The position numbers were made by a program, and so were the translations under genes. The notes under the pieces were generated by a model, which saw only the letters and a program-made list of their open reading frames with translations, was not told where the DNA came from and ran no database searches. DNA of 64,000 bases, taken from contig JAEXEN010000019.1 in assembly GCA_023400985.1 (NCBI GenBank), positions 1,954 to 65,953 of the forward strand, in the 5' to 3' direction. The DNA comes from Bacillota bacterium. Lineage in GTDB: Bacteria > Bacillota > Clostridia > Christensenellales > CAG-138. Position 1 is the first letter of the stretch, and every line of letters begins with the position of its first letter. This document shows, piece by piece, positions 1 to 64,000 of this stretch.

Positions 1-1
1 T

Positions 2-604
2 AGCGCCGATTTACCCGAGGACAAGGCGAAACGCCTCGACGCCGTCGCCATGCGCGTGCTTACGCACAATAAGCTTACCATTGCGACGCTTAAAAAGCGC
101 AAGGATTACGCTCCCTACATCAAACAGGTGTTTGAACTTTTAAATGTAGCGTATTCCAGGCTTTACAGCGTCGTGCCGCTGAATGAGAGGCAGATCGAGC
201 GTTACTGCAAAAAATTCATCCCGCTCATAGACCCCGATTATACCTGCTTCGTGATGGATGAAAACAACAAGCTCGCTGCGTTCGGCGTGGCCGCGCCGTC
301 GCTCGCCAAGGCTATGAAGAAAAGCAACGGCAGGCTGTTCCCGTTCGGCGCGTTCCGCGTGCTGTACGCGCTCAAGCATAACGATACGCTCGACCTTTTC
401 CTGATCGCCGTCCGCCCGGATCTGCAGGGGCAGGGCGTAAACGCGATTCTGCTCGACCACATCATGAAAAACAGCCTGCGCAACGGCATCCGCTTCGCAG
501 AGACCGGCCCGCAGCTCGAGTACAACGAGAAAGTGCAGGCGCAATGGAAAAACTTTAAAAAGGAGCAGCATAAGCGCCGCCGCTGCTACGTCAAGCAGAT
601 TTAA
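2..604 (+). CDS. GNAT-type N-acetyltransferase; 5' end probably lies outside the window (first in-window ATG at 50)
   Basis: The frame is open from position 2. It has an acetyl-CoA motif-A-like 'LIAVRPDLQGQGVNAILLDHI'. Confidence 0.55.
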   Translation, partial: SADLPEDKAKRLDAVAMRVLTHNKLTIATLKKRKDYAPYIKQVFELLNVAYSRLYSVVPLNERQIERYCKKFIPLIDPDYTCFVMDENNKLAAFGVAAPSLAKAMKKSNGRLFPFGAFRVLYALKHNDTLDLFLIAVRPDLQGQGVNAILLDHIMKNSLRNGIRFAETGPQLEYNEKVQAQWKNFKKEQHKRRRCYVKQI

Positions 605-697
605 AAGCATCCATAAATATAAGCCGCCCCGTGCAAACTATGAGGCAAGAGGAGCCGAAACCTTTCCTTGCTTTCAATGAAACGGGGCGGTATTTTT

Positions 698-1075
698 ATG
701 TTGAAAAAGCTGAACAAAAAAGCCCTTCTCGCGGGGCTTCTCACGGGAATATGCAACGGGTTGTTCGGCGCGGGCGGCGGCATGGTCGCCGTGTTCGCGC
801 TAAAATCGCTTACGGGCTATGAACAATCGCGCGCGCATGCGACGGCCATCAGTGTCATGCTGCCGCTCACGGCTGTGAGCGCGCTTGTTTATGTATGCAA
901 CAGCGCGGTGGACTGGACCGCGGTTTTATATGTTGCGCCTTCACTCACGCTTGGCAGCGTCTTGGGCGCAAAGCTCACGGGGAAATTAAGCCCCAAATGG
1001 CTCAACCGCATCTTTTCCGCTTTGATGCTCTTTGCCGCCGTGTGGATGCTATTCGCTCCCTCTATAAAATCATGA
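698..1075 (+). CDS. Half-size (about 4-TM) TauE/SafE (TSUP) family membrane protein, first of an adjacent pair
   Basis: Gly-rich TM1 'GLFGAGGGMVAV' and a C-terminal 'LGAKLTGKLSPKWLNRIFSALMLF' typical of the TSUP repeat unit. ATG 698 is preferred over 668/677 because of the upstream GGGGCGG. Confidence 0.6.
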   Translation: MLKKLNKKALLAGLLTGICNGLFGAGGGMVAVFALKSLTGYEQSRAHATAISVMLPLTAVSALVYVCNSAVDWTAVLYVAPSLTLGSVLGAKLTGKLSPKWLNRIFSALMLFAAVWMLFAPSIKS

Positions 1076-1440
1076 ATTGGCTTATCTACATCGCGTTTGG
1101 CCTTCTTTCCGGCGTTGCGGCGGGCATGGGCATGGGCGGCGGCACCATACTCATTCCTGCGCTCACGCTCTTAATATCGCTCGACCAGCATGCGGCGCAA
1201 GGCGTAAACATGCTCGCCTTTTTACCGGCGGCGGCGGCCGCGCTGTTTATCCACAAAAAAGAGGGCAGGCTTAAGATGAAGGAATGTATTCCCATCATCC
1301 TCGCCGGTATTGCGGGCGCGCTCATGGGCGCGTTTGGGGCGGGCTACATTTCCTCGCCGTGGCTCAGACGCCTGTTTGGCATGTTTTTACTTGCGCTCTC
1401 CATCCTCCAGTTTATACAGGGGGAAAAGAAGGCGCGGTAA
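1072..1440 (+). CDS. Half-size TauE/SafE (TSUP) family membrane protein, second of the pair
   Basis: 'GVAAGMGMGGGTILIPAL' and 'GAGYISSPWLRRLFGMFLLAL'. The start overlaps the upstream stop (ATGA), implying translational coupling. Confidence 0.6.
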   Translation: MNWLIYIAFGLLSGVAAGMGMGGGTILIPALTLLISLDQHAAQGVNMLAFLPAAAAALFIHKKEGRLKMKECIPIILAGIAGALMGAFGAGYISSPWLRRLFGMFLLALSILQFIQGEKKAR

Positions 1441-1520
1441 CGGAACGTATACATACCTTCACATTTTGGGGGTGGCCGCAATATTATATAGCGTGACACC
1501 AACAAAGGAGGTAGAAAAAC

Positions 1521-1877
1521 ATGCGGAACAATTGGGATTCGCAGAGTGGCGGTAGCTGTGGGTGCGAACAGTATTGGAATCCTTGGGAATATCAGGCGCA
1601 GGAACAATATCATGATCAGGGGCAATATTATGAACAGAATCATTGTTATGATCAGGATCCCGATTATGATCAGAAGAGTCCGGATTATGATAGGGATTGC
1701 AACTGCAAAACCATCATAGAAGGCGTCGGTAACAGCAACATAAACGTGAATGTCGATAATGAAAACATACTTGTGGCCGTTCTCGTGCTGGTGGACGCAC
1801 TGCTCAGCGGCGGTGTCGATACAAGTGCGCTGCGCGCCTATGTGGAAAGCCGCGCAAACATGAATACGAGCGGTTAA
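1521..1877 (+). CDS. Hypothetical small protein with an Asp/Gln/Tyr-rich, Cys-containing N-terminal half and a hydrophobic C-terminal segment
   Basis: Strong RBS (AAAGGAGG, 8 nt before the ATG) and a clean terminator downstream. I recognise no family. Confidence 0.5.
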   Translation: MRNNWDSQSGGSCGCEQYWNPWEYQAQEQYHDQGQYYEQNHCYDQDPDYDQKSPDYDRDCNCKTIIEGVGNSNINVNVDNENILVAVLVLVDALLSGGVDTSALRAYVESRANMNTSG

Positions 1878-1903
1878 TTAAAAAACAACTGATAAGCCTC
1901 ACT

Positions 1904-1933
1904 GCGTCCGGCGAAACAGCCGGACGCTTTTTT
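1904..1933 (+). terminator. Rho-independent terminator
   Basis: 9-bp stem gcgtccggc/gccggacgc, loop gaaaca, followed by T6. Confidence 0.8.
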
Positions 1934-1947
1934 ATCGTTTTTGTCTC

Positions 1948-2199
1948 TCAGCCGTCTATGCGTTCACCGTGAAGGATTACCCGTCCTCCGTCCGGACATT
2001 TTACGTCAAACGCGGGGGCTTTGACATCACTGTAATCTAAAACCGCTCCGTTTTGCAGCGCATAGACCGACGGATAAGCGCAATTCCATAGCTCATGGCA
2101 CAGAGGCGGGCATAGATCTTCCACAATAAAACAATCGCCCGCTTTGTGATAGCCACACCGGCATTTGCTTTCAACAACCGTTATTTTGACCTTCGACAT
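1948..2199 (-). CDS. TIGR04076-family small Cys-rich protein
   Basis: 83 aa with 'ESKCRCGYHKAGDCF' and 'CPPLCHELW', as I recall for the TIGR04076 family. Confidence 0.6.
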   Translation of the reverse strand: MSKVKITVVESKCRCGYHKAGDCFIVEDLCPPLCHELWNCAYPSVYALQNGAVLDYSDVKAPAFDVKCPDGGRVILHGERIDG

Positions 2200-2268
2200 A
2201 TGTTGAGCCTCCGATTAATTGGAAGTTGTCATGCCCACGCTATGTTTGCAATTTGCGTTTCCGAACAG

Positions 2269-2607
2269 TTAAAGAATATCATCAGGGCTCCGATACTTGG
2301 ATTGATTTGTGTTAAAACCTTCGGGGTATCTCTTTTTGAGTTTATCGATATTTCTTTGCAAAATTTCTTCAAGCGAAATGTCAAGTGCGGTTGCCGTTTC
2401 AGCAAGATACCATGCAATATCGCCTAGCTCTTTTATAAGGTGTTCTTTATCGAGTCCGTGCCCTTGTGCAAGCCATTTCTTTACAATGTCGATTGCTTCT
2501 CCCGATTCACCGCACAACCCCATCACACCGTTGATCAAAATATCCTTTTTATCTAATTGCGGATTGAGGGTTATCATCGCTGATTTTTGATATTCATTAA
2601 TCGTCAC
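2269..2607 (-). CDS. MazG-like nucleotide pyrophosphohydrolase domain protein
   Basis: 'GLCGESGEAIDIVKK', 'ELGDIAWYLA' and 'NIDKLKKRYP' are EExxE/D-type MazG helices. The gene is visibly more AT-rich than the window average. Confidence 0.7.
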   Translation of the reverse strand: MTINEYQKSAMITLNPQLDKKDILINGVMGLCGESGEAIDIVKKWLAQGHGLDKEHLIKELGDIAWYLAETATALDISLEEILQRNIDKLKKRYPEGFNTNQSKYRSPDDIL

Positions 2608-2816
2608 AAGAATTTTTCCCCTTCTTAATCTTACAGATAACTTCCCGTTTATCTCCCAATAATTATAACATGCTTGCGATGAAATGAGTTCTTATATGCG
2701 AATATTGTTCATACCGTATCGTTTGATGTGCATCCTGTAGCTTTGATAAATATAATTGGTAAAACGAATAAAACGCCATAACATATGGGGCGGAAGGAGG
2801 GGGTGCCACGAAAGAG

Positions 2817-3310
2817 TTGGATGAACTTGCGGTGGAAGCCGCGCAAAATGATGAGGCTGGAGCGCAGCTTATCATGTGTTGTGAGCGCTTGATTATAAAC
2901 CGCATTTCGGTGCGTACTCAGGTGCGTAAGTAAAAGTAATGATGAATGGTGGTTGCCCTGATCGCTTTTTCGCAGGCAGCAGATACCTATGGCAGCGGTA
3001 GCGGCAGTTCTTTGAAATACGCGGAAGTGAACATACGCAGCCGTTTTATAGGTCAACTTCGCAAGCAGTTTAGGTTCAAGCCCGAGTATACCGTATCGTC
3101 GGAGGTCTTTTCCGTGTAAGCGGAGGAGAATTCCGGATTTTCGTTTATAGAAAGCCGTTATGCTACAAACGGTTTCTAATGCGGGTGATCATGCCATAAA
3201 ATGTGAGGTCAAGGCTGCCAACGCGCTCTTTCAAGAATACGGCTTTTGCTTCTACGATTTGGCGGCTTCTTTATCCAATAACGAAAAAACCCGTAATTGT
3301 GCGCAGGGGT
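2817..3310 (+). pseudogene. Degraded SigI-like (sigma-70 family) sigma factor gene
   Basis: Fragments 'ELAVEAAQNDEAGAQLIMCCERLIINRIS', 'VVALIAFSQAADTYGSGSGSSLKYAEVNIRSRFIGQLRK' and 'EVKAANALFQEYGFCFYDLAASLSNNEKTRNCAQ' are collinear with SigI-type region 2 and linker. They are interrupted by in-frame stops (taa aag taa tga tga at 2931-2945) and later frame changes. There is no region 4. Confidence 0.5.
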
Positions 3311-3371
3311 TTTGTTTCGCGTTTTTTTGTCTAATATCTCTTGGCCAGTTCGATAAGCGGCCATTTTGCTT

Positions 3372-3400
3372 TGGAGGCGCCACACGGAATCGAACCGGGC
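3372..3400 (-). repeat. Partial tRNA 3' end (T-arm, acceptor, CCA); direct repeat of the tRNA-Cys 3' end, att-like
   Basis: tggaggcGccacAcggaatcgaaccgggC versus 5958-5986 tggaggcAccacCcggaatcgaaccgggG. I count 26 of 29 identical, in the same orientation. No matching 5' acceptor strand follows. Confidence 0.7.
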
Positions 3401-3772
3401 AGATACCTGCTTTTAAAAACATGCAACAACATAAAAGTCCAGAGAATGAGGGCTTTTTTGTCAGCGTGCGTTTGCGGGTGCTGAAAGTCGCCAGAGGGTA
3501 AGGCAGAATATGGTTTTATAATATTGTTTTCGTTACAAACAAAAGCCACCCTCGCATAGAATGGCGGGGGTGTTGTGCTTCATCCCTTGGGGTGTTTGTC
3601 TTTGTTGTGGATCATTGACCTGTTGTGTTGTCCACAGCGCCTTTAATACCTTGATTGTTTTCTTCGGAAAGATTGGGATCCGAAATGTTCAGTTTTGCTG
3701 TCCTAAGTTTAACCGTTGCTCATAAAATTTGGATTTATCACCAAAATAGGCGTAGCAAAAGAGGTGACAAGC

Positions 3773-4360
3773 TTGGGATTTAATCAGGAGCTGCTAACGG
3801 AAATAGATCGCATTATCGCCCAATATACGGTTGTGCACGATGAACTAGAACAGCTATGGGCAACGCAAATAGTGTTTACGTGGCATTGGTGGCTTGACGT
3901 CGCGCTATCCGTACTACCGTGGATACTTTGGATCATCGTGCGGGATAAAAAAAATACGCATAGCTTACTTTATGCGGGCCTTTTTACGATGTTGGTGGCA
4001 TCGTTCCTATGCATGATCGGGGTATCGCAAGAAGGCTGGAATTATAATACCTTGCTCTTGCCTTATTTTCCGGAGTTTCTCCCGTGGGATTTGTCAGTCA
4101 TGCCGGTAACAGCGATGTTATTCTACCAATTTTTCCCCAAGATAAACCCCTGGATCAAAGGTATCGTATTCACCACGGTTGCCTCTTATGTGGTTGAGCC
4201 CATATTCATTTGGCTTGGGCTGTATGAACCAAATAACTGGGAACATCATTATTCGTTCCCTATTTATTTTTGTATCTATATGATAGGGTACTGGCTATAT
4301 AACAAAAATCGAAGCGAGGCTGAGCACAGGTATGCCAGCAAACTTAAAAGCAATGATTAG
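3773..4360 (+). CDS. Polytopic membrane protein, possibly CBO0543 family
   Basis: TTG 3773 lies 6 nt after GAGGTG (the track start at 3716 is less likely). 'VFTWHWWLDVALSVLPWILW...DLSVMPVTAMLFYQFFP...NWEHHYSFPIYF' resembles my memory of the CBO0543 family. Confidence 0.45.
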   Translation: MGFNQELLTEIDRIIAQYTVVHDELEQLWATQIVFTWHWWLDVALSVLPWILWIIVRDKKNTHSLLYAGLFTMLVASFLCMIGVSQEGWNYNTLLLPYFPEFLPWDLSVMPVTAMLFYQFFPKINPWIKGIVFTTVASYVVEPIFIWLGLYEPNNWEHHYSFPIYFCIYMIGYWLYNKNRSEAEHRYASKLKSND

Positions 4361-4374
4361 AAAACGGTGGAGCT

Positions 4375-5628
4375 ATGAAAGGTAAAACCATAAGCGATGG
4401 CTCCAAACGGCGGCAAATAGCTTATGTCGGCGCATGGAACACGATACTTTTGGACCTGCGAAACCCCTATATTATCACATACTGGTCGATGTCATTTGCA
4501 GGGTTTGGACATATCCTGTTAGATAGGTATTTTCGTGGATTTATATTTCTCACTTCGGAAATATTCCTGAACAAAGCTGCAAACCTTAATGTGGCGATCT
4601 ACTATACATTGACAAAACAATTCGATTTGGCAAAGCAAGTGCTTGATATCAGATGGCTGATGACCTATCTGGCAGTATATTGCTTCTCGATCTTTGACAG
4701 CTACCGTGATGCCGTTACTATTAACAACACATATATCTTGGCCGCGAGAGAAGATGCCTATGTGAATTGCTTTGCAATCGATTCAGGCAGTTTTAACAGC
4801 TTGAATACTGTGCCACCATGGATGACGATGCTATGGTCCGCGGTTCTGCCTGGGGCCGGATGCATCCTAACGCCGCGGATGAATCGGGCCCTATTTCTCA
4901 TACCCCTTTGGATAATCACCGCTTATCTGTCAGGATTATATCCGGCGGTCCTATATACATTTGCCGGGGAGTTTGAACTGGCAAAATCGGTTTTGGATAT
5001 TCACTGGTTGCTTAATATACCGTCGTTCTGGTTTTTTGCTATATATGAGGCTTACTCCTGTGCAGTCGAGAACAATAAACTGTGTCGCTGGGAGTTAGGA
5101 AAATTCTTAAAAACCGAATACCAAAGCAAACAATTCATCATGCCCGATAGGGCTGAAAGGGCACCCGATACGATGTACCTGTTATCGAGCTTTGAACATT
5201 CCAATAAGCTGGAAGCGGCAATTACGGAATTGCAAATGAGGGGTGTACCCAAAACCTCTATATTGGCCGTCCCACTTGATAAAAAAAACGAAGGGCGCGC
5301 GCTATTTGATTCCGTTCATTCTTCCGATGGTATTAGTATGTTGGCTCTCCCATTAATCCTATCGATGCTCGGCACATTCTTTGGCGTAATTTACGGATTT
5401 CAATTGGCATGGGGCCCTATCCTATGGGGAGTCATTGGGGCTATTATCAGTTTTGTGGTGGGCCTTGCTCTTCGGCTGCTGGTAGCTAAAAAAAGCACGA
5501 ACGATCAAAATAGGCGGAACAAGCATGATGTAATTCTAATCGTCCGATGTGAAAAGGAACAGACCGATATGGTTGAAAATACGCTGTGGAGCAATGCCGC
5601 AATAGGAGTAAGCCAAGTGGATGTGTAG
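4375..5628 (+). CDS. Hypothetical membrane protein with an internally duplicated ~95-aa module and a soluble-plus-TM C-terminal region
   Basis: Residues ~30-128 and ~157-250 align without gaps (WS..(F/L).G.G.IL..R..R... and FDLAKQVLDIRWL / FELAKSVLDIHWL). There is a Gly-rich TM stretch near residue 330. Confidence 0.55.
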   Translation: MKGKTISDGSKRRQIAYVGAWNTILLDLRNPYIITYWSMSFAGFGHILLDRYFRGFIFLTSEIFLNKAANLNVAIYYTLTKQFDLAKQVLDIRWLMTYLAVYCFSIFDSYRDAVTINNTYILAAREDAYVNCFAIDSGSFNSLNTVPPWMTMLWSAVLPGAGCILTPRMNRALFLIPLWIITAYLSGLYPAVLYTFAGEFELAKSVLDIHWLLNIPSFWFFAIYEAYSCAVENNKLCRWELGKFLKTEYQSKQFIMPDRAERAPDTMYLLSSFEHSNKLEAAITELQMRGVPKTSILAVPLDKKNEGRALFDSVHSSDGISMLALPLILSMLGTFFGVIYGFQLAWGPILWGVIGAIISFVVGLALRLLVAKKSTNDQNRRNKHDVILIVRCEKEQTDMVENTLWSNAAIGVSQVDV

Positions 5629-5677
5629 ATTCTGTGCCAATTGTTTTTCTAAAAATACCAGCATCGGCTGCGGATAA

Positions 5678-5866
5678 TTAAGCAAAAAGCCCCGTCGCGC
5701 CCATTCCTGTAACTATGCAAATATTCTGTATAACGGCGAGGTGGACGTGATTGCAGCGCAGAAGTGGCTGGGGTATGCCGATGCCAAAACCACCCTTTCG
5801 ATTTGTTCGCATTTGTCCCAAGAATGCGAGCTGCAAAATATCAAGAAATTAAATGCCGTGTTTTAG
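5678..5866 (+). pseudogene. Tyrosine recombinase (phage-type integrase) C-terminal remnant
   Basis: 'HSCNYANILYNGEVDVIAAQKWLGYADAKTTLSICSHLS' matches the R-H-x-x...LGH.....T...Y.H box II region. There is no start codon, a stop lies directly upstream at 5675, and Cys sits where the catalytic Tyr is expected. Confidence 0.6.
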
Positions 5867-5910
5867 AAGGTGATCCTAAAGTTGCCAGAAACGAAGTAAG
5901 CTGACTAACG

Positions 5911-5956
5911 AAAAACCCCGGAAATGCCTAAATTAAGGAATTTCGGGGTTTTTCGT
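5911..5956 (-). terminator. Hairpin terminator after the tRNA operon (A/T runs on both sides, so possibly bidirectional)
   Basis: aaaaaccccggaaat...atttcggggttttt, immediately 3' of tRNA-Cys. Confidence 0.6.
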
Positions 5957-5957
5957 G

Positions 5958-6031
5958 TGGAGGCACCACCCGGAATCGAACCGGGGATGAAGGTTTTGCA
6001 GACCTCTGCCTTACCGCTTGGCTATGGTGCC
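5958..6031 (-). tRNA. tRNA-Cys (GCA), CCA encoded
   Basis: The reverse complement ggcaccatagccaagcggtaaggcagaggtctGCAaaacc...ggttcgattccgggtggtgcctcca folds as a 74-nt cloverleaf. Confidence 0.9.
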
Positions 6032-6035
6032 GTTT

Positions 6036-6111
6036 TGGAGCGGGAAACGGGGCTCGAACCCGCCACCTCCGCCTTGGCAAGGCGGCGCTCTACCAAATGA
6101 GCTATTCCCGC
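6036..6111 (-). tRNA. tRNA-Gly (GCC), CCA encoded
   Basis: gcgggaatagctcatttggtagagcgccgccttGCCaaggcgg...gggttcgagccccgtttcccgctcca, 76 nt. Confidence 0.9.
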
Positions 6112-6114
6112 AAT

Positions 6115-6190
6115 TGGTGCCTCAGAGTGGAGTTGAACCACCGACACAGGGATTTTCAGTCCCTTGCTCTACCAGCTGAGCTACCGAGGC
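6115..6190 (-). tRNA. tRNA-Phe (GAA), CCA encoded
   Basis: gcctcggtagctcagctggtagagcaagggactGAAaatccc...ggttcaactccactctgaggcacca, 76 nt. Confidence 0.9.
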
Positions 6191-6193
6191 AAA

Positions 6194-6270
6194 TGGCGAC
6201 CCGGAGGGGGCTCGAACCCCTGACCTCCAGCGTGACAGGCTGGCATTCTAACCAACTGAACTACCGGGCC
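6194..6270 (-). tRNA. tRNA-Asp (GTC), CCA encoded
   Basis: ggcccggtagttcagttggttagaatgccagcctGTCacgctgg...ggttcgagccccctccgggtcgcca, 77 nt. Confidence 0.9.
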
Positions 6271-6273
6271 ACA

Positions 6274-6349
6274 TGGTGGGAGCAACAGGGCTCGAACCTG
6301 TGACCCCTTGCTTGTATGGCAAGTGCTCTCCCAGCTGAGCTATGCTCCC
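6274..6349 (-). tRNA. tRNA-Val (TAC), CCA encoded
   Basis: gggagcatagctcagctgggagagcacttgccaTACaagcaag...ggttcgagccctgttgctcccacca, 76 nt. Confidence 0.9.
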
Positions 6350-6377
6350 AAGCGTCGCCGATGCGACCGCGAACAAT

Positions 6378-6407
6378 AGTATACCGCATTTTTTGGCGCG
6401 GTGTCAA
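6378..6407 (-). promoter_or_regulatory. Candidate sigma-A promoter of the tRNA operon
   Basis: Minus strand TTGACA, 18 nt, TATACT, about 25 nt upstream of tRNA-Val. Confidence 0.5.
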
Positions 6408-6554
6408 CGACTGCCGCATACTTTTCTACGCTCGCGCGAATACTTTTCTTTGCACCCGTGAAAAGGCGGCTGTTGCCGGGCGTACCGATGGGGAAAAGTC
6501 GTCTCGATTAGGTGCACCGTCACCATTTTTTAACATTTTGAGTGCGTTTTAAGA

Positions 6555-6583
6555 TTGACAAATATAATTTTGCGCAATATAAT
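6555..6583 (+). promoter_or_regulatory. Consensus sigma-A promoter
   Basis: TTGACA (6555-6560), 17 nt, TATAAT (6578-6583), upstream of the FMN reductase gene. Confidence 0.7.
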
Positions 6584-6649
6584 TTAAGAAAACAAAGCAA
6601 TACGCCACAGGCGAAGTAAAACGAGCTTTTTCAGGAGGTTATATAGAAT

Positions 6650-7216
6650 ATGTTGAACATAGGCATCATCATAGGCAGCACAAGGCCGGGCCGCAAGGCG
6701 GAAACGGTCGCAAAATGGGTGTATGAGATCGCGAAAAAGCGCACGGACGCAAGCTTTGAGGTCGTGGACATCAAGGATTACAATCTGCCCCTTATGGATG
6801 AGCCCTTCCCGCCCTCTATGGGCATGTACCAAAATGAGCATACCAAGGTATGGGCCAAAAAAATCGCGCAGTTCGACGGCTTCATTTTCGTGACGCCGGA
6901 ATATAACCACACCATCCCCGCCGCGCTCAAAAACGCCATCGACTATCTCTACGCCGAGTGGAACGATAAGTCCGCGGGCTTTGTGAGTTACGGCTCCGTA
7001 GGCGGCATCCGCTCCGTGGAACATCTGCGCGAGATCTGCGGATTCCTGAGGCTTGCGAACGTGCAATCGCAGGTAGGGCTTTCGCTCTTCACCGACTTTG
7101 AGAACATGACCGAATTCAAGCCCGACCCCCGTCACAACAAGGAAGTGGAGAAGCTTCTCGACGACGTGATCCTTTGGGGTGGGGCGATGAGGACCGTCCG
7201 CGAGGCGAAGAAGTAA
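6650..7216 (+). CDS. NAD(P)H-dependent FMN reductase family oxidoreductase
   Basis: 'IGIIIGSTRPGRK' and 'FVTPEYNHTIPAALKNAIDYL' are typical of the FMN_red family. Confidence 0.8.
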   Translation: MLNIGIIIGSTRPGRKAETVAKWVYEIAKKRTDASFEVVDIKDYNLPLMDEPFPPSMGMYQNEHTKVWAKKIAQFDGFIFVTPEYNHTIPAALKNAIDYLYAEWNDKSAGFVSYGSVGGIRSVEHLREICGFLRLANVQSQVGLSLFTDFENMTEFKPDPRHNKEVEKLLDDVILWGGAMRTVREAKK

Positions 7217-7233
7217 AGCTTATTGAATTTCAA

Positions 7234-7277
7234 ACAGACGCCGCCGAAAGAATTTCGGCGGCGTCTGTTTGTTGTTT
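7234..7277 (+). terminator. Rho-independent terminator between convergent genes
   Basis: Perfect 16-bp stem acagacgccgccgaaa/tttcggcggcgtctgt followed by a T-rich tract. Confidence 0.8.
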
Positions 7278-7281
7278 GATG

Positions 7282-8367
7282 TCATTTGATCCGTATAAGT
7301 TCGTACTCCTGCGAGCCGAGTCCATATCCCTCAAGCGCACGGACCTGTACGAAGGGGTCCTTGCCGTGAATGCGCTCGAACAGATGGCCGGTCTCGCCAA
7401 GCTCATGCCCCTCGGGGAGCCCCGCTCTTATTAGGTCTTCGGTTTTGATAGCGTCGAGGCAGGCGCGCTCGAGCGCGACGATGTCGTTGGATGCCATGAT
7501 GCCGATGTCGGGTACGAGGGCGGGGGTGGTCATACCCCAGCAGTCGCACAAAATGGTGATCTGTGTGAGCACGTTTATAAAATAGGTATTGCCCGGCTTA
7601 AATGTATCGAGCACCGTTTTTGTGCAAAGCGCCATGCCCTGCTGGAAGGCGTCAAAATTGCTCTCGTCGAGCGCAATGGCACCCGTGGGGCAAACCTTTA
7701 CGCAGTGCTGGCAAAGGGTGCAGTCGTGGTAATTTACCCGGTACTTGCCGGCATCCGAAAACTTGTTGGCGTTGTGATTGCAGGACTTGATGCAGCGCCG
7801 GCAATGCGTGCAAAGCGTCTCGTTCCAGGTAAGACCCCCCTCGAGGCGGTGCAGCTCGCGCCGCGTGCGCGTGGTGACGCAGCCCATAGCGATGTTCTTG
7901 CACGCGCCGCCGTAACCGCACGCGCCGTGGCCCTTGACATGCGAAAAATCGATGAGCACGTCCGCGTCGTGGATGTAGCCGGCAACGTCCACATGCTCGA
8001 ACGAGCGAAGCTCTACTTTTTTGGGGTAATAGTATTTATCGAGATGGCCGCATACGTCCAGCACCGGGCAGCCGAGTATGCTTTCCACATAGCCGCGGTT
8101 TTCGGGGTGCCGTTCCTTCACGGCGTGGTCGCAAACGAAGCAGTCGCCGCCGTGCTCCTTTACAAAGCTCACCAAAATGCGCACGAACACGGGGGGGATG
8201 GTGCTGTAGGAAAGATTGTCGCCGAAATGCATTTTAATGGCTACGGACTTGCCGTTTACAACATCCGCAAGGCCGCTTTTTTCGAGCAGACGCTTGAATT
8301 TGGCGGGAAGGGTCTGGTTGGAGTCGTAGCGGGAGAAACCGAGCGGCGCAAACAATACTTGGGACAT
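7282..8367 (-). CDS. DUF362 domain protein with an inserted 2x[4Fe-4S] ferredoxin motif
   Basis: 'VAIKMHFGDN' DUF362 N-terminus; 'CTHCRRCIKSC' and 'CTLCQHCVKVCP'. ATG 8367 lies 7 nt after GAGGT (the track start at 8388 is less likely). Confidence 0.7.
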   Translation of the reverse strand: MSQVLFAPLGFSRYDSNQTLPAKFKRLLEKSGLADVVNGKSVAIKMHFGDNLSYSTIPPVFVRILVSFVKEHGGDCFVCDHAVKERHPENRGYVESILGCPVLDVCGHLDKYYYPKKVELRSFEHVDVAGYIHDADVLIDFSHVKGHGACGYGGACKNIAMGCVTTRTRRELHRLEGGLTWNETLCTHCRRCIKSCNHNANKFSDAGKYRVNYHDCTLCQHCVKVCPTGAIALDESNFDAFQQGMALCTKTVLDTFKPGNTYFINVLTQITILCDCWGMTTPALVPDIGIMASNDIVALERACLDAIKTEDLIRAGLPEGHELGETGHLFERIHGKDPFVQVRALEGYGLGSQEYELIRIK

Positions 8368-8445
8368 GCTTTTACCTCGTAATCTCATGTGGATTTTTTG
8401 CTATCATACCATGCGGGAAGATAGGCGGCAACGAAAACAAAAAAC

Positions 8446-9075
8446 TTATAACCCCCGAATGCGCACCTCTACCACGCGGCCGATGATCTCCGCGTCGCCG
8501 CCGCTTACGAGCATGGGTTCGTAGCGCGTGTTGGCGGGGATGAGCATAAGGCCGTTTTGCACGCGCTTCACCTTGCGCAAAAGCACCTCGTCGCCCAGAC
8601 GTACCACCGCGATACGGCCGTTTTCCACCGTCGGCTGCATGCGGACGAGCACGAGCGAGCCCTCGGGGATGAACTCGCCTACCATGCAATCGCCTTCCAC
8701 TTCCATATAAAAGTATTCGCCTGCCGCCACATCATTGGCGGGGATGGGAACATACTCGGTGATGTTTTCATCGGCCAAAATGGGAAGCCCTGCGTGCACG
8801 CGGCCGACGAGAGGCACGCCTACCGTGTCCGTCACCGGCAGGAACGAGGCGGAAACCGTCTTTTGCGGCTTGAACAGGGGAATTATGCAGTCGCGCCCCA
8901 TCAAAAAATCCGCCGAGACGCCGAAAAAGTCGCACAAGCGCATAAGCGTATCGGGCGGTATGGCAACGCGTCCCGTTTCGTACTTGCAGATGGCCGCTTT
9001 CTGTACCCCAAGCTCGCGCCCAAGCTCATCTTGCGTGATGCCCCGCTCCATACGTATCTCGCGCAAACGGTTCAT
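8446..9075 (-). CDS. XRE-family HTH plus S24 (LexA/CI-like) peptidase-domain repressor, HdiR/CI-like architecture
   Basis: N-terminal 'ERGITQDELGRELGVQKAAICKYETGR' (HTH_3). C-terminal 'VEGDCMVGEF...AVVRLGDEVLLRKVKR' aligns with the LexA GDSM...VKRL Ser/Lys dyad region, but with Cys instead of Ser. Confidence 0.75.
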   Translation of the reverse strand: MNRLREIRMERGITQDELGRELGVQKAAICKYETGRVAIPPDTLMRLCDFFGVSADFLMGRDCIIPLFKPQKTVSASFLPVTDTVGVPLVGRVHAGLPILADENITEYVPIPANDVAAGEYFYMEVEGDCMVGEFIPEGSLVLVRMQPTVENGRIAVVRLGDEVLLRKVKRVQNGLMLIPANTRYEPMLVSGGDAEIIGRVVEVRIRGL

Positions 9076-9169
9076 GGCGTTCTCCTTTGATGTTTTCTCT
9101 TTGCGCTCCCATTGTATCGCGAGAAGAAACCTTTTTCAAGAAAAATATCTTATAGTACCGTTTTGGGGA

Positions 9170-9198
9170 TTGACAGTATCCAAATGGGATACTATAAT
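9170..9198 (+). promoter_or_regulatory. Consensus sigma-A promoter with a palindromic operator in the spacer
   Basis: TTGACA, 17 nt, TATAAT. The spacer is GTATCC-aaatg-GGATAC (inverted repeat 9176-9192). A third GGATAC half-site is at 9274-9279. Confidence 0.65.
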
Positions 9199-9295
9199 GA
9201 GGCTACTAAAAGCGGAAAGCGCCGCTTTTCAAAGAAATTTTCGGAAATTCTTCGGAAACATGGGTTTCCAAAACGGATACAAAAGAGGTAAACTT

Positions 9296-9490
9296 ATGAA
9301 TTATTTCGGTTTGTTTTTCAGCTTCATGCTCCCGGGCATCTTTATAGGCGCCATGGCGATCGCCGTAATAAGGCAGGAGATCATCAGCCATAAGCGCCGC
9401 GCCGCGCGCGAGGAACGCGAAAGGCAGCATAAAAACGCCCGCAAGCTCTATGTGCACGATTTTGCGGCCGCAGTCGACCGCGCCGCATGA
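9296..9490 (+). CDS. Small (64 aa) single-pass membrane protein with a basic C-terminal tail, divergent from the repressor
   Basis: RBS AGAGGT lies 8 nt upstream of the ATG. 'FGLFFSFMLPGIFIGAMAIAVI' TM then 'HKRRAAREERERQHKNARK'. A strong terminator follows. Confidence 0.55.
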   Translation: MNYFGLFFSFMLPGIFIGAMAIAVIRQEIISHKRRAAREERERQHKNARKLYVHDFAAAVDRAA

Positions 9491-9510
9491 CCTTATTTTC
9501 TGTAATCGGA

Positions 9511-9556
9511 GGCCGTTTTAAATAAACGCGGTTTATTTAAAACGGCCGCTTTTTTT
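9511..9556 (+). terminator. Rho-independent terminator
   Basis: Perfect 16-bp stem ggccgttttaaataaa/tttatttaaaacggcc followed by gcTTTTTTT. Confidence 0.85.
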
Positions 9557-9579
9557 GACGAATAGGAGCCATTGGGGGA

Positions 9580-9835
9580 TTATCAAGGGGTGCTCCCTTG
9601 ATTACATTCCGGCTTCGGCGGCATGTATATGTCCGCCGAAGCCGGAGCCCTACGGGTCGAGGCCTACGGCCTCGCATGGGCCAAGGCCTGCGGCCTTGCG
9701 TGCCAAAACGGATGAAATCCGCAGGATTTCGTTCCTATCGCATCCGCCGCACGGGAGCGCCGCAGCGCGACAGGCGGATGTGCCGAACCCCCGAAGGGTC
9801 TCACGCAAATGGCCGCAAGGACACTTGCGTGCTGC
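9580..9835. repeat. Array of consecutive GC-rich hairpins (REP-like intergenic block)
   Basis: At least 7 successive stem-loops, e.g. ccggcttcggcgg/ccgccgaagccgg (13 bp), cgaggcc-tac-ggcctcg, caaggcc-tgc-ggccttg and catccgcc...ggcggatg. Confidence 0.6.
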
Positions 9836-9846
9836 CGGAGGCATAT

Positions 9847-11163
9847 ATGGACGTATACGAAAAGCTGAAAATCCTAACTGACGCCGCGAAATACGACGTC
9901 GCCTGCACCTCGAGCGGGGCGGACAGGACCGCGCCGCGCGACGGCATCGGGAGCGCCATGGCTGCGGGCTGCTGCCACAGCTTCGCGGGCGACGGGCGCT
10001 GCATTTCCCTTTTAAAGGTGCTCATGACCAACGCCTGTGCCTACGACTGCGCGTACTGCGTCAACCGCCGAACTCTCGATACGCCCCGCGCGACGTTCGA
10101 GCCGCGGGAGCTTGCGGAGCTTACCATCGCTTTCTACCGCCGCAACTATATCGAAGGCCTTTTTTTAAGCTCGGGCGTGCTTAAAAATCCCAACTATACC
10201 GTGGAGCGCATGTGCGAAACGTTACGCATACTGCGCGAGGAATATAAGTTTTACGGCTATATCCACGCCAAAGCCATCCCGGGGACGGACAACGCGCTGT
10301 TGACAAGGCTCGGCTATCTGGCCGACCGATTGAGCGTCAACATCGAGCTTCCCTCGCAGGAGAGCCTGCACCTTCTCGCGCCCGATAAATCCAAACAGGC
10401 GATATTAAAACCGATGGGCTTCATCAAGTCCGGCATCGAGTCGAACTCCAAGGAGCTTACACGCTATAAGCACGTGCCGAAATTCGCGTCCGCGGGGCAG
10501 AGCACGCAGATGATTGTGGGCGCGACCGCCGAGAGCGATCTAAGTATCCTCAACCTCACGGAAGGGCTCTATAAGTCCTACCGTCTCAAGCGCGTGTTCT
10601 TTTCCGCGTACATGCCGGTGGTGGAAAGCTCGCTTTTACCCACGCCGGACGTAAGACCGCCGCTACTCAGGGAGCACAGGCTCTATCAGGCGGACTGGCT
10701 CTTGCGTTTTTACGGCTTTACGGCTTCGGAAATACTCGACGCGGAGCACCCGAGCTTCAACCAATACCTCGACCCCAAATGCAACTGGGCCGTCAACCAT
10801 CCCGAGCGTTTCCCCGTGGAGGTCAACCGTGCGCCGTACGAAACGCTCCTTCGCGTGCCGGGCATCGGCGTAAGGAGCGCACAGCGCATCCTGGCCGCGC
10901 GCAAGGTTTCTACACTCGACTTTTTAGCCTTGAAGCGGCTAGGCGTGGTACTGAAGCGCGCGCAGTATTTCATCACCTGCGCCGGCAAGCTCGCGAACGG
11001 CTTCGATACCGCGCAGGACGCGCTTTTGCGCGCGCTCGTATCAGAACAGGCGAAGGGCCGCGCCGACGAGGCGCTCTTGACGCGGCCCGAACAGCTTTCG
11101 CTTTTGGAGCACCCGGCGCTTAAAAGGGAGGAGCTATTGAAATGCCTGAGCGGGGAAATGTAG
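9847..11163 (+). CDS. Putative DNA modification/repair radical SAM protein (TIGR03916-like)
   Basis: 'CAYDCAYCVNR' CxxxCxxC radical-SAM motif and a C-terminal HhH-like 'LLRVPGIGVRSAQRIL'. ATG 9847 lies 6 nt after GGAGG; the upstream track extension crosses the hairpin repeats. Confidence 0.75.
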   Translation: MDVYEKLKILTDAAKYDVACTSSGADRTAPRDGIGSAMAAGCCHSFAGDGRCISLLKVLMTNACAYDCAYCVNRRTLDTPRATFEPRELAELTIAFYRRNYIEGLFLSSGVLKNPNYTVERMCETLRILREEYKFYGYIHAKAIPGTDNALLTRLGYLADRLSVNIELPSQESLHLLAPDKSKQAILKPMGFIKSGIESNSKELTRYKHVPKFASAGQSTQMIVGATAESDLSILNLTEGLYKSYRLKRVFFSAYMPVVESSLLPTPDVRPPLLREHRLYQADWLLRFYGFTASEILDAEHPSFNQYLDPKCNWAVNHPERFPVEVNRAPYETLLRVPGIGVRSAQRILAARKVSTLDFLALKRLGVVLKRAQYFITCAGKLANGFDTAQDALLRALVSEQAKGRADEALLTRPEQLSLLEHPALKREELLKCLSGEM

Positions 11164-11969
11164 TTTACGGCTACGACGGCAGCTTCGAGGGTCTGCTTTG
11201 CTGCGTGTTCGAAAGCTATGAAAAAAAGGAGCTTCCGCTCGATGTAATATCGTTGGAGGAAGGCATGCCGCTCCTTCTGCCCGTGCGCATGGTGGAAACA
11301 GACGAGCGAAGGTCGATGCGCGTTTGGAAAGCCATCCCGCAAAAAATAGGTCCCAAGGCGCTCGAACTTGCGCACATGGGCTTTTTGACCTGTCACCCTA
11401 AAAAAGCTCTTCTTATTTTAAACTTTCTCCACCTTGGCTTTTCGAAGGGCGGCAGCGTTGTAAATATGCTTGCGGATGAAACTGTGTGCGAGCTTACAAA
11501 AGCGGTGCGCCATCTCGGCAACGAGGCGCATCTGCTGAAAGGCTTCGTGCGTTTCAGCGAAGCAAACGGCGCGCTCACAGCGCAGATCGAGCCGAAAAAC
11601 ATCGTGCTGCCACTTCTTGCGCCGCACTTTGCCGCGCGCCTGCCGCGTGAGAACTTCCTCATCCACGACAAAACGCATGCGATGGCGCTTATCCATAAGC
11701 CTGGTACAATGGGCATCGTGCCTGCGGAACAGTTTGTGATGCCGCGGCCCGGGCAGGAAGAGCTTCGTTTCCGCGCGCTTTGGCGGCTGTTTTACGATAC
11801 TATCGAGGTGGAAGGGAGGCACAACCCGAGGACCCGCATGGGCCATATGCCCAAGCGCTACTGGCGCTGTATGACGGAATTCGCCCGCTGCGACGGCATG
11901 CCAGCCGATCAAAACGCAGCGCTCAGCGGCGCTGTGCCTGCAGGGCTTCCGGAACCTCCTCTGCCCTAA
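11142..11969 (+). CDS. TIGR03915-family putative DNA repair protein (DUF4130), partner of the radical SAM protein
   Basis: 'VYGYDGSFEGLLCCVFESY' N-terminus and 'HLLKGFVRF' are typical of the family. It overlaps the upstream gene by 22 nt. Confidence 0.7.
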   Translation: MPERGNVVYGYDGSFEGLLCCVFESYEKKELPLDVISLEEGMPLLLPVRMVETDERRSMRVWKAIPQKIGPKALELAHMGFLTCHPKKALLILNFLHLGFSKGGSVVNMLADETVCELTKAVRHLGNEAHLLKGFVRFSEANGALTAQIEPKNIVLPLLAPHFAARLPRENFLIHDKTHAMALIHKPGTMGIVPAEQFVMPRPGQEELRFRALWRLFYDTIEVEGRHNPRTRMGHMPKRYWRCMTEFARCDGMPADQNAALSGAVPAGLPEPPLP

Positions 11970-12039
11970 GCAAGAGGTTGCCCCTCTTTGCGCGTCTATG
12001 ATAGAATAACCGCAGCAACTTAGGAAGAGAGGATATGCC

Positions 12040-12789
12040 ATGAAGCACATCGATAAAAGCCGTTATGCCATATTCGCGCTCGCCGCGCTTGTTGTTTTTT
12101 CGGCGCTGCTCCTGCCTTCGACGGCTTTTGCCAACTCCGCAGAACCGCCGGCGATCCTCGTCGTAGTCTTGGACGCGCCGGGTGACCTTGCGCTCGAGGG
12201 CGAGGCAAGCGGAGAATTCGTACCTATGCGCTATAGTTCCGCGGCATGGGAAAGCTACTTTAAGCTCCATTATTTCGATTATCCCGCCGGCGATGCACGG
12301 GGCGCTGTGCCCACGTCGATCCGCGTCACTGCGGGCGGCGTATCGCAGACTTTACCGCTCCCCAATGTAATGAATACCTATAACAATGTCTTCACGCTGG
12401 ATTTTAAGACCATGACGCTCACGGAGGGCACGCTGCCGTTTCGGGGCGCGCTCCTTGTCGCTATGCGCGTTGCGCTTACGCTTATTTTAGAAGGGATCGC
12501 GTTCTATTTGTTCGGCTTCCGCGAAAAACGGAGCTGGATCGCGTTTCTCGTGATCAACCTCATCACGCAGGGCGGCTTGAACGCGATACTTTCCTCTTCT
12601 CCGTTCTCCAACGGCTATGCGATTATGGGGCTCGCTCTATTGGAGATACTCGTCTTCCTCATAGAAATACCCGCGTTCCTCATCGCGGTCAAGGAGAAAA
12701 AATGGTGGCAGCGACTGATCTACGCGCTGAGTGCAAACATGTTGAGCCTCTTCCTTGGCGGCGCTTTGATCACCTATTTGCCCATATAA
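12040..12789 (+). CDS. Hypothetical secreted/membrane protein (signal peptide, extracytoplasmic domain, about 4 C-terminal TM helices)
   Basis: Signal-like 'FALAALVVFSALLLPSTAFA/NS' and a hydrophobic C-terminal third. Confidence 0.55.
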   Translation: MKHIDKSRYAIFALAALVVFSALLLPSTAFANSAEPPAILVVVLDAPGDLALEGEASGEFVPMRYSSAAWESYFKLHYFDYPAGDARGAVPTSIRVTAGGVSQTLPLPNVMNTYNNVFTLDFKTMTLTEGTLPFRGALLVAMRVALTLILEGIAFYLFGFREKRSWIAFLVINLITQGGLNAILSSSPFSNGYAIMGLALLEILVFLIEIPAFLIAVKEKKWWQRLIYALSANMLSLFLGGALITYLPI

Positions 12790-12968
12790 AAATGAAATCG
12801 TAAATTCCTATATTGCGCAATTTAAAAGGAGGAATTATACTTACGGAAAGAGTGCTTTTAGGCAATATTTGACAATTTTGCCGTGAATTTTAGGAACACG
12901 TCCAGATAGGGTACGCCCGCCGCATCGCGCGGGCGTATTCTATCCGATCTGCCGGCGGGGGATCAGCG

Positions 12969-15458
12969 ATGGGGAGCGTATTTATCATATGCCGTATGTT
13001 TGCGTCGGCTTTTTCAGGCGACTTTTTTGCGGCGTCCGTCAGCCTCTTGGATGTCGAAAGACGCGACGCCAATATTGCGGAACTCGTCATCATAGGCGTG
13101 CTGGTCGTCCTTTTGATTTTGCTTGCCCGCTATATGCGCAATCTCGGTATGTCCAAAAAGGAGCTGGAGCGGTTCAATGAGCTGCGCAAGGCTTTTTTTG
13201 ACGCCGAAGATACCGTTACCTATTTAAAAGATGAAAACATGCGGTTCGCGTTCGCAAACGCCGCCTTTGAAAAATTCTCCGGTCTGAGCGAGAAGGAGAT
13301 CACGGGGAAGATTGGCGCTGAGGTGCTGCCCGCCGCGCTTAACGACGCCGCGAGGCAGATCGAGCTCGAGGCGGTCGAGGATATGCATATCCGCTTTGGC
13401 GATGTAAGCTTTGGAAAGCGCATCTTTAGGATTACCGCGTTTCCCGTAAGCATGGCCGGCGGCAAGGCGGGCGTGGGTGTATATATACGCGATATGACGC
13501 TCGAACAAAGCCATATGAAGCTCCAGCAGCACATACTCAAGCGCAACGAGATATTGGTGGACGTGTTCAACGGGAGCTTCAAGTCAAAAGAGGAGCAGAT
13601 TGACTACATACTCTTGCAGGCGCTGGAACTGACCGAAAGCAAACACGGCTGCATCGCTTTTTACGACGAAGAAAGCGGCGGCTTCACGCAAATCACGTTG
13701 ACGCACTCCATCAACGCCGATTACGGCGAGAATCTCCCGGGGCCCGCCGTGCCTGATTTCCTCATCGATATTTTCATGGAAGCGGCCAACACGCAAAAGC
13801 CCGTGATCCAAAACGACTATCAGGCATATTTGAAAGCAAGGGGAAGGGTAAGTCCGTTTGCCCCCGCCCCCGCCCGCTTTTTGTGCGTCCCCGTTTGCAT
13901 CGACGGCAAAGTGCCCGCCGCGGTGGGCCTCGGCGACCGCGACGACCCGTATTTCGGCAACTCGGCCTATGAGGCGACGCTTTTGATGAATACCGCGTGG
14001 AACGCGTTCGAGCGGCGCGAGGCGCAGCAGAGCCTGATCTTCGAACGCAACAAATACCTGGAAACCATCCTTTCCATCGGCGACGGCGTGATGGTGGTCA
14101 ACAAAGAGGGCAGGATCGAGATGCTCAACACCGTGGCGGAAAGGCTTACCGGCTGGCCGCTCGATCAGGCGAAAGGAAGGCTGTATACGGAGGTGTTCCG
14201 GCTCACCGATGATGAATATTCCTCGTCGTGCGATTTTATCGAGCGCGTACTCGAAAGCGATTCCGCACAAACTGTACAAAACGACGCTATACTGACCTCG
14301 CGTCTGGGTGACCTTTACTTTTTAGAGAACAGCGCAGCCCCCATCCGCGGCGAGTCGGGTTCGACTGTGGGCGCGGTGATCGTGTTTCGCGACGTCACGG
14401 AAAGGCGCGCACAGCGGGGCCGCATCGAATATTTGAGCATGCACGACCCGCTTACGGGGCTTTATAACCGCCGCTATTTCGAGGAGCAGATCAACCGCTT
14501 CGACACGCCGGAAAACCTGCCGTTAAGCGTCATCATGGGCGACGTGAACGACCTCAAGCTCACCAACGATATTTTTGGTCATTCCAGCGGCGACCTTTCC
14601 ATCGTGCATTGCGCGCACGCCATCCAAAATGTGTGCCGCCCGGTCGATATTGCGGCGCGCTGGGGCGGCGACGAGTTTGTTCTGATTTTGCCGCAGACGA
14701 CCGCAGCGCAGGCGGAATTCGTATGCAGGCGTATCCATGAGGAAATGGCGTCGCGCCGCGTCGCTGCGATCCAATGCAGCATGTCGCTCGGCTTCGACGT
14801 AAAGTCAAACGCTGAGGAGGATATCTGGCGTATCCTCAACAACGCCGAGCAAAAGATGTACGCGGAAAAGACCACCAACCGCAGCCGCTTGCAATCGAGT
14901 ACGCTCGACGCTTTCGTGCAGACGCTTTATGGCAATTCCCCGCGCGAACAGGAGCATGCGGAACGGACCAGCGCCTATTGTGTGATGATCGGGCGTGTGA
15001 TGGGCCTCCCTGAGGAAGATATCAAAAAGCTCAAGGACGTGGGCGCTATGCACGACATCGGCAAGGTCGTGCTCGACGCAGACCTTTTGCGAAAGACCGG
15101 CGCCCTGACCGAATTCGAGGCCGATGAAATCAAAAAGCACCCGATCATGGGGTATCGCATCCTCAATTCCTTCGACAGCACGCTCAACCTCGCGGAGGCC
15201 GTGCTCGCGCACCACGAGCGCTACGACGGAAGCGGTTACCCCAAAGGGCTCAAGGCTACGCAGGTACCGCTTATGGCGCGCATCATTTCCGTTGCGGAAA
15301 GCTATGAGCGCATCACCCGCGATTCGGCAGGCAAGCCCGCGCGCACGGCGGCTGAGGCGATCGATATCCTTACGGAAAACGCCGGCACGCAGTTCGACCC
15401 CTATGTGACGGAGATATTCGTCCGGCTCATGCGGGAAAAGGAGCTCCCCTTACCTTAA
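12969..15458 (+). CDS. Multidomain c-di-GMP protein: TM, PAS/GAF sensor region, GGDEF, HD-GYP
   Basis: 'ARWGGDEFVLILP' (intact GGDEF), 'HDIGKVVL' and 'HHERYDGSGYPKGL' (HD-GYP). The start is uncertain (12969 or 12996). Confidence 0.8.
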   Translation: MGSVFIICRMFASAFSGDFFAASVSLLDVERRDANIAELVIIGVLVVLLILLARYMRNLGMSKKELERFNELRKAFFDAEDTVTYLKDENMRFAFANAAFEKFSGLSEKEITGKIGAEVLPAALNDAARQIELEAVEDMHIRFGDVSFGKRIFRITAFPVSMAGGKAGVGVYIRDMTLEQSHMKLQQHILKRNEILVDVFNGSFKSKEEQIDYILLQALELTESKHGCIAFYDEESGGFTQITLTHSINADYGENLPGPAVPDFLIDIFMEAANTQKPVIQNDYQAYLKARGRVSPFAPAPARFLCVPVCIDGKVPAAVGLGDRDDPYFGNSAYEATLLMNTAWNAFERREAQQSLIFERNKYLETILSIGDGVMVVNKEGRIEMLNTVAERLTGWPLDQAKGRLYTEVFRLTDDEYSSSCDFIERVLESDSAQTVQNDAILTSRLGDLYFLENSAAPIRGESGSTVGAVIVFRDVTERRAQRGRIEYLSMHDPLTGLYNRRYFEEQINRFDTPENLPLSVIMGDVNDLKLTNDIFGHSSGDLSIVHCAHAIQNVCRPVDIAARWGGDEFVLILPQTTAAQAEFVCRRIHEEMASRRVAAIQCSMSLGFDVKSNAEEDIWRILNNAEQKMYAEKTTNRSRLQSSTLDAFVQTLYGNSPREQEHAERTSAYCVMIGRVMGLPEEDIKKLKDVGAMHDIGKVVLDADLLRKTGALTEFEADEIKKHPIMGYRILNSFDSTLNLAEAVLAHHERYDGSGYPKGLKATQVPLMARIISVAESYERITRDSAGKPARTAAEAIDILTENAGTQFDPYVTEIFVRLMREKELPLP

Positions 15459-15489
15459 GATATTGTGAAAGCACAAGGAGATATAGATC

Positions 15490-15771
15490 ATGAACGAAGA
15501 AGAAAAAAGGCTGTTGGAGCGGTTCCTCGATGAAGGGGGCCGCGTAAAGCAGTTCCCCTCCAAACAGACACCGCGCGACGCGGTGCTGAAGTATTTGGCG
15601 GAAAAGTTCGAGCCGGATACCGATTATAAAGAGCGCGAGGTGAACGCCATTTTGACGGAATGGCACACCTTCAGCGATTATTTCATCCTGCGCCGCTCGC
15701 TTGTGGAGGCAGGGTACCTTCACCGGCTTAAGGATGGGAGCCGGTATTGGAAAGATCCAGAAAATTCATAA
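15490..15771 (+). CDS. DUF2087 domain protein
   Basis: 'GRVKQFPSKQ...REVNAILTEWHTFSDYFILRRSLVEAGYLHR' is the typical DUF2087 pattern. Good RBS. Confidence 0.65.
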   Translation: MNEEEKRLLERFLDEGGRVKQFPSKQTPRDAVLKYLAEKFEPDTDYKEREVNAILTEWHTFSDYFILRRSLVEAGYLHRLKDGSRYWKDPENS

Positions 15772-15784
15772 AAGAATATATGCA

Positions 15785-15817
15785 AGGGCCCGTAAGCCGC
15801 GGCTTACAGGCCCTTTC
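15785..15817. terminator. Hairpin between convergent genes (weak T tract)
   Basis: agggcccgtaagcc/ggcttacaggccct, a 14-bp stem with 1 mismatch. Confidence 0.45.
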
Positions 15818-15832
15818 GCATATCCATTTATG

Positions 15833-17254
15833 CTATTTAAGCGCACTTTCCAGCATCTCCCGAAGCCGCGCGGGATCGGCCCTCCCCGCCGTGGACTTCA
15901 TCACGAGTCCCATCACGACATGCAGCGCGTCCTCCTTGCCTGCGCGGTAATCGGCCGCGGCCTTGGGGCTTTTTTCAAGCGCGTCTTTTACATGCGCTTG
16001 GAGGGTTGCCTCATCTGCAAGCATGGTCAGCCCAAGCTCCTCCTCTATCGCGGAGGGGTTGCCACCCGTTTCCCACATGCGCTTGAGCACGCGCTTGCCC
16101 GCGGTCATGCTCAGGGAACCGCCGCCGATGCGCTCGCAAAGCGCGGCAAACCGCTCTGCATGGATATGCGCGGCAAGGCTTTCCTCCTCAGAGCGAAGGC
16201 GGTTCAATTCGCCCGTGATGAGGATTGCCGCGATCTTCGGGTACGCCGTTTCTCTTACGACATTTTCAAAATATTCCGCGTCCTCACGCTTTAGCGTGAG
16301 CTGCGCGGCAAACTGCAAGCTAAGCCCGTAGCGCTCCATATAGCTGTGTTTTCGCACCTCCGGCAGCACGGGAAGCGCCGCGGCGATCTTTTCGATATCC
16401 GTGCGGCTCAGTTCGATCGCGCAAAGATCGGGGTCGGGAAAATAGCGGTAATCGTCCGCGTTTTCCTTGCGGCGCATGGTATGTGTTTTTCCCGTTGCCT
16501 GGTCAAAGCGGCGCGTCTCCTGCACGAGCGCCTCTCCTGCCTCGAGCGCTCTGATTTGGCGGGCGGCCTCGTATTCCGCCGCGCGGCGCACGGATTGGAA
16601 GGAGTTGAGGTTTTTGATCTCTGCGCGCGCGCCGAAAGTGCTTTCGCCCATGGGCCGCACGGAAAGGTTCACGTCGCAGCGCATGGAGCCTTCGTTCATC
16701 TTGCAGTCGGAAATGCCGGTATATAAAAGGATGGAGCGGAGCTTTTCCAAAAACACCGCTGCTTCCGCGGGGCTTCGTAGATCGGGCTCCGTCACGATCT
16801 CGATGAGCGGTACGCCGCAGCGATTGCAGTCGATCAGCGTGCCGTATTCGGGGTCGTGCACGAGCTTGCCCGCGTCCTCCTCTAAATGGATGCGCGTGAT
16901 GCGCACCGTTTTTTCACACGCATCGGTTTCAAGCGTCACCGAGCCATTTGCGCAGATGGGCAAATCGTACTGCGATATCTGGTAGGCCTTAGGTAGATCG
17001 GGGTACACGTAGTTTTTGCGGTCGAGCTTGGAGTACGAGGCGATGGCGCAGTTCGTGGCAAGCCCCGCGCACACGGCGTATTCGACCGCGGTTTTATTGA
17101 GCACCGGCAGCGCTCCGGGCATGCCGGTGCACACGGGGCAGATATGCGTATTAGGCGGCGCGCCGAACGCCGTGGAGCAGGAGCAGAATATCTTCGTTTG
17201 TGTTTTCAGTTCCACATGGATCTCAAGGCCGATCACGGTTTCATACTGTTTCAT
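15833..17254 (-). CDS. gatB: Asp-tRNA(Asn)/Glu-tRNA(Gln) amidotransferase subunit B
   Basis: 'YETVIGLEIHVELKTQTKIFCSC' and a C-terminal YqeY-like tail. ATG 17254 lies 6 nt after GGAGG and overlaps the gatA stop. Confidence 0.95.
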   Translation of the reverse strand: MKQYETVIGLEIHVELKTQTKIFCSCSTAFGAPPNTHICPVCTGMPGALPVLNKTAVEYAVCAGLATNCAIASYSKLDRKNYVYPDLPKAYQISQYDLPICANGSVTLETDACEKTVRITRIHLEEDAGKLVHDPEYGTLIDCNRCGVPLIEIVTEPDLRSPAEAAVFLEKLRSILLYTGISDCKMNEGSMRCDVNLSVRPMGESTFGARAEIKNLNSFQSVRRAAEYEAARQIRALEAGEALVQETRRFDQATGKTHTMRRKENADDYRYFPDPDLCAIELSRTDIEKIAAALPVLPEVRKHSYMERYGLSLQFAAQLTLKREDAEYFENVVRETAYPKIAAILITGELNRLRSEEESLAAHIHAERFAALCERIGGGSLSMTAGKRVLKRMWETGGNPSAIEEELGLTMLADEATLQAHVKDALEKSPKAAADYRAGKEDALHVVMGLVMKSTAGRADPARLREMLESALK

Positions 17255-18728
17255 GGCAACCTCCGGTTTCAAAGGGCGCTTCGGTCATGTGACAGGCGCC
17301 GTAAGCTCGTTCATAGGCCGCGCCGAGCGCGAGGAGCGTTTTTTCACCGAACGCCTTGCCGATGAGCTGCATCCCGACGGGCAGACCTTCCGCTTTGCCG
17401 CAGGGCATGGAAAGCGCCGGAAGCCCCGCGATGTTCACGGGCACGGTGCAGATGTCCCCGAGGTACATGGAAACGGGATCGCTCGTCTTTTCGCCTATTA
17501 AGTAGGCGCATGTCGGCGCGGTGGGGGTGAGCACCGCGTCAAACTCGGCAAAGACCCTGTCGAATGCGGCGGAAAGGATCGTACGCACTTGCAAAGACCT
17601 CTTGTAATATGCGTCGTAATACCCCGCAGAAAGCGCGAAAGTGCCTAAAAGTATGCGGCGCTTTACCTCCGCGCCGAAGCCCTCGCTTCGGGAACGCAGA
17701 TACAGCTCCTCGAGCGTTTCGCAGTTTTTTGCGCGGCGGCCGTAGCGCACGCCGTCGAACCGCCCAAGGTTGGAGCTTGCCTCCGCGCTCGATAGGATGT
17801 AATACGCGGGCAGCGCGCAGGAAAGCTCGGGAAGGCCGATCTCCTCCACATGCGCGCCGAGATCCTCAAAGCGATTGGCGGCGGCGAGCACACTTTCCCT
17901 CACGGTCTTCCCTACGCCCACGCCGAAAAGCTCTTTCGGGAGCGCAAGGCGCATACCCTTGACGTCGTGGCAAAGCGCCGCGGTAAAATCCGTTTCCTGC
18001 CCCGCTACGGATGTGGAGTCCTTCTCGTCGTGCGCACATAAGGTGTCGAGTACGAAGGCGCAGTCCTCCACGGTTTTGGTGAAGGGCCCTATCTGGTCGA
18101 GCGAAGACGCGAAGGCGATGAGCCCATAGCGCGAAACGCGCCCGTAGGTGGGTTTCATGCCGACCACGCCGCAAAATGCCGCAGGCTGGCGAATGGAACC
18201 GCCCGTATCGGAGCCGAGCGCGTAAGCGGCCTCGTCCGCGGCGACCGCCGCCGCTGAGCCGCCGGAGCTTCCACCCGGCACGCGATGTAGATCGCGCGGG
18301 TTTTTTGTAAGCTGAAACGCGGAATTTTCCGTACTCGAGCCCATGGCGAACTCGTCCATGTTGGTCTTGCCCAAAAACACCGCGCCCGCACCGGAAAGGA
18401 GCTTTACGGCCGTCGCGTCGTAGGGGGCGCGAAAATCCTCGAGCATTTTTGAAGCGCAGGTGGTGCGCCCGAAAGCGGTACATAGATTGTCCTTGAGAGC
18501 GGCGGGAACGCCCGCGAGCGCATTTAGAGGCTCGCCCGCTCCGCGCCGTTCGTCGATCTTCTTCGCCTGTTCCATCGCGCTTTCGGCGAATATAGAAAGG
18601 TACGCGCCGACTTCGGGCTCCACACTCTCCATGCGCCTGAGATAGCTTTGCGCCGCCTCGACGGCGCTGATCTCCTTTAGGGCGAGGCGCTTGCTCAGCT
18701 CTTTTACGCTCATGCGCGTGATGCTCAT
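17241..18728 (-). CDS. gatA: Asp-tRNA(Asn)/Glu-tRNA(Gln) amidotransferase subunit A
   Basis: Amidase signature 'GGSSGGSAAAVAA' and 'GSDTGGSIRQPA'. The ATG overlaps the upstream stop (ATGA). Confidence 0.95.
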   Translation of the reverse strand: MSITRMSVKELSKRLALKEISAVEAAQSYLRRMESVEPEVGAYLSIFAESAMEQAKKIDERRGAGEPLNALAGVPAALKDNLCTAFGRTTCASKMLEDFRAPYDATAVKLLSGAGAVFLGKTNMDEFAMGSSTENSAFQLTKNPRDLHRVPGGSSGGSAAAVAADEAAYALGSDTGGSIRQPAAFCGVVGMKPTYGRVSRYGLIAFASSLDQIGPFTKTVEDCAFVLDTLCAHDEKDSTSVAGQETDFTAALCHDVKGMRLALPKELFGVGVGKTVRESVLAAANRFEDLGAHVEEIGLPELSCALPAYYILSSAEASSNLGRFDGVRYGRRAKNCETLEELYLRSRSEGFGAEVKRRILLGTFALSAGYYDAYYKRSLQVRTILSAAFDRVFAEFDAVLTPTAPTCAYLIGEKTSDPVSMYLGDICTVPVNIAGLPALSMPCGKAEGLPVGMQLIGKAFGEKTLLALGAAYERAYGACHMTEAPFETGGCHETV

Positions 18729-20815
18729 AGCGCTTCCTCCCGTTCGATGGCGGCGGGCACCCGTATGTAACCCCCCTGGAGCTCCGGCGCGTTTTGCAAA
18801 AGCGGTGCGGGCGGAAAATCCACGGCCTTATCCTCGCGCAGCACGTTTTTTAAGGGGACCGCGTGCGCGGCGGGGACAACGCCCGAGGTATCGAAAGAAT
18901 TCAATTGTGAGGCGAAGGCGAGTATGCCATTGAGCTCCTTTTGAAGCGCCGTCTTTTCCGTATCGTCGAGGGAGAGGGAGGCAAGCTGCGCCGTTCGTGC
19001 AATATCGAAGCCCTGCGCTACGGCTTTCCTTGCGCTTGGCGTGGCGGCGACGTCGCGGCGGGCGGAGATGGAGAGCTCCCTGAGCTGCGCGTCGTCCACA
19101 AAATCCGGTGCGTCCGTCAAAAGGCATCTGGCGTCCTTGGTTTTCGGGAAGGCCGTCACGTCGCGAAGCGATTCCGCTTTGCATAAAAGCATTACGAGCC
19201 GGTCGAGGCCGAAGGCGAAACCGCCGTGCGGCGGCGTGCCGTAGCGAAAAGCCCTCACAAAAAAGCCGAAGCGCTTTTCCGCCTCCTCGTCGGAGAAGCC
19301 GAGCGCCTTAAACATCATTTGCTGCACAACGCTCGAATGGATGCGCATGCTGCCGCTGCCGAGTTCCACGCCGTTTAAAACCACGTCGTAGGCCTGCGCA
19401 CGCACGCGTGCAGGATCGCTGAAAAGATAGGGGAGATCCTCCTCATAGGGCATGGTGAACGGGTGATGCATGGCGACAAAGCGCTTTTCCTCCTCGCTAT
19501 ATTCAAATTCCGGGAAATCGGTCACGAACAAAAACGCGAATTTATTTTTGTCGCGAAGGTCGAGCATATCTGCGATCTCGAGGCGAAGCCCTCCGAGCGT
19601 CCGGCGCACCGTGGGGAGCTTATCGGCGCAGAACAAAAGAAAGTCGCCGTTTCCCATGTCCGTGCGCGTTAAGATGGCATCCCACGCCTCTTCCTTCATA
19701 AACTTCCGGAGAATGGAGTTTACGCTGCCGTCCTCGCGCAGCATGATCCACGCCATACCCTTTGCGCCGAAATGAAGCGCGCGCTCGGTGAGGAGCTCGA
19801 TCTCCGTTTTGGTAAAGCGCGCGCCGCCTTTCACATTGAGCGCGCGCACGGAGCCGCCCTGCCGCGTTACGCTTTCAAACACCGAAAAGCCGCTGCTTTT
19901 TGCGATGTCTGTCACGTCTACAATGGGCATTTCAAAGCGGATGTCGGGCTTGTCGCTGCCATAGAGATCCATGGCCTGATGCCATGTAAGGCGGGGGAAC
20001 GGCTCTGTTATGTTTATATCCATGACGGTTTCCATGAGGTTCTTGAACAGCTTTTCGAGTTGGACGAGTATATCCTCCTGCGTCACGAAGGAAAGCTCCA
20101 TATCGAGCTGGGTGAATTCCGGCTGGCGGTCGGCGCGCAGGTCCTCGTCGCGAAAGCAGCGTGCCACCTGATAGTAGCGGTCGAGCCCACCCACCATCAA
20201 AAGCTGCTTAAAGATCTGCGGGCTTTGCGGGAGCGCGTAAAATTCGCCCGGATGCACGCGGCTCGGCACAAGGTAATCCCGCGCGCCCTCGGGCGTGCTC
20301 TTGGTGAGGATGGGCGTTTCCACGTCCACGAACCCCCCCTCGTCCAGGTAATCCCGCGCGGCCTTCACCACCTTATGCCGGAAGCGCAGCGCTTCCTGCA
20401 TCTGCGTGCGCCGTAGATCCAAAAAGCGGTATTCCATGCGGAGGTCCTCGCGTATGCGCGAACCGTCCTCCAAAGAAAAGGGGAGAGGATCGGCCTCCGA
20501 AAGAATGTCAAACGCCTCCGCCCTCAGTTCGATCGCGCCGGTTTTGAGTTTTTCGTTGTAGGTTTCCTCGTCGCGAAGCTGCAAGATCCCCTCCGTGCGC
20601 ACGACCGATTCAAGCCTTACGCTCTCCGCCGCCGTAAACGCGCTTTCACTGAGCTTCGCCCGGCTGCATACCACCTGCAGTACCCCCGTGCAGTCCCGAA
20701 TGTCCAAAAAGATCACGCCGCCCATGTCGCGTTTGTGGAAGACCCATCCGCTCACGATAAACCGCTCTCCCACGCGGTCTTTTGTAATAAGCCCCCCGTG
20801 CTCCGTCCGGTACAT
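18725..20815 (-). CDS. aspS: Aspartyl-tRNA synthetase fused in frame to GatC
   Basis: Bacterial-type AspRS from 'MYRTEHGG...' to 'DAQLRELSI', an ~20-aa linker, then a 94-aa GatC ('AQLASLSLDDTEKTALQKELNGILAFASQLNSFDT...NVLREDK...GGYIRVP'). There is no stop or in-frame ATG/GTG/TTG at the junction. ATG 20815 lies 8 nt after GGAGG. Confidence 0.85.
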   Translation of the reverse strand: MYRTEHGGLITKDRVGERFIVSGWVFHKRDMGGVIFLDIRDCTGVLQVVCSRAKLSESAFTAAESVRLESVVRTEGILQLRDEETYNEKLKTGAIELRAEAFDILSEADPLPFSLEDGSRIREDLRMEYRFLDLRRTQMQEALRFRHKVVKAARDYLDEGGFVDVETPILTKSTPEGARDYLVPSRVHPGEFYALPQSPQIFKQLLMVGGLDRYYQVARCFRDEDLRADRQPEFTQLDMELSFVTQEDILVQLEKLFKNLMETVMDINITEPFPRLTWHQAMDLYGSDKPDIRFEMPIVDVTDIAKSSGFSVFESVTRQGGSVRALNVKGGARFTKTEIELLTERALHFGAKGMAWIMLREDGSVNSILRKFMKEEAWDAILTRTDMGNGDFLLFCADKLPTVRRTLGGLRLEIADMLDLRDKNKFAFLFVTDFPEFEYSEEEKRFVAMHHPFTMPYEEDLPYLFSDPARVRAQAYDVVLNGVELGSGSMRIHSSVVQQMMFKALGFSDEEAEKRFGFFVRAFRYGTPPHGGFAFGLDRLVMLLCKAESLRDVTAFPKTKDARCLLTDAPDFVDDAQLRELSISARRDVAATPSARKAVAQGFDIARTAQLASLSLDDTEKTALQKELNGILAFASQLNSFDTSGVVPAAHAVPLKNVLREDKAVDFPPAPLLQNAPELQGGYIRVPAAIEREEAL

Positions 20816-20829
20816 AGTATTTTCCTCCC

Positions 20830-21150
20830 TGAAAAATGAATAAATAAAAACAGCCTCGGTCCCTAATTTGGGACGCAAGGCTGCTGCCTTTCGCGGTGCC
20901 ACCCAATGTAGCGTAAAAACGCTCACTCTTTGACGACGTGCGATGTTGCATCGCAGATCGCTTACGGCTATAACGCGCCGTGCGCGTCCGAGTCTACCGG
21001 CCTTGAAAAACAAGGCTTTCGGTCGGAGGCTCCGAGCTGTTCTTCCCCTGCGCCGCCGTACCGCGCTCTCACCTTACCGCGGCTCTCTTGGACTTTGCAC
21101 GCAGGCTACTCGTCTCATCATCGCCTGAAAGAAAATACAAAATATATTAT
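20830..21150 (-). promoter_or_regulatory. T-box riboswitch leader (candidate specifier AAC = Asn)
   Basis: On the minus strand: GA/K-turn 'gcgatgatgag', 'gagtag' AGTA box, distal 'ggtgagag', specifier-loop 'ggaaGAACAg' (AAC at 21041-21039 followed by A), T-box core 'attgggtggcaccgcgaaagg' (20907-20888), and a terminator hairpin at 20883-20851 plus a U-run. Confidence 0.8.
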
Positions 21151-21154
21151 GCGT

Positions 21155-21183
21155 ATTATATGCGTGGAATTGCGCGTTGTCAA
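21155..21183 (-). promoter_or_regulatory. Consensus sigma-A promoter of the T-box/aspS-gatCAB operon
   Basis: Minus strand TTGACA (21183-21178), 17 nt, TATAAT (21160-21155). Confidence 0.7.
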
Positions 21184-21190
21184 CGATTTT

Positions 21191-23572
21191 TTATTGCCGC
21201 AGCCGGAAAGCGCCGACCTGATTTTTGAGCATCTCCGCCTGACCGCTAAACTCTTCGCTGGTGGCGGCCTGCTCCTCCGCCGTGGCGGAGTTGGTTTGCA
21301 CCACCTGCGACATCTGCTCGATGCCCTTGTTGACCTGCGCGATGGCCGTCGCCTGCTTACCGGAGGCGTTAGCGATGTCGCTGACGAGCTTTGCGGAGGC
21401 TTCCACCACCTCCAGGATGCTCTTAAGCTCTTCGGCGGTCTTGTCGGCGATCCTCGTGCCCGCCTCGGCTTTTTCCGCCGAGCTTTCGATGAGCGCCTCC
21501 GTTTCCTTCGCGGCTTTCGCGCTTCTTGCGGCGAGGTTCCTGACTTCCTCGGCCACCACGCCGAAGCCCTTGCCGTGTATGCCCGCACGCACGGCTTCGA
21601 CCGCCGCGTTGAGCGCGAGTATGTTGGTCTGAAACGCGATATCGTCGATCACCTTGATGATCTTGGAGATGTTTTCCGAGGCGACGTTGATCTCCGTCAT
21701 AGCGCTTTGGAGCTTCGCCATGTGTTCGCTGCCCTTGAGCGCGCGCTCCTTTGCCGCCATGCTCAACTCGCTCGCCTTGTTCGCGCCGACCGCATTTTCG
21801 CGCGTCTGCCCAGCGATGGTGCCGATGGAGGCGGTGAGCTCATCGATGGAAGCCGCCTGCTCAGCCGCTCCCTGCGAAATGGCCTGGCTGCCGCCCGATA
21901 CCTGTATAGTGCCTGCGCTCACCTGATCGGCGGCGGCGCGAATTTCCGAAAGCACCGAGCTCATCGATTCCGCGATAGTGTTGACGGACGTCTTGAGCTT
22001 TAAGAACTCGCCTAAGTATTCGCTGTCGATGGATACGCTGAAATCGCCCTCCGCCATACCGTCCAGGGCTTCGATCAGTTCCCCGATGTAGCTGCGGAGC
22101 GCTCCGATGGTATCGTTGAGCGCGTGCTTGATGGTGGCGTGGTCGCCTTTATAATCGCCCTCCATGGCAATGTCAAGCCTGCCTTGCGAAAGCTCGACAA
22201 GGACATTGCTCGCTTCCTCCACAGGCTCGATCACGGCGTCGAGAGTGCCGTTGATGCCTTCGAGAATTTTCTTGTATGCGCCCTGATGCTTTTCGGGGTC
22301 GGCGCGGTAGGCGAGATCGCCGCTAAGCGCCGCATGGGTGAGCGCGGTCGTATCGGAAACAAGTTCGTTGAGGGTGCTGCTCACGCCGTAAATGGCGTTG
22401 AAGATCGTGCCGAATTCGTTTTTCTGCTTCACGTTTTCTGTGATGTTCAGTTCGCCTTTTTTGAGGTTTTCCGTAACCTTTACGATCTTTTGCACAGGGG
22501 ATACCATGCGGTGAATGCCAAAAAGAGATGCGGCGCATACGATTGCGAGGCCGACAACGATCATGATGCGAAGGCTGTTCATCATCGAATCCCGCTCGGC
22601 CATCACTTCGGAGGCGTCCACCACGAAAGCGCTGGAAAAGGCTTTTGCCGCGCCTTCCGGCGTGATAGGGAGATATAGAGCATAGGCCGGCTTTCCCGTA
22701 ATGGCGCTGACTCCGTCAAATTGGAGTACCTGGCGGTTTTTTACCGCGGTAAGCACGGTGCCTGACGCTTGATCCGTAGAGACGTCGCTACCGTAAACCG
22801 TGCCCACGCGTTCGGAAAGCGCGGAGTGGGAAAGCATGGTGCCGCTGCTGGTGAGCGTGTAAGAATAGGCCTTTAAATAGCTCCCGAGGTTTGATGCAAG
22901 CGCATTGATCGGCTCCGCGGGAAGGTCAAGCCTTACCGCGCCGCACCGCTTGCGGTTTGCGTCAAGGAAAGAACAGCTTAAGGTGATCAGCTTTATGGAA
23001 CTGCCGTCTGGCAGGCTGTAATCGTAAGGGTCCGTGATCTGAATTTTTTTGGAGCGCAGCGTTGACGTATAGAAATCCGCGGCGCTGTACTCGGCATAGT
23101 CGTTTTTGTTCTCCGTAACCGAATCGTTTCCGCTGCGACGGATGCTTAGGGATAGCCCGGCTTCGCCGGCCGAAGAAGCGGCGGCGGGTTCCCACGCTAT
23201 AGAAACGCCGAAAATCCGGTCGTCCTCCATATAGCTTTCGAGCGTGCTGAATGAAAGACTCTCAAGCTCTGCGGCTGTCGGCTGCATTTGGGTGATTTCG
23301 CCTGCGCGCTGTGCCAGAGATTTTGTGAAAACGGAGAAAAGGCTCAGGTATTTCTCTACCGCGTCGGCGTTTTCTTTGGCTATCAACCGCATTTTTTCCG
23401 TTGCGTTGGCCGTCATGATCGTGGAAAGGGAATTCTGAACATAGAAGTAGACGCCCGAAAACGCAAGAGAAAATGTTGCAAGCACAACGGCCGTCACTTT
23501 GAAAGTAAGCTTTCTCCAGAGCAGCAGCCATGTCTGTTTTACCTTAAACCATACCCGTTTTATCCTTGTCAT
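21191..23572 (-). CDS. Methyl-accepting chemotaxis protein, double-Cache sensor (paralog 1)
   Basis: N-terminal TM, periplasmic Cache-like region, TM2, HAMP, then '[35 protein letters not shown]'. ATG 23572 is preferred over 23614. Confidence 0.85.
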
Positions 23573-23692
23573 AAAAACACGCTCCCGAACGAATTGCAAG
23601 ATGTATACATTCATATCATCGCATTTTTTAAAGGCAAAACCGAGCAGGCTTGGGGAAAGAATGCGTTAAGCTTGCGTAAAACCATATTTTGT

Positions 23693-23741
23693 TAAAAAAT
23701 CGGCGCATCCCCGCCACAGGCGGGGATGCGCCGACTCTTTT
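23693..23741 (-). terminator. Rho-independent terminator after MCP paralog 2 (A-run and T-run on both sides, so possibly bidirectional)
   Basis: Perfect 16-bp stem tcggcgcatccccgcc/ggcggggatgcgccga. Confidence 0.8.
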
Positions 23742-23769
23742 CAGCGTGTCAAAAAGTATATGGGTTGCC

Positions 23770-26160
23770 TTACTTAATGATAAACCTGCCGACCTGGTTT
23801 TTGAGCATTTCGGCCTGACCCGAGAGTTCTTCGCTGGTGGCGGCCTGTTCCTCCGCCGTGGCGGAGTTGGTCTGTACCACCTGTGACATCTGTTCGATGC
23901 CCTTGTTTACCTGCGAAATGGCCGTCGCCTGTTCGTTGGAGGCGTTGGCGATGTCGCTCACGAGCTCTGCGGAGGTTTCTACCGCCTCCACGATGCTCTT
24001 GAGCTCTTCGGCAGTCTTGTCGGCGATCCTCGTGCCGGCCTCGGTCTTTTGCGCCGAGCCCTCGATGAGCGCTGCCGTTTCCTTGGCGGCCTTCGCGCTT
24101 CTTGCGGCGAGGTTCCTGACCTCCTCGGCTACCACGCCGAAGCCCTTGCCGTGCACGCCGGCGCGCGCCGCTTCTACAGCCGCGTTGAGGGCGAGTATGT
24201 TCGTCTGGAACGCGATATCGTCGATCACCTTGATGATCTTCGATATGCTTTCGGAAGCAACATTAATCTCCGTCATGGCGCCTTGGAGCTTTTCCATGCG
24301 GTCGCTGCCCTTGAGCGCGCGCTCTTTCGCCGTAACGCTCAACTCGCTCGCTTTGTTTGCGCCGATCGCGTTTTCGCGCGTCTGTTCGGCGATGGCGCCG
24401 ATGGAGGCGGTAAGCTCTTCAATGGAGGCAGCCTGCTCGGTAGCGCCCTGCGAAATGGCTTGGCTGCCGCCGGATACCTGTATGGTGCCCGCGCTTACCT
24501 GATCGGCGGCGGCGCGAATTTCCGAAAGCACAGAGCTCATCGATTCCGCGATGGTATTGACGGAGGTCTTGAGCTTTAAGAACTCGCCCAAGTATTCCCT
24601 GTCGATGGAGACGCCAAAATCGCCGTCCGCCATGCGGTGCAGCGCCTCGCTCAGCTCGCTGATATAGCTGCGGAGCGCTTCGATGGTATCGTTGAGCGCG
24701 TGCTTGATGATGGCGTGGTCGCCCATGTAGTGCCCCTGCACGCTTGCGTCGAGGTTGCCGCGCGAAAGTTCCACAAGCACGCCGCTTGCCTCGTTCACGG
24801 GCTCGATCACCGCGTCGAGCGTGTTGTTGACGCCCGCGACGATTTCCCTAAACGCACCCTGATGCTTTTCGGGATCGGCGCGGTAGGAGAGGTTGCCGCT
24901 TAGCGCTGCCTGCGTGAGCGCGTTGGTATCGCCTACAAGCTCTTTTAGAGTATTGCGAACGCCGCAGATGGCATTGAAGATCATGCCGAATTCATTTTTC
25001 GACTTCACGGTCTCGCTGATGTTCAACTCGCCCCGTTCAAGTTCCCCCGCGACCTTCGCGATCTTTTTCGCGGGCGATACCAAACGGTAAATATTCAAAA
25101 ACGTGATGACGCACATCACAACTGCGCCGATGATGATAAAAAGAAGCAAGCTATGCATCATCGAGTCGCGCTCGGCCATCACTTCGGAAATGTCTACGAC
25201 GAAGGCGCTCGAATAGGTTTGGTCGAGGCCTTGCGGCGTGATGGGGCTGTAGATCATATAGGCGGTCTTGCCGGAAAGCGCGCTGACGCCCGATGCCGTA
25301 GAAAGTGCCGTCCCGGATTTCACCGCTTCCAAAACGGAAGCGGGGTCATAGTCGGCTTCATCGCTTCCAAAGAGGGTGCCGACGCGTTCGCCTATCGCGG
25401 AATGCGACAAAACGGTACCGGAGTTGGTGAGCGTGTAGTAGTAGTCCGTCTCATACCCGCCATCGGCAAAGGCGAGTTCGCTGATCGTACCCGCGTCGAT
25501 ATCGAAATTGACAACGCCTACGATCTTGCCGTTGGAATCTTTAATGGGGTAGCTCACCGATACGATCCAATTCGTGTCGCCGTTTGCGAGCGAGTCGCTG
25601 TAGGGCTCCGTCAAATGCGCTTTACCGGTTTCGTAGGAAACTTCGTAGTATTCGAGCTCGTTGTATTCGGCATAGTTGTTTTGGGTTTCGTTATAAAGCC
25701 TATCTCCCTCTGCACGGCATACGTAAACTGAAAGGCCGTCGGGTGTGTTGCCCGCTACGATGTTGGGTTCCCATGCGACATGCGCTCCGAATACGCGTTC
25801 ATCATCGAGATAGTTCTTGAGCGAATTGATAATGGTGATCTCGACTGCGCTGGCGTATGTATTCCCGTAGGCCAGCTGTCCCATTTGTATGGAGAGCGAT
25901 CTCGCGTACGACAGCATGGTGGAAAAATACTCTGATAGGACGTGCGCGTTCTGTGCCGCGAGGAGCTCTACTTTTTCTTCGGCAGTCTGCGACATAGCGG
26001 TGGAGAGGGAGCTGTTCATGGTTGTGTAGATGCCTGCCATGACAAGCAGCAACACCACCAGTACGGAGGCGGTCACAACAAAAGTGAGCCTGTTCCACAG
26101 GCGCGATCCAGACGGCATTTTTTTTACGGCGCGCGGTTCTGACAGACGTTGTTTTTTCAT
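23770..26160 (-). CDS. Methyl-accepting chemotaxis protein, double-Cache sensor (paralog 2)
   Basis: Same architecture as paralog 1; '[37 protein letters not shown]'. Confidence 0.85.
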
Positions 26161-26171
26161 AGGTCACACTC

Positions 26172-26212
26172 CAAAAATTGAAGGGGCCGCTTTGCTTTTA
26201 AGCAACCCCTTT
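26172..26212 (-). terminator. Candidate terminator after MCP paralog 3
   Basis: Minus strand aagggg...cccctt enclosing an inner ttgctt-aa-aagcaa hairpin, followed by caattttt. Confidence 0.4.
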
Positions 26213-26242
26213 TATATCTTATCGGTAAAACGAAATATTTCT

Positions 26243-28630
26243 TTATTGCCGCAATTGAAAAGCGCCGACTTTGGTTTTGAGCATCTCCGCCTGGCCGCTG
26301 AGCTCCTCGCTCGTGGCGGCCTGCTCTTCAGCCGTGGCGGAATTGGTCTGCACCACCTGCGACATTTGCTCGATGCCCTTGTCGACCTGCGCGATGGCCG
26401 TGGCCTGTTCGTTGGAGGCGGCGGCTATATCGCTCACGAGCTTTGCGGAAGCTTCCACCGCCTCCAGTATGCCCGCGAGCCCATCCGCGGTCTTGTTGGC
26501 GATCCTCGTGCCTGTTTCGGCCTTCTCCACCGAGCTTTCGATGAGCGCGGCCGTTTTCTTCGCGGCGTCGGCGCTCTTACCCGCGAGGTTCCTGACTTCC
26601 TCGGCGACCACGCCGAAGCCCTTGCCGTGTGCGCCGGCGCGTGCGGCCTCGACCGCCGCGTTGAGGGCAAGTATGTTCGTCTGGAACGCGATATCGTCGA
26701 TCACCTTGATGATCTTCGATATGCTTTCGGAGGCAACGTTAATCTCTGCCATGGCAGCTTGGAGTTTTGCCATGCGTTCGCTGCCCTTGAGCGCGCGCTC
26801 CCGCGCCGTAACGCTAAGCTCGCTCGCTTTGTTCGCGCCGCTTGCGTTTTCGCGCGTCTGTTCGGCGATGGCGCCAATGGAGGCGGTAAGCTCCTCGATG
26901 GAAGCTGCCTGCTCGGTAGCTCCCTGCGAAATGGCCTGGCTGCCGCCCGATACCTGTATGGTGCCCGCGCTCACCTGATCGGCGGCGGCACGAATTTCCG
27001 AAAGCACCGAGCTCATCGATTCCGCGATGGTATTGACGGAGGCTTTGAGCTTGAGAAAGTCGCCCTTATATTCGCTGCCGATGGCGACGCTGAAGTCACC
27101 CTCCGCCATGCTGCCCAAGGCTTCGCTCAGCTCGCCGATGTAGCCGCGAAGGGCAAGTATCGTATCGTTAAGCGAATGCTTGATGATGTTGTGATCGCCC
27201 TTATAGTGCCCCTGCACGCTTGCATCAAGGTTGCCGCGGGAGAGCTCCACAAGGACATTGCTCGCTTCATTCACAGGCTCGATCACCGCGTCGAGCGTGC
27301 TGTTGACGCCCAAGACGATCTCTTTAAACGCGCCCTGATGTTTTTCCGGGTCCGCGCGGTAGGAAAGGTTGCCGCTAAGCGCTGCCTGCGTGAGCGCGGT
27401 CGTATCGGAAACAAGTTCTTTTAACGTATCGCGCACGCCGCAGATGGCGTCGAAGATCATGCCAAATTCGTTTTTCGATTTCACGGTTTCGCTGATGTCC
27501 AGCTCGCCCCGTGCAAGTCCCCCCGCGACCTTCGCTACTTTTTTTGCGGGGGATACCAGGCGGTAGATATTCAAAAACGTGGCCGCATACATGAGGAGCA
27601 AGCCGATGACCATGATAATGCCCAAATTGCTCAGCATTGCGTCGCGCTCCGCCATGACTTCGGAAACATCTACGGCAAAAGCGCTTGAAAACGCGCGGTC
27701 GATGCCCTCGACGGCAATGGGACGGTAGAGAATGTACGCGTTGTTGCCCGTTATCGCGCTTATGCCGTCGATCTCGGCGGTCTCGCCGCTATTTGCCGCG
27801 GCCAGCACGGCGGCGGCTTTTGCATCCGTCCGGGTGTTGTCGCCATAGCTTGTTCCGAGCCGGTCGTTCAGCTTGGAATGGGAGAGGAAGACGCCGTTGT
27901 TGGTAAGGGTATAGGCGTATGCGCTGGAATAACCGCCGTAATTGAACTCCAGTTCGCTAATCTTGCTTGCGATAACGTCGAAGCAAGCCACGCCCACGAA
28001 CCTGTTTGTGCTGTTGTAGACGGGATAACTCACGGTCATGAGCCGTACAATGGTGCCATCGGTAAGCGTATAATTGTAGGGATTGGTGAGATGCGGTTTT
28101 TCGGTATCGCGTACGACGGTATAATACTCCGCAGCGCCGTACACGTCGTAGTCGTTTTTTGCCTCGAAGAGGATCTCGTCGCCGTCGCGAAACGCGTAAT
28201 AGGAAAGGCCGTTGGGCGTAAGGGTGAAGGACTTAAGCGGCTCCCATGCCATGTAGGCGCCGAATAGGCGATCGTCGTCCAAATATTCCCTTAAGGTGTT
28301 TTCGGCAAAGCTCTGAAAGCGCGACTCGACCAGGCCCGAGTCGGTGAGCTCTCCCATCTGGATGGCGAGCGATCTCCCGTTGGCGGAAACCGCATTGAGA
28401 TACGCTTCCACGGCGTTCGCGTTTTGCGCCGCGAGCAGCCCCACCTGCTTTTCGGCGCTTGCGGACATTGCGTTCGAGAGCGAGGAATTCATGTAAACAT
28501 AAATGCCCGCCATGACCAATATGAGGAAAACGAGCACCATGGCGGTCACGGCAAAGGTGAGCCTGTTCCATACATGCGATCTCTTCGCACGTTTTTCCCC
28601 GGTATGCGGTTTCGGCGGACGCTTTTTCAT
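26243..28630 (-). CDS. Methyl-accepting chemotaxis protein, double-Cache sensor (paralog 3)
   Basis: Same architecture as paralog 1; '[37 protein letters not shown]'. Confidence 0.85.
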
Positions 28631-28744
28631 GCTTCACACCCCCATAAAATATGGTAATATATAAAAAGAAATGCTGTTTACATTTATATCGGCAGAATTG
28701 AAAAAATCGTAATATTTTCTTTTGGAAACTGGGGAGGAAGAAAA

Positions 28745-30139
28745 TTGAGGAACAACCGTTTCACTTTACCCACGCTCATCCTGGCATTCTTATTTCTTCT
28801 CGCGGGCTGCGCGCCCGAGGACGACGGACCGTCCGTTTCCACACCCGCCCCCACGCCCACGCCGCCGGCCTTTAAAATACCGTCCGTACCCGCGAACACG
28901 GAGGAAAGCGTTGCAAATTACGGGTCGCTTACGGTAGAGGAGCAGCTTAAACACCACTCCATTGCGCATCTTGTCCGCTCGGTCGCATACGCTTCCCCCG
29001 GGGAGGAATATTACGAGGCCGTGCGCACCTATATAATAGCATACATGGGTGAAGGCGGTGTAAGCCTGCCCGAGGGCTTTACCGTTTCCGCGCCCGATGG
29101 CGTGCCGCTCTATGTGGAAGGCGATACGCAGGGGGAGGATGCGCCTTCCGCGCAATTTTTCATCACAAGCTTCAACATGCCCGAGGGGGAAGGGCATGTA
29201 CTGGCCTCGGTACTGGAACTTGAAAGCGGCTATCTTTCGGGGGCGGAACTCCCGCGCTATATCGCGCGTGCCGTGCTCGTGCCCGAAAGCCCCAAAAGTA
29301 CGGAATACTTTCTTTGCGATACGGACGCAGACGGCTCGCTCGATTATGCGTTCCGCTTTTATACCCCCGGCGTTCCCTACGAGCAAAGCGAGAGCGAGTG
29401 CTATATTGTACATCTGAACGACTGGCGTTTTACGGCCGAATCCGTGACGGATACGGCGTGGGCGCAGTTTAAGGCGGGGTACGAGCGCTTTGCGGCGGAT
29501 TATACCATGCGCGAAAATGTGAAAAAGGGCGTCAATTTAACGGCGCTCACGCCGGAGCGCTGTTCCAAGCTTTCCAAAAACGGAAAAAACGGCACGGTGA
29601 AGCTCGACAAGCTGTATGCGGATACGGCCGAGCTTACGGTGGGCTATACCTATAAAAACGGCGTTTCCCAATGGGAGCTTTCCCTCGAATGTCCCGATGG
29701 CGTTCTTACGGGCGGCTTCAGCGCCGACGGTGCGACGTACCATGACACGAGCATCGCCTGTGCCGATCTTACGGGCGACGGCAAAGAGGAGTTTCTTTTT
29801 AGCGTCATCCCGCACGAAGCTTTAAACGCGGGCGGGGAGCTCCATGTGTTTACGCGTTCGGACGGTACACTCAAAGAGATATTCACCGTGTGCGACGGGA
29901 ACCCGCCTCGAAAGCAGGCGCAGTACGCTTCTTCCTATTTCCTCATCCCCGGCGGCTTCACCTATTCGGACGGCACGGCGGCAGGTGGTTTTTCCGATAT
30001 TTATACCCGCGCCGCCTGTATATCGACTGCCGGGTTCAACCTCCTTCGCATCACCGCCGATAAGGGGGAGAAGAGCGCGCATACCTACCTGTGGTGGAAC
30101 GGCGAAAGCTTTGAGGTGATCGCGCAAAAGGCGGCATAA
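28745..30139 (+). CDS. Hypothetical lipoprotein
   Basis: TTG start after GGAGGAAG. Lipobox 'FLFLLAGC' followed by a Pro/Thr-rich linker 'STPAPTPTPP'. Confidence 0.6.
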   Translation: MRNNRFTLPTLILAFLFLLAGCAPEDDGPSVSTPAPTPTPPAFKIPSVPANTEESVANYGSLTVEEQLKHHSIAHLVRSVAYASPGEEYYEAVRTYIIAYMGEGGVSLPEGFTVSAPDGVPLYVEGDTQGEDAPSAQFFITSFNMPEGEGHVLASVLELESGYLSGAELPRYIARAVLVPESPKSTEYFLCDTDADGSLDYAFRFYTPGVPYEQSESECYIVHLNDWRFTAESVTDTAWAQFKAGYERFAADYTMRENVKKGVNLTALTPERCSKLSKNGKNGTVKLDKLYADTAELTVGYTYKNGVSQWELSLECPDGVLTGGFSADGATYHDTSIACADLTGDGKEEFLFSVIPHEALNAGGELHVFTRSDGTLKEIFTVCDGNPPRKQAQYASSYFLIPGGFTYSDGTAAGGFSDIYTRAACISTAGFNLLRITADKGEKSAHTYLWWNGESFEVIAQKAA

Positions 30140-30274
30140 ACTTGGCTTTTGTATTAAGGTAATGGTCGTATGTCGGAAGGCATGCGGCCTTTTTTATTGC
30201 CTTTCTAAAATAAATGCGCATACTATGATGCATGCGGCATATACCGCAATTTAACATAGAAGGGTGAAAGCGAT

Positions 30275-32116
30275 ATGTGCGGGATCACAGGCGTGATTCA
30301 ATATGACAGAGATCTTACGAACGTAAGCGGCGTCGTTGAGCATATGACGGAGGTGTTGACGCGGCGCGGGCCGGACGATACGGGCATTGTAAAAGAGCGG
30401 CATGCGCTTTTGGGCCACAGGCGGCTCATCGTGGTGGACCCGGCGGGCGGGGCGCAGCCCATGCAAAAAAGCGTTGACGGCAATACATATACCATCGTTT
30501 ATAACGGCGAGCTGTACAACACGGAGGAACTGCGTGAGGAGCTTTTGAAACTCGGCTTTCCCTTCCGCTCCTATTCGGATACGGAAGCGCTTTTGTGTGC
30601 CTATATCGCGTGGGGCACAAATTGCGTCAAAAAGCTCAACGGTATTTTCAGCTTCGGCGTGTGGGATGCGCGGGAGCAAACGCTTTTTCTTTGCCGCGAT
30701 CCCTTGGGCGTCAAACCGCTTTATTACGCGCAAAAGGACGGGGCGTTTTTGTTTGGCTCGGAGCTTAAAGCCATTTTAGCGTATCCCGGCATGCGTGCGG
30801 AGCTTGACGGGGAGGGCATTTTGGAGCTCATCGGCCTGGGTCCCGCGCATACGCCGTCCTCAGGCGTCCTCAAAGGCGTATTCCAGCTGCCCCCGGCGCA
30901 TTTTCTTGTGTACAAGAAAGACGGCTTGCGTGTGGAGGAATACTGGAGACCCCTCAGCCATCCACATGAAAAAACGCCCGAAGAAACGGCTCGTGAAGTG
31001 CGGGACCTTCTCTTTGACGCGGTGAAGCGCCAGCTTACGGCGGATGTGCCGGTATGCACGTTCCTTTCGGGCGGGCTGGACTCGAGCGCCATCTCCGCCA
31101 TAGCAGCCGCGGAATTCAAAAAAAAGGGGGAAAGGCTCCATACTTTTTCCATCGAATACGAGAACAATACGGATTTCTATAAAAAAAGCGACTTCCAGCC
31201 CGATGCGGACGACGTATGGGCGGAAAAAATGGCGGCGCACATCAAAAGCCTCCATACGAAGGTGATTTTAAACAATGCCGATCTTGCGGATGCCCTCTTC
31301 GACGCGGTCACCGCAAACGACATGCCCGGCATGGCGGATATCGATTCCTCGCTCCTGCTCTTTTGCCGCGAGATCAAAAAGACGGCTACCGTGGCGCTTT
31401 CTGGCGAGTGCGCGGATGAGATATTCGGCGGCTATCCGTGGTATGTGCGGCCCGATCTCGCCTACGAAAACACATTCCCGTGGTCGGGCGCCGTAAAAGA
31501 GCGCGAGGCACTTCTTACGCCGCAGGCAAGATCCTTGGGCCTGTCCGATTATGTGCAAAATCGCTACCTGCAAACGGTGAACGCCGCGCCGCTTTCGGAT
31601 GAAGAGAGCGCGGAGGCCGTGAAGCATAAGGTGATGTTTTATCTCAACCTCAAATGGTTTATGCAGACGCTTTTGACCCGCAAGGATCGTATGAGCATGT
31701 TTTCCGCCCTCGAGGTGCGCGTACCGTTCGCGGACTACCGCCTTGTGGAATACGCCTACAATATTCCCCGAGAAATGCTTTTTTACGGTGGCCGCGAAAA
31801 AGGCCTTCTGCGCACGGCCATGCAGGGCGTAATGCCCGAGGAAATACTTTGGCGCAAAAAGAGCCCCTACCCCAAAACCTTCCATCCTGCCTACACGGGC
31901 CGCGTGACGGAAATGCTCCGTGCGTATTTAAACGATAAAGAGCTCCGGCTTGCCGAGTTCCTCGACGTCGCGGCCATAAAGGCGCTCGTCGAAACGGAAG
32001 GCCGCTCGTTTGCCCGCCCGTGGTTTGGGCAGCTCATGATGGGTCCGCAGCTTATAGCGTATTTGGTGCAGCTGGAATATTGGCTTAGGGTGTATGACGT
32101 GAGTGTGTACCTTTAA
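30275..32116 (+). CDS. asnB: Asparagine synthase (glutamine-hydrolysing)
   Basis: N-terminal 'MCGI' Ntn amidotransferase Cys2 and 'FLSGGLDSS' PP-loop. Confidence 0.9.
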   Translation: MCGITGVIQYDRDLTNVSGVVEHMTEVLTRRGPDDTGIVKERHALLGHRRLIVVDPAGGAQPMQKSVDGNTYTIVYNGELYNTEELREELLKLGFPFRSYSDTEALLCAYIAWGTNCVKKLNGIFSFGVWDAREQTLFLCRDPLGVKPLYYAQKDGAFLFGSELKAILAYPGMRAELDGEGILELIGLGPAHTPSSGVLKGVFQLPPAHFLVYKKDGLRVEEYWRPLSHPHEKTPEETAREVRDLLFDAVKRQLTADVPVCTFLSGGLDSSAISAIAAAEFKKKGERLHTFSIEYENNTDFYKKSDFQPDADDVWAEKMAAHIKSLHTKVILNNADLADALFDAVTANDMPGMADIDSSLLLFCREIKKTATVALSGECADEIFGGYPWYVRPDLAYENTFPWSGAVKEREALLTPQARSLGLSDYVQNRYLQTVNAAPLSDEESAEAVKHKVMFYLNLKWFMQTLLTRKDRMSMFSALEVRVPFADYRLVEYAYNIPREMLFYGGREKGLLRTAMQGVMPEEILWRKKSPYPKTFHPAYTGRVTEMLRAYLNDKELRLAEFLDVAAIKALVETEGRSFARPWFGQLMMGPQLIAYLVQLEYWLRVYDVSVYL

Positions 32117-32206
32117 AAAATATATGGGATTTTAGAAAAAGGTATTGACTTGCCGCCGTCTCCGAGTGTTACATTTGCTATGGAGCAATACACAGGAGGA
32201 AGCGGC

Positions 32207-33214
32207 ATGCAAAAAGTCATCTTGGGAAGAACCGGGCTCACGGTGGGCAAAAACAGTTTTGGGGCGCTCCCCGTACAGCGCGTATCGCACGAGGAAGCGA
32301 TTCGCCTTTTGCGCAAGGCGTTTTTTGGCGGCATGAATTACTTCGACACCGCCCGCATGTACTCTGACAGCGAGGAAAAGCTCGGCGCGGCGTTTGAAGG
32401 CGTGCGCGAAAAGATCGTCATTAGCACCAAAACGGGCGCGGCGACTGCGGACGGGTTTGGGGCGGACCTTGCGATAAGTTTAAAAAACCTCCGCACCGAA
32501 TACATCGATATCTATCAGTTCCATAACCCCGATTTCTGCCCCAAACCGGGGGACGGGAGCGGGCTTTACGAGGCGATGCTCGAGGCGAAGGCGCAGGGGA
32601 AGGTGCGCTTTATCGGCATCACCAACCACCGCCTTAACGTTGCGCTCGAAGCCGTTGAAAGCGGCCTTTACGATACGCTCCAGTTCCCGCTAAGTTATCT
32701 TGCTTCCAAGGAGGATCTGGAGCTTGCGGAGGCTTGCCGCCGCCAAAATATGGGCTTTATCGCGATGAAGGCGCTTTCGGGCGGGCTCATCACCGATTCC
32801 GCGCTCGCTTACGCATACCTCGCGCAATTCCCGTTCGTTGTGCCCATCTGGGGCATCCAAAAGGAAGCGGAGCTCGATGAATTCCTTTCCTACAACGAAA
32901 ACGAACCCGAGCTGAACGAAGAAATGCTAAGGCAAATCGAAAAGGACCGCAGGGAGCTTGCGGGCTCGTTCTGCCGCGGTTGCGGCTATTGCATGCCCTG
33001 CCCCGTGGGTATCAAAATCAACAACTGCGCGCGCATGAGCCTCATGATAAGGCGTTCCCCAAAAGAGCCGTGGCTCACCGGAGAATGGCGTTCCAATATG
33101 GCGCAGATAGAAAACTGCCTCAACTGCGGGAAATGCGCATCGAAATGCCCGTATTCCCTCGATACGCCCTCGCTCCTTCGCGCGAATTACGAGGATTATA
33201 AAACCTTTCTTTAA
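32207..33214 (+). CDS. Aldo/keto reductase with a C-terminal Fe-S (ferredoxin-like) extension
   Basis: 'LGRTGLTVGKNSFGALP', 'YFDTARMYSDSE', then 'CRGCGYCMPCP' and 'CLNCGKCASKCP'. ATG 32207 follows GGAGGAAG. Confidence 0.8.
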   Translation: MQKVILGRTGLTVGKNSFGALPVQRVSHEEAIRLLRKAFFGGMNYFDTARMYSDSEEKLGAAFEGVREKIVISTKTGAATADGFGADLAISLKNLRTEYIDIYQFHNPDFCPKPGDGSGLYEAMLEAKAQGKVRFIGITNHRLNVALEAVESGLYDTLQFPLSYLASKEDLELAEACRRQNMGFIAMKALSGGLITDSALAYAYLAQFPFVVPIWGIQKEAELDEFLSYNENEPELNEEMLRQIEKDRRELAGSFCRGCGYCMPCPVGIKINNCARMSLMIRRSPKEPWLTGEWRSNMAQIENCLNCGKCASKCPYSLDTPSLLRANYEDYKTFL

Positions 33215-33278
33215 TACATGAAAATGGCGTGGGAATTTCAGCAGGACGAGTTGACGTGAATTTTTCCCTGCATCTGCA

Positions 33279-33306
33279 TTGACGGTGCGCGCCTGTGTGC
33301 TATAAT
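33279..33306 (+). promoter_or_regulatory. Candidate sigma-A promoter (extended -10)
   Basis: TTGACG, 16 nt, TGcTATAAT. Confidence 0.55.
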
Positions 33307-33360
33307 GGCACTTAGTGCGCCTAAAAAACTGCAATGCAAAGGAATCAAAGAGGATTTTCT

Positions 33361-35004
33361 GTGAAGTATTTCAAGGGATTTTCCGCCATGCTCGCACGCG
33401 AATTCAAGGGCTACAACGCGCAAAAACTCGGCAAGGATGTGCTTGCGGGCGTCACCGTCGCGGCGGTCGCGCTTCCGCTCGCGCTCGCGTTTGGCGTAAG
33501 CAGCGGCGCAAGCGCGGCGGCGGGCCTCGTGACGGCCATCGTGGCGGGCGTGGTGATAGGCTCTCTTTCGGGCGCGTCGTTCCAAATTTCCGGGCCTACG
33601 GGCGCTATGACGGCCATCCTCGTCTCGCTCGTAGCGCGCTACGGCATGCAGGGGGTGTTTATCGCCTGTGCTCTTTCGGGCGTGCTTCTCATCCTCGCCG
33701 GCGTTTTGAAGCTTGGCGACCTGGTCTCTTTCATTCCGCTGCCCGTCATCACGGGCTTTACTTCGGGCATCGCGGTGATCATCGCGCTCGGGCAGGTCAA
33801 CAACCTCACCGGCCTTACCTCCCAAGGCACCGAAACCGTGGAACGCATTTTGAGCTATTTCACCTTTGCGCAAAGCCTCAATCCTTATGCGCTTTTCATC
33901 GGCGCGGCGGTGATATTGTTCATGGCGCTGTACCCGAAAAAGTGGTCGGCGGTCGTGCCGGGTTCGCTCGCGGCCATTATCCTCGCCACGGCGGCAAACA
34001 CGATATTTTCGTTTCCCGTAAACGAGGTGGGAGAGATACCCAAAACCCTCCTGCTTAGCGAGCGCTTAACGTTTCAAAACTTTGATTTTCGCCGTGCGAG
34101 CGAACTGCTGATGCCCGCCGTGAGTATTGCGGCGCTCGGTATGATCGAAAGCCTTTTGTGCGGCGCTTCCGCCGGACGCATGAAGGGCGAAAAGCTCAAC
34201 GCGGGCGCGGAATTGATCGCGCAAGGCATTGGCAATCTCGTGCTTCCTTTCTTCGGCGGCGTGCCGGCTACGGCGGCCATTGCGCGCACGAGCGTCGCGG
34301 TGAAGGCCGGCGGGCAGACGCGCCTTGTAAGCGTCCTCCATTCCGCGGTGCTGCTGCTTTCCATGTTTGCGCTCGGCGGCGTCATGAGAAAAATTCCGCT
34401 GTGCGCGCTTGCGGGCGTGCTCATGGTTACGGCGTGGCGCATGAACGAGTGGCATGTAATCAGGGATATCTTCCGTAAGCGCATCGCGAGCGCCATGATG
34501 CAGTTTGGCGTTACCATGGCATGCACGGTGATGTTCGATCTCACCGTCGCCATCGTCGTCGGCGTGCTGTTTTCGGTCCTTACGTTCGTGGTGAAGGTAT
34601 CGCAGATGCAGATCACCGTGAGCGGCGTCGTGCCTGAAAAGCTTCCGGAATGCGCCCAAATGAAAGGGCATGAAGATACCGCCGTGGTCTATGTGAGCGG
34701 CCCGCTCTACTTCGGCTCCGTGCGCAGGCTTGAGGATTGCGTGAGAGAGGAGCTTAAAGGAAAGCGCCGCGTCATTTTCTCCATGCGCGGCGTACCGCTG
34801 GCGGATCTTTCCGCCGTGCAGGCGGTCACGGATTTGTGCAGGTCCATGACGGAGGGCGGCGCGCAAGTGTATTTTTCGAGCCTCCAGCCGAACGTGGAGC
34901 AGATGCTCGAAAAATGCGGCCTCAAGCACGCGGTGGGCGCGGACCGCTTCTATTGGAGCGTCGATCAGGCCATCAAGGGCATGGCGCAAGCGCCGGAATT
35001 TTAA
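33361..35004 (+). CDS. SulP-family anion transporter with a C-terminal STAS domain
   Basis: 'LAGVTVAAVALPLALAFGVSSG' and 'ELIAQGIGN' Sulfate_transp motifs, with a STAS-like tail. The start is uncertain (GTG 33361, ATG 33334 or ATG 33388). Confidence 0.85.
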   Translation: MKYFKGFSAMLAREFKGYNAQKLGKDVLAGVTVAAVALPLALAFGVSSGASAAAGLVTAIVAGVVIGSLSGASFQISGPTGAMTAILVSLVARYGMQGVFIACALSGVLLILAGVLKLGDLVSFIPLPVITGFTSGIAVIIALGQVNNLTGLTSQGTETVERILSYFTFAQSLNPYALFIGAAVILFMALYPKKWSAVVPGSLAAIILATAANTIFSFPVNEVGEIPKTLLLSERLTFQNFDFRRASELLMPAVSIAALGMIESLLCGASAGRMKGEKLNAGAELIAQGIGNLVLPFFGGVPATAAIARTSVAVKAGGQTRLVSVLHSAVLLLSMFALGGVMRKIPLCALAGVLMVTAWRMNEWHVIRDIFRKRIASAMMQFGVTMACTVMFDLTVAIVVGVLFSVLTFVVKVSQMQITVSGVVPEKLPECAQMKGHEDTAVVYVSGPLYFGSVRRLEDCVREELKGKRRVIFSMRGVPLADLSAVQAVTDLCRSMTEGGAQVYFSSLQPNVEQMLEKCGLKHAVGADRFYWSVDQAIKGMAQAPEF

Positions 35005-35478
35005 ATGAAGGAGCGTGCAGGCATGGACCCCGTTGTTTTATCCGTTCGCGAGAACCCGGCTTATCTTGACCGCGCGGTCGGTTACTTCTCCGAAAAATGG
35101 GGCATCGACCGCCGCGTATACGAGGATTCCATATCGTTTAGCCTCGATACTTCAAGCCCGCTTCCGCGCTGGTACCTTCTTATGGAGGGGGATACCATCA
35201 TCGGAAGTTACGGCCTTATCGCAAACGACTTTATCAGCCGGCAGGATCTTTGGCCGTGGCTTTGCGCGCTGTATGTGGAGGAAAGCGAGCGCGGAAAAGG
35301 CTATGGCGGGCTTCTTCTGGCGCACGGCCGGCGGGAGGCGGAAAAGCTCGGGTTCGGCAAGGTATACCTCTCCACCGACCATACCTCCTATTATGAAAGA
35401 TACGGCTGGAAATTCATCGGAATGGGATACGGCCCCTTCGGCGAATCCCGCATTTATGAGAACAGCTCAATTGAATAA
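35005..35478 (+). CDS. GNAT family N-acetyltransferase
   Basis: 'LYVEESERGKGYGGLLLAHGRREAEKLG' motif A. Confidence 0.75.
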   Translation: MKERAGMDPVVLSVRENPAYLDRAVGYFSEKWGIDRRVYEDSISFSLDTSSPLPRWYLLMEGDTIIGSYGLIANDFISRQDLWPWLCALYVEESERGKGYGGLLLAHGRREAEKLGFGKVYLSTDHTSYYERYGWKFIGMGYGPFGESRIYENSSIE

Positions 35479-36045
35479 AGCTTCCATCAATATATCGAGG
35501 TCTTTTCCCGTCCTCTCCACCACATCGTATCTGTAATCGTTTAAACACCAATCGAACAAACAGCCGCGCACGAACTTGATCAAAAGGTCCGCCGCGTATT
35601 CGGGCGTAAAGCCTTCCTTCAAATACGCCCGAGCCTCGTGCACGCGGCTCAAAACGGCCCTGTAATAGGCGCGGTCGGGGCTTGCGGCGAGGCGCGCGCT
35701 GTCGGTGAGGATGGTCCTGTAGTATTCGGCGGTGAGCGGTCCGGCCTCCCGCGCCACAAACTCCGTCTGCACCATCAGCACGGCGCGGACGCTTTCTAAA
35801 GGCGTTCCCGCGCGCGCGGGCAGAAATTCGCTCATGGAATCGTCAAAAAGCAAAAAGGAGCGGCTCATCAACTCGCTTTTTGAGGAAAAGTGATGATAAA
35901 ACGCGCCGATGGAAACGCCGGCTTCCTCGCAGATGCCTTTCACGCTCGTCTTTTCCCAGCCCATTTTTCGAATCAGGCGCATGGCTGCCTGCATGATGGC
36001 GGATACCGTTTTCGCGCTACGCTGCGCGTTGGTGTGAACGGACAT
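35467..36045 (-). CDS. TetR/AcrR family transcriptional regulator
   Basis: N-terminal HTH 'EKTSVKGICEEAGVSIGAFYHHFSSK'. Confidence 0.85.
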   Translation of the reverse strand: MSVHTNAQRSAKTVSAIMQAAMRLIRKMGWEKTSVKGICEEAGVSIGAFYHHFSSKSELMSRSFLLFDDSMSEFLPARAGTPLESVRAVLMVQTEFVAREAGPLTAEYYRTILTDSARLAASPDRAYYRAVLSRVHEARAYLKEGFTPEYAADLLIKFVRGCLFDWCLNDYRYDVVERTGKDLDILMEALFN

Positions 36046-36159
36046 AGATCATTCCTCCAATAATATGCTTCATCATATCACAGCATGGATTTCGGGAAAA
36101 CAGCTGTTTTTTCATGTTGCGGTTTTTTGCTTTTTTCAAGAGAAAAGAAGGAAAATGTA

Positions 36160-36223
36160 TTGTGACAGAATTAACGAAGTGATATAATACAACCAAAGAA
36201 AAACAGAATGGAATTCTGTTTTT
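36160..36223 (+). promoter_or_regulatory. Candidate promoter plus palindromic operator for the flavoenzyme/AcnX operon
   Basis: TTGTGA, 17 nt, TATAAT (36183-36188). A perfect 11-bp inverted repeat aaaaacagaat-gga-attctgttttt follows at 36199-36223. Confidence 0.55.
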
Positions 36224-36258
36224 GAGAACGCATTACTGTAATGAAGGAGCGTGGGCAC

Positions 36259-38532
36259 ATGAAAACCGATCCTTTGGTACAACGGCTTGTGGACAGCTAC
36301 GGCAGCTGGGTGTGCGACAAACAGGAAAACCGCGCGGGCGGCACGGGGCGTATGACCAAGGAGCTCTACCCCTACGACGCGATGTTTTCCCCTATCCGCA
36401 TCAACCGCGTTACCGTGAAGAACCGTCTCGTGATGGCGCCTATGGGCAACATCGATATGTGCGAGGAAACGGGCAGGCCAAACGACAAGATGCTGCAGTA
36501 TTTCTTCGCGCGGGCACGCGGCGGCGTGGGGCTCATCACGACCGGCCTCATCCCCATCAGCCACGGCGTGGACAGCACGGTGACGGAGCTTGGGAAGCTC
36601 AGCTATTTTCCGCGCATCGACCGCAGCCGCACCGTGTACGCGGGCTGGCGCGACCTCGCGCAGGGCGTCCACGCTTACGGAAGCAAGATATTCGTGCAGC
36701 TTACGGCGGGCTTAGGCCGCGTAGGCAACCCGCAATGCCTCATCAACGAATTGAAGTTTCCCGTTTCGGCCTCGTTCAACCCCAACTTCTACATTCCTCA
36801 GATACCGAGCGTGCGTCTTTCGGACGGCAAGCTTGAAAAGATCATCAAAAACGCGGGGCAGGCCGGCGCGGACGCGATGGCCGCGGGTTTGGACGGCGTA
36901 TATCTGCACGGGCACGAGGGGTATTTGCTGGAACAGCTTACCAACCCCGCCTTCAACCGCCGCAAGCTTGGCCGTTATGCGGACTATATGCGCTTTGGCA
37001 TAGACATGGTGAAGGAATTGAGAAGGCGCACGGACAAAGGCTTTCCCATCATGTACCGCATCGACCTTTCGCTCGCGCTCAACGAGACATACGGCGAAGA
37101 CGGTATGAACAACCCCGCGCTCAAGAAGTTCAAGAACGGGCGCACGGTGGAGGAAACGCTTGCCTATATGGACAAGCTCGTGGAAGCGGGCGTCGATATG
37201 TTCGACGTGGACCTCGGCTGCTACGATAACTGGTGGCTGCCGCATCCGCCTTCCGGCATGCCCGCGGGCTGCTTCCTCGAAGTGGCGCGCGCAGCGAAGG
37301 AGCACTTCGCCAAAAAGAACATACTTTCAAACGCCGGTCTCAGTGTGCCCGTCGTGGCCGTAGGCAAGCTCGGCTATCCGGATATCGCGGAGCGCGCATT
37401 GCGCGAGGGTGATTGCGATATGGTCATGCTCGGCCGTCCGCTCCTCGCCGATCCCGAATGGCCCAACAAGGCCTACGCGGGCAAGGTGGAGGATATCTGC
37501 CCCTGCATCGGCTGCCAGGAAGGCTGCATCAACGAGTTCGTGGAGGGCGGCCACCCGCAATGCGCCGTGAACCCCCGCACGGGCTTCGAGGACGTGCTGC
37601 CGCTTACGCTTCCCGCGGCGGATGTGAAAAAGCATGTGGCCGTCGTCGGCGCGGGCCCCGCGGGCGCAATGCTTGCCGCTGCCGCCGCAAAGCGCGGCCA
37701 CAAAGTGGAGCTTTTTGAAAAGACCGGCTCCCTTGGCGGCAGGATGGTACCGGGCGGTGTGCCCGCCGTGAAGTTCGATATCGAAAACTACGAGAAATAC
37801 CTCGGCCGCGTTGTGGGGGAAGCCGAAAAGAGCAACGGCCTTAAGGTGCATCTCAACACCGCGGTGAGCGTAGAGGAGCTCAAAAAGGCCAAATACGACA
37901 GCATCGTATTCGCCATAGGCACCAAAAACGTTTCGCCGAAGCTACAGGGAATAGAAAAGACGAATACCGTGCAGGCGGCTGATCTCCTCGTTGACGCTAA
38001 GCTTATCGGAGACGCCAAAAACGCCGTCATCGTGGGCGGCGGCGCGGTGGGCTGTGAAACGGCTTACTGGCTCAAATACGAGAAGGGTTTGAACGTAACG
38101 GTCGTGGATATGCTGCCGCACATGATGGACGGCGCATGCACCGCCAACCGCGGCCACCTCATCCATTACCTGAAGAAGGCGGGTGTAAAGCTCATCAACT
38201 GCGCGCGCGTTACCTCCTTCGGCGAGGGAACGGTAAACATTATGCGCAACGTTTCTGCGGGCGTGCCCGATCCCTACAACACATGGCAGCCCATTCTGCC
38301 CAAGAACATCGAAAACCCGCTCGCCAAAAAGATAGGCCCCGAAGAACGCGAGGAATCCCTTCAGGCGGACCTCGTGGTGCTCGCGATGGGCGGGCGTCCC
38401 GACGACGCTATGTTCCTTGAGGCGCAGGAAAAACACGCGGCGGACGGGCTCCACAACATCGGCGACAGCTTTGCGCCCGGCAGGATACTCGAGGCCACGC
38501 GCGCGGCCTACCGCCTCGCGATGACGTTATAA
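36259..38532 (+). CDS. OYE-like FMN / [4Fe-4S] / FAD-NAD(P) oxidoreductase of the 2-enoate reductase / 2,4-dienoyl-CoA reductase family
   Basis: 'VKNRLVMAPMGN', 'LHGHEGYLLEQL', Fe-S motif 'CPCIGCQEGC' and a Rossmann 'VAVVGAGPAGAMLA'. The start is uncertain (36241, 36259 or 36352). Confidence 0.8.
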   Translation: MKTDPLVQRLVDSYGSWVCDKQENRAGGTGRMTKELYPYDAMFSPIRINRVTVKNRLVMAPMGNIDMCEETGRPNDKMLQYFFARARGGVGLITTGLIPISHGVDSTVTELGKLSYFPRIDRSRTVYAGWRDLAQGVHAYGSKIFVQLTAGLGRVGNPQCLINELKFPVSASFNPNFYIPQIPSVRLSDGKLEKIIKNAGQAGADAMAAGLDGVYLHGHEGYLLEQLTNPAFNRRKLGRYADYMRFGIDMVKELRRRTDKGFPIMYRIDLSLALNETYGEDGMNNPALKKFKNGRTVEETLAYMDKLVEAGVDMFDVDLGCYDNWWLPHPPSGMPAGCFLEVARAAKEHFAKKNILSNAGLSVPVVAVGKLGYPDIAERALREGDCDMVMLGRPLLADPEWPNKAYAGKVEDICPCIGCQEGCINEFVEGGHPQCAVNPRTGFEDVLPLTLPAADVKKHVAVVGAGPAGAMLAAAAAKRGHKVELFEKTGSLGGRMVPGGVPAVKFDIENYEKYLGRVVGEAEKSNGLKVHLNTAVSVEELKKAKYDSIVFAIGTKNVSPKLQGIEKTNTVQAADLLVDAKLIGDAKNAVIVGGGAVGCETAYWLKYEKGLNVTVVDMLPHMMDGACTANRGHLIHYLKKAGVKLINCARVTSFGEGTVNIMRNVSAGVPDPYNTWQPILPKNIENPLAKKIGPEEREESLQADLVVLAMGGRPDDAMFLEAQEKHAADGLHNIGDSFAPGRILEATRAAYRLAMTL

Positions 38533-38552
38533 TGAGGGAAGGGGGGAATCGC

Positions 38553-39830
38553 ATGATGAACCTTACGCCTGAGCAGCAGGCGATACTGAACGGCAGTGAG
38601 GGCGAAGTCAAGGCGAAGGTCATGAAGACCCTCGTCATGTACGGCGAGACGTTCGGCGCGGAAAAGATGGTGAAAGTCACAAGCGAAAAGGGCCATCTGG
38701 TGACGTCCTTCGGCCTGTCCGTGATGAAGCCCGTGTTCTCTTTGATGCAGCAGCTTATCGACAGCGGCGCCGTAAGCGCGCAGGGCTTTACGGCCGATCC
38801 TCGTCCGCTCGATAAGAACGTGCCGCAAAGCCTCCTCCAAAAGATCGTGTTTTCCGTGATGTACGGCAGCCAGAAGAATTACGAGGAGCAGTTGCAGGCG
38901 CTTGGCCTTGTAGACGGCGATTCGTTCTCCTGCGCGTGCTATTTGAACGAGCAGGGCAACACGCCCAAAGAGGGCGAGGTCCTAAGCTGGGCGGAGAGCA
39001 GCGCCGTGGTGTATGCCAACAGCATTTTGGGCGCGCGCTGCAACCGCAATTCGGGTATCATCGAGCTTTTCGGCAGCATCGTGGGCTGCGTGCCCTATTT
39101 CGGACTTCTCACCGACGAGGGAAGGAAGGCCGACTGCCTTGTGGAGGTCAAGACCGACACGCTTCCCGAGGCGCAGATACTTGGCAGCGCCATCGGCATG
39201 AAGGCGATGGAGGACGTGCCCTACATCGTGGGGCTTGACCGTTTCTTTCCGGATGGGCTCACGGACAGCGCGCTTTCCTACTTCAAGGATATGGGCGCCG
39301 CCACCGCCTCCAACGGCGCCGTAGGCCTCTACCATGTGGAAAACCTCACGCCGGAGGCCAAGGCGCAGGGCCGCGCGCTTTTAAAGCAAACCGCAAAAAC
39401 CTATACAATCGACGAAGCCGAGCTTACGCGCGTACGCAACGGCTACCCCTGCATCTGGAAGGATAAGGACGCTTTACCCAAGCTTTGCTTCATCGGCTGC
39501 CCGCATCTTTCCTTCAACCAGCTCAACGAGTGGACCGAGCGTATTTCAAAAACCCTCAAGAAAAACGGCAAAAAGAAGGTGACGATCCCGACGGTAATTA
39601 CCACCGCGCCCGGCGTGAAGAAGGCGTTTGAAAGCACGCCCGCGTTTGAAACGCTCAAATCGACCGGCGCGATCCTCTCGGACATCTGCCCGCTCATGTA
39701 TATGAATAACCCCATGTGCAGCGGCATGCCCGTGATCACCAACTCCAACAAGACGCGCACCTACACAAGCGCGCGTTATCATACAGACGCGGAGACACTG
39801 AGCCTTATCACGGGAGGTGCAAACAAATGA
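38553..39830 (+). CDS. Aconitase X catalytic (large) subunit, DUF521
   Basis: 'MNLTPEQQAILNGSEGE' N-terminus and 'AESSAVVYANSILGARCNRNSG' are typical of DUF521/AcnX. Confidence 0.75.
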   Translation: MMNLTPEQQAILNGSEGEVKAKVMKTLVMYGETFGAEKMVKVTSEKGHLVTSFGLSVMKPVFSLMQQLIDSGAVSAQGFTADPRPLDKNVPQSLLQKIVFSVMYGSQKNYEEQLQALGLVDGDSFSCACYLNEQGNTPKEGEVLSWAESSAVVYANSILGARCNRNSGIIELFGSIVGCVPYFGLLTDEGRKADCLVEVKTDTLPEAQILGSAIGMKAMEDVPYIVGLDRFFPDGLTDSALSYFKDMGAATASNGAVGLYHVENLTPEAKAQGRALLKQTAKTYTIDEAELTRVRNGYPCIWKDKDALPKLCFIGCPHLSFNQLNEWTERISKTLKKNGKKKVTIPTVITTAPGVKKAFESTPAFETLKSTGAILSDICPLMYMNNPMCSGMPVITNSNKTRTYTSARYHTDAETLSLITGGANK

Positions 39831-40267
39831 AGACCTTCAAGGGACGCCCCGTCGTACAGGGGAAAGCAAAAGCCGAAGCGCTCGTGTCGCACAACGGGTT
39901 CAACACGCTTGCGAGCTTTCAAAAGGCGCTTTTGTCCAAGGATAAGGACGCCATATGCTCCGACCAGAACAACCCCGACATTTATAAAAAACCCATGCAC
40001 TTAAAGGCGCTCTGCCTGCCGCAGACCATTGGATCCACCACCGGCGGCATGATCCTCTATTGCGCGGCGGAACTCGGGCAGCAGCCGGCGTGTCTTTTGT
40101 TCTCCAAGCCTATCGATTCGCTCGCCGCGGCGGGGGCCATCCTCGCGGGCGTGTGGTCCGATAACCCCATGCCCACGGTTGACAGCCTCGGCGACGATTT
40201 CTTGGCCGCGGTGAAAACCGGCATGACGGTGACGGTGGAGGAAGATGGCACGGTAACGGTGGAGTAG
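39827..40267 (+). CDS. Aconitase X swivel (small) subunit, DUF126
   Basis: 'KGRPVVQGKAKAEALVS' and 'TIGSTTGGMILY' are typical of DUF126. The start overlaps the upstream stop (ATGA). Confidence 0.75.
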   Translation: MKTFKGRPVVQGKAKAEALVSHNGFNTLASFQKALLSKDKDAICSDQNNPDIYKKPMHLKALCLPQTIGSTTGGMILYCAAELGQQPACLLFSKPIDSLAAAGAILAGVWSDNPMPTVDSLGDDFLAAVKTGMTVTVEEDGTVTVE

Positions 40268-40296
40268 CTTTTTACGTAGGAGCTATAAGATCTGCA

Positions 40297-40553
40297 GTGG
40301 GTTAAGATATTCCTAAAATTGTAAACGGAAGGCGTTAAGGGACCAGGAGGGATGTCGCATTAAGCATTTGGGATGTTTCGCCTGCGGCGAAACCCCGGGG
40401 TTCTAAAAAGGCGTCACCGGCGCCTTTTTTGCCCCTTCGGGGCACCGAACCCGCTGTCACGGCGTAAACGCCGTGACAGCCCCCTTAGATCCCTTAACAA
40501 TCCCTTATCCTCCTTAAAACGGCCACTGCGTGGTGCTTTTGGGTAACGGGGTG
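40297..40553 (+). repeat. ~255-nt structured repeat element, copy A (second copy at 53296-53550)
   Basis: Collinear similarity to 53296-53550. Nested inverted repeats: gttaaggga/tcccttaac, gtttcgcc/ggcgaaac, gggttc/gaaccc, aaaaaggcg/cgccttttt and gctgtcacggcg/cgccgtgacagc. Confidence 0.65.
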
Positions 40554-41040
40554 TTGCGTAGGGGCCGGTCTCCGGACGGCCCGCCGTTTCTTTCCGGGGT
40601 ATATGCGGGGCGTCGGGGACGCCGCCCCCTACAAATGAAACGCTGATTCGCATATTGCCGCCAAGGCAACATCCCCGTAGGGACGGATATTATCCGCCCG
40701 CGGTAACCGCCATTACGGCTCGGGCCGATATGGAATGGGCCCTTACAAATAAAACGTTGATTTTCCGGTAAGGCGGGATGATTTTCATCCCGCCGCGTGT
40801 TATCGCCAAAGCAGCATATTCACGTAGGGGACGGGGTGGTTTATCTGCCAGCGGGGACGTAAAAACCACCTAGCAAATACGCGGGCGTCGTTGCGATCGT
40901 CGCAGTAATCCGGACTGTACCCCGTCATCGAGAGCGCAGCGCGGCGATCCGGTTTGACTTGCACCGGCTTCCGGATTGCTTCGTCGCTTCGCTCCTCGCA
41001 ATGACGGGGGAGGCGGCAACGCGGCGGTTCTTTTTTTTTA
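40554..41040. repeat. REP-like array of GC-rich hairpins, including a ~90-nt imperfect palindrome
   Basis: Units such as ggcgggatga-ttt-tcatcccgcc. A long hairpin at 40920-41009 (ccccgtcatcgagagcg...cgctcctcgcaatgacgggg) has a homolog at 53639-53810. Confidence 0.6.
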
Positions 41041-41046
41041 ATCCCA

Positions 41047-41754
41047 TCAATCCTCGTATATCTCCCGCGAACCTTCTATGGCCTCGCCTACGGAGCTTTC
41101 CACACATTTTATCGCGCCTTGCGCATCGCGCGAAACGATGAAGGCGTTCAGCCGCGCGGCGTTGCCGGATAACGATTCCTTGCCGTGCTTTCTTGCAAAC
41201 CGCGCCCATAGGTTTAAAATAGGGGCGCGAAAGGACCGGTAGATGAGCGGCGCGAACGTGTTGCCGCTCACGAGCGCGAGCTCGTGGTAATACCCGTATG
41301 CCGCCTCCGCCGTTTCCTCGGGGGTATTCGCTTCGTCGAATGCATGCAAACGCGCCGAGAGAATTTCTATATCCCCGTCCGGGGCGTTCGTCGCGGCCAG
41401 TTCCGCGGCGAGCCTGTCGAGTACGAGTTTGATCTGCAAAATGGAGCGCACCTCGTCGCGCCGCAGCCTGCCGCCGTTGTAGCGCATGATGGATAAAAGC
41501 GTATCCGCCGTGCCGTTTCGCCGAAAGTCCGATACGGTCGCGCCGATGCGGGGGCGTATCTCCACAAAGCCCTTCTGCTCCATTTCGCTCAAGCCTGCGT
41601 TCACGACCGCGCGGCTTACCTGCATGGCTTTTGCGAGCTCCCGCTCGGGCGGCAGCTTTGTGCCTACTGATAGCTTGCCCGAGAGGATCATACCCTCGAG
41701 CTCCTGTACGAAAAGCTCTTTGAGCGACGGCGCGCTCAGCCTGGGAAATTGCAT
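41047..41754 (-). CDS. GntR-family (FadR/FCD subfamily) transcriptional regulator
   Basis: 'LPPERELAKAMQVSRAVVNAGLSEMEQKGFVEIRP' wHTH and a helical FCD-like C-terminus. ATG 41754 lies 7 nt after GGAGG. Confidence 0.85.
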   Translation of the reverse strand: MQFPRLSAPSLKELFVQELEGMILSGKLSVGTKLPPERELAKAMQVSRAVVNAGLSEMEQKGFVEIRPRIGATVSDFRRNGTADTLLSIMRYNGGRLRRDEVRSILQIKLVLDRLAAELAATNAPDGDIEILSARLHAFDEANTPEETAEAAYGYYHELALVSGNTFAPLIYRSFRAPILNLWARFARKHGKESLSGNAARLNAFIVSRDAQGAIKCVESSVGEAIEGSREIYED

Positions 41755-41772
41755 ATCTTTGCCTCCAATCAT

Positions 41773-41783
41773 TGGTTCAGCCA
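41773..41783. promoter_or_regulatory. Candidate GntR/FadR operator, site 1
   Basis: TGGTTCAGCCA fits the FadR-type TGGT-N3-ACCA pattern. It is adjacent to the gntR start. Confidence 0.45.
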
Positions 41784-41875
41784 CATACCAAAAATATTTT
41801 AGCATTGTTTTTGTGGAAATTCAAGTTTGCGAGAATGCCGAAAAAGGCAAAAATGCAGGGGGATCATGCGTTGTA

Positions 41876-41926
41876 TTGACGAATAAATAACAAAATGTTA
41901 CACTACAGGTAAATCTGGTTCAACCA
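41876..41926 (+). promoter_or_regulatory. Candidate promoter plus GntR/FadR operator site 2 for the membrane-hypB-oxidoreductase-hypA operon
   Basis: TTGACG, 17 nt, TACACT (41899-41904), then the perfect palindrome TGGTTcAACCA at 41916-41926. Confidence 0.55.
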
Positions 41927-41958
41927 ATTCATATCTTTGTGCATTTGGGAGGTTCAGC

Positions 41959-42870
41959 ATGTTTTTGTTCGAGGCGATCCCTTGGTACACTTGGTTGATG
42001 CTTCTTGCCGTAACGGGCGGGCTCATTTTGCTCAACGAGTTTTCTCGCGTCAGCAAATGGACGGCGCTTTTGTGCTTTGCGGTACTCCCGCTTGTTTTGA
42101 CCATATTTGTATGGCCGAATACCGCGGGTGCGGACTCGAGCACGGGCACTTGGTTCCACTGGGTTAAGGTATACTCGGCGCTTGCGGGCTGTTTGGGATT
42201 TTTGCTCATCCGTATGTCCAAAAAAGTGGAGCAAAGCAAGTTCCGCGTCATTTTCCCGCCGCTCATACTCGCCATCAACATACTTGAAGCATGCGTGCGC
42301 GACTTCCAGTGCTTCAGCCTCAACGGCATCGTGGACGGCGTAATGATGGTGGGCGGGCCGTGGAACATCATGAACGGCATAGCGGGTATTTTGAACATCG
42401 CTACCATTACGGGCTGCATGGGCATCTATGTAAGTAATGACAAGCGGCGCGATATGATGTGGCCCGATATGCTCTGGTTCTGGGTGATCGCCTACGATAT
42501 ATGGAACTTCGCCTACGTCTACAATTGCGTGAGCGATCACTCCTTCTACGCGGGCGCGGCGCTTTTGATCGCTCCCACGCTGGCCGCGTTTCTCATCAAA
42601 AAAGGCGCATGGCTCCAGCATAGGGCGCACACCCTCGCGTTTTGGATGATGTTCACCATGGCGTACCCAACGTTTGTGGACGGCACCATCTTCTCGGTAA
42701 AGTCGAGCCATGACCCCGTTGCGCTCTTTATCGTGAGTACAATTGCGCTTGCCGCTAACGTCGCGGTGCTCGCGTACGCAATATACCGCATGAGAAAGTA
42801 CAAGCTCAACCCCCTCAAGCAGGAGATATATACCGATTTGAAGGTATATGCGGAAGTTGCGGCGAAATAA
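41959..42870 (+). CDS. Hypothetical polytopic membrane protein (about 8 TM)
   Basis: Hydrophobic throughout, with a good RBS (GGGAGG). I recognise no transporter signature. Confidence 0.55.
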   Translation: MFLFEAIPWYTWLMLLAVTGGLILLNEFSRVSKWTALLCFAVLPLVLTIFVWPNTAGADSSTGTWFHWVKVYSALAGCLGFLLIRMSKKVEQSKFRVIFPPLILAINILEACVRDFQCFSLNGIVDGVMMVGGPWNIMNGIAGILNIATITGCMGIYVSNDKRRDMMWPDMLWFWVIAYDIWNFAYVYNCVSDHSFYAGAALLIAPTLAAFLIKKGAWLQHRAHTLAFWMMFTMAYPTFVDGTIFSVKSSHDPVALFIVSTIALAANVAVLAYAIYRMRKYKLNPLKQEIYTDLKVYAEVAAK

Positions 42871-42900
42871 ACCGCATCGAATTTCCAAAGGAGAACTGCT

Positions 42901-43581
42901 ATGGATAACTTCAAGATCATCACCATCAAGCAAAGCGTGTTTGAAAGCAACGACCGCGACGCGGAGCTTCTTCGCGGCGAGCTCAGGGAGAAAGGCGTTT
43001 ACCTTCTCAACCTCATGTCGTCGCCCGGGGCGGGGAAGACCACCGTACTCAAAAATACCATTCACGCTTTGAAGGGAAATTTCCGCATCGGCGTGATGGA
43101 GGCGGATATCGATTCCGACGTGGACGCCCGCACCATAGAGACGACCGGCGCGAGGGTCATACAGCTCCACACGGGCGGCATGTGCCATCTCGACGCGGAT
43201 ATGACGCGGCAGGGGTTGCACGGCCTTACGACCGACGCGCTCGACCTCATCTTTTTGGAGAACGTCGGCAACCTCGTATGTCCCGCGGAGTTCGACACGG
43301 GCGCAACGAGAAACGCCATGATCCTAAGCGTACCCGAGGGCGACGATAAGCCTTTGAAGTACCCGCTCATGTTCACCATCTGCGACGCGCTTCTCATCAA
43401 TAAGATCGACGCCGCCGCGCTGTTCGACTTCGACTTTGAAGCCTGCTCCGCGCGCGCGAAAAAGCTCAACCCCAACATTCAAATTTTCCCCGTTTCCGCC
43501 AAGACCGGCGAGGGGATGGACGCGTGGTATGCATGGTTAAAAAACGAGGTCAATACCTACCGCGGCACGCTCAAAAAATAA
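42901..43581 (+). CDS. hypB: Nickel-insertion GTPase HypB
   Basis: P-loop 'SSPGAGKTTVL', 'ENVGNLVCPAEFDTGA' and 'LINKIDAA'. Confidence 0.9.
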   Translation: MDNFKIITIKQSVFESNDRDAELLRGELREKGVYLLNLMSSPGAGKTTVLKNTIHALKGNFRIGVMEADIDSDVDARTIETTGARVIQLHTGGMCHLDADMTRQGLHGLTTDALDLIFLENVGNLVCPAEFDTGATRNAMILSVPEGDDKPLKYPLMFTICDALLINKIDAAALFDFDFEACSARAKKLNPNIQIFPVSAKTGEGMDAWYAWLKNEVNTYRGTLKK

Positions 43582-43591
43582 CGGAGGCAGC

Positions 43592-51785: not shown

Positions 51786-53192
51786 ATGAAAAGGAAAGAG
51801 CCGTTTAGCTTACGGCCCGCAAAAAGGGGTATAGACTTGAACACCTTGCTTATCAAAAACGCGGACGCCGTCGTTACAGTGGACGCGCACGACCGCGTGC
51901 TGAAAAACGCGAGCATCCTTATTAAGGATAACGTCATAGAGGCCGTGGGCGAAGGCCCTTTTACGGCGGATGAAACCATCGACGCAAGGGGAACTTTTGT
52001 TTACCCCGGGCTTGTGAATACGCACCATCACCTGTACCAGACCTTTACGAGGAACCTTGCGCAGGTACAGAACCTCGAGCTGTTTGACTGGCTTCGCGCG
52101 CTCTATGAAATATGGCGCGGCCTCGACGACGACTGTATCTATTTTAGCTCGCTCGTAGGCATGGGAGAGCTTTTGAAATACGGCTGCACCACCTGCATGG
52201 ATCACCACTATGTGTTTCCGAAAAATTCGGAAGGCTTTGTAACGCGCCAGTTCGAGGCGGCGGAGGCACTCGGTATCCGGCTTTTCGCGACGCGCGGCAG
52301 CATGTCGCTCGGGCGAAGCGCGGGCGGTCTTCCTCCCGACGACCTCGTGCAAGACGTGGATGCCATATTGAACAAAAGCCGCCGCGCCGTGGAGGAATTC
52401 CACGACCCGAGCGAGTTTTCCATGCGCAATATAGGCTTCGCGCCCTGTTCGCCCTTCAGCGTCAGCAGGGATCTGTTGAAGGAGTCCGCAAAGCTCGCGC
52501 GGTCTTTGGGCGTAAGGCTGCATACCCATTTGGGCGAAACGCGGGACGAAACGGATTTCTGCATGCAAACGCTCGGGATGCGCCCGCTTGCCTATATGGC
52601 GGACTGCGGCTTTATAGGGAGCGACGTCTGGTATGCGCACGGCATCCATTTCAACGACGAGGAGCTTAAGCTTCTTGCACAAACGCAAACGGGCGTCGCG
52701 CACTGCCCCGTATCCAATATGAAGCTCGCCTCGGGCGTATGCCGCGTGAGCGATATGCTAAAGCTCAATATCCCGCTCGGGCTCGCCGTGGACGGAAGCG
52801 CCAGCAACGATTGCTCCAACCTTCTCGCGGAGCTACGTGCGGCGTACCTTGTCCACCGCCTCACCTACAGCGCAAACGCGCCCTCGGGCTACGATCTTTT
52901 GAAAATCGCCACGCGCGGCGGCGCAAGGATACTCGGGCGAAACGACATAGGAAGCCTTGAAGCTGGCAAGGCGGCCGACCTTTTTATGATCGACATGACC
53001 AAAGTCGACTCGGCCGGCGCGACGCTCGACCCCGCCAACTACCTCGGCACGGTGGGCTACTACCGCCCCGCTAAGTATGTGATCGTCAATGGCCGCGTCG
53101 CATCGCAGGACGGGAACCTCACCGGCATAGACGAAGGGCGCACGGCCGAGCGGGCAAATGCGCTCGTAAATGAATTGCTCGCAAGGGCATAA
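51786..53192 (+). CDS. Amidohydrolase of the ATZ/TRZ / 8-oxoguanine-deaminase-like group
   Basis: 'PGLVNTHHHLYQ' HxH metal motif, 'RLHTHLGET' and 'VDGSASND'. An alternative TTG start is at 51837. Confidence 0.75.
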   Translation: MKRKEPFSLRPAKRGIDLNTLLIKNADAVVTVDAHDRVLKNASILIKDNVIEAVGEGPFTADETIDARGTFVYPGLVNTHHHLYQTFTRNLAQVQNLELFDWLRALYEIWRGLDDDCIYFSSLVGMGELLKYGCTTCMDHHYVFPKNSEGFVTRQFEAAEALGIRLFATRGSMSLGRSAGGLPPDDLVQDVDAILNKSRRAVEEFHDPSEFSMRNIGFAPCSPFSVSRDLLKESAKLARSLGVRLHTHLGETRDETDFCMQTLGMRPLAYMADCGFIGSDVWYAHGIHFNDEELKLLAQTQTGVAHCPVSNMKLASGVCRVSDMLKLNIPLGLAVDGSASNDCSNLLAELRAAYLVHRLTYSANAPSGYDLLKIATRGGARILGRNDIGSLEAGKAADLFMIDMTKVDSAGATLDPANYLGTVGYYRPAKYVIVNGRVASQDGNLTGIDEGRTAERANALVNELLARA

Positions 53193-53295
53193 AACCTACC
53201 ACATAACCCCGTAGGGGAGATCCCGTGTGATCGTCCTTTTTGTGTGCGAAAACCTTCTGTCGGGCGGGAGGTTGGGGAGAGTTGTGAGAAATGCG

Positions 53296-53550
53296 GTGGG
53301 TTAATAGGTTCCTTAAATATAAACGAAGCATGCCAAGGGACCAAAGGGGATTCCGCATTAAGCATTTGCAATGGATAATGCTAGGGGTGTTTCGCTGTAA
53401 GCGAAACACCGGGGTTCTAAAAAGGTGTCACAAGCGCCTTTTTTGGCCCTTTAGGCTATCGAACCCGCTGTCACGGCGTTTACGTTAGGTTCCGCCGGAC
53501 CCTTAACCCCTTTAAAACGGCCACTGAGTGGTGCTTGTGGGGAACGGGGC
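53296..53550 (+). repeat. ~255-nt structured repeat element, copy B
   Basis: Collinear with 40297-40553, e.g. the shared 'cgcattaagcatttg', 'ccggggttctaaaaagg.gtcac..gcgcctttttt', 'gaacccgctgtcacggcg' and 'ttaaaacggccactg.gtggtgctt'. Confidence 0.65.
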
Positions 53551-54010
53551 CCTGCAGAGTATCGGCGCCGCTGTAGGGGCCGACTTCCGTGACGGCCCGC
53601 GCATTGTGAGTGCGCGATATACCGATCCCAACCGTGCCACGTCATCGCAAGCGCAGCACGGCGATCCAGAACTCCATATCATCATGAGCGCAACGTTGCA
53701 ATCCGGTTTGACTTATGCGGGCTTCTGGATTGCTTCGTCGTTTCACTCCTCGCGATGACGGGGGAAGACCGGTAACGCGGCAGGTCGGCATTCCCCCGTC
53801 ATTGCGAGGGACTTTAACCCCGGGGCAATCCAGAACTCCTTGCCATGCCAAAATCATCCCGCCCTATCGGTGATATCACATTTCCTTTTGTAGGGCGGCA
53901 TGACCACATGCCGCCGTGCCGGATCGGCGGGACATGCCGGTTTAGAGCCACGCGTATGGATGAATTGCCGCGCATCCCTTCATCCCATATCTTTACAAAC
54001 CCTTCATAAT
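53551..54010. repeat. REP-like array of GC-rich hairpins, including the palindromic module
   Basis: cctcgcgatgacggggga...ttcccccgtcattgcgagg (53748-53810) and ggcggcatg-accac-catgccgcc. 53639-53770 is homologous to 40920-41015 with a ~40-nt insertion. Confidence 0.6.
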
Positions 54011-54017
54011 TACCTCC

Positions 54018-54046
54018 TTGACAACCGCACACCGTTAGACTAAGCT
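54018..54046 (+). promoter_or_regulatory. Candidate promoter of blaI/blaR1-like operon
   Basis: TTGACA, 17 nt, TAAGCT. Confidence 0.4.
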
Positions 54047-54102
54047 TTTAGGCGTAGGAAAAATAAAATAGGAACAAGGAGAATGTTTTAGGAGTGAGAG
54101 CG

Positions 54103-54498
54103 ATGAAGGAACCGCTTACGCCCGCCGAATGGGTCGTTATGAACGCTTTGTGGGAGAAATCGCCCATGACGCTTTCGGAGACCATTGCGCAGATTGGCGA
54201 CCGCGCGACGTGGAACTACAAGACCTTTTCCGCATACATGGCCATTTTGGAGAAAAAGGGCTTCCTCTCCGCGCTCAGGCGAGGCCGGGATAAGTTCTAT
54301 TACCCCATCGTTACCAAAGAGGAATGCATCGAGCGCGAGAGCAAAAGCGTCCTTAATAAGATCGAGGCGAGTTCGGTCAAGCTCATGGTAACGAGCATGG
54401 TGCGCGCCGGAAACCTCGATAAGGAGGATAGGCAGGAGCTTCTTTCTATGCTTGAAGAGCTTTTAAAGGAGGAAACGCAGCATGAAGACGGCCATTGA
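54103..54498 (+). CDS. BlaI/MecI/CopY-family transcriptional repressor
   Basis: 'LTPAEWVVMNALWEKSPMTLSE' and 'WNYKTFSAYMAILEKKGFL' winged helix. Confidence 0.85.
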   Translation: MKEPLTPAEWVVMNALWEKSPMTLSETIAQIGDRATWNYKTFSAYMAILEKKGFLSALRRGRDKFYYPIVTKEECIERESKSVLNKIEASSVKLMVTSMVRAGNLDKEDRQELLSMLEELLKEETQHEDGH

Positions 54499-56803
54499 CG
54501 CGCTTTTGGAGGTCTCTGTCTACGCGGCCGTCATTGCCGCCGCGATCTTTTTGTTCCGGCTGCTGCTTCAAAAGAGCGTTTCGCCGAGGCTCCAGTATCT
54601 TGTTTGGATACTGCTTGTCGCAAGGCTCCTCCTTCCCGTCACGTTCGAAAGCGGCTTCCATATGGAAAGCCTGTTTCCTAAGAATATAGAAACACCCGCC
54701 GTCGTTGCGGTTACGGTACCGGAAACAGAAGCCGCGCTCGAGGTACAAACGCATCCCGAAAACACCGCGCCGTCCGCACCTTCCGCAACGGCCGAGACGG
54801 TGGGGGAGGGTACGGTAAAAAAAACAAGCGCCGATCCCTACGCGCTTGCCGCCGCCGTTTGGGTAAGCGGCATAGCCGCGTTCGCGTTGTGGATGCTCGT
54901 CGTGAAGCGGCGCTTCTTCCGCCGCATGGAACTTGCCCGCGTGGAAACGCCCGAAGTGGTTGCAGCGATGTACGAAAAATGCCGCGCCGAAACGGGTGTA
55001 AAACGTAAAATGCCCCTTTGGGTGGTGGACGCCGCCATATCGCCCGGCATCGCGTTTTTCAACGGGCCGATGCTGCTTCTGCCCGCTTCCGTAATTGACC
55101 GCGAGGAAACGCTCCGCTTTTCTCTTCTGCATGAGCTGACGCATCAAAAACGCGGCGATCCTTTCATCGGCGTACTTCTCAACGTCCTTCGCGCCGTGTA
55201 CTGGTTCCACCCCGTCGTTCACATCGCCTTTTCGCAAATGCGCTCCGATATGGAGATCGCCTGCGACTGCGACGTTACGTGCTTTTTGGGGCCCTCGGAA
55301 AAGAAGGGGTATCTTACGGCGATCCTCGAGCTTTTTTCCTATGAAGCAGAGCCGCAGCTCGGCATGGCGCAGTTTCGCACCCGCCGTATGGCGCGGCGGC
55401 GCATGAAAGGAGCCTTTATGAAAACGAAAGCATCTTTTACTACAAAGCTTGCGGCGGGGCTTTTATGCCTCGTGCTCGTCACCGCCTGCTTTACGACCGC
55501 TTGTCAAAGCGCTCCGCCGGAGACGGGCGCGCCGGTAAGTACGATAGAGCCCGCGCGAAACGCCTCTGTTACCCCGCCGCCCGCGGCGCCCCCTGCGGAA
55601 AAATTGTCGGCCACGGGCGATATGTATCCCGATGCGGCATTGCGCGGCAGCTTTACGATCGAAAACGACGGCGGCGAAGCGCAGAAGGCCAACATGGTGC
55701 GCGCGTCTGAGCTGATCAATACCGGCGGCGGAATGGTCCTTCAGCCCGGTGAGGAATGGAGCTTCCTCTCCTTTTTTAACTTGCCGGACGACGGTTGGAA
55801 CAGGTCCCCCGGCATTATGGACGGCAGGTATGTGGAGGGCGGCGAACCTGACGGTCTTTGCACGGTGAGCACCGCCATCTACAACGCCGTGCTCAACGCG
55901 GAGCTTGAGGTCACGGAGCGCTCGCATCATTCGTGGTGGCAGGTCTATGCTGCGCCCGGGCTTGATGCGGCCGTTTCGCAAGGTGTGGACTTCAAATTCA
56001 AAAACAACACCTCGGAGCCCGTCGTGCTCACGAGCGCTTTGGAAGAGGGGAAATGGCCCGGCAGATTGACTTTTACGGTTACGGTATGCGGCGAACCGCT
56101 TGAAAACGGGGCTTCGCACAGCCTTCGGAGCGAAACGGTGGCTACGGAGAAACCGGGCGAAACGATTTATCGGGACGATCCTACCATGCCCGTCGGCATG
56201 ACGGAATACGCCGCCGGGGCACGCGATGGCATGACCGCGGAGGTCTACCGCGATACCTTTGTAAACGGCGTTCTCACGAAGAGCGAGCTTTTGTATACGG
56301 ATACCTACCATGCCGTGACGGAAGTTGTGCTGCGGGGCACAAAAACACCGCATCTCATTACGGATATGACGGACGACGAGCTCAAAACGCTTGCGAAAAC
56401 GCTGTACGTTTCGTACGTTTATAGGAGCGGCGAGAATAACTTTGAGGCAATCAGCGTACATTACGGTGCGCTCTTTAAGCTACTGGACATCCATTTCGGC
56501 GGAATCATGGGGGGAGGCGATGATCGCGAGGTCTCCTTCACCATCGGCGTGCCCATGCAAGCGTTCGATGTCGACAAATGCTGGCCCTACGCGGCGGTGA
56601 TCTTCGCGCTTGACCCGGATGCCGCTATGATGAACATCGGTAGCATGGAATACCATACCGACGGGACCGACGCGCTCAGCTCGCTCTCCCGCGAGGACGT
56701 GCAAAAGCATTACGGCGCGGTGCTCGAGAAGCCGCTATTGAACTATGCCAAAAGCGGGGAGGATCTTTTTTATCTTTTAAAAACGGTTGCGCATTTTAAC
56801 TGA
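54482..56803 (+). CDS. BlaR1/MecR1-type M56 membrane metalloprotease fused to VanW-like and G5-like extracellular domains
   Basis: 'SLLHELTHQKRGD' HExxH in the TM region. The VanW-like segment is 'GEEWSFLSFFN...GLCTVSTAIYNAVLNAELEVTERSHHS'. The G5-like segment is 'TIYRDDPTMPVGMTEY...EVVLRGTK'. Confidence 0.7.
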   Translation: MKTAIDALLEVSVYAAVIAAAIFLFRLLLQKSVSPRLQYLVWILLVARLLLPVTFESGFHMESLFPKNIETPAVVAVTVPETEAALEVQTHPENTAPSAPSATAETVGEGTVKKTSADPYALAAAVWVSGIAAFALWMLVVKRRFFRRMELARVETPEVVAAMYEKCRAETGVKRKMPLWVVDAAISPGIAFFNGPMLLLPASVIDREETLRFSLLHELTHQKRGDPFIGVLLNVLRAVYWFHPVVHIAFSQMRSDMEIACDCDVTCFLGPSEKKGYLTAILELFSYEAEPQLGMAQFRTRRMARRRMKGAFMKTKASFTTKLAAGLLCLVLVTACFTTACQSAPPETGAPVSTIEPARNASVTPPPAAPPAEKLSATGDMYPDAALRGSFTIENDGGEAQKANMVRASELINTGGGMVLQPGEEWSFLSFFNLPDDGWNRSPGIMDGRYVEGGEPDGLCTVSTAIYNAVLNAELEVTERSHHSWWQVYAAPGLDAAVSQGVDFKFKNNTSEPVVLTSALEEGKWPGRLTFTVTVCGEPLENGASHSLRSETVATEKPGETIYRDDPTMPVGMTEYAAGARDGMTAEVYRDTFVNGVLTKSELLYTDTYHAVTEVVLRGTKTPHLITDMTDDELKTLAKTLYVSYVYRSGENNFEAISVHYGALFKLLDIHFGGIMGGGDDREVSFTIGVPMQAFDVDKCWPYAAVIFALDPDAAMMNIGSMEYHTDGTDALSSLSREDVQKHYGAVLEKPLLNYAKSGEDLFYLLKTVAHFN

Positions 56804-56941
56804 ATATAGGAAATAACGATAATCATTGGCTGTCACACTGAAAGCGCCGCAAAAGCTGCTGCGCTTGCGGTGGGACAGCCATTTTTAGCTTTGAAAAAAG
56901 CGGCGACTCGTGTATAATACTTGGGAGAAAGGAAAGGATTT

Positions 56942-57841
56942 ATGGATTTTAAGCGACTGCAGCTCAAAGATATCGAAACATTTAGGCCTTATTTGAAAAA
57001 GATGAAGTTCAACACATGCGACTATACCGTAGGCGGTATTTTTATGTGGAGGGACTTTTTTCACATGGAGTATTGTTTGGAGGATGATGTACTTTACTCC
57101 AGGCTCCTTACCGCCGATGGCGACTTCTACAACAACCTCCCGCTCTGCGGCGACGTGGACACGGCCCTCAAAAGGCTCATTTCTCACATAAAGGAGCAGG
57201 ACAAACCCTGTAGGTTCTGCACCATACCGCAAAGCTATGTGCACCATTTTGAAAAGCTTGGCTCTTCCCTTGGCTATTCCGTAGAGATCTATGAGCAGGA
57301 GAACTTTTTTGACTACCTCTACCTTGCGTCGGATTTGACGACGCTTAAAGGGAAAAAGTTCAGCGGGCAAAGAAACCAGATCAGCAAATTCCTGCGCTCC
57401 TACGGCGACTGGTCGTATGATACGATCGCGCCAAAGGATATCGGCGACATAAAAGCCTTCTTCAACGCGTATATGGAAGAAAGAAGCGAATCGAACGCTT
57501 CCGCGAGCGCCTTGGAGGAAAACCGCATGACGCACGAGGTGCTCGAAAATTTGGAGAGCTACAAAATGCTTGGCGGCGTCCTCCGCGTAGGCAGCAAGAT
57601 CGCCGGGTTTTCTTTGGGCGAGATCGTTGACGATACTTTGTTCGTCCACGTGGAAAAGGCGGATCGCTCGTTTGCGGGTGCTTACCAGATGCTCGTCAAC
57701 CAATTCGCCCTGAAATTTTCGGATGAAAACATACAATTCATCAACCGCGAAGAGGATATGGGCGACGAAGGCTTAAGGATCGCGAAAAACGCATATCACC
57801 CCGTGCAGTTGATCAAAAAATATTTGGTTGAGATAAGGTAA
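56942..57841 (+). CDS. DUF2156 domain protein (lysyl-PG-synthase C-terminal-like / GNAT fold)
   Basis: 'CDYTVGGIFMWRDFF' and 'GKKFSGQRNQISKF' are typical of DUF2156. A promoter TTGAAA, 16 nt, TATAAT lies at 56891-56918. Confidence 0.65.
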   Translation: MDFKRLQLKDIETFRPYLKKMKFNTCDYTVGGIFMWRDFFHMEYCLEDDVLYSRLLTADGDFYNNLPLCGDVDTALKRLISHIKEQDKPCRFCTIPQSYVHHFEKLGSSLGYSVEIYEQENFFDYLYLASDLTTLKGKKFSGQRNQISKFLRSYGDWSYDTIAPKDIGDIKAFFNAYMEERSESNASASALEENRMTHEVLENLESYKMLGGVLRVGSKIAGFSLGEIVDDTLFVHVEKADRSFAGAYQMLVNQFALKFSDENIQFINREEDMGDEGLRIAKNAYHPVQLIKKYLVEIR

Positions 57842-57860
57842 AACAAAGTAAAAATATTTT

Positions 57861-57906
57861 CTGTAAGCAATAAGGGCATCCTGCAGGATGCCCTTATTGC
57901 TTACAG
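57861..57906. terminator. Bidirectional terminator between convergent genes
   Basis: Perfect 46-nt palindrome ctgtaagcaataagggcatcctg/caggatgcccttattgcttacag. Confidence 0.8.
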
Positions 57907-57913
57907 AACGTAT

Positions 57914-59215
57914 TTATTTCGCTTGCTTATGCATATGGATGCGCTTCACGAGGAGCAAAAGAAGCGCGCCTACCACGAGGAAGAGCACGATGGAGCCGAT
58001 GGCCCAATAAAGCCCGTATTGCTCGGCGAGCGCAGAATCAAGCCCGTGGTTGGAGTAATAGTTGTGCATGCGGTACGAGAGCGTGCTGAACACCAGCGGG
58101 CCCACGAAGGTGGAGGTTCTGCCGGCCACGGAAAGGAAGCCGTAAAACTCAGTCGCCTTGTCTTGCGGGGCGAGCTGGCTCACCATCGAGCGGCTGACGG
58201 CCTGCGCGCCGGAAAGCGCGAAGCCCGCGATGAAGCCGATCACGTAAAACAGCACGATATCCTTGATAAAGAACAGGCCTATGATGGAAGCGATCAGAAT
58301 CACGAGGGAGAAGAGGATGGAGTCCCTGCTGTTTTTTCTGTCGGCGATCTTGCCGAAGAGCAGCGCCCCGGCCGCACCGGAGAGCTGTATGATGATGACG
58401 AATATGATGAGCTGCGTCTGCTCCATGCCGAAAAGTGTCGCGCCGATGATGGCCGCAAAATCCATCAGCATCATAATGCCGTCGTTGTAGATCAAAAACG
58501 CGACCGTGTATTTGAGAAATTCCTTGTATTGCTTTACGGAGCGGAACGTTTCGGCAAGCTTCCTAAACGCGTGCCTTGCGACGTTTTCGCCCGCGGGGAG
58601 CTGCTCCGCCTCACGCTTTTCCTTGACAAAGAGGAAGGTGGGAAGCGCGGAGGCAAGGTAGAATACGGCGGTGATCAAAAACGCGTAGGGGATCACCTCG
58701 TTGCCGATGATCTGTATGGGCACAAGCACAATCAGAAGCGCCGCTATGCCGCCAAGCATGCCGATGGCCCAGCCCTTGCCCGAAACGGAGCCGAGCAATT
58801 CGGGGGAGGAAACATCCGTCAAAAGAGCGTCATAAAATACCTGTGAGGCTCGATAGCCGATTTCCGCGAGAATGAAAAACAGCATGCCGGTGAACACATC
58901 GCCCTTGCGCACGAAAAACAAAAGCGCCGTAAAGACCACAGCAATGCCGGTGAAGACGATGAGGAACTTCTTTTTAGATTTGGTGAAATCCGCGATCGCA
59001 CCGAATATGGGCGACATCACCGCTACGATAACGGCGGCGATACCGACGGAAATACCCCAAAGCCGCGTGCCCTCCGCACCGCCCACAACGCTGTTTTTGA
59101 AGTAAGCGGAATACACCGCAAGCAGTACGACCGACGCGTAGGCGGAGTTGCCGAAATCGTAAAAATACCACGCGTGGCGGGACCGTGCGGCTGCTGCATC
59201 GATTTGCTTTTTCAT
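57914..59215 (-). CDS. MFS transporter, UMF1/Atg22-like family
   Basis: 'WYFYDFGNSAY' is the N-terminal signature of this family. About 12 TM helices. ATG 59215 is preferred over 59269. Confidence 0.75.
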   Translation of the reverse strand: MKKQIDAAAARSRHAWYFYDFGNSAYASVVLLAVYSAYFKNSVVGGAEGTRLWGISVGIAAVIVAVMSPIFGAIADFTKSKKKFLIVFTGIAVVFTALLFFVRKGDVFTGMLFFILAEIGYRASQVFYDALLTDVSSPELLGSVSGKGWAIGMLGGIAALLIVLVPIQIIGNEVIPYAFLITAVFYLASALPTFLFVKEKREAEQLPAGENVARHAFRKLAETFRSVKQYKEFLKYTVAFLIYNDGIMMLMDFAAIIGATLFGMEQTQLIIFVIIIQLSGAAGALLFGKIADRKNSRDSILFSLVILIASIIGLFFIKDIVLFYVIGFIAGFALSGAQAVSRSMVSQLAPQDKATEFYGFLSVAGRTSTFVGPLVFSTLSYRMHNYYSNHGLDSALAEQYGLYWAIGSIVLFLVVGALLLLLVKRIHMHKQAK

Positions 59216-59482
59216 GTCGTTATCCTCTGCTCCAATCGACGAAAAAATGAAGGATTCCTTATATATCATACAAAAGTTTTTTTAAGATAGCAAGAAGGCG
59301 CGGGCAGGATTTGCGGATGCAAATGCAGCATGAGCTTTGTTATTGACAAGGGTTGACAGCTTGATATACTATAATGTAGTTAGAAACAACTAACCGTCGT
59401 GCGCCGAAAGGCGCTTAATATCAAGACATTGGTTAGTGTTAACTAACCAATGTGCTTGGCAAAGGATCGGCAGGGGGTATCT

Positions 59483-61303
59483 ATGGAAAAAACGAAGACG
59501 CAAAAAAAGAAAAAAACCGGTACGGCCAGGCTTTTGGAGCTGGCCGCCACCAAGAAACCGCTGATGATAGGCTCGCTGATCTTATCGGCGTTAGCCTCCG
59601 TCGTAAGCTTTGTACCCTATATCGCTATTTATCTTATCGTGCGGGAAATTCTAAGTGCGCTGCCGGATATGGCGACGCTCGACGCCGCGCTGCTCATCCG
59701 GTACGGCTTCATCGCTTTTATGGGCGTGGTGGGAAATATCCTGCTGTATTTCGGTGCGCTGATGTGCTCGCATCTGGCCGCATTCGGCACGCTGTATGAG
59801 CTTAAGGTCAATTTTGCCACGCATCTTGCCAAGGTTCCGCTGGGCTTTCATGTGATGGTGGGAAGTGGGAAGCTGCGCAAAATCACGGACGAAAACATAG
59901 AAAAGGTCGAGGGCTTCATTGCACACCAACTGCCCGATCTGGTAGCTGCGTTCGTCGCCCCCGTGGTGATGGTCGTCATCCTGATGGCTGTGGACTGGCG
60001 TTTTGGCCTCGCCGTGATGGCGGGCGTAATCGCCGCCTTCATCATCCAATTCTCGCTCTACGGCAATGAGGGCTCCAAGACAATGATGGCCAAGTACCAA
60101 AAATCCATTGAAGAAATGAACAACGCTTCGGTTGAGTACATACGGGGCATTTCGGTAGTGAAAGCGTTCAGACAGACGGTTTATTCCTTCCGCCGCCTGC
60201 ACGATACGATCAAAGCGTATACGTCTATGGTCATCCCTTACACACTGAGCTGGGAAAACTCCTTTTCCGGCTTTACGACGCTTGTGAACAATATCTATTT
60301 ATTTGTGTTGCCGGTCGCCATCCTTGTGGGAACAAAGACCACGGACTACGCCGCGTTTGCCGGCACCGTTATTTTCTATCTTATCTTTGTTCAAGCGGCT
60401 GCGAGCATTTTGATGAAGATCATGTATGTGAACGGAAACGCCATGCGAATTATCTCCGGCGTGGAGGCGATGGACGAAGTCCTTGCCGAGCCGGAGCTTG
60501 TTGAGCCCGCGCAGCCCAGGACCGTAACAAAGTACGATGTGGAGTTTCGGAATGTTGTGTTTTCCTATAACAAGGAAACGGAGGCGCTTTCCGGCGTTTC
60601 CTTTGCGGCAAAGCAAGGCGAAATCACTGCCATCGTCGGCCCGTCCGGCGGCGGAAAGAGCACCATCGCCCATCTGATCCCCCGCTTCTTCGACGTGAAC
60701 GAGGGCGGGATCGAAATCGGCGGCGTAGACATCCGGCAGATGGATACCCACTATTTGATGGAGCAGGTCAGCTTTGTTTTTCAGGATGTGTTCCTGTTTA
60801 AACAAAGCGTGAGGGACAACATCCGGATGGGAAATCAAAGCGCCACGGATGAGCAGGTCGTGGCGGCGGCCAAGGCGGCGCAGTGCCATGATTTCATCAT
60901 GAAGCTGCCAAACGGTTATCATACCGTGATCGGCACGCGGGGCGTGCACCTTTCGGGCGGCGAAAAACAGCGTATCGCCATTGCGAGGGCGATCGTGAAG
61001 GACGCGCCTATCGTCGTACTCGACGAGGCTACCGCCTTTGCCGATCCGGAAAACGAGCACCTGATCCAAAAAGCGTTTGAGCGGCTTATGAAAAACAAGA
61101 CCGTCGTGATGATCGCTCACCGCCTTTCCACCGTCCGCAGCGCCAACAACATCATCGTGGTGGACGGCGGCAGGGTGGTCGAGCAAGGTACGCATGACGA
61201 ACTGCTGCAAAAAGATGGAAAATACTGCGCCATGTGGCGCACGTATACCGAAACTGCGAGCTGGAGCATGGCAAAAGAAAAGGAGGTGCGGGCGCATGCC
61301 TAA
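59483..61303 (+). CDS. ABC exporter, fused permease/ATPase (first of a heterodimer pair)
   Basis: Walker A 'GPSGGGKST', signature 'LSGGEKQRIAIARA' and Walker B 'VVLDEATA'. Confidence 0.9.
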   Translation: MEKTKTQKKKKTGTARLLELAATKKPLMIGSLILSALASVVSFVPYIAIYLIVREILSALPDMATLDAALLIRYGFIAFMGVVGNILLYFGALMCSHLAAFGTLYELKVNFATHLAKVPLGFHVMVGSGKLRKITDENIEKVEGFIAHQLPDLVAAFVAPVVMVVILMAVDWRFGLAVMAGVIAAFIIQFSLYGNEGSKTMMAKYQKSIEEMNNASVEYIRGISVVKAFRQTVYSFRRLHDTIKAYTSMVIPYTLSWENSFSGFTTLVNNIYLFVLPVAILVGTKTTDYAAFAGTVIFYLIFVQAAASILMKIMYVNGNAMRIISGVEAMDEVLAEPELVEPAQPRTVTKYDVEFRNVVFSYNKETEALSGVSFAAKQGEITAIVGPSGGGKSTIAHLIPRFFDVNEGGIEIGGVDIRQMDTHYLMEQVSFVFQDVFLFKQSVRDNIRMGNQSATDEQVVAAAKAAQCHDFIMKLPNGYHTVIGTRGVHLSGGEKQRIAIARAIVKDAPIVVLDEATAFADPENEHLIQKAFERLMKNKTVVMIAHRLSTVRSANNIIVVDGGRVVEQGTHDELLQKDGKYCAMWRTYTETASWSMAKEKEVRAHA

Positions 61304-63044
61304 ATTACAAGCTGCGTTTATGCTGACAGATAAGGGATATAAGGACTTAAAAGGTGCGATCGCCGCCTGCACGCTGACCAATTTTTCCATGATGCTGCCT
61401 TTCGGCGTGATGATAGAGGTCATTATGGAGCTGATCAAACCGCTTTCCGGCGGGGAGATATCGTGGAACAGGATGTGGCTCTATTTCGGCATGGGGATCG
61501 TGGCCGCGGTTATCGTATTTTTGTGCAATAAAAACGACTATAAGAAAACCTATGTCACCTCATATATGCAGAGCGAAAGCACTCGCATAGCGCTGGCCGA
61601 GCACATCCGTAAGCTGCCCATGAGCTTGTTCAACTCCAAAGATCTGTCCGAACTGACTACCAATTTGATGGACGACGTAGCGACGAGCGAACATGTTTTA
61701 AGCCACGTCGTGCCGCAGCTTTTTGCCAACGCGATCTCTATCACGGTGATCTGCGCCATGATGGCCGTGTTCGACTGGCGGATGGCGCTGAGCATGTTCA
61801 TTACGGCGCCGCTTGCGTTTTTCATCGTTGTGTTCAGCCGCAGGGTCTACGGCAAGCTGCATCAAAAGCATTCGGAGGCTAAACTTTCCGCCTCCGGCCA
61901 GGTGCAGGAATACATCGAGGGCATCAAGGTCATCCGCGCCTGTAATCTGGACGGCGAAAAATTCTCGGCGCTGGAGAAGGCGCTGCGGACCATGATGCGC
62001 CTTGCTATCTCCATGGAGCTCGGGACCGGCGTCTTTGTGACCGGCGCGCAGGTCGTGCTGCAAGCGGGTATAGGCCTGACGGTTCTCGCGGGAACGACGC
62101 TGATAACGAATGGGCAGATCGGCTTTATTCCGATGCTCATGTTCGTGTTGATCGTAGTTCGTATTTACGGCCCTATTTTGGTGGAATTGACGCTTTTGCC
62201 CGAGCTGTTTTACTTCCAAATCGCCATCAAGCGCATGCGCGATCTGATGGCCTTCAAGCCGATGGAAGGTGATGCGGACAAGGCGCTTGAGAGCTTTGAT
62301 ATCGGGTTTAAAAATGTGGATTTCCACTATAACGACGGCGGTGAGCAGACCATCCGCGATATGAATGCGGCTATTCCGTCCGGTGGTATCACGGCGCTGG
62401 TGGGGCCGTCCGGCAGCGGTAAGAGTACCGTGTCGCGCCTGATTGCCCGCTTCTGGGATGTGAACCGCGGGAAACTCACCATCGGCGGCACAGATGTCAA
62501 AACCCTTGACCCCGAGCATTTGATGAGCTATATGAGTTTTGTTTTTCAGGACGTGGTGCTGTTTAACGATACGATCTACAACAACATCCGTATCGGCAAC
62601 ATGGCTGCCTCACGGGAGGAGGTTATGGCCGCTGCCAAAGCTGCCTGTTGCGACGAGTTTATTGACAAGCTGCCAAACGGCTACGATACTTTGCTAAGTG
62701 AAAACGGCTCCTCCCTTTCTGGCGGCGAACGCCAGCGGCTTTCTATCGCACGGGCGCTTTTAAAGGATGCGCCGATCGTTTTGCTGGACGAGGCCACCGC
62801 TTCTCTTGACCCGGAAAACGAGGCGCTTATACAAAAGGCGATTTCGACTTTGATCAAGAACAAAACGGTGATCGTGATCGCGCACCGCCTGCGCACGATC
62901 ACGGGCGCGGATAAGATCATTGTTCTGGACAAGGGCCAAGTGGTTGAACAGGGCACACATGAAGAACTTTTAGGGCGCAACGGCCTGTATCGGAGGCTGT
63001 TCACCATCCAGCAAGAGAGCTTGGGCTGGAGCGTAGGGGCATGA
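61296..63044 (+). CDS. ABC exporter, fused permease/ATPase (second of the pair)
   Basis: 'GPSGSGKST', 'LSGGERQRLSIARA' and 'VLLDEATA'. It overlaps the upstream gene by 8 nt. Confidence 0.9.
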   Translation: MPKLQAAFMLTDKGYKDLKGAIAACTLTNFSMMLPFGVMIEVIMELIKPLSGGEISWNRMWLYFGMGIVAAVIVFLCNKNDYKKTYVTSYMQSESTRIALAEHIRKLPMSLFNSKDLSELTTNLMDDVATSEHVLSHVVPQLFANAISITVICAMMAVFDWRMALSMFITAPLAFFIVVFSRRVYGKLHQKHSEAKLSASGQVQEYIEGIKVIRACNLDGEKFSALEKALRTMMRLAISMELGTGVFVTGAQVVLQAGIGLTVLAGTTLITNGQIGFIPMLMFVLIVVRIYGPILVELTLLPELFYFQIAIKRMRDLMAFKPMEGDADKALESFDIGFKNVDFHYNDGGEQTIRDMNAAIPSGGITALVGPSGSGKSTVSRLIARFWDVNRGKLTIGGTDVKTLDPEHLMSYMSFVFQDVVLFNDTIYNNIRIGNMAASREEVMAAAKAACCDEFIDKLPNGYDTLLSENGSSLSGGERQRLSIARALLKDAPIVLLDEATASLDPENEALIQKAISTLIKNKTVIVIAHRLRTITGADKIIVLDKGQVVEQGTHEELLGRNGLYRRLFTIQQESLGWSVGA

Positions 63045-63607
63045 GCGGGTTCGATTATAAGCTGGCGTTTCACTGCGCGCCGACCTTGGCGGGCGTAAAA
63101 CCTGCGAACCTCCTCTCGATTAGGCACGGTGATTGGGATACGATCAAAGCAGGCATTGCCCGAAGCGGACGAATATTTGCCGGCAAGGGAATTTATTTTC
63201 GCAGGCTTGTTTTTTGCGAAAAGCATGTTCTTCTTCTCGTATACCGGCGCGATATGCTTATAAAGCATCTCGCTTTTCCCGAAAACCGCCGCATACTCGA
63301 ACGCTATGGCTACGGCCCGGATGGGACGATCGGCGTGCATCTGAACCGGCTTGCAGTGAGGATAGCGAATTCGGACGGCTTCCCTCACGAGATCGGGATC
63401 TTTCTGGGCTATCCCCCTGAGGATGTGCTCGGGTTTATCGAGCACGGAGGCAAAAACTACCGCCTGTGCGGTTGTTGGAAGGTCTATGAGGATATAGCGG
63501 GGGCAAAACGGCTTTTTTCCGCCTACGAGCATGCGCGCTGCTTTTACTGTGCGTGTGTGCTCGGCGGCGAGGAAATACAAAACATACAATATGGAGGTAT
63601 AGCATAA
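63041..63607 (+). CDS. DUF3793 family protein
   Basis: 'HCAPTLAGVKPANL' and 'FPHEIGIFLGYPPEDVLGF' are typical of DUF3793. Confidence 0.7.
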   Translation: MSGFDYKLAFHCAPTLAGVKPANLLSIRHGDWDTIKAGIARSGRIFAGKGIYFRRLVFCEKHVLLLVYRRDMLIKHLAFPENRRILERYGYGPDGTIGVHLNRLAVRIANSDGFPHEIGIFLGYPPEDVLGFIEHGGKNYRLCGCWKVYEDIAGAKRLFSAYEHARCFYCACVLGGEEIQNIQYGGIA

Positions 63608-64000
63608 TGGAAAAAGTATTGGTGGTATATTGGTCCGGAACGGGCAATACGAAGCTGATGGCGGAGTCTGTCGCCCAAGGCGCAAAAGAGGCGGGCGCGG
63701 AAGCCGTGCTGGCTGAAGTGGGAAATATCACGGTACAGGCGGCGGAATACAGCCGCATCGCTTTCGGTTGCCCGAGCATGGGTGACGAGGTCTTGGAAGA
63801 AGGCGAAATGGAGCCGTTCTTCGCGGAAGTGGAAGCGAAGCTGCACGGCAAAAAAATAGCCTTGTTCGGTTCTTATGGCTGGGGCGACGGTCAATGGATG
63901 CGCGATTGGGAAGCGCGGGTGAAGTCGGCAGGGGCCGATCTCTGCGGCGGCGAAGGGGTTATCTGCAACGATACGCCGGACGAAGACGCTTTGACCGAAT
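63607..64000 (+). CDS. Flavodoxin (3' end outside the window)
   Basis: 'KVLVVYWSGTGNTKLMAE' FMN phosphate loop and 'LFGSYGWGDGQWM'. The start overlaps the upstream stop (TAATG). It is not in the ORF track because no stop occurs in the window. Confidence 0.8.
   Translation, partial: MEKVLVVYWSGTGNTKLMAESVAQGAKEAGAEAVLAEVGNITVQAAEYSRIAFGCPSMGDEVLEEGEMEPFFAEVEAKLHGKKIALFGSYGWGDGQWMRDWEARVKSAGADLCGGEGVICNDTPDEDALTE

Follow-up and report, generated by a model that had tools for sequence, protein, structure and literature searches.

A natural AspRS-GatC fusion in Clostridia and a putative tethered, tRNA(Asn)-regulated transamidosome

It is a matter of debate whether transamidosomes serve mainly to channel a harmful mischarged tRNA, since the complexes described so far are short-lived or tRNA-dependent. 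In the transamidation operon of Clostridium acetobutylicum, aspS and gatC are presumably separate genes. According to PMC4052509, which cites Saad 2013, this operon is controlled by a T-box whose Asn and Glu codons overlap. Within GatCAB, GatC serves as the scaffold, and the stability of the transamidosome, which otherwise needs tRNA or the Hp0100 protein, affects fidelity (PMC8406222). Here we describe a locus in which AspRS and GatC are encoded as one polypeptide, within a 64,000-nucleotide stretch of Clostridia DNA (hereafter, the window). This AspRS-GatC fusion is real, common in Clostridia and listed in databases, and it seems never to have been studied. On the best reading, the locus probably encodes a transamidosome that is tethered by a covalent link and regulated by tRNA(Asn).

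The fusion frame and its modules

The open reading frames of the window include a single uninterrupted frame at 18725..21013 on the minus strand. Read from the ATG at 20815, it gives 696 codons and a stop, placing the fusion ORF at 18725-20815 (minus strand):

20824..20829, minus strand: Shine-Dalgarno GGGAGG of the fusion gene, 8 nt 5' of the ATG at 20815
19067..20815, minus strand: AspRS module, residues 1-583, with the OB anticodon-binding domain, the class II catalytic core and the GAD insertion
19010..19066, minus strand: linker, residues 584-602, SARRDVAATPSARKAVAQG, of low identity and low pLDDT
18728..19009, minus strand: GatC module, residues 603-696, matching PF02686 and TIGR00135; the stop codon is at 18725-18727

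In the AspRS part, Pfam places the OB domain at residues 21-102 (PF01336), the class II core at 123-560 (PF00152, 411 bits), and the GAD domain at 313-406 (PF02938). The NCBIfam models aspS_bact (TIGR00459, 741 bits against a cutoff of 374, residues 3-585) and NF001750 (805 bits, cutoff 443) identify the module as a bacterial-type AspRS. It aligns to the T. thermophilus and P. aeruginosa (4WJ3) enzymes with 590 and 545 bits, respectively, and none of the PDB chains that it matches runs beyond the AspRS C-terminus. The C-terminal 94 residues are GatC-like: PF02686 covers residues 616-686 with 66 bits (cutoff 23), while TIGR00135 (gatC) gives 70-74 bits (cutoff 47) over residues 604-691, that is, positions 5-93 of a 93-position model. 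In a 50%-identity representative library, the module is 40-50% identical to thousands of free-standing GatC proteins of about 95 residues. This full-length match above a curated cutoff, together with a position directly 5' of gatA and gatB, places the module in the GatC family, and the library matches confirm that the domain is an ordinary GatC. The frame and these scores bear out the preliminary description of one 696-codon ORF holding a complete bacterial-type AspRS, and its outline of a linker of some 20 residues followed by a 94-residue GatC proves accurate. In a predicted monomer model, the AspRS module has pLDDT values mostly above 90, and helices of the GatC module lie at residues 605-611 and 618-639. 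From its length, the polypeptide is estimated at about 78 kDa.

Conservation, spread and the junction

The source is a metagenome-assembled genome, and a stop codon lost or a frameshift gained during sequencing or assembly would produce such a frame artificially. Against this, the fusion frame is uninterrupted in 120 of the 120 closest database homologues, from 100% down to 59% identity, and is kept in over 120 independent clusters of proteins, drawn from several databases. The fusion is followed by gatA-gatB in at least 22 species-representative Clostridia genomes, and is also found in the cultured isolate Ligaoa zhengdingensis. A frame kept in this many clusters and genomes is due neither to chance nor to sequencing error, and on this comparative evidence the artefact is effectively refuted, with a negligible probability. 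No junction stop or frameshift is present in any of the 120 homologues or the 22 genomes. The taxonomic search suggested in the preliminary description finds fusions in many Clostridia families and in Anaerolineales. Judged from these matches, the fusion is widespread in Clostridia, and the same architecture occurs elsewhere in an Anaerolineales locus (L071) and in the seed lineage of NCBIfam NF009460. A contig profile scan contains at least about 23 fused proteins among the 598 AspRS tails listed, which are a sample rather than a census. The 50%-identity library, which is no census either, returned fragments and free GatC only; the fusions sit under other cluster representatives. One Caldimonas locus (L051) that seemed fused by coverage was rejected, its frame ending right after AspRS. 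Four rows marked "H fused" in a table of residue 31 come from high-GC genomes, in which open frames run far upstream; these are not fusions.

At the junction there is no stop codon, and no in-frame ATG, GTG or TTG lies between codons 574 and 637; the nearest are only at codons 542, 553, 566, 573, 638 and 658. The earlier claim that the junction holds neither a stop nor a separate gatC start therefore stands. In the homologue alignment, mean pairwise identity is 17% for the linker versus 71% for AspRS and 51% for GatC. Between the invariant L581 and A609, the spacer measures 23-35 residues in the 120 homologues and is rich in Ala, Lys, Gly, Glu, Ser and Arg. In the predicted model, pLDDT is below 50 for residues 586-601. 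With its low identity, varying length and low predicted order, the linker behaves like a tether. Such a disordered, exposed segment would also be accessible to proteases, and cleavage there, or an internal GatC start, would turn the single frame into two products, ordinary AspRS and GatC. In one relative (L013), a GGAGG followed by a GTG does lie close to the GatC start. However, the window itself is startless across the junction, six loci have no start at all in the scanned junction region, and no internal start or Shine-Dalgarno sequence occurs at a conserved position in relatives. Nor is any conserved cleavage motif visible in a linker of such low identity. Two separate products are thus very improbable, and we infer that the fusion protein stays uncleaved.

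Operon, T-box leader and tRNA(Asn)

Downstream of the fusion lie the two remaining amidotransferase genes:

17241..18728, minus strand: gatA, 495 aa, Amidase PF01425 (507 bits)
15833..17254, minus strand: gatB, 473 aa, whose start lies within the end of gatA; matches to GatB_N (408 bits) and GatB_Yqey (111 bits)

The gatA start overlaps the fusion stop codon (...CTATGAGC, that is, ATGA). The gatB ATG at 17254 has GGAGG 5 nt upstream and overlaps gatA by 14 nt; with the alternative TTG at 17272 taken by the ORF finder, the overlap is 32 nt. The coordinates thus agree with both overlaps noted in the preliminary description. Among the Clostridia loci, gatA is directly 3' of the fusion in 22 of 22, and gatB follows gatA at each locus of sufficient length. 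An AsnB-type asparagine synthase is encoded 10 kb from the operon, which suggests that the host may also have a direct Asn route, if AsnRS is present.

Upstream, the minus strand carries a promoter and a riboswitch leader:

21155..21183, minus strand: sigma-70-type promoter, TTGACA-17 nt-TATAAT, 12 of 12 consensus matches
20839..21130, minus strand: T-box riboswitch leader, with Stem I and its specifier loop, T-box sequence, and terminator hairpin with U-run
21039..21041, minus strand: specifier codon AAC (Asn), within the loop GAAGAACA (21045-21038)
20905-20891, minus strand: T-box sequence UGGGUGGCACCGCGA
20883-20870 and 20863-20851, minus strand: terminator arms, with the U-run at 20850-20839

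No other such promoter site is present on the minus strand in 15500-21400. Rfam RF00230 matches 20866-21130 over the full model (1-219) with 88.1 bits, against a gathering score of 93, and E = 7.8e-20. Ahead of the regulated gene, the leader combines a specifier loop and a T-box, whose bulge has the UGGN form, with a competing terminator followed by a U-run. The AAC directly precedes the conserved purine and the GCUC of the closing stem. Of 20 related loci, 16 have a T-box leader, as does Ligaoa (63-128 bits), RF00230 giving 96-128 bits in nine related loci and 100.4 bits in Ligaoa; at the other four of the 20, no T-box is detectable. In all 18 T-box leaders examined, AAC occupies the specifier position, while the preceding bases vary. 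This ties the fusion enzyme to Asn-tRNA(Asn) synthesis, and since the Asn specifier is kept in relatives, it strengthens the idea, in itself plausible, that the synthetase is hard-wired to the amidotransferase scaffold for that purpose. The T-box bulge of the window reads UGGC, which fits a G73 discriminator. One tRNA(Asn) gene, the only one located next to an operon of this kind (L010), carries U1-A72 together with G73, and U1-A72 is the feature tracked for GatCAB-using bacteria (PMC4206432). A Glu codon, GAA, overlaps the specifier as GAAC in the window, and GAAC is present in the window and in eight of nine aligned leaders. By analogy with what is reported for C. acetobutylicum, the same leader might also sense tRNA(Glu).

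In the family of the fusion, the residue after the conserved RRD motif (position 31) is an invariant Met, in 68 of 68 sequences and at 20 of 20 loci. This residue, which according to Suzuki in 2015 reportedly has a role in reading base 36, is His in solved chains of the Asp/Asn (ND) type and Leu in the discriminating enzyme of T. thermophilus. The fusion therefore lacks the His taken as a mark of non-discriminating AspRS, and with a Met that is neither His nor Leu, acceptance of tRNA(Asn) is not a property readable from the sequence. A diagnosis of non-discrimination from the anticodon-binding domain was dropped, Met31 belonging to neither type and the L1 loop not being diagnostic. On sequence grounds, the module is a distinct Met31 paralogue. 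We infer from context that it accepts tRNA(Asn): it is joined to GatC, shares an operon with gatA and gatB, and is preceded by an Asn-specific T-box. The promoter and Asn T-box leader, the Met31 paralogue, and the existing database family discussed below are additions to the preliminary description.

The fusion could alternatively be the cell's only AspRS, a general non-discriminating housekeeping enzyme that also makes Asp-tRNA(Asp). One non-discriminating AspRS serves both tRNAs in many bacteria (PMC4206432), and the large ORFs scanned within the 64-kb window include no second aspS. This is rather doubtful, as the leader specifier is an Asn codon and not the Asp codon GAC in 18 of 18 cases, and unfused Leu31-type AspRS in related Clostridia (L040, L042, L045 and L047) would agree with a housekeeping enzyme alongside a specialised paralogue. 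C. acetobutylicum, with three AspRS, offers a parallel (PMC4206432). A second alternative is that the loss of an aspS stop joined two neighbours, the result being kept for a 1:1 AspRS:GatC ratio with no kinetic or fidelity gain over a non-covalent transamidosome. Operons with separate aspS and gatCAB genes do exist in clostridia (PMC4052509 and PMC4206432), and the unconserved linker of variable length is as expected if the connection alone matters. The recurrence of the architecture in Anaerolineales (L071) and in the NF009460 seed lineage suggests that the fusion event is easy. Yet the fusion is kept down to 59% identity across many Clostridia families, the invariant, family-specific Met31 points to a specialised enzyme and not to a neutral accident, and ATGA translational coupling already secures co-expression without fusion. 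Stoichiometry as the sole reason is thus unlikely.

In the tethered transamidosome that we favour, the locus would be a four-part unit made of the promoter, the Asn-specific T-box leader, aspS::gatC, and gatA with gatB. Uncharged tRNA(Asn) would pair with the AAC specifier and stabilise the antiterminator, allowing the operon to be transcribed. The AspRS module would dimerise as class II AspRS do, and the GatC module, on its disordered 23-35-residue spacer, would wrap the GatA-GatB interface like free GatC. The expected particle is (AspRS-GatC)2 GatA2 GatB2. AspRS would attach Asp to tRNA(Asn), for conversion to Asn-tRNA(Asn) by the amidotransferase tethered to it, and the cohesion of the complex would no longer need tRNA or an accessory protein. 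Tethering may improve channelling or fidelity. If GatCAB also makes Gln-tRNA(Gln), a permanent AspRS tether is not obviously an advantage. Going further, and with low confidence, the Met31 module could be a tRNA(Asn)-only enzyme wired permanently to GatCAB. The particle would then act as an "AsnRS" with two active sites, from which Asp-tRNA(Asn) is never released. If true, this would be a tRNA-independent obligate transamidosome and a naturally occurring halfway stage between the indirect pathway and a genuine AsnRS.

Prior record and comparison with known systems

The preliminary view that the architecture was undescribed does not hold, as NCBIfam (NF009460/PRK12820, [quoted passage not shown]) and UniProt already catalogue it. 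The domain order of NF009460 is identical, residues 8-689 of the fusion protein aligning to positions 27-721 of its 723. However, the protein reaches 620 bits where the cutoff is 1379, and ten other fusions score 240-650 bits. Scores this far under the cutoff indicate that the curated model represents a different lineage, to whose equivalog clade the present fusion does not belong. UniProt automatically names the Ligaoa orthologue "Multifunctional fusion protein", and the NCBI pipeline labels the fusion family plain "aspartate--tRNA ligase". Because of this label, genomes of the clade appear to lack gatC, and their GatCAB may be wrongly scored as incomplete. A literature search under several names for the fusion returned only an artificial aspS-gatCAB construct. 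A natural covalent AspRS-GatC in gut and rumen Clostridia, including the cultured Ligaoa zhengdingensis, offers a clean comparison of the native fusion with an engineered split.

Other systems join the same partners in different ways. In D. radiodurans GlnRS, a C-terminal YqeY/GatB-like domain makes for a synthetase with an amidotransferase-derived domain, as here, but the synthetase and the Gat subunit are different ones, and the appended domain is described in PMC1865053 as aiding tRNA binding, with no GatAB recruitment. In M. smegmatis, GatC is likewise covalently joined to a pathway partner, although according to PMC7541841 this is a laboratory-selected mutant in which the GatC C-terminus is fused to GatA, with more mistranslation; here the GatC N-terminus joins AspRS, in a conserved natural form. 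The H. pylori adaptor Hp0100 solves the same problem by giving a stable, tRNA-independent AspRS-GatCAB complex (PMC8406222), but as a separate protein and not as a covalent tether. The operon of C. acetobutylicum resembles the present one in being clostridial, with a T-box on AspRS and amidotransferase genes and an Asn codon overlapped by Glu (Saad et al. 2012 and 2013, as cited in PMC4052509 and PMC4206432), whereas aspS and gatC are fused in the window. The non-covalent Asn-transamidosome (P. aeruginosa 4WJ3, T. thermophilus 3KFU, and M. tuberculosis) has the same enzymes, the same presumed two-step chemistry, and the same bacterial GAD domain and GatC scaffold (PMC8406222). The present system differs from it by Met31 in place of His and by having AspRS and GatC in one polypeptide, and association should thus need neither an adaptor nor the tRNA that mycobacteria require.

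The fused gene and its operon

The aspS::gatC fusion is real. A single open frame on the minus strand (18725 to 21013 in the ORF listing) spans both AspRS and GatC. The preliminary description had a 696-codon AspRS-linker-GatC gene with neither a stop nor a separate gatC start at its junction, followed by gatA on the fusion's stop codon and by gatB overlapping gatA, and it is accurate in every detail. The promoter and the T-box leader are features beyond it.

Features of the operon's 5' part
21183-21155, minus strand: perfect promoter TTGACA-17-TATAAT, matching the consensus
20866-21130, minus strand: T-box leader, full-length model match (Rfam, 88.1 bits, gathering score 93, E = 8e-20)
20829-20824, minus strand: Shine-Dalgarno sequence GGGAGG of the fusion gene, upstream of its ATG
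20815, minus strand: start ATG of the fusion gene, giving 696 codons
20723-20725, minus strand: codon of Met31 of the fusion, following the RRD motif

Pfam finds, all above cutoffs, the OB anticodon-binding domain (residues 21-102), the class II core (123-560), the bacterial GAD insertion (313-406) and GatC (616-686), while NCBIfam assigns residues 3-585 to aspS_bact (741 bits) and residues 604-691 to gatC (TIGR00135, 70 bits). Across the junction (codons 574-637) there is no stop codon and no in-frame ATG, GTG or TTG. The start of gatA (Amidase, 507 bits) overlaps the fusion's stop codon as ATGA, and gatB (GatB_N and GatB_Yqey) begins within the 3' end of gatA, probably at the ATG at 17254, which GGAGG precedes by 5 nt.

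The best 120 matches among 5.8 billion proteins all have the same four domains (120/120), within 685-771 aa and at identities from 100% down to 59%. The identical protein in NCBI, from a MAG, is named "aspartate--tRNA ligase [Clostridia bacterium]", and the orthologue of the cultured Ligaoa zhengdingensis (61% identical) carries the automatic UniProt name "Multifunctional fusion protein". When the junction region was used as the query in a scan of species-representative genomes, a sample rather than a census, at least 22 Clostridia loci had AspRS, linker and GatC in one unbroken frame; these include Oscillospiraceae, Feifaniaceae, Mageeibacillus, Ca. Limiplasma, Ca. Fimadaptatus, Clostridiaceae and others. 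In the listed Clostridia loci, gatA and then gatB lie 3' of the fusion wherever the contig allows. Checks suggested at the outset were run: inspection of relatives for a junction stop or frameshift found the frame unbroken in these 120 homologues and at least 22 loci, and a domain-architecture search for AspRS+GatC fusions gave a spread of many Clostridia and one Anaerolineales locus among the matches listed. In the latter (L071, 897-1481, from the Anaerolineales/Chloroflexota MAG contig CAZCPK010000231.1), AspRS is in frame with a GatC-like domain, and gatA and gatB follow. The locus is 5'-truncated, and its linker is longer, acidic and unrelated to that of the Clostridia, which suggests that the same architecture arose here independently.

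Compared pairwise, the best 120 homologues are on average 71% identical in AspRS, 51% in GatC and 17% in the linker. The invariant L581 and A609 are separated by a spacer of 23 to 35 residues (27 in the window), in which Ala, Lys, Gly, Glu, Ser and Arg are abundant. No conserved internal start or Shine-Dalgarno sequence was found at the junction in relatives, and no PDB chains running past the AspRS C-terminus were found. In an AlphaFold2 model built from 68 sequences, the AspRS body is confident (pLDDT mostly above 90), linker residues 586-601 fall below 50, and GatC helices 605-611 and 618-639 are moderately confident. The C-terminal half of GatC is modeled with low confidence, as would be expected of a protein that becomes ordered only when wrapped around GatA and GatB.

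An asparagine T-box leader

Within the leader, the T-box sequence reads UGGGUGGCACCGCGA, and a terminator hairpin with a U-run is also present. On the 3' side of its specifier loop, GAA-G-AAC-A is followed by the closing stem GCUC, which makes AAC (Asn, 21041-21039) the specifier. AAC occupies this position in 18/18 T-box leaders among the loci listed, the window included, and the bases before it differ (GAAG, GAAAG, GAACG or GAAA). Among the matches listed, 20 related loci include the 5' end, and 16 of these have a T-box ahead of the fusion gene; another (100.4 bits) precedes the Ligaoa fusion gene. None was detected (Rfam, E <= 1e-3) upstream of four fused loci, L005, L015, L017 and L019, so the Asn T-box is common in the fused family, not universal. 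At L005, the GAAAAACU motif is kept at roughly the usual distance from the AGAGA box.

In eight of nine structurally aligned leaders, GAA overlaps AAC as GAAC. This parallels the T-box of the C. acetobutylicum transamidation operon, which has overlapping Asn and Glu codons according to the summary of Saad 2013 in PMC4052509.

The synthetase module, tRNAs and genomic surroundings

The residue after RRD distinguishes the fused enzymes. The motif is RRD-H-GGVIF in the Asp/Asn-type enzymes with solved structures (4WJ3 from P. aeruginosa, 5W25 and 4RMF from mycobacteria) and RRD-L-GGLIF in the discriminating T. thermophilus AspRS1. Among the matches listed, the fused family has Met in 68/68 aligned sequences and 20/20 loci (range L002-L022), while unfused AspRS has His in Burkholderiales, Helicobacter and deltaproteobacteria, and Lys in one case from the same scan. 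Several unfused Clostridia AspRS (L040, L042, L045 and L047) have Leu, in contrast to the Met of the fused enzyme, which is thus a distinct paralogue and not the ordinary clostridial AspRS; at the sequence level, Met31 is its clean marker. From its context, not from its sequence, we infer that the fused enzyme can charge tRNA(Asn).

At one fused locus (L010), a tRNA-Asn gene (GTT, 8247-8322, minus strand) lies on the other strand, about 540 nt past the end of gatB; it is the only one found adjoining such an operon among the loci listed. It has G73 and U1-A72, the latter being the feature associated with GatCAB use (PMC4206432). The T-box bulge in the window, UGGC, fits a G73 discriminator; that of L010 is UGGU, and would pair with G73 by G-U wobble. 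The 64-kb window has no tRNA-Asn anywhere; its tRNA cluster includes tRNA-Asp (GTC).

Other features of the window
5958-6349, minus strand: five closely packed tRNA genes (Val-Asp-Phe-Gly-Cys), separated by 3-4 nt
9598-11163, plus strand: radical SAM protein of a family linked to uracil-DNA-glycosylase-like partners (TIGR03916, 649 bits)
12969-15458, plus strand: 829-aa protein whose translation contains GGDEF (RWGGDEFVLILP) and HD-GYP-type (HHERYDGSGYP) motifs
21191-23614, 23770-26160 and 26243-28630, minus strand: tandem array of three paralogous methyl-accepting chemotaxis proteins, each about 800 aa long, directly upstream of the operon
30275-32116, plus strand: AsnB-type glutamine-hydrolysing asparagine synthase (TIGR01536, 494 bits, cutoff 267)

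The scan of large ORFs in the window found no asnS, no glnS and no second aspS. The asparagine synthase gene and the tRNA-dependent Asn operon are 10 kb apart. The genome may therefore have two routes to asparagine, or the enzyme may serve another amidation; no T-box was found upstream of its gene at the Rfam gathering score. Translations of the first two chemotaxis paralogues have nearly identical C-terminal halves, and MCPsignal, HAMP and Cache-type sensor domains were identified in the third. From its motifs, the 829-aa protein is probably a c-di-GMP cyclase/phosphodiesterase signalling protein, and the ORF overlapping the radical SAM gene (11142-11969) may encode its uracil-DNA-glycosylase-like partner.

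A catalogued architecture and its proposed place among transamidosomes

The fusion is real and conserved, and its operon is probably regulated. The architecture is already catalogued as NCBIfam NF009460 (PRK12820), [quoted passage not shown], a model whose alignment with the window protein runs from end to end. Scores are 620 bits for this protein and 240-650 bits for ten other fusions, against a cutoff of 1379, so the curated model was built on another lineage. Full-text searches, which did not cover several key subscription papers, found no paper describing or testing a natural AspRS-GatC fusion. NCBI names a large Clostridia family, including the fused proteins P0001 and P0073 and their relatives, plainly "aspartate--tRNA ligase". 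Genomes of this clade would thus seem to lack gatC, and the naming is likely to lead pathway reconstructions to call GatCAB incomplete in error. The Clostridia fusion is a further, uncurated member of a catalogued architecture within a well-understood pathway, not a new kind of system; its interest lies in offering a naturally occurring case in which transamidosome channelling could be tested.

In the proposed mechanism, uncharged tRNA(Asn) would open the T-box, and coupled translation of the operon would yield AspRS-GatC, GatA and GatB. The AspRS dimer would then carry two tethered GatC scaffolds, and therefore two GatAB units, and the attached amidotransferase would amidate the Asp-tRNA(Asn) made at the synthetase site. 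In known systems, GatC is a stabilising scaffold, and fidelity is tuned by complex stability (PMC8406222). Mycobacterial AspRS and GatCAB associate only via tRNA, and the tRNA-independent complex of H. pylori requires Hp0100 (PMC8406222). A covalent tether would presumably reach the same end.

Follow-up and report, generated by a model that had tools for sequence, protein, structure and literature searches.

The window analysed here, a 64,000-nucleotide stretch from a gut-type anaerobe, a Bacillota bacterium (GCA_023400985.1 JAEXEN010000019.1:1954-65953), carries a predicted three-gene operon that encodes a putative ene-reductase and the two subunits of an aconitase X (AcnX). As judged from the sequence, the reductase and AcnX genes would be co-transcribed. 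The features are as follows.

35467-36045, minus strand: gene for a TetR-family repressor of 192 aa, transcribed divergently from the operon (PF00440, TetR_N, E 2.7e-15)
36097-36110, no strand: second palindrome, AAAACAG-CTGTTTT, which has the operator's outer half-site
36160-36188, plus strand: promoter-like (sigma-70-like) site, TTGTGA-17 nt-TATAAT with extended TG, 10/12 matches
36199-36223, no strand: putative operator, inverted repeat AAAAACAGAAT-GGA-ATTCTGTTTTT, spanning the expected transcription start
36259-38532, plus strand: putative ene-reductase, class-A Fe-S flavoenzyme, 757 aa (PF00724, PF07992)
38553-39830, plus strand: AcnX large (catalytic, DUF521) subunit (PF04412, E 4.4e-92)
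39827-40267, plus strand: AcnX small (swivel, DUF126) subunit, 146 aa (PF01989, E 1e-8)
40405-40430, plus strand: intrinsic-terminator-like hairpin closing the operon, with an 11-bp stem, a 3-nt loop and a U run

The reductase reading frame is open from 36241 (763 aa). The ATG at 36259, which follows the ribosome-binding site GAAGGAG, gives a protein of 757 aa, correcting the 750 aa of the first-pass annotation. The AcnX large-subunit frame is open from 38532, where it forms TAATG with the reductase stop; the ribosome-binding site GGGAAGGGGGG and the homologue alignments favour ATG 38553 or 38556, ~20 nt past that stop. Therefore, only the large/small pair is overlap-coupled. The ATGA overlap at 39827-39830 confirms the translational coupling that had been proposed for this pair. 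The hairpin behind the operon has a folding energy of -24.7 kcal/mol over a 56-nt stretch (z -2.3).

The TetR gene faces the promoter-like site, as the first-pass annotation had described, and the inverted repeat reported there is indeed perfect: its 11-nt arms (36199-36209 and 36213-36223) are 100% complementary across a 3-nt spacer. The repeat starts 11 nt downstream of the promoter-like site. TetR orthologues (45-86% identity) occupy the same divergent position in seven other loci, and -10 boxes resembling TATAAT lie upstream of the operator in these seven loci. The operator consensus ACAGAAY-N3-RTTCKGT is present in all eight TetR-bearing loci and nowhere else in the 837 kb searched, with the half-sites kept and the spacer variable. 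This phylogenetic footprint backs the suggested control by TetR, with binding predicted from the sequence. The second palindrome is possibly an autoregulatory site of the tetR promoter; besides the window, an identical 14-mer occurs in one locus only (L001). The TetR protein scores under all NCBIfam equivalog cut-offs, and its nearest solved relatives (AcrR, NalD, Bacillus/Thermus FadR and KstR2) are weak matches (E ~1e-8) that point to no ligand. There is no Rfam match in 35000-42000, which leaves a riboswitch reading without support. In agreement with the initial description, the operon contains no transporter or ligase gene. Genes for a SulP permease and a GNAT protein lie upstream, convergent with the TetR gene, and are conserved in the closest relative only.

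The reductase contains an OYE FMN barrel (PF00724, E 8e-38) and a PF07992 domain (E 1e-24). Its four-cysteine [4Fe-4S] motif (Cx2Cx3C...C) and its GxGxxG FAD and NAD(P)H folds align to those of FadH (1ps9). It shares this architecture with clostridial 2-enoate reductases, FadH, BaiCD, BaiH and BilR, so its original placement in the 2-enoate reductase/FadH/Bai-type family stands. The tyrosine of the HEGY motif is conserved, whereas the position of FadH His252 is occupied by tyrosine, and class-A reductases are extended by 38 aa at the N-terminus and carry a C-terminal insertion. The closest solved relatives are FadH (2,4-dienoyl-CoA reductase), which is the best match, and 2-naphthoyl-CoA reductase; trimethylamine dehydrogenase (TMADH) and histamine dehydrogenase are also detectable. 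Assignment to the BaiCD or BilR equivalogs is ruled out by scores of 310 bits against a cut-off of 825 (BaiCD) and 309 bits against 750 (BilR-long), and the protein falls far short of the cut-offs of all other named equivalogs too. Two reductase orthogroups, A and B, serve as AcnX partners. Each is internally coherent, and the identity between them is at most 32%. The class-A orthogroup of the window's reductase comprises 31 sequences with identities of 55% or more; the class-B partners score 331-358 bits, likewise under the equivalog cut-offs. FadH-type relatives act on CoA thioesters, whereas clostridial 2-enoate reductases, which have the same architecture, take free acids.

AcnX is encoded as separate DUF521 and DUF126 polypeptides side by side, placing it in type II. 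The best solved relative of the large subunit is the Thermococcus kodakarensis enzyme TkAcnX (7cnr_A, E 3.6e-41), and the small subunit matches 7cnr_B (E 4.9e-7). Matches to AcnX of the cis-3-hydroxyproline-dehydratase kind, such as AtAcnX, are weaker (E 1e-19 to 1e-21). All residues through which TkAcnX and AtAcnX touch the substrate's carboxylate, its C3-OH or the cluster (PMC8184944) are invariant in an alignment of own-clade sequences from the first 72 loci and the window. In the large subunit these include C134/C323/C386, E155-S156-S157, K407 and Y411, of which C134, C323, C386, E155, S156, K407 and Y411 align to Tk C110/C283/C342, E129, S130, K361 and Y365. The small subunit likewise has an invariant GSTTG motif, with the catalytic Ser70 (Tk Ser62) in it. 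By this pattern, AcnX is predicted to hold its [4Fe-4S] cluster on three cysteines in the archaeal manner.

The tail pocket is equally invariant (H55, V57, T58, S59, F60 and D89 of the large subunit and T72 of the small subunit), and the active site is alike beside class-A and class-B partners. Compared with TkAcnX (TK1249/TK1248, PDB 7cnr/7cns, type IIb) and the Aeropyrum pernix PMDh, the clade has the same two subunits, DUF521 and DUF126, and keeps the three cluster cysteines, the Glu-Ser-Ser, Lys and Tyr residues, and the catalytic Ser-Thr of the small subunit. However, it is only ~30% identical, has bacterial hosts, and is an accessory gene tied to an ene-reductase. Moreover, the residues for the 5-phosphate are replaced throughout the clade (N79 by D89, N53 by S63, and the loop G48-V49-S50 by T58-S59-F60). 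[quoted passage not shown] In contrast, Asp203, which is essential in AtAcnX in that the alanine mutant is almost inactive (PMC8184944), corresponds to V57, Ile206 to F60, and Trp35 to small-subunit L28 (via equivalence with Tk L27), and the third cluster cysteine follows the archaeal type rather than that of At Cys510. The score against NF051439 is 141 bits, far under the cut-off of 700. With that score, and with Thr72 the only one of four AtAcnX landmarks kept, identity as a cis-3-hydroxyproline dehydratase is not supported, and the pair stands apart from these enzymes, as the earlier account of the locus had left to be decided. Because the tail pocket differs from those of both characterised AcnX types, a new substrate is indicated, probably a small acid without an alpha-heteroatom. 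The clade resembles subclasses IIc-IIf, which are bacterial two-subunit enzymes of unknown function without the landmarks of either activity (PMC8184944).

At least 120 loci of species-level genomes carry AcnX of this clade, although closely related genomes among them are not independent counts; 122 loci were fetched for neighbourhood comparison. An Fe-S flavoenzyme adjoins AcnX in 89 of 120 loci and in 56 of the 70 that are well flanked, bearing out the co-conservation in other genomes on which the pathway proposal depended. The adjacent reductase is missing in 14 well-flanked loci. All five genomes tested with an unlinked AcnX have a class-B orthologue elsewhere (58-82% identity). In a set of 41 genomes (the window's own and 40 relatives), every one of the 10 with AcnX also has a reductase orthologue of class A or B, and 6 of the 31 that lack AcnX have the reductase alone. 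The partner class switches at least three times on the AcnX tree. Such switches between reductases of at most 32% identity point to non-orthologous replacement of one role. Nor is the reductase tied to AcnX alone: in two genomes that lack AcnX (L128 and L131), the class-B reductase gene shares an operon with genes for HGD-D-type subunits and a BcrAD activator.

Apart from the reductase, no neighbour gene is conserved among the ~60 recurrent neighbours annotated by Pfam, nor do the 120 loci share any nearby gene for a transporter, a ligase or another enzyme, indicating that the module is self-contained. The recurrent neighbours are housekeeping genes (RecJ, RecO, PheST, MnmA, PGM, AdhE, enolase and glycogen genes) or sporadic transporters, and each is confined to a handful of the 122 loci; the largest other neighbour cluster covers 13 of 72 loci in the first set and 13 of 54 in the second. 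The clade is found in 9 of 24 same-family genomes, the window's own left out, and in none of 16 from the order's other families. This patchy spread fits an accessory, inducible trait. The carriers are mostly labelled Spirochaetota, Oscillospiraceae and Erysipelotrichaceae, taxa that consist mainly of sugar fermenters. For the sister clades P0010 and P0007, the genome collection contains no relative; a Rhodococcus sister clade (47% identity) is accompanied by a LysR regulator and an MFS transporter, with no reductase.

We consider it fairly likely, on sequence evidence, that the three genes form a substrate-inducible operon for two-step reductive removal of a beta-hydroxyl group. Without inducer, a TetR dimer on the palindrome over the transcription start would block the promoter. 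The AcnX heterodimer with its [4Fe-4S] cluster would bind a free 3-hydroxy acid by its carboxylate and C3-OH, as the conserved residues of the enzyme suggest; the small-subunit serine would take the C2 proton, and water would be expelled to give a 2-enoate. The OYE/[4Fe-4S]/FAD enzyme would next use NAD(P)H to reduce this double bond, yielding the saturated acid. Reduction of the enoate would pull the reversible dehydration forward and may provide an electron sink for a fermenting anaerobe. In this scheme, we infer the order of dehydration followed by reduction.

The opposite order deserves consideration: the flavoenzyme would reduce a dienoate or another activated alkene, and AcnX would hydrate the resulting 2-enoate to a 3-hydroxy acid for catabolism. 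De/hydration of the AcnX type is reversible, and the best solved relative of the reductase, FadH, acts on 2,4-dienoyl substrates. In the genomes examined, AcnX is never found without a reductase while the reductase also occurs alone, as expected if AcnX is the downstream enzyme. However, the 120 loci have no conserved neighbour that could act next, such as a dehydrogenase or thiolase, and a self-contained module is more simply explained by a two-enzyme route to an excreted saturated acid. We therefore regard the opposite order as unlikely. The CoA-dependent version of the pathway, in which AcnX makes a free enoate and the flavoenzyme uses its CoA thioester through an unlinked ligase or transferase, would liken the system to the E. 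coli carnitine (Cai) and clostridial 2-hydroxy-acid routes. By analogy with FadH-type relatives acting on CoA thioesters, the reductase might need such a ligase or transferase. FadH and 2-naphthoyl-CoA reductase are its nearest solved relatives, and the HGD-D-type subunits beside the class-B reductase in L128 and L131 are 2-hydroxyacyl-CoA-dehydratase-like. Against this, a CoA ligase or transferase is conserved near none of the 120 loci, and the free-acid substrates of the clostridial 2-enoate reductases are established knowledge; we judge CoA dependence quite improbable.

The two activities already described for AcnX offer further explanations. AcnX could dehydrate a cyclic amino acid resembling cis-3-hydroxyproline, with the flavoenzyme reducing the cyclic enamine or imine so formed to proline or one of its homologues. 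Among bacterial AcnX enzymes, cis-3-hydroxy-L-proline dehydration is the only activity characterised (PMC5144071, PMC8184944), Thr72 is conserved, the invariant Asp89 lies near the substrate tail, and the reductase relatives TMADH and histamine dehydrogenase work on C-N bonds. We nevertheless find this route quite unlikely, as Val replaces the essential At Asp203, Phe replaces Ile206 and Leu is aligned to Trp35, the NF051439 score is low, and no Lhp-type hydroxyproline neighbour is present in the 120 loci. That the carriers mostly belong by label to mainly sugar-fermenting taxa also speaks against it. It is very improbable that AcnX is a bacterial mevalonate-5-phosphate dehydratase of the modified mevalonate pathway and the reductase a mere neighbour. 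TkAcnX is the best solved match and the three-cysteine pattern is archaeal, but the phosphate contacts are lost, and true phosphomevalonate-dehydratase-like sequences, which keep the Tk motifs, are only 28% identical to the clade. In addition, no UbiD-family decarboxylase (PF01977) is found in the window's own genome (96.4% complete), whereas control genomes matched, and the distribution among relatives is patchy.

The two-step reductive dehydroxylation that we prefer has counterparts in the carnitine and bile-acid routes. The E. coli carnitine route uses the dehydratase CaiD and the reductase CaiA, and bile-acid 7-dehydroxylation uses BaiE with BaiCD/BaiH. Like these, the route proposed here would pair dehydration of a hydroxylated substrate with a C=C reduction that serves as an electron sink. 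However, the Cai and Bai routes use crotonase and SnoaL-like dehydratases on CoA thioesters, whereas the predicted first step here is carried out by the Fe-S enzyme AcnX on a free carboxylate. A more speculative extension, which we hold to be possible but doubtful, is that the pair is the CoA-independent system behind one of the gut and rumen reductive dehydroxylations that have long been known without assigned genes, built around a shared reductase hub. AcnX would supply the hub from beta-hydroxy acids, and an HGD-D-type dehydratase would supply it from alpha-hydroxy acids elsewhere. Candidate routes are L-carnitine to gamma-butyrobetaine, citrate/aconitate to tricarballylate, 3-hydroxybutyrate/3-hydroxypropionate to butyrate/propionate, and 3-hydroxy-3-arylpropionates to arylpropionates.

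In the full-text literature searched, we find no paper on aconitase X with an enoate reductase or flavin oxidoreductase, and none on gut gene clusters of a 2-enoate reductase, consistent with the initial remark that the combination is undescribed as a pathway. No title or abstract among the best-ranked AcnX/DUF521/DUF126 papers concerns the pairing, the IIc-IIf paper (PMC8184944) does not mention an ene-reductase link, and AcnX does not appear in the main text or one supplementary file of a survey of gut Fe-S flavoenzyme clusters (PMC7371122). Within the aconitase superfamily, AcnX, with roughly 1,800 representative clusters, is the branch understood least: two activities are known and four bacterial subclasses lack an assignment. 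That anaerobes from gut, rumen and digesters carry the clade in at least 120 species-level genomes points to a common, undescribed metabolic capacity. The identity of the substrate, once found, would be a third AcnX function, would define a CoA-free dehydration-reduction route and electron sink, and might name the genes of a gut transformation that so far has none assigned. The self-contained three-gene unit and the 25-bp putative operator are experimental handles, and the ligand of the repressor should be the substrate or product.

Among the carriers, Diplocloster agilis, D. modestus, D. hominis and Collinsella massiliensis are cultured. A 327-aa reading frame upstream of the Diplocloster reductase looks spurious. 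Transporter genes accompany the module in a few loci: an SNF-family symporter gene separates AcnX from the reductase in L025 and L035, L010, L016 and L022 have a Xan_ur permease gene upstream, and NhaC and SBP genes lie near the module in a Sphaerochaetaceae group.

Two scans of species-representative genomes yielded 120 loci with an AcnX large subunit at least 55% identical to that of the window (the clade). An OYE/Fe-S/FAD enzyme adjoins AcnX in 89 of the 120; where each flank extends for 3 kb or more (70 loci), it does so in 56. The reductase and AcnX genes grouped into one operon by the first-pass annotation are thus co-conserved in other genomes. The partners form two groups. Class A (median 757 aa, mutual identity at least 55%) includes the reductase of the window, and in 30 of the 31 class-A loci the enzyme is encoded directly upstream of AcnX in the same orientation. 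Class B enzymes (median 684 aa, mutual identity at least 50%) lie upstream or downstream of AcnX on either strand. Identity between the classes is at most 32%, and a third reductase type adjoins AcnX in one locus. Well-supported branches of the AcnX tree require the partner class to have changed three or more times, and the active site of AcnX is the same whichever of the two classes it is paired with, indicating that one role has repeatedly been taken by non-orthologous reductases and arguing against chance linkage.

In five genomes with no reductase within 6-7 kb of AcnX, a class-B orthologue (58-82% identity) is present elsewhere in the genome. Among 41 genomes (the genome carrying the window and 40 relatives), the AcnX clade occurs in 10, all 10 of which have a class-A or class-B orthologue, and a reductase orthologue occurs alone in six of the 31 genomes lacking AcnX (one of the six on a truncated contig). 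Therefore, AcnX depends on the reductase, not the reverse; these are counts rather than statistics, as related genomes are non-independent samples. Leaving out the genome carrying the window, the clade occurs in two of five genomes from the same genus, nine of 24 from the same family and none of 16 from other families of the order; within the genus, one copy reaches only 66% identity. The patchy spread is the pattern of an accessory, transferable, inducible trait, and a local regulator (TetR here) agrees with it.

The operon has the following layout in the window.

35467-36045, minus strand: TetR-family gene (192 aa; PF00440, E 2.7e-15), divergent from the operon
36160-36188, plus strand: sigma-70-like promoter TTGTGA-17-TATAAT with extended TG, between the TetR gene and the operon
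36199-36223: perfect inverted repeat of 11 nt with a 3-nt spacer, 11 bases past the promoter
36259 (ATG; frame open from 36241), plus strand: reductase gene (757 aa), behind a GAAGGAG ribosome site
38553 or 38556 (likely ATG), plus strand: AcnX large-subunit gene (PF04412, E 4.4e-92), second in the operon
39827-39830 (ATGA overlap with the large-subunit gene), plus strand: AcnX small-subunit gene (PF01989), third in the operon
40405-40430: hairpin of 11 bp with a U run, end of the operon

The divergent TetR gene, the promoter and the perfect repeat described in the first-pass annotation of 35467-40267 are all present. The reductase has the proposed OYE/Fe-S/FAD architecture, with an OYE FMN domain, a CIGCQEGC...C motif that aligns to the cluster cysteines of FadH, and two dinucleotide folds; its length is 757 aa from the ATG at 36259, not 750 aa. 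The two AcnX genes and their ATGA overlap also hold, but the TAATG overlap at 38532 is probably not the large-subunit start, which is most likely one of the two ATGs behind GGGAAGGGGGG, about 20 nt past the reductase stop. Downstream of the terminator, the non-coding spacer of about 600 bp before a GntR gene (40431-41046) contains many G+C-rich hairpins, a perfect 13-nt inverted repeat (40453-40480) and a repeated word, CGTAGGGGNCGG. Neither this spacer nor the operon leader matches an Rfam family.

TetR orthologues (45-86% identity) occupy the same divergent position in seven related loci, and all seven carry the motif ACAGAAY-N3-RTTCKGT 5-11 nt past a -10-like box. The half-sites are conserved and the three central bases vary. 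A pattern search of 837 kb (72 loci and the window) found the motif at only eight places, the TetR-bearing loci, and not in clade members lacking the TetR gene. Such conservation is what a dimeric repressor site spanning the transcription start would leave, which makes the repeat a candidate operator. A second palindrome, AAAACAG|CTGTTTT (36097-36110), has the outer half-site in common with the candidate operator, is kept only in the closest relative and may act in the autoregulation of tetR.

Among solved structures, TkAcnX, the archaeal mevalonate-5-phosphate dehydratase, is closest (PDB 7cnr; E 3.6e-41 for the large subunit and 4.9e-7 for the small subunit). [quoted passage not shown] 2021 (PMC8184944), and large-subunit residues are counted from 38532. 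The large subunit has C134, C323 and C386, the archaeal three-cysteine pattern, implying a putative [4Fe-4S] cluster. The other shared catalytic elements (E155-S156-S157, K407 and Y411 of the large subunit; S70-T71 of the small subunit) are also kept, and the catalytic and cluster residues are invariant among clade sequences aligned from the first 72 loci and the window. C134 begins a C-x-C motif (residues 134-136; 38931-38939); C136 is nearly invariant in the clade, common in bacterial sister clades and Pro in both solved enzymes.

The specificity positions are changed relative to both enzymes. AtAcnX Asp203, Ile206 and Trp35 (Leu27 in TkAcnX) correspond to Val57, Phe60 and small-subunit Leu28, and the NCBIfam hydroxyproline-enzyme model gives 141 bits against a cut-off of 700. 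The pair is thus not grouped with cis-3-hydroxyproline dehydratases, in line with the first-pass view of an unassigned pathway. TkAcnX Asn79 and Asn53 correspond to Asp89 and Ser63, its G-V-S phosphate loop is replaced by T-S-F, and archaeal-type sequences with the TkAcnX motifs are only 28% identical to the AcnX of the window. No UbiD-family decarboxylase is found in the genome carrying the window (96% complete). A mevalonate-pathway role is effectively excluded. The clade fits the description of bacterial subclasses IIc-IIf, which lack both landmark sets and whose function is unknown (PMC8184944).

Judged by its sequence, AcnX would bind a free carboxylate and a C3 hydroxyl as the solved enzymes do, with a serine base and a Lewis-acid cluster for alpha,beta-elimination. 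Its product would be a 2-enoate. Clostridial enoate reductases with the same architecture act on 2-enoates, and the flavoenzyme would then reduce the enoate with NAD(P)H, a step that would make the reversible dehydration irreversible and give a fermenter back its oxidised pyridine nucleotide. Some genomes have the reductase without AcnX, so these habitats probably supply the enoate itself, and AcnX would widen the range to its hydrated form. The invariant tail pocket is predicted to be small and partly hydrophobic (V57, F60 and small-subunit L28), and also has His55 and Asp89, plus an arginine typical of the clade, Arg409, that lies two residues past the catalytic lysine. The most economical guess at the substrate is a small acid without an alpha-heteroatom, because with one the product would tautomerise and an ene-reductase would be needless.

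Besides the mevalonate-pathway role, three schemes were weighed as alternatives to dehydration followed by reduction: the reverse order, in which reduction precedes hydration; dehydration of a cyclic hydroxy-imino acid and reduction of the resulting imine; and reduction at the level of a CoA ester. When all ORFs of the loci were clustered and the recurrent ones annotated, no ligase, CoA-transferase, dehydrogenase or dedicated permease was conserved with the module, and the recurrent neighbours were all housekeeping genes, apart from a few transporters of sporadic occurrence.

AcnX and the flavoenzyme are members of known superfamilies, and the carnitine and bile-acid pathways follow the same dehydrate-then-reduce logic. 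Two features appear undescribed: that an AcnX, of putatively new specificity, serves as the dehydratase for a free acid, and that it is obligately paired with an Fe-S flavoenzyme. No publication on this pairing turned up in literature searches, in agreement with the first-pass remark that the combination was not known as a described pathway.

In two relatives whose genomes have a class-B reductase and no AcnX (L128 and L131), a tight operon ends with the reductase gene. Directly upstream lies a block (L131:793-8116, L128:623-8090) with a ParA-like ATPase and two HGD-D (2-hydroxyacyl-CoA-dehydratase-like) subunits, and, in L131, a BcrAD/BadFG-type activator and a CdhC-like protein. Parts of this block adjoin AcnX in another locus (L124, 11545-15275) and a class-A reductase in a further one (L086, 7954-9089), a weak hint that one reductase may take its substrate from different dehydratases. 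The nearest sister AcnX clade, from Rhodococcus and Rhodococcoides (L074-L076; 47% identity, loop T-H-V-V-T-S-M-G), is accompanied by a LysR regulator in divergent orientation and by an MFS (Sugar_tr-type) acid transporter, and has no adjacent Fe-S flavoenzyme in these three loci. In L075 the genes downstream encode a luciferase-like monooxygenase, an isochorismatase-family hydrolase and a Zn-ADH, the last two of which are also present as ORFs in L076.

Only two kinds of transporter in the clade loci are suggestively placed: an SNF-family sodium symporter, encoded between AcnX and reductase genes in two loci (L025:2967-4358, L035:3500-4891), and a Xan_ur (NCS2) permease, encoded immediately upstream of AcnX in three (L010:2355-3644, L016:4651-5943, L022:3388-4683), where an isochorismatase-family gene is also nearby. 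Five MAG contigs from one study (L020, L028, L031, L039 and L041), labelled Sphaerochaetaceae, Selenomonadaceae, Phocaeicola massiliensis and Coriobacteriaceae, form one tight AcnX-tree clade with near-identical synteny (PGM, Lnb, NhaC, AcnX, reductase, RecJ, RecO), which points to mis-binning or very recent transfer.

In the window, 32150-35478 encodes a 354-aa fusion of an aldo/keto reductase and a 4Fe-4S dicluster domain, then a SulP/STAS anion permease and a GNAT acetyltransferase, whose 3' end overlaps that of the TetR gene by 12 nt; the SulP and GNAT genes are kept only in the closest relative (L001). On the other side, 41047-46324 is a separate unit, in which a GntR/FCD regulator gene on the minus strand is transcribed divergently from three genes on the plus strand. 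These encode a DUF5692 protein (303 aa, E 7e-138), a CobW/HypB-like GTPase (226 aa) and a GltD/YgfK-type oxidoreductase (910 aa) with Fer4, Fer4_20 and Pyr_redox_2 domains. In L001, too, the GntR gene adjoins the operon.
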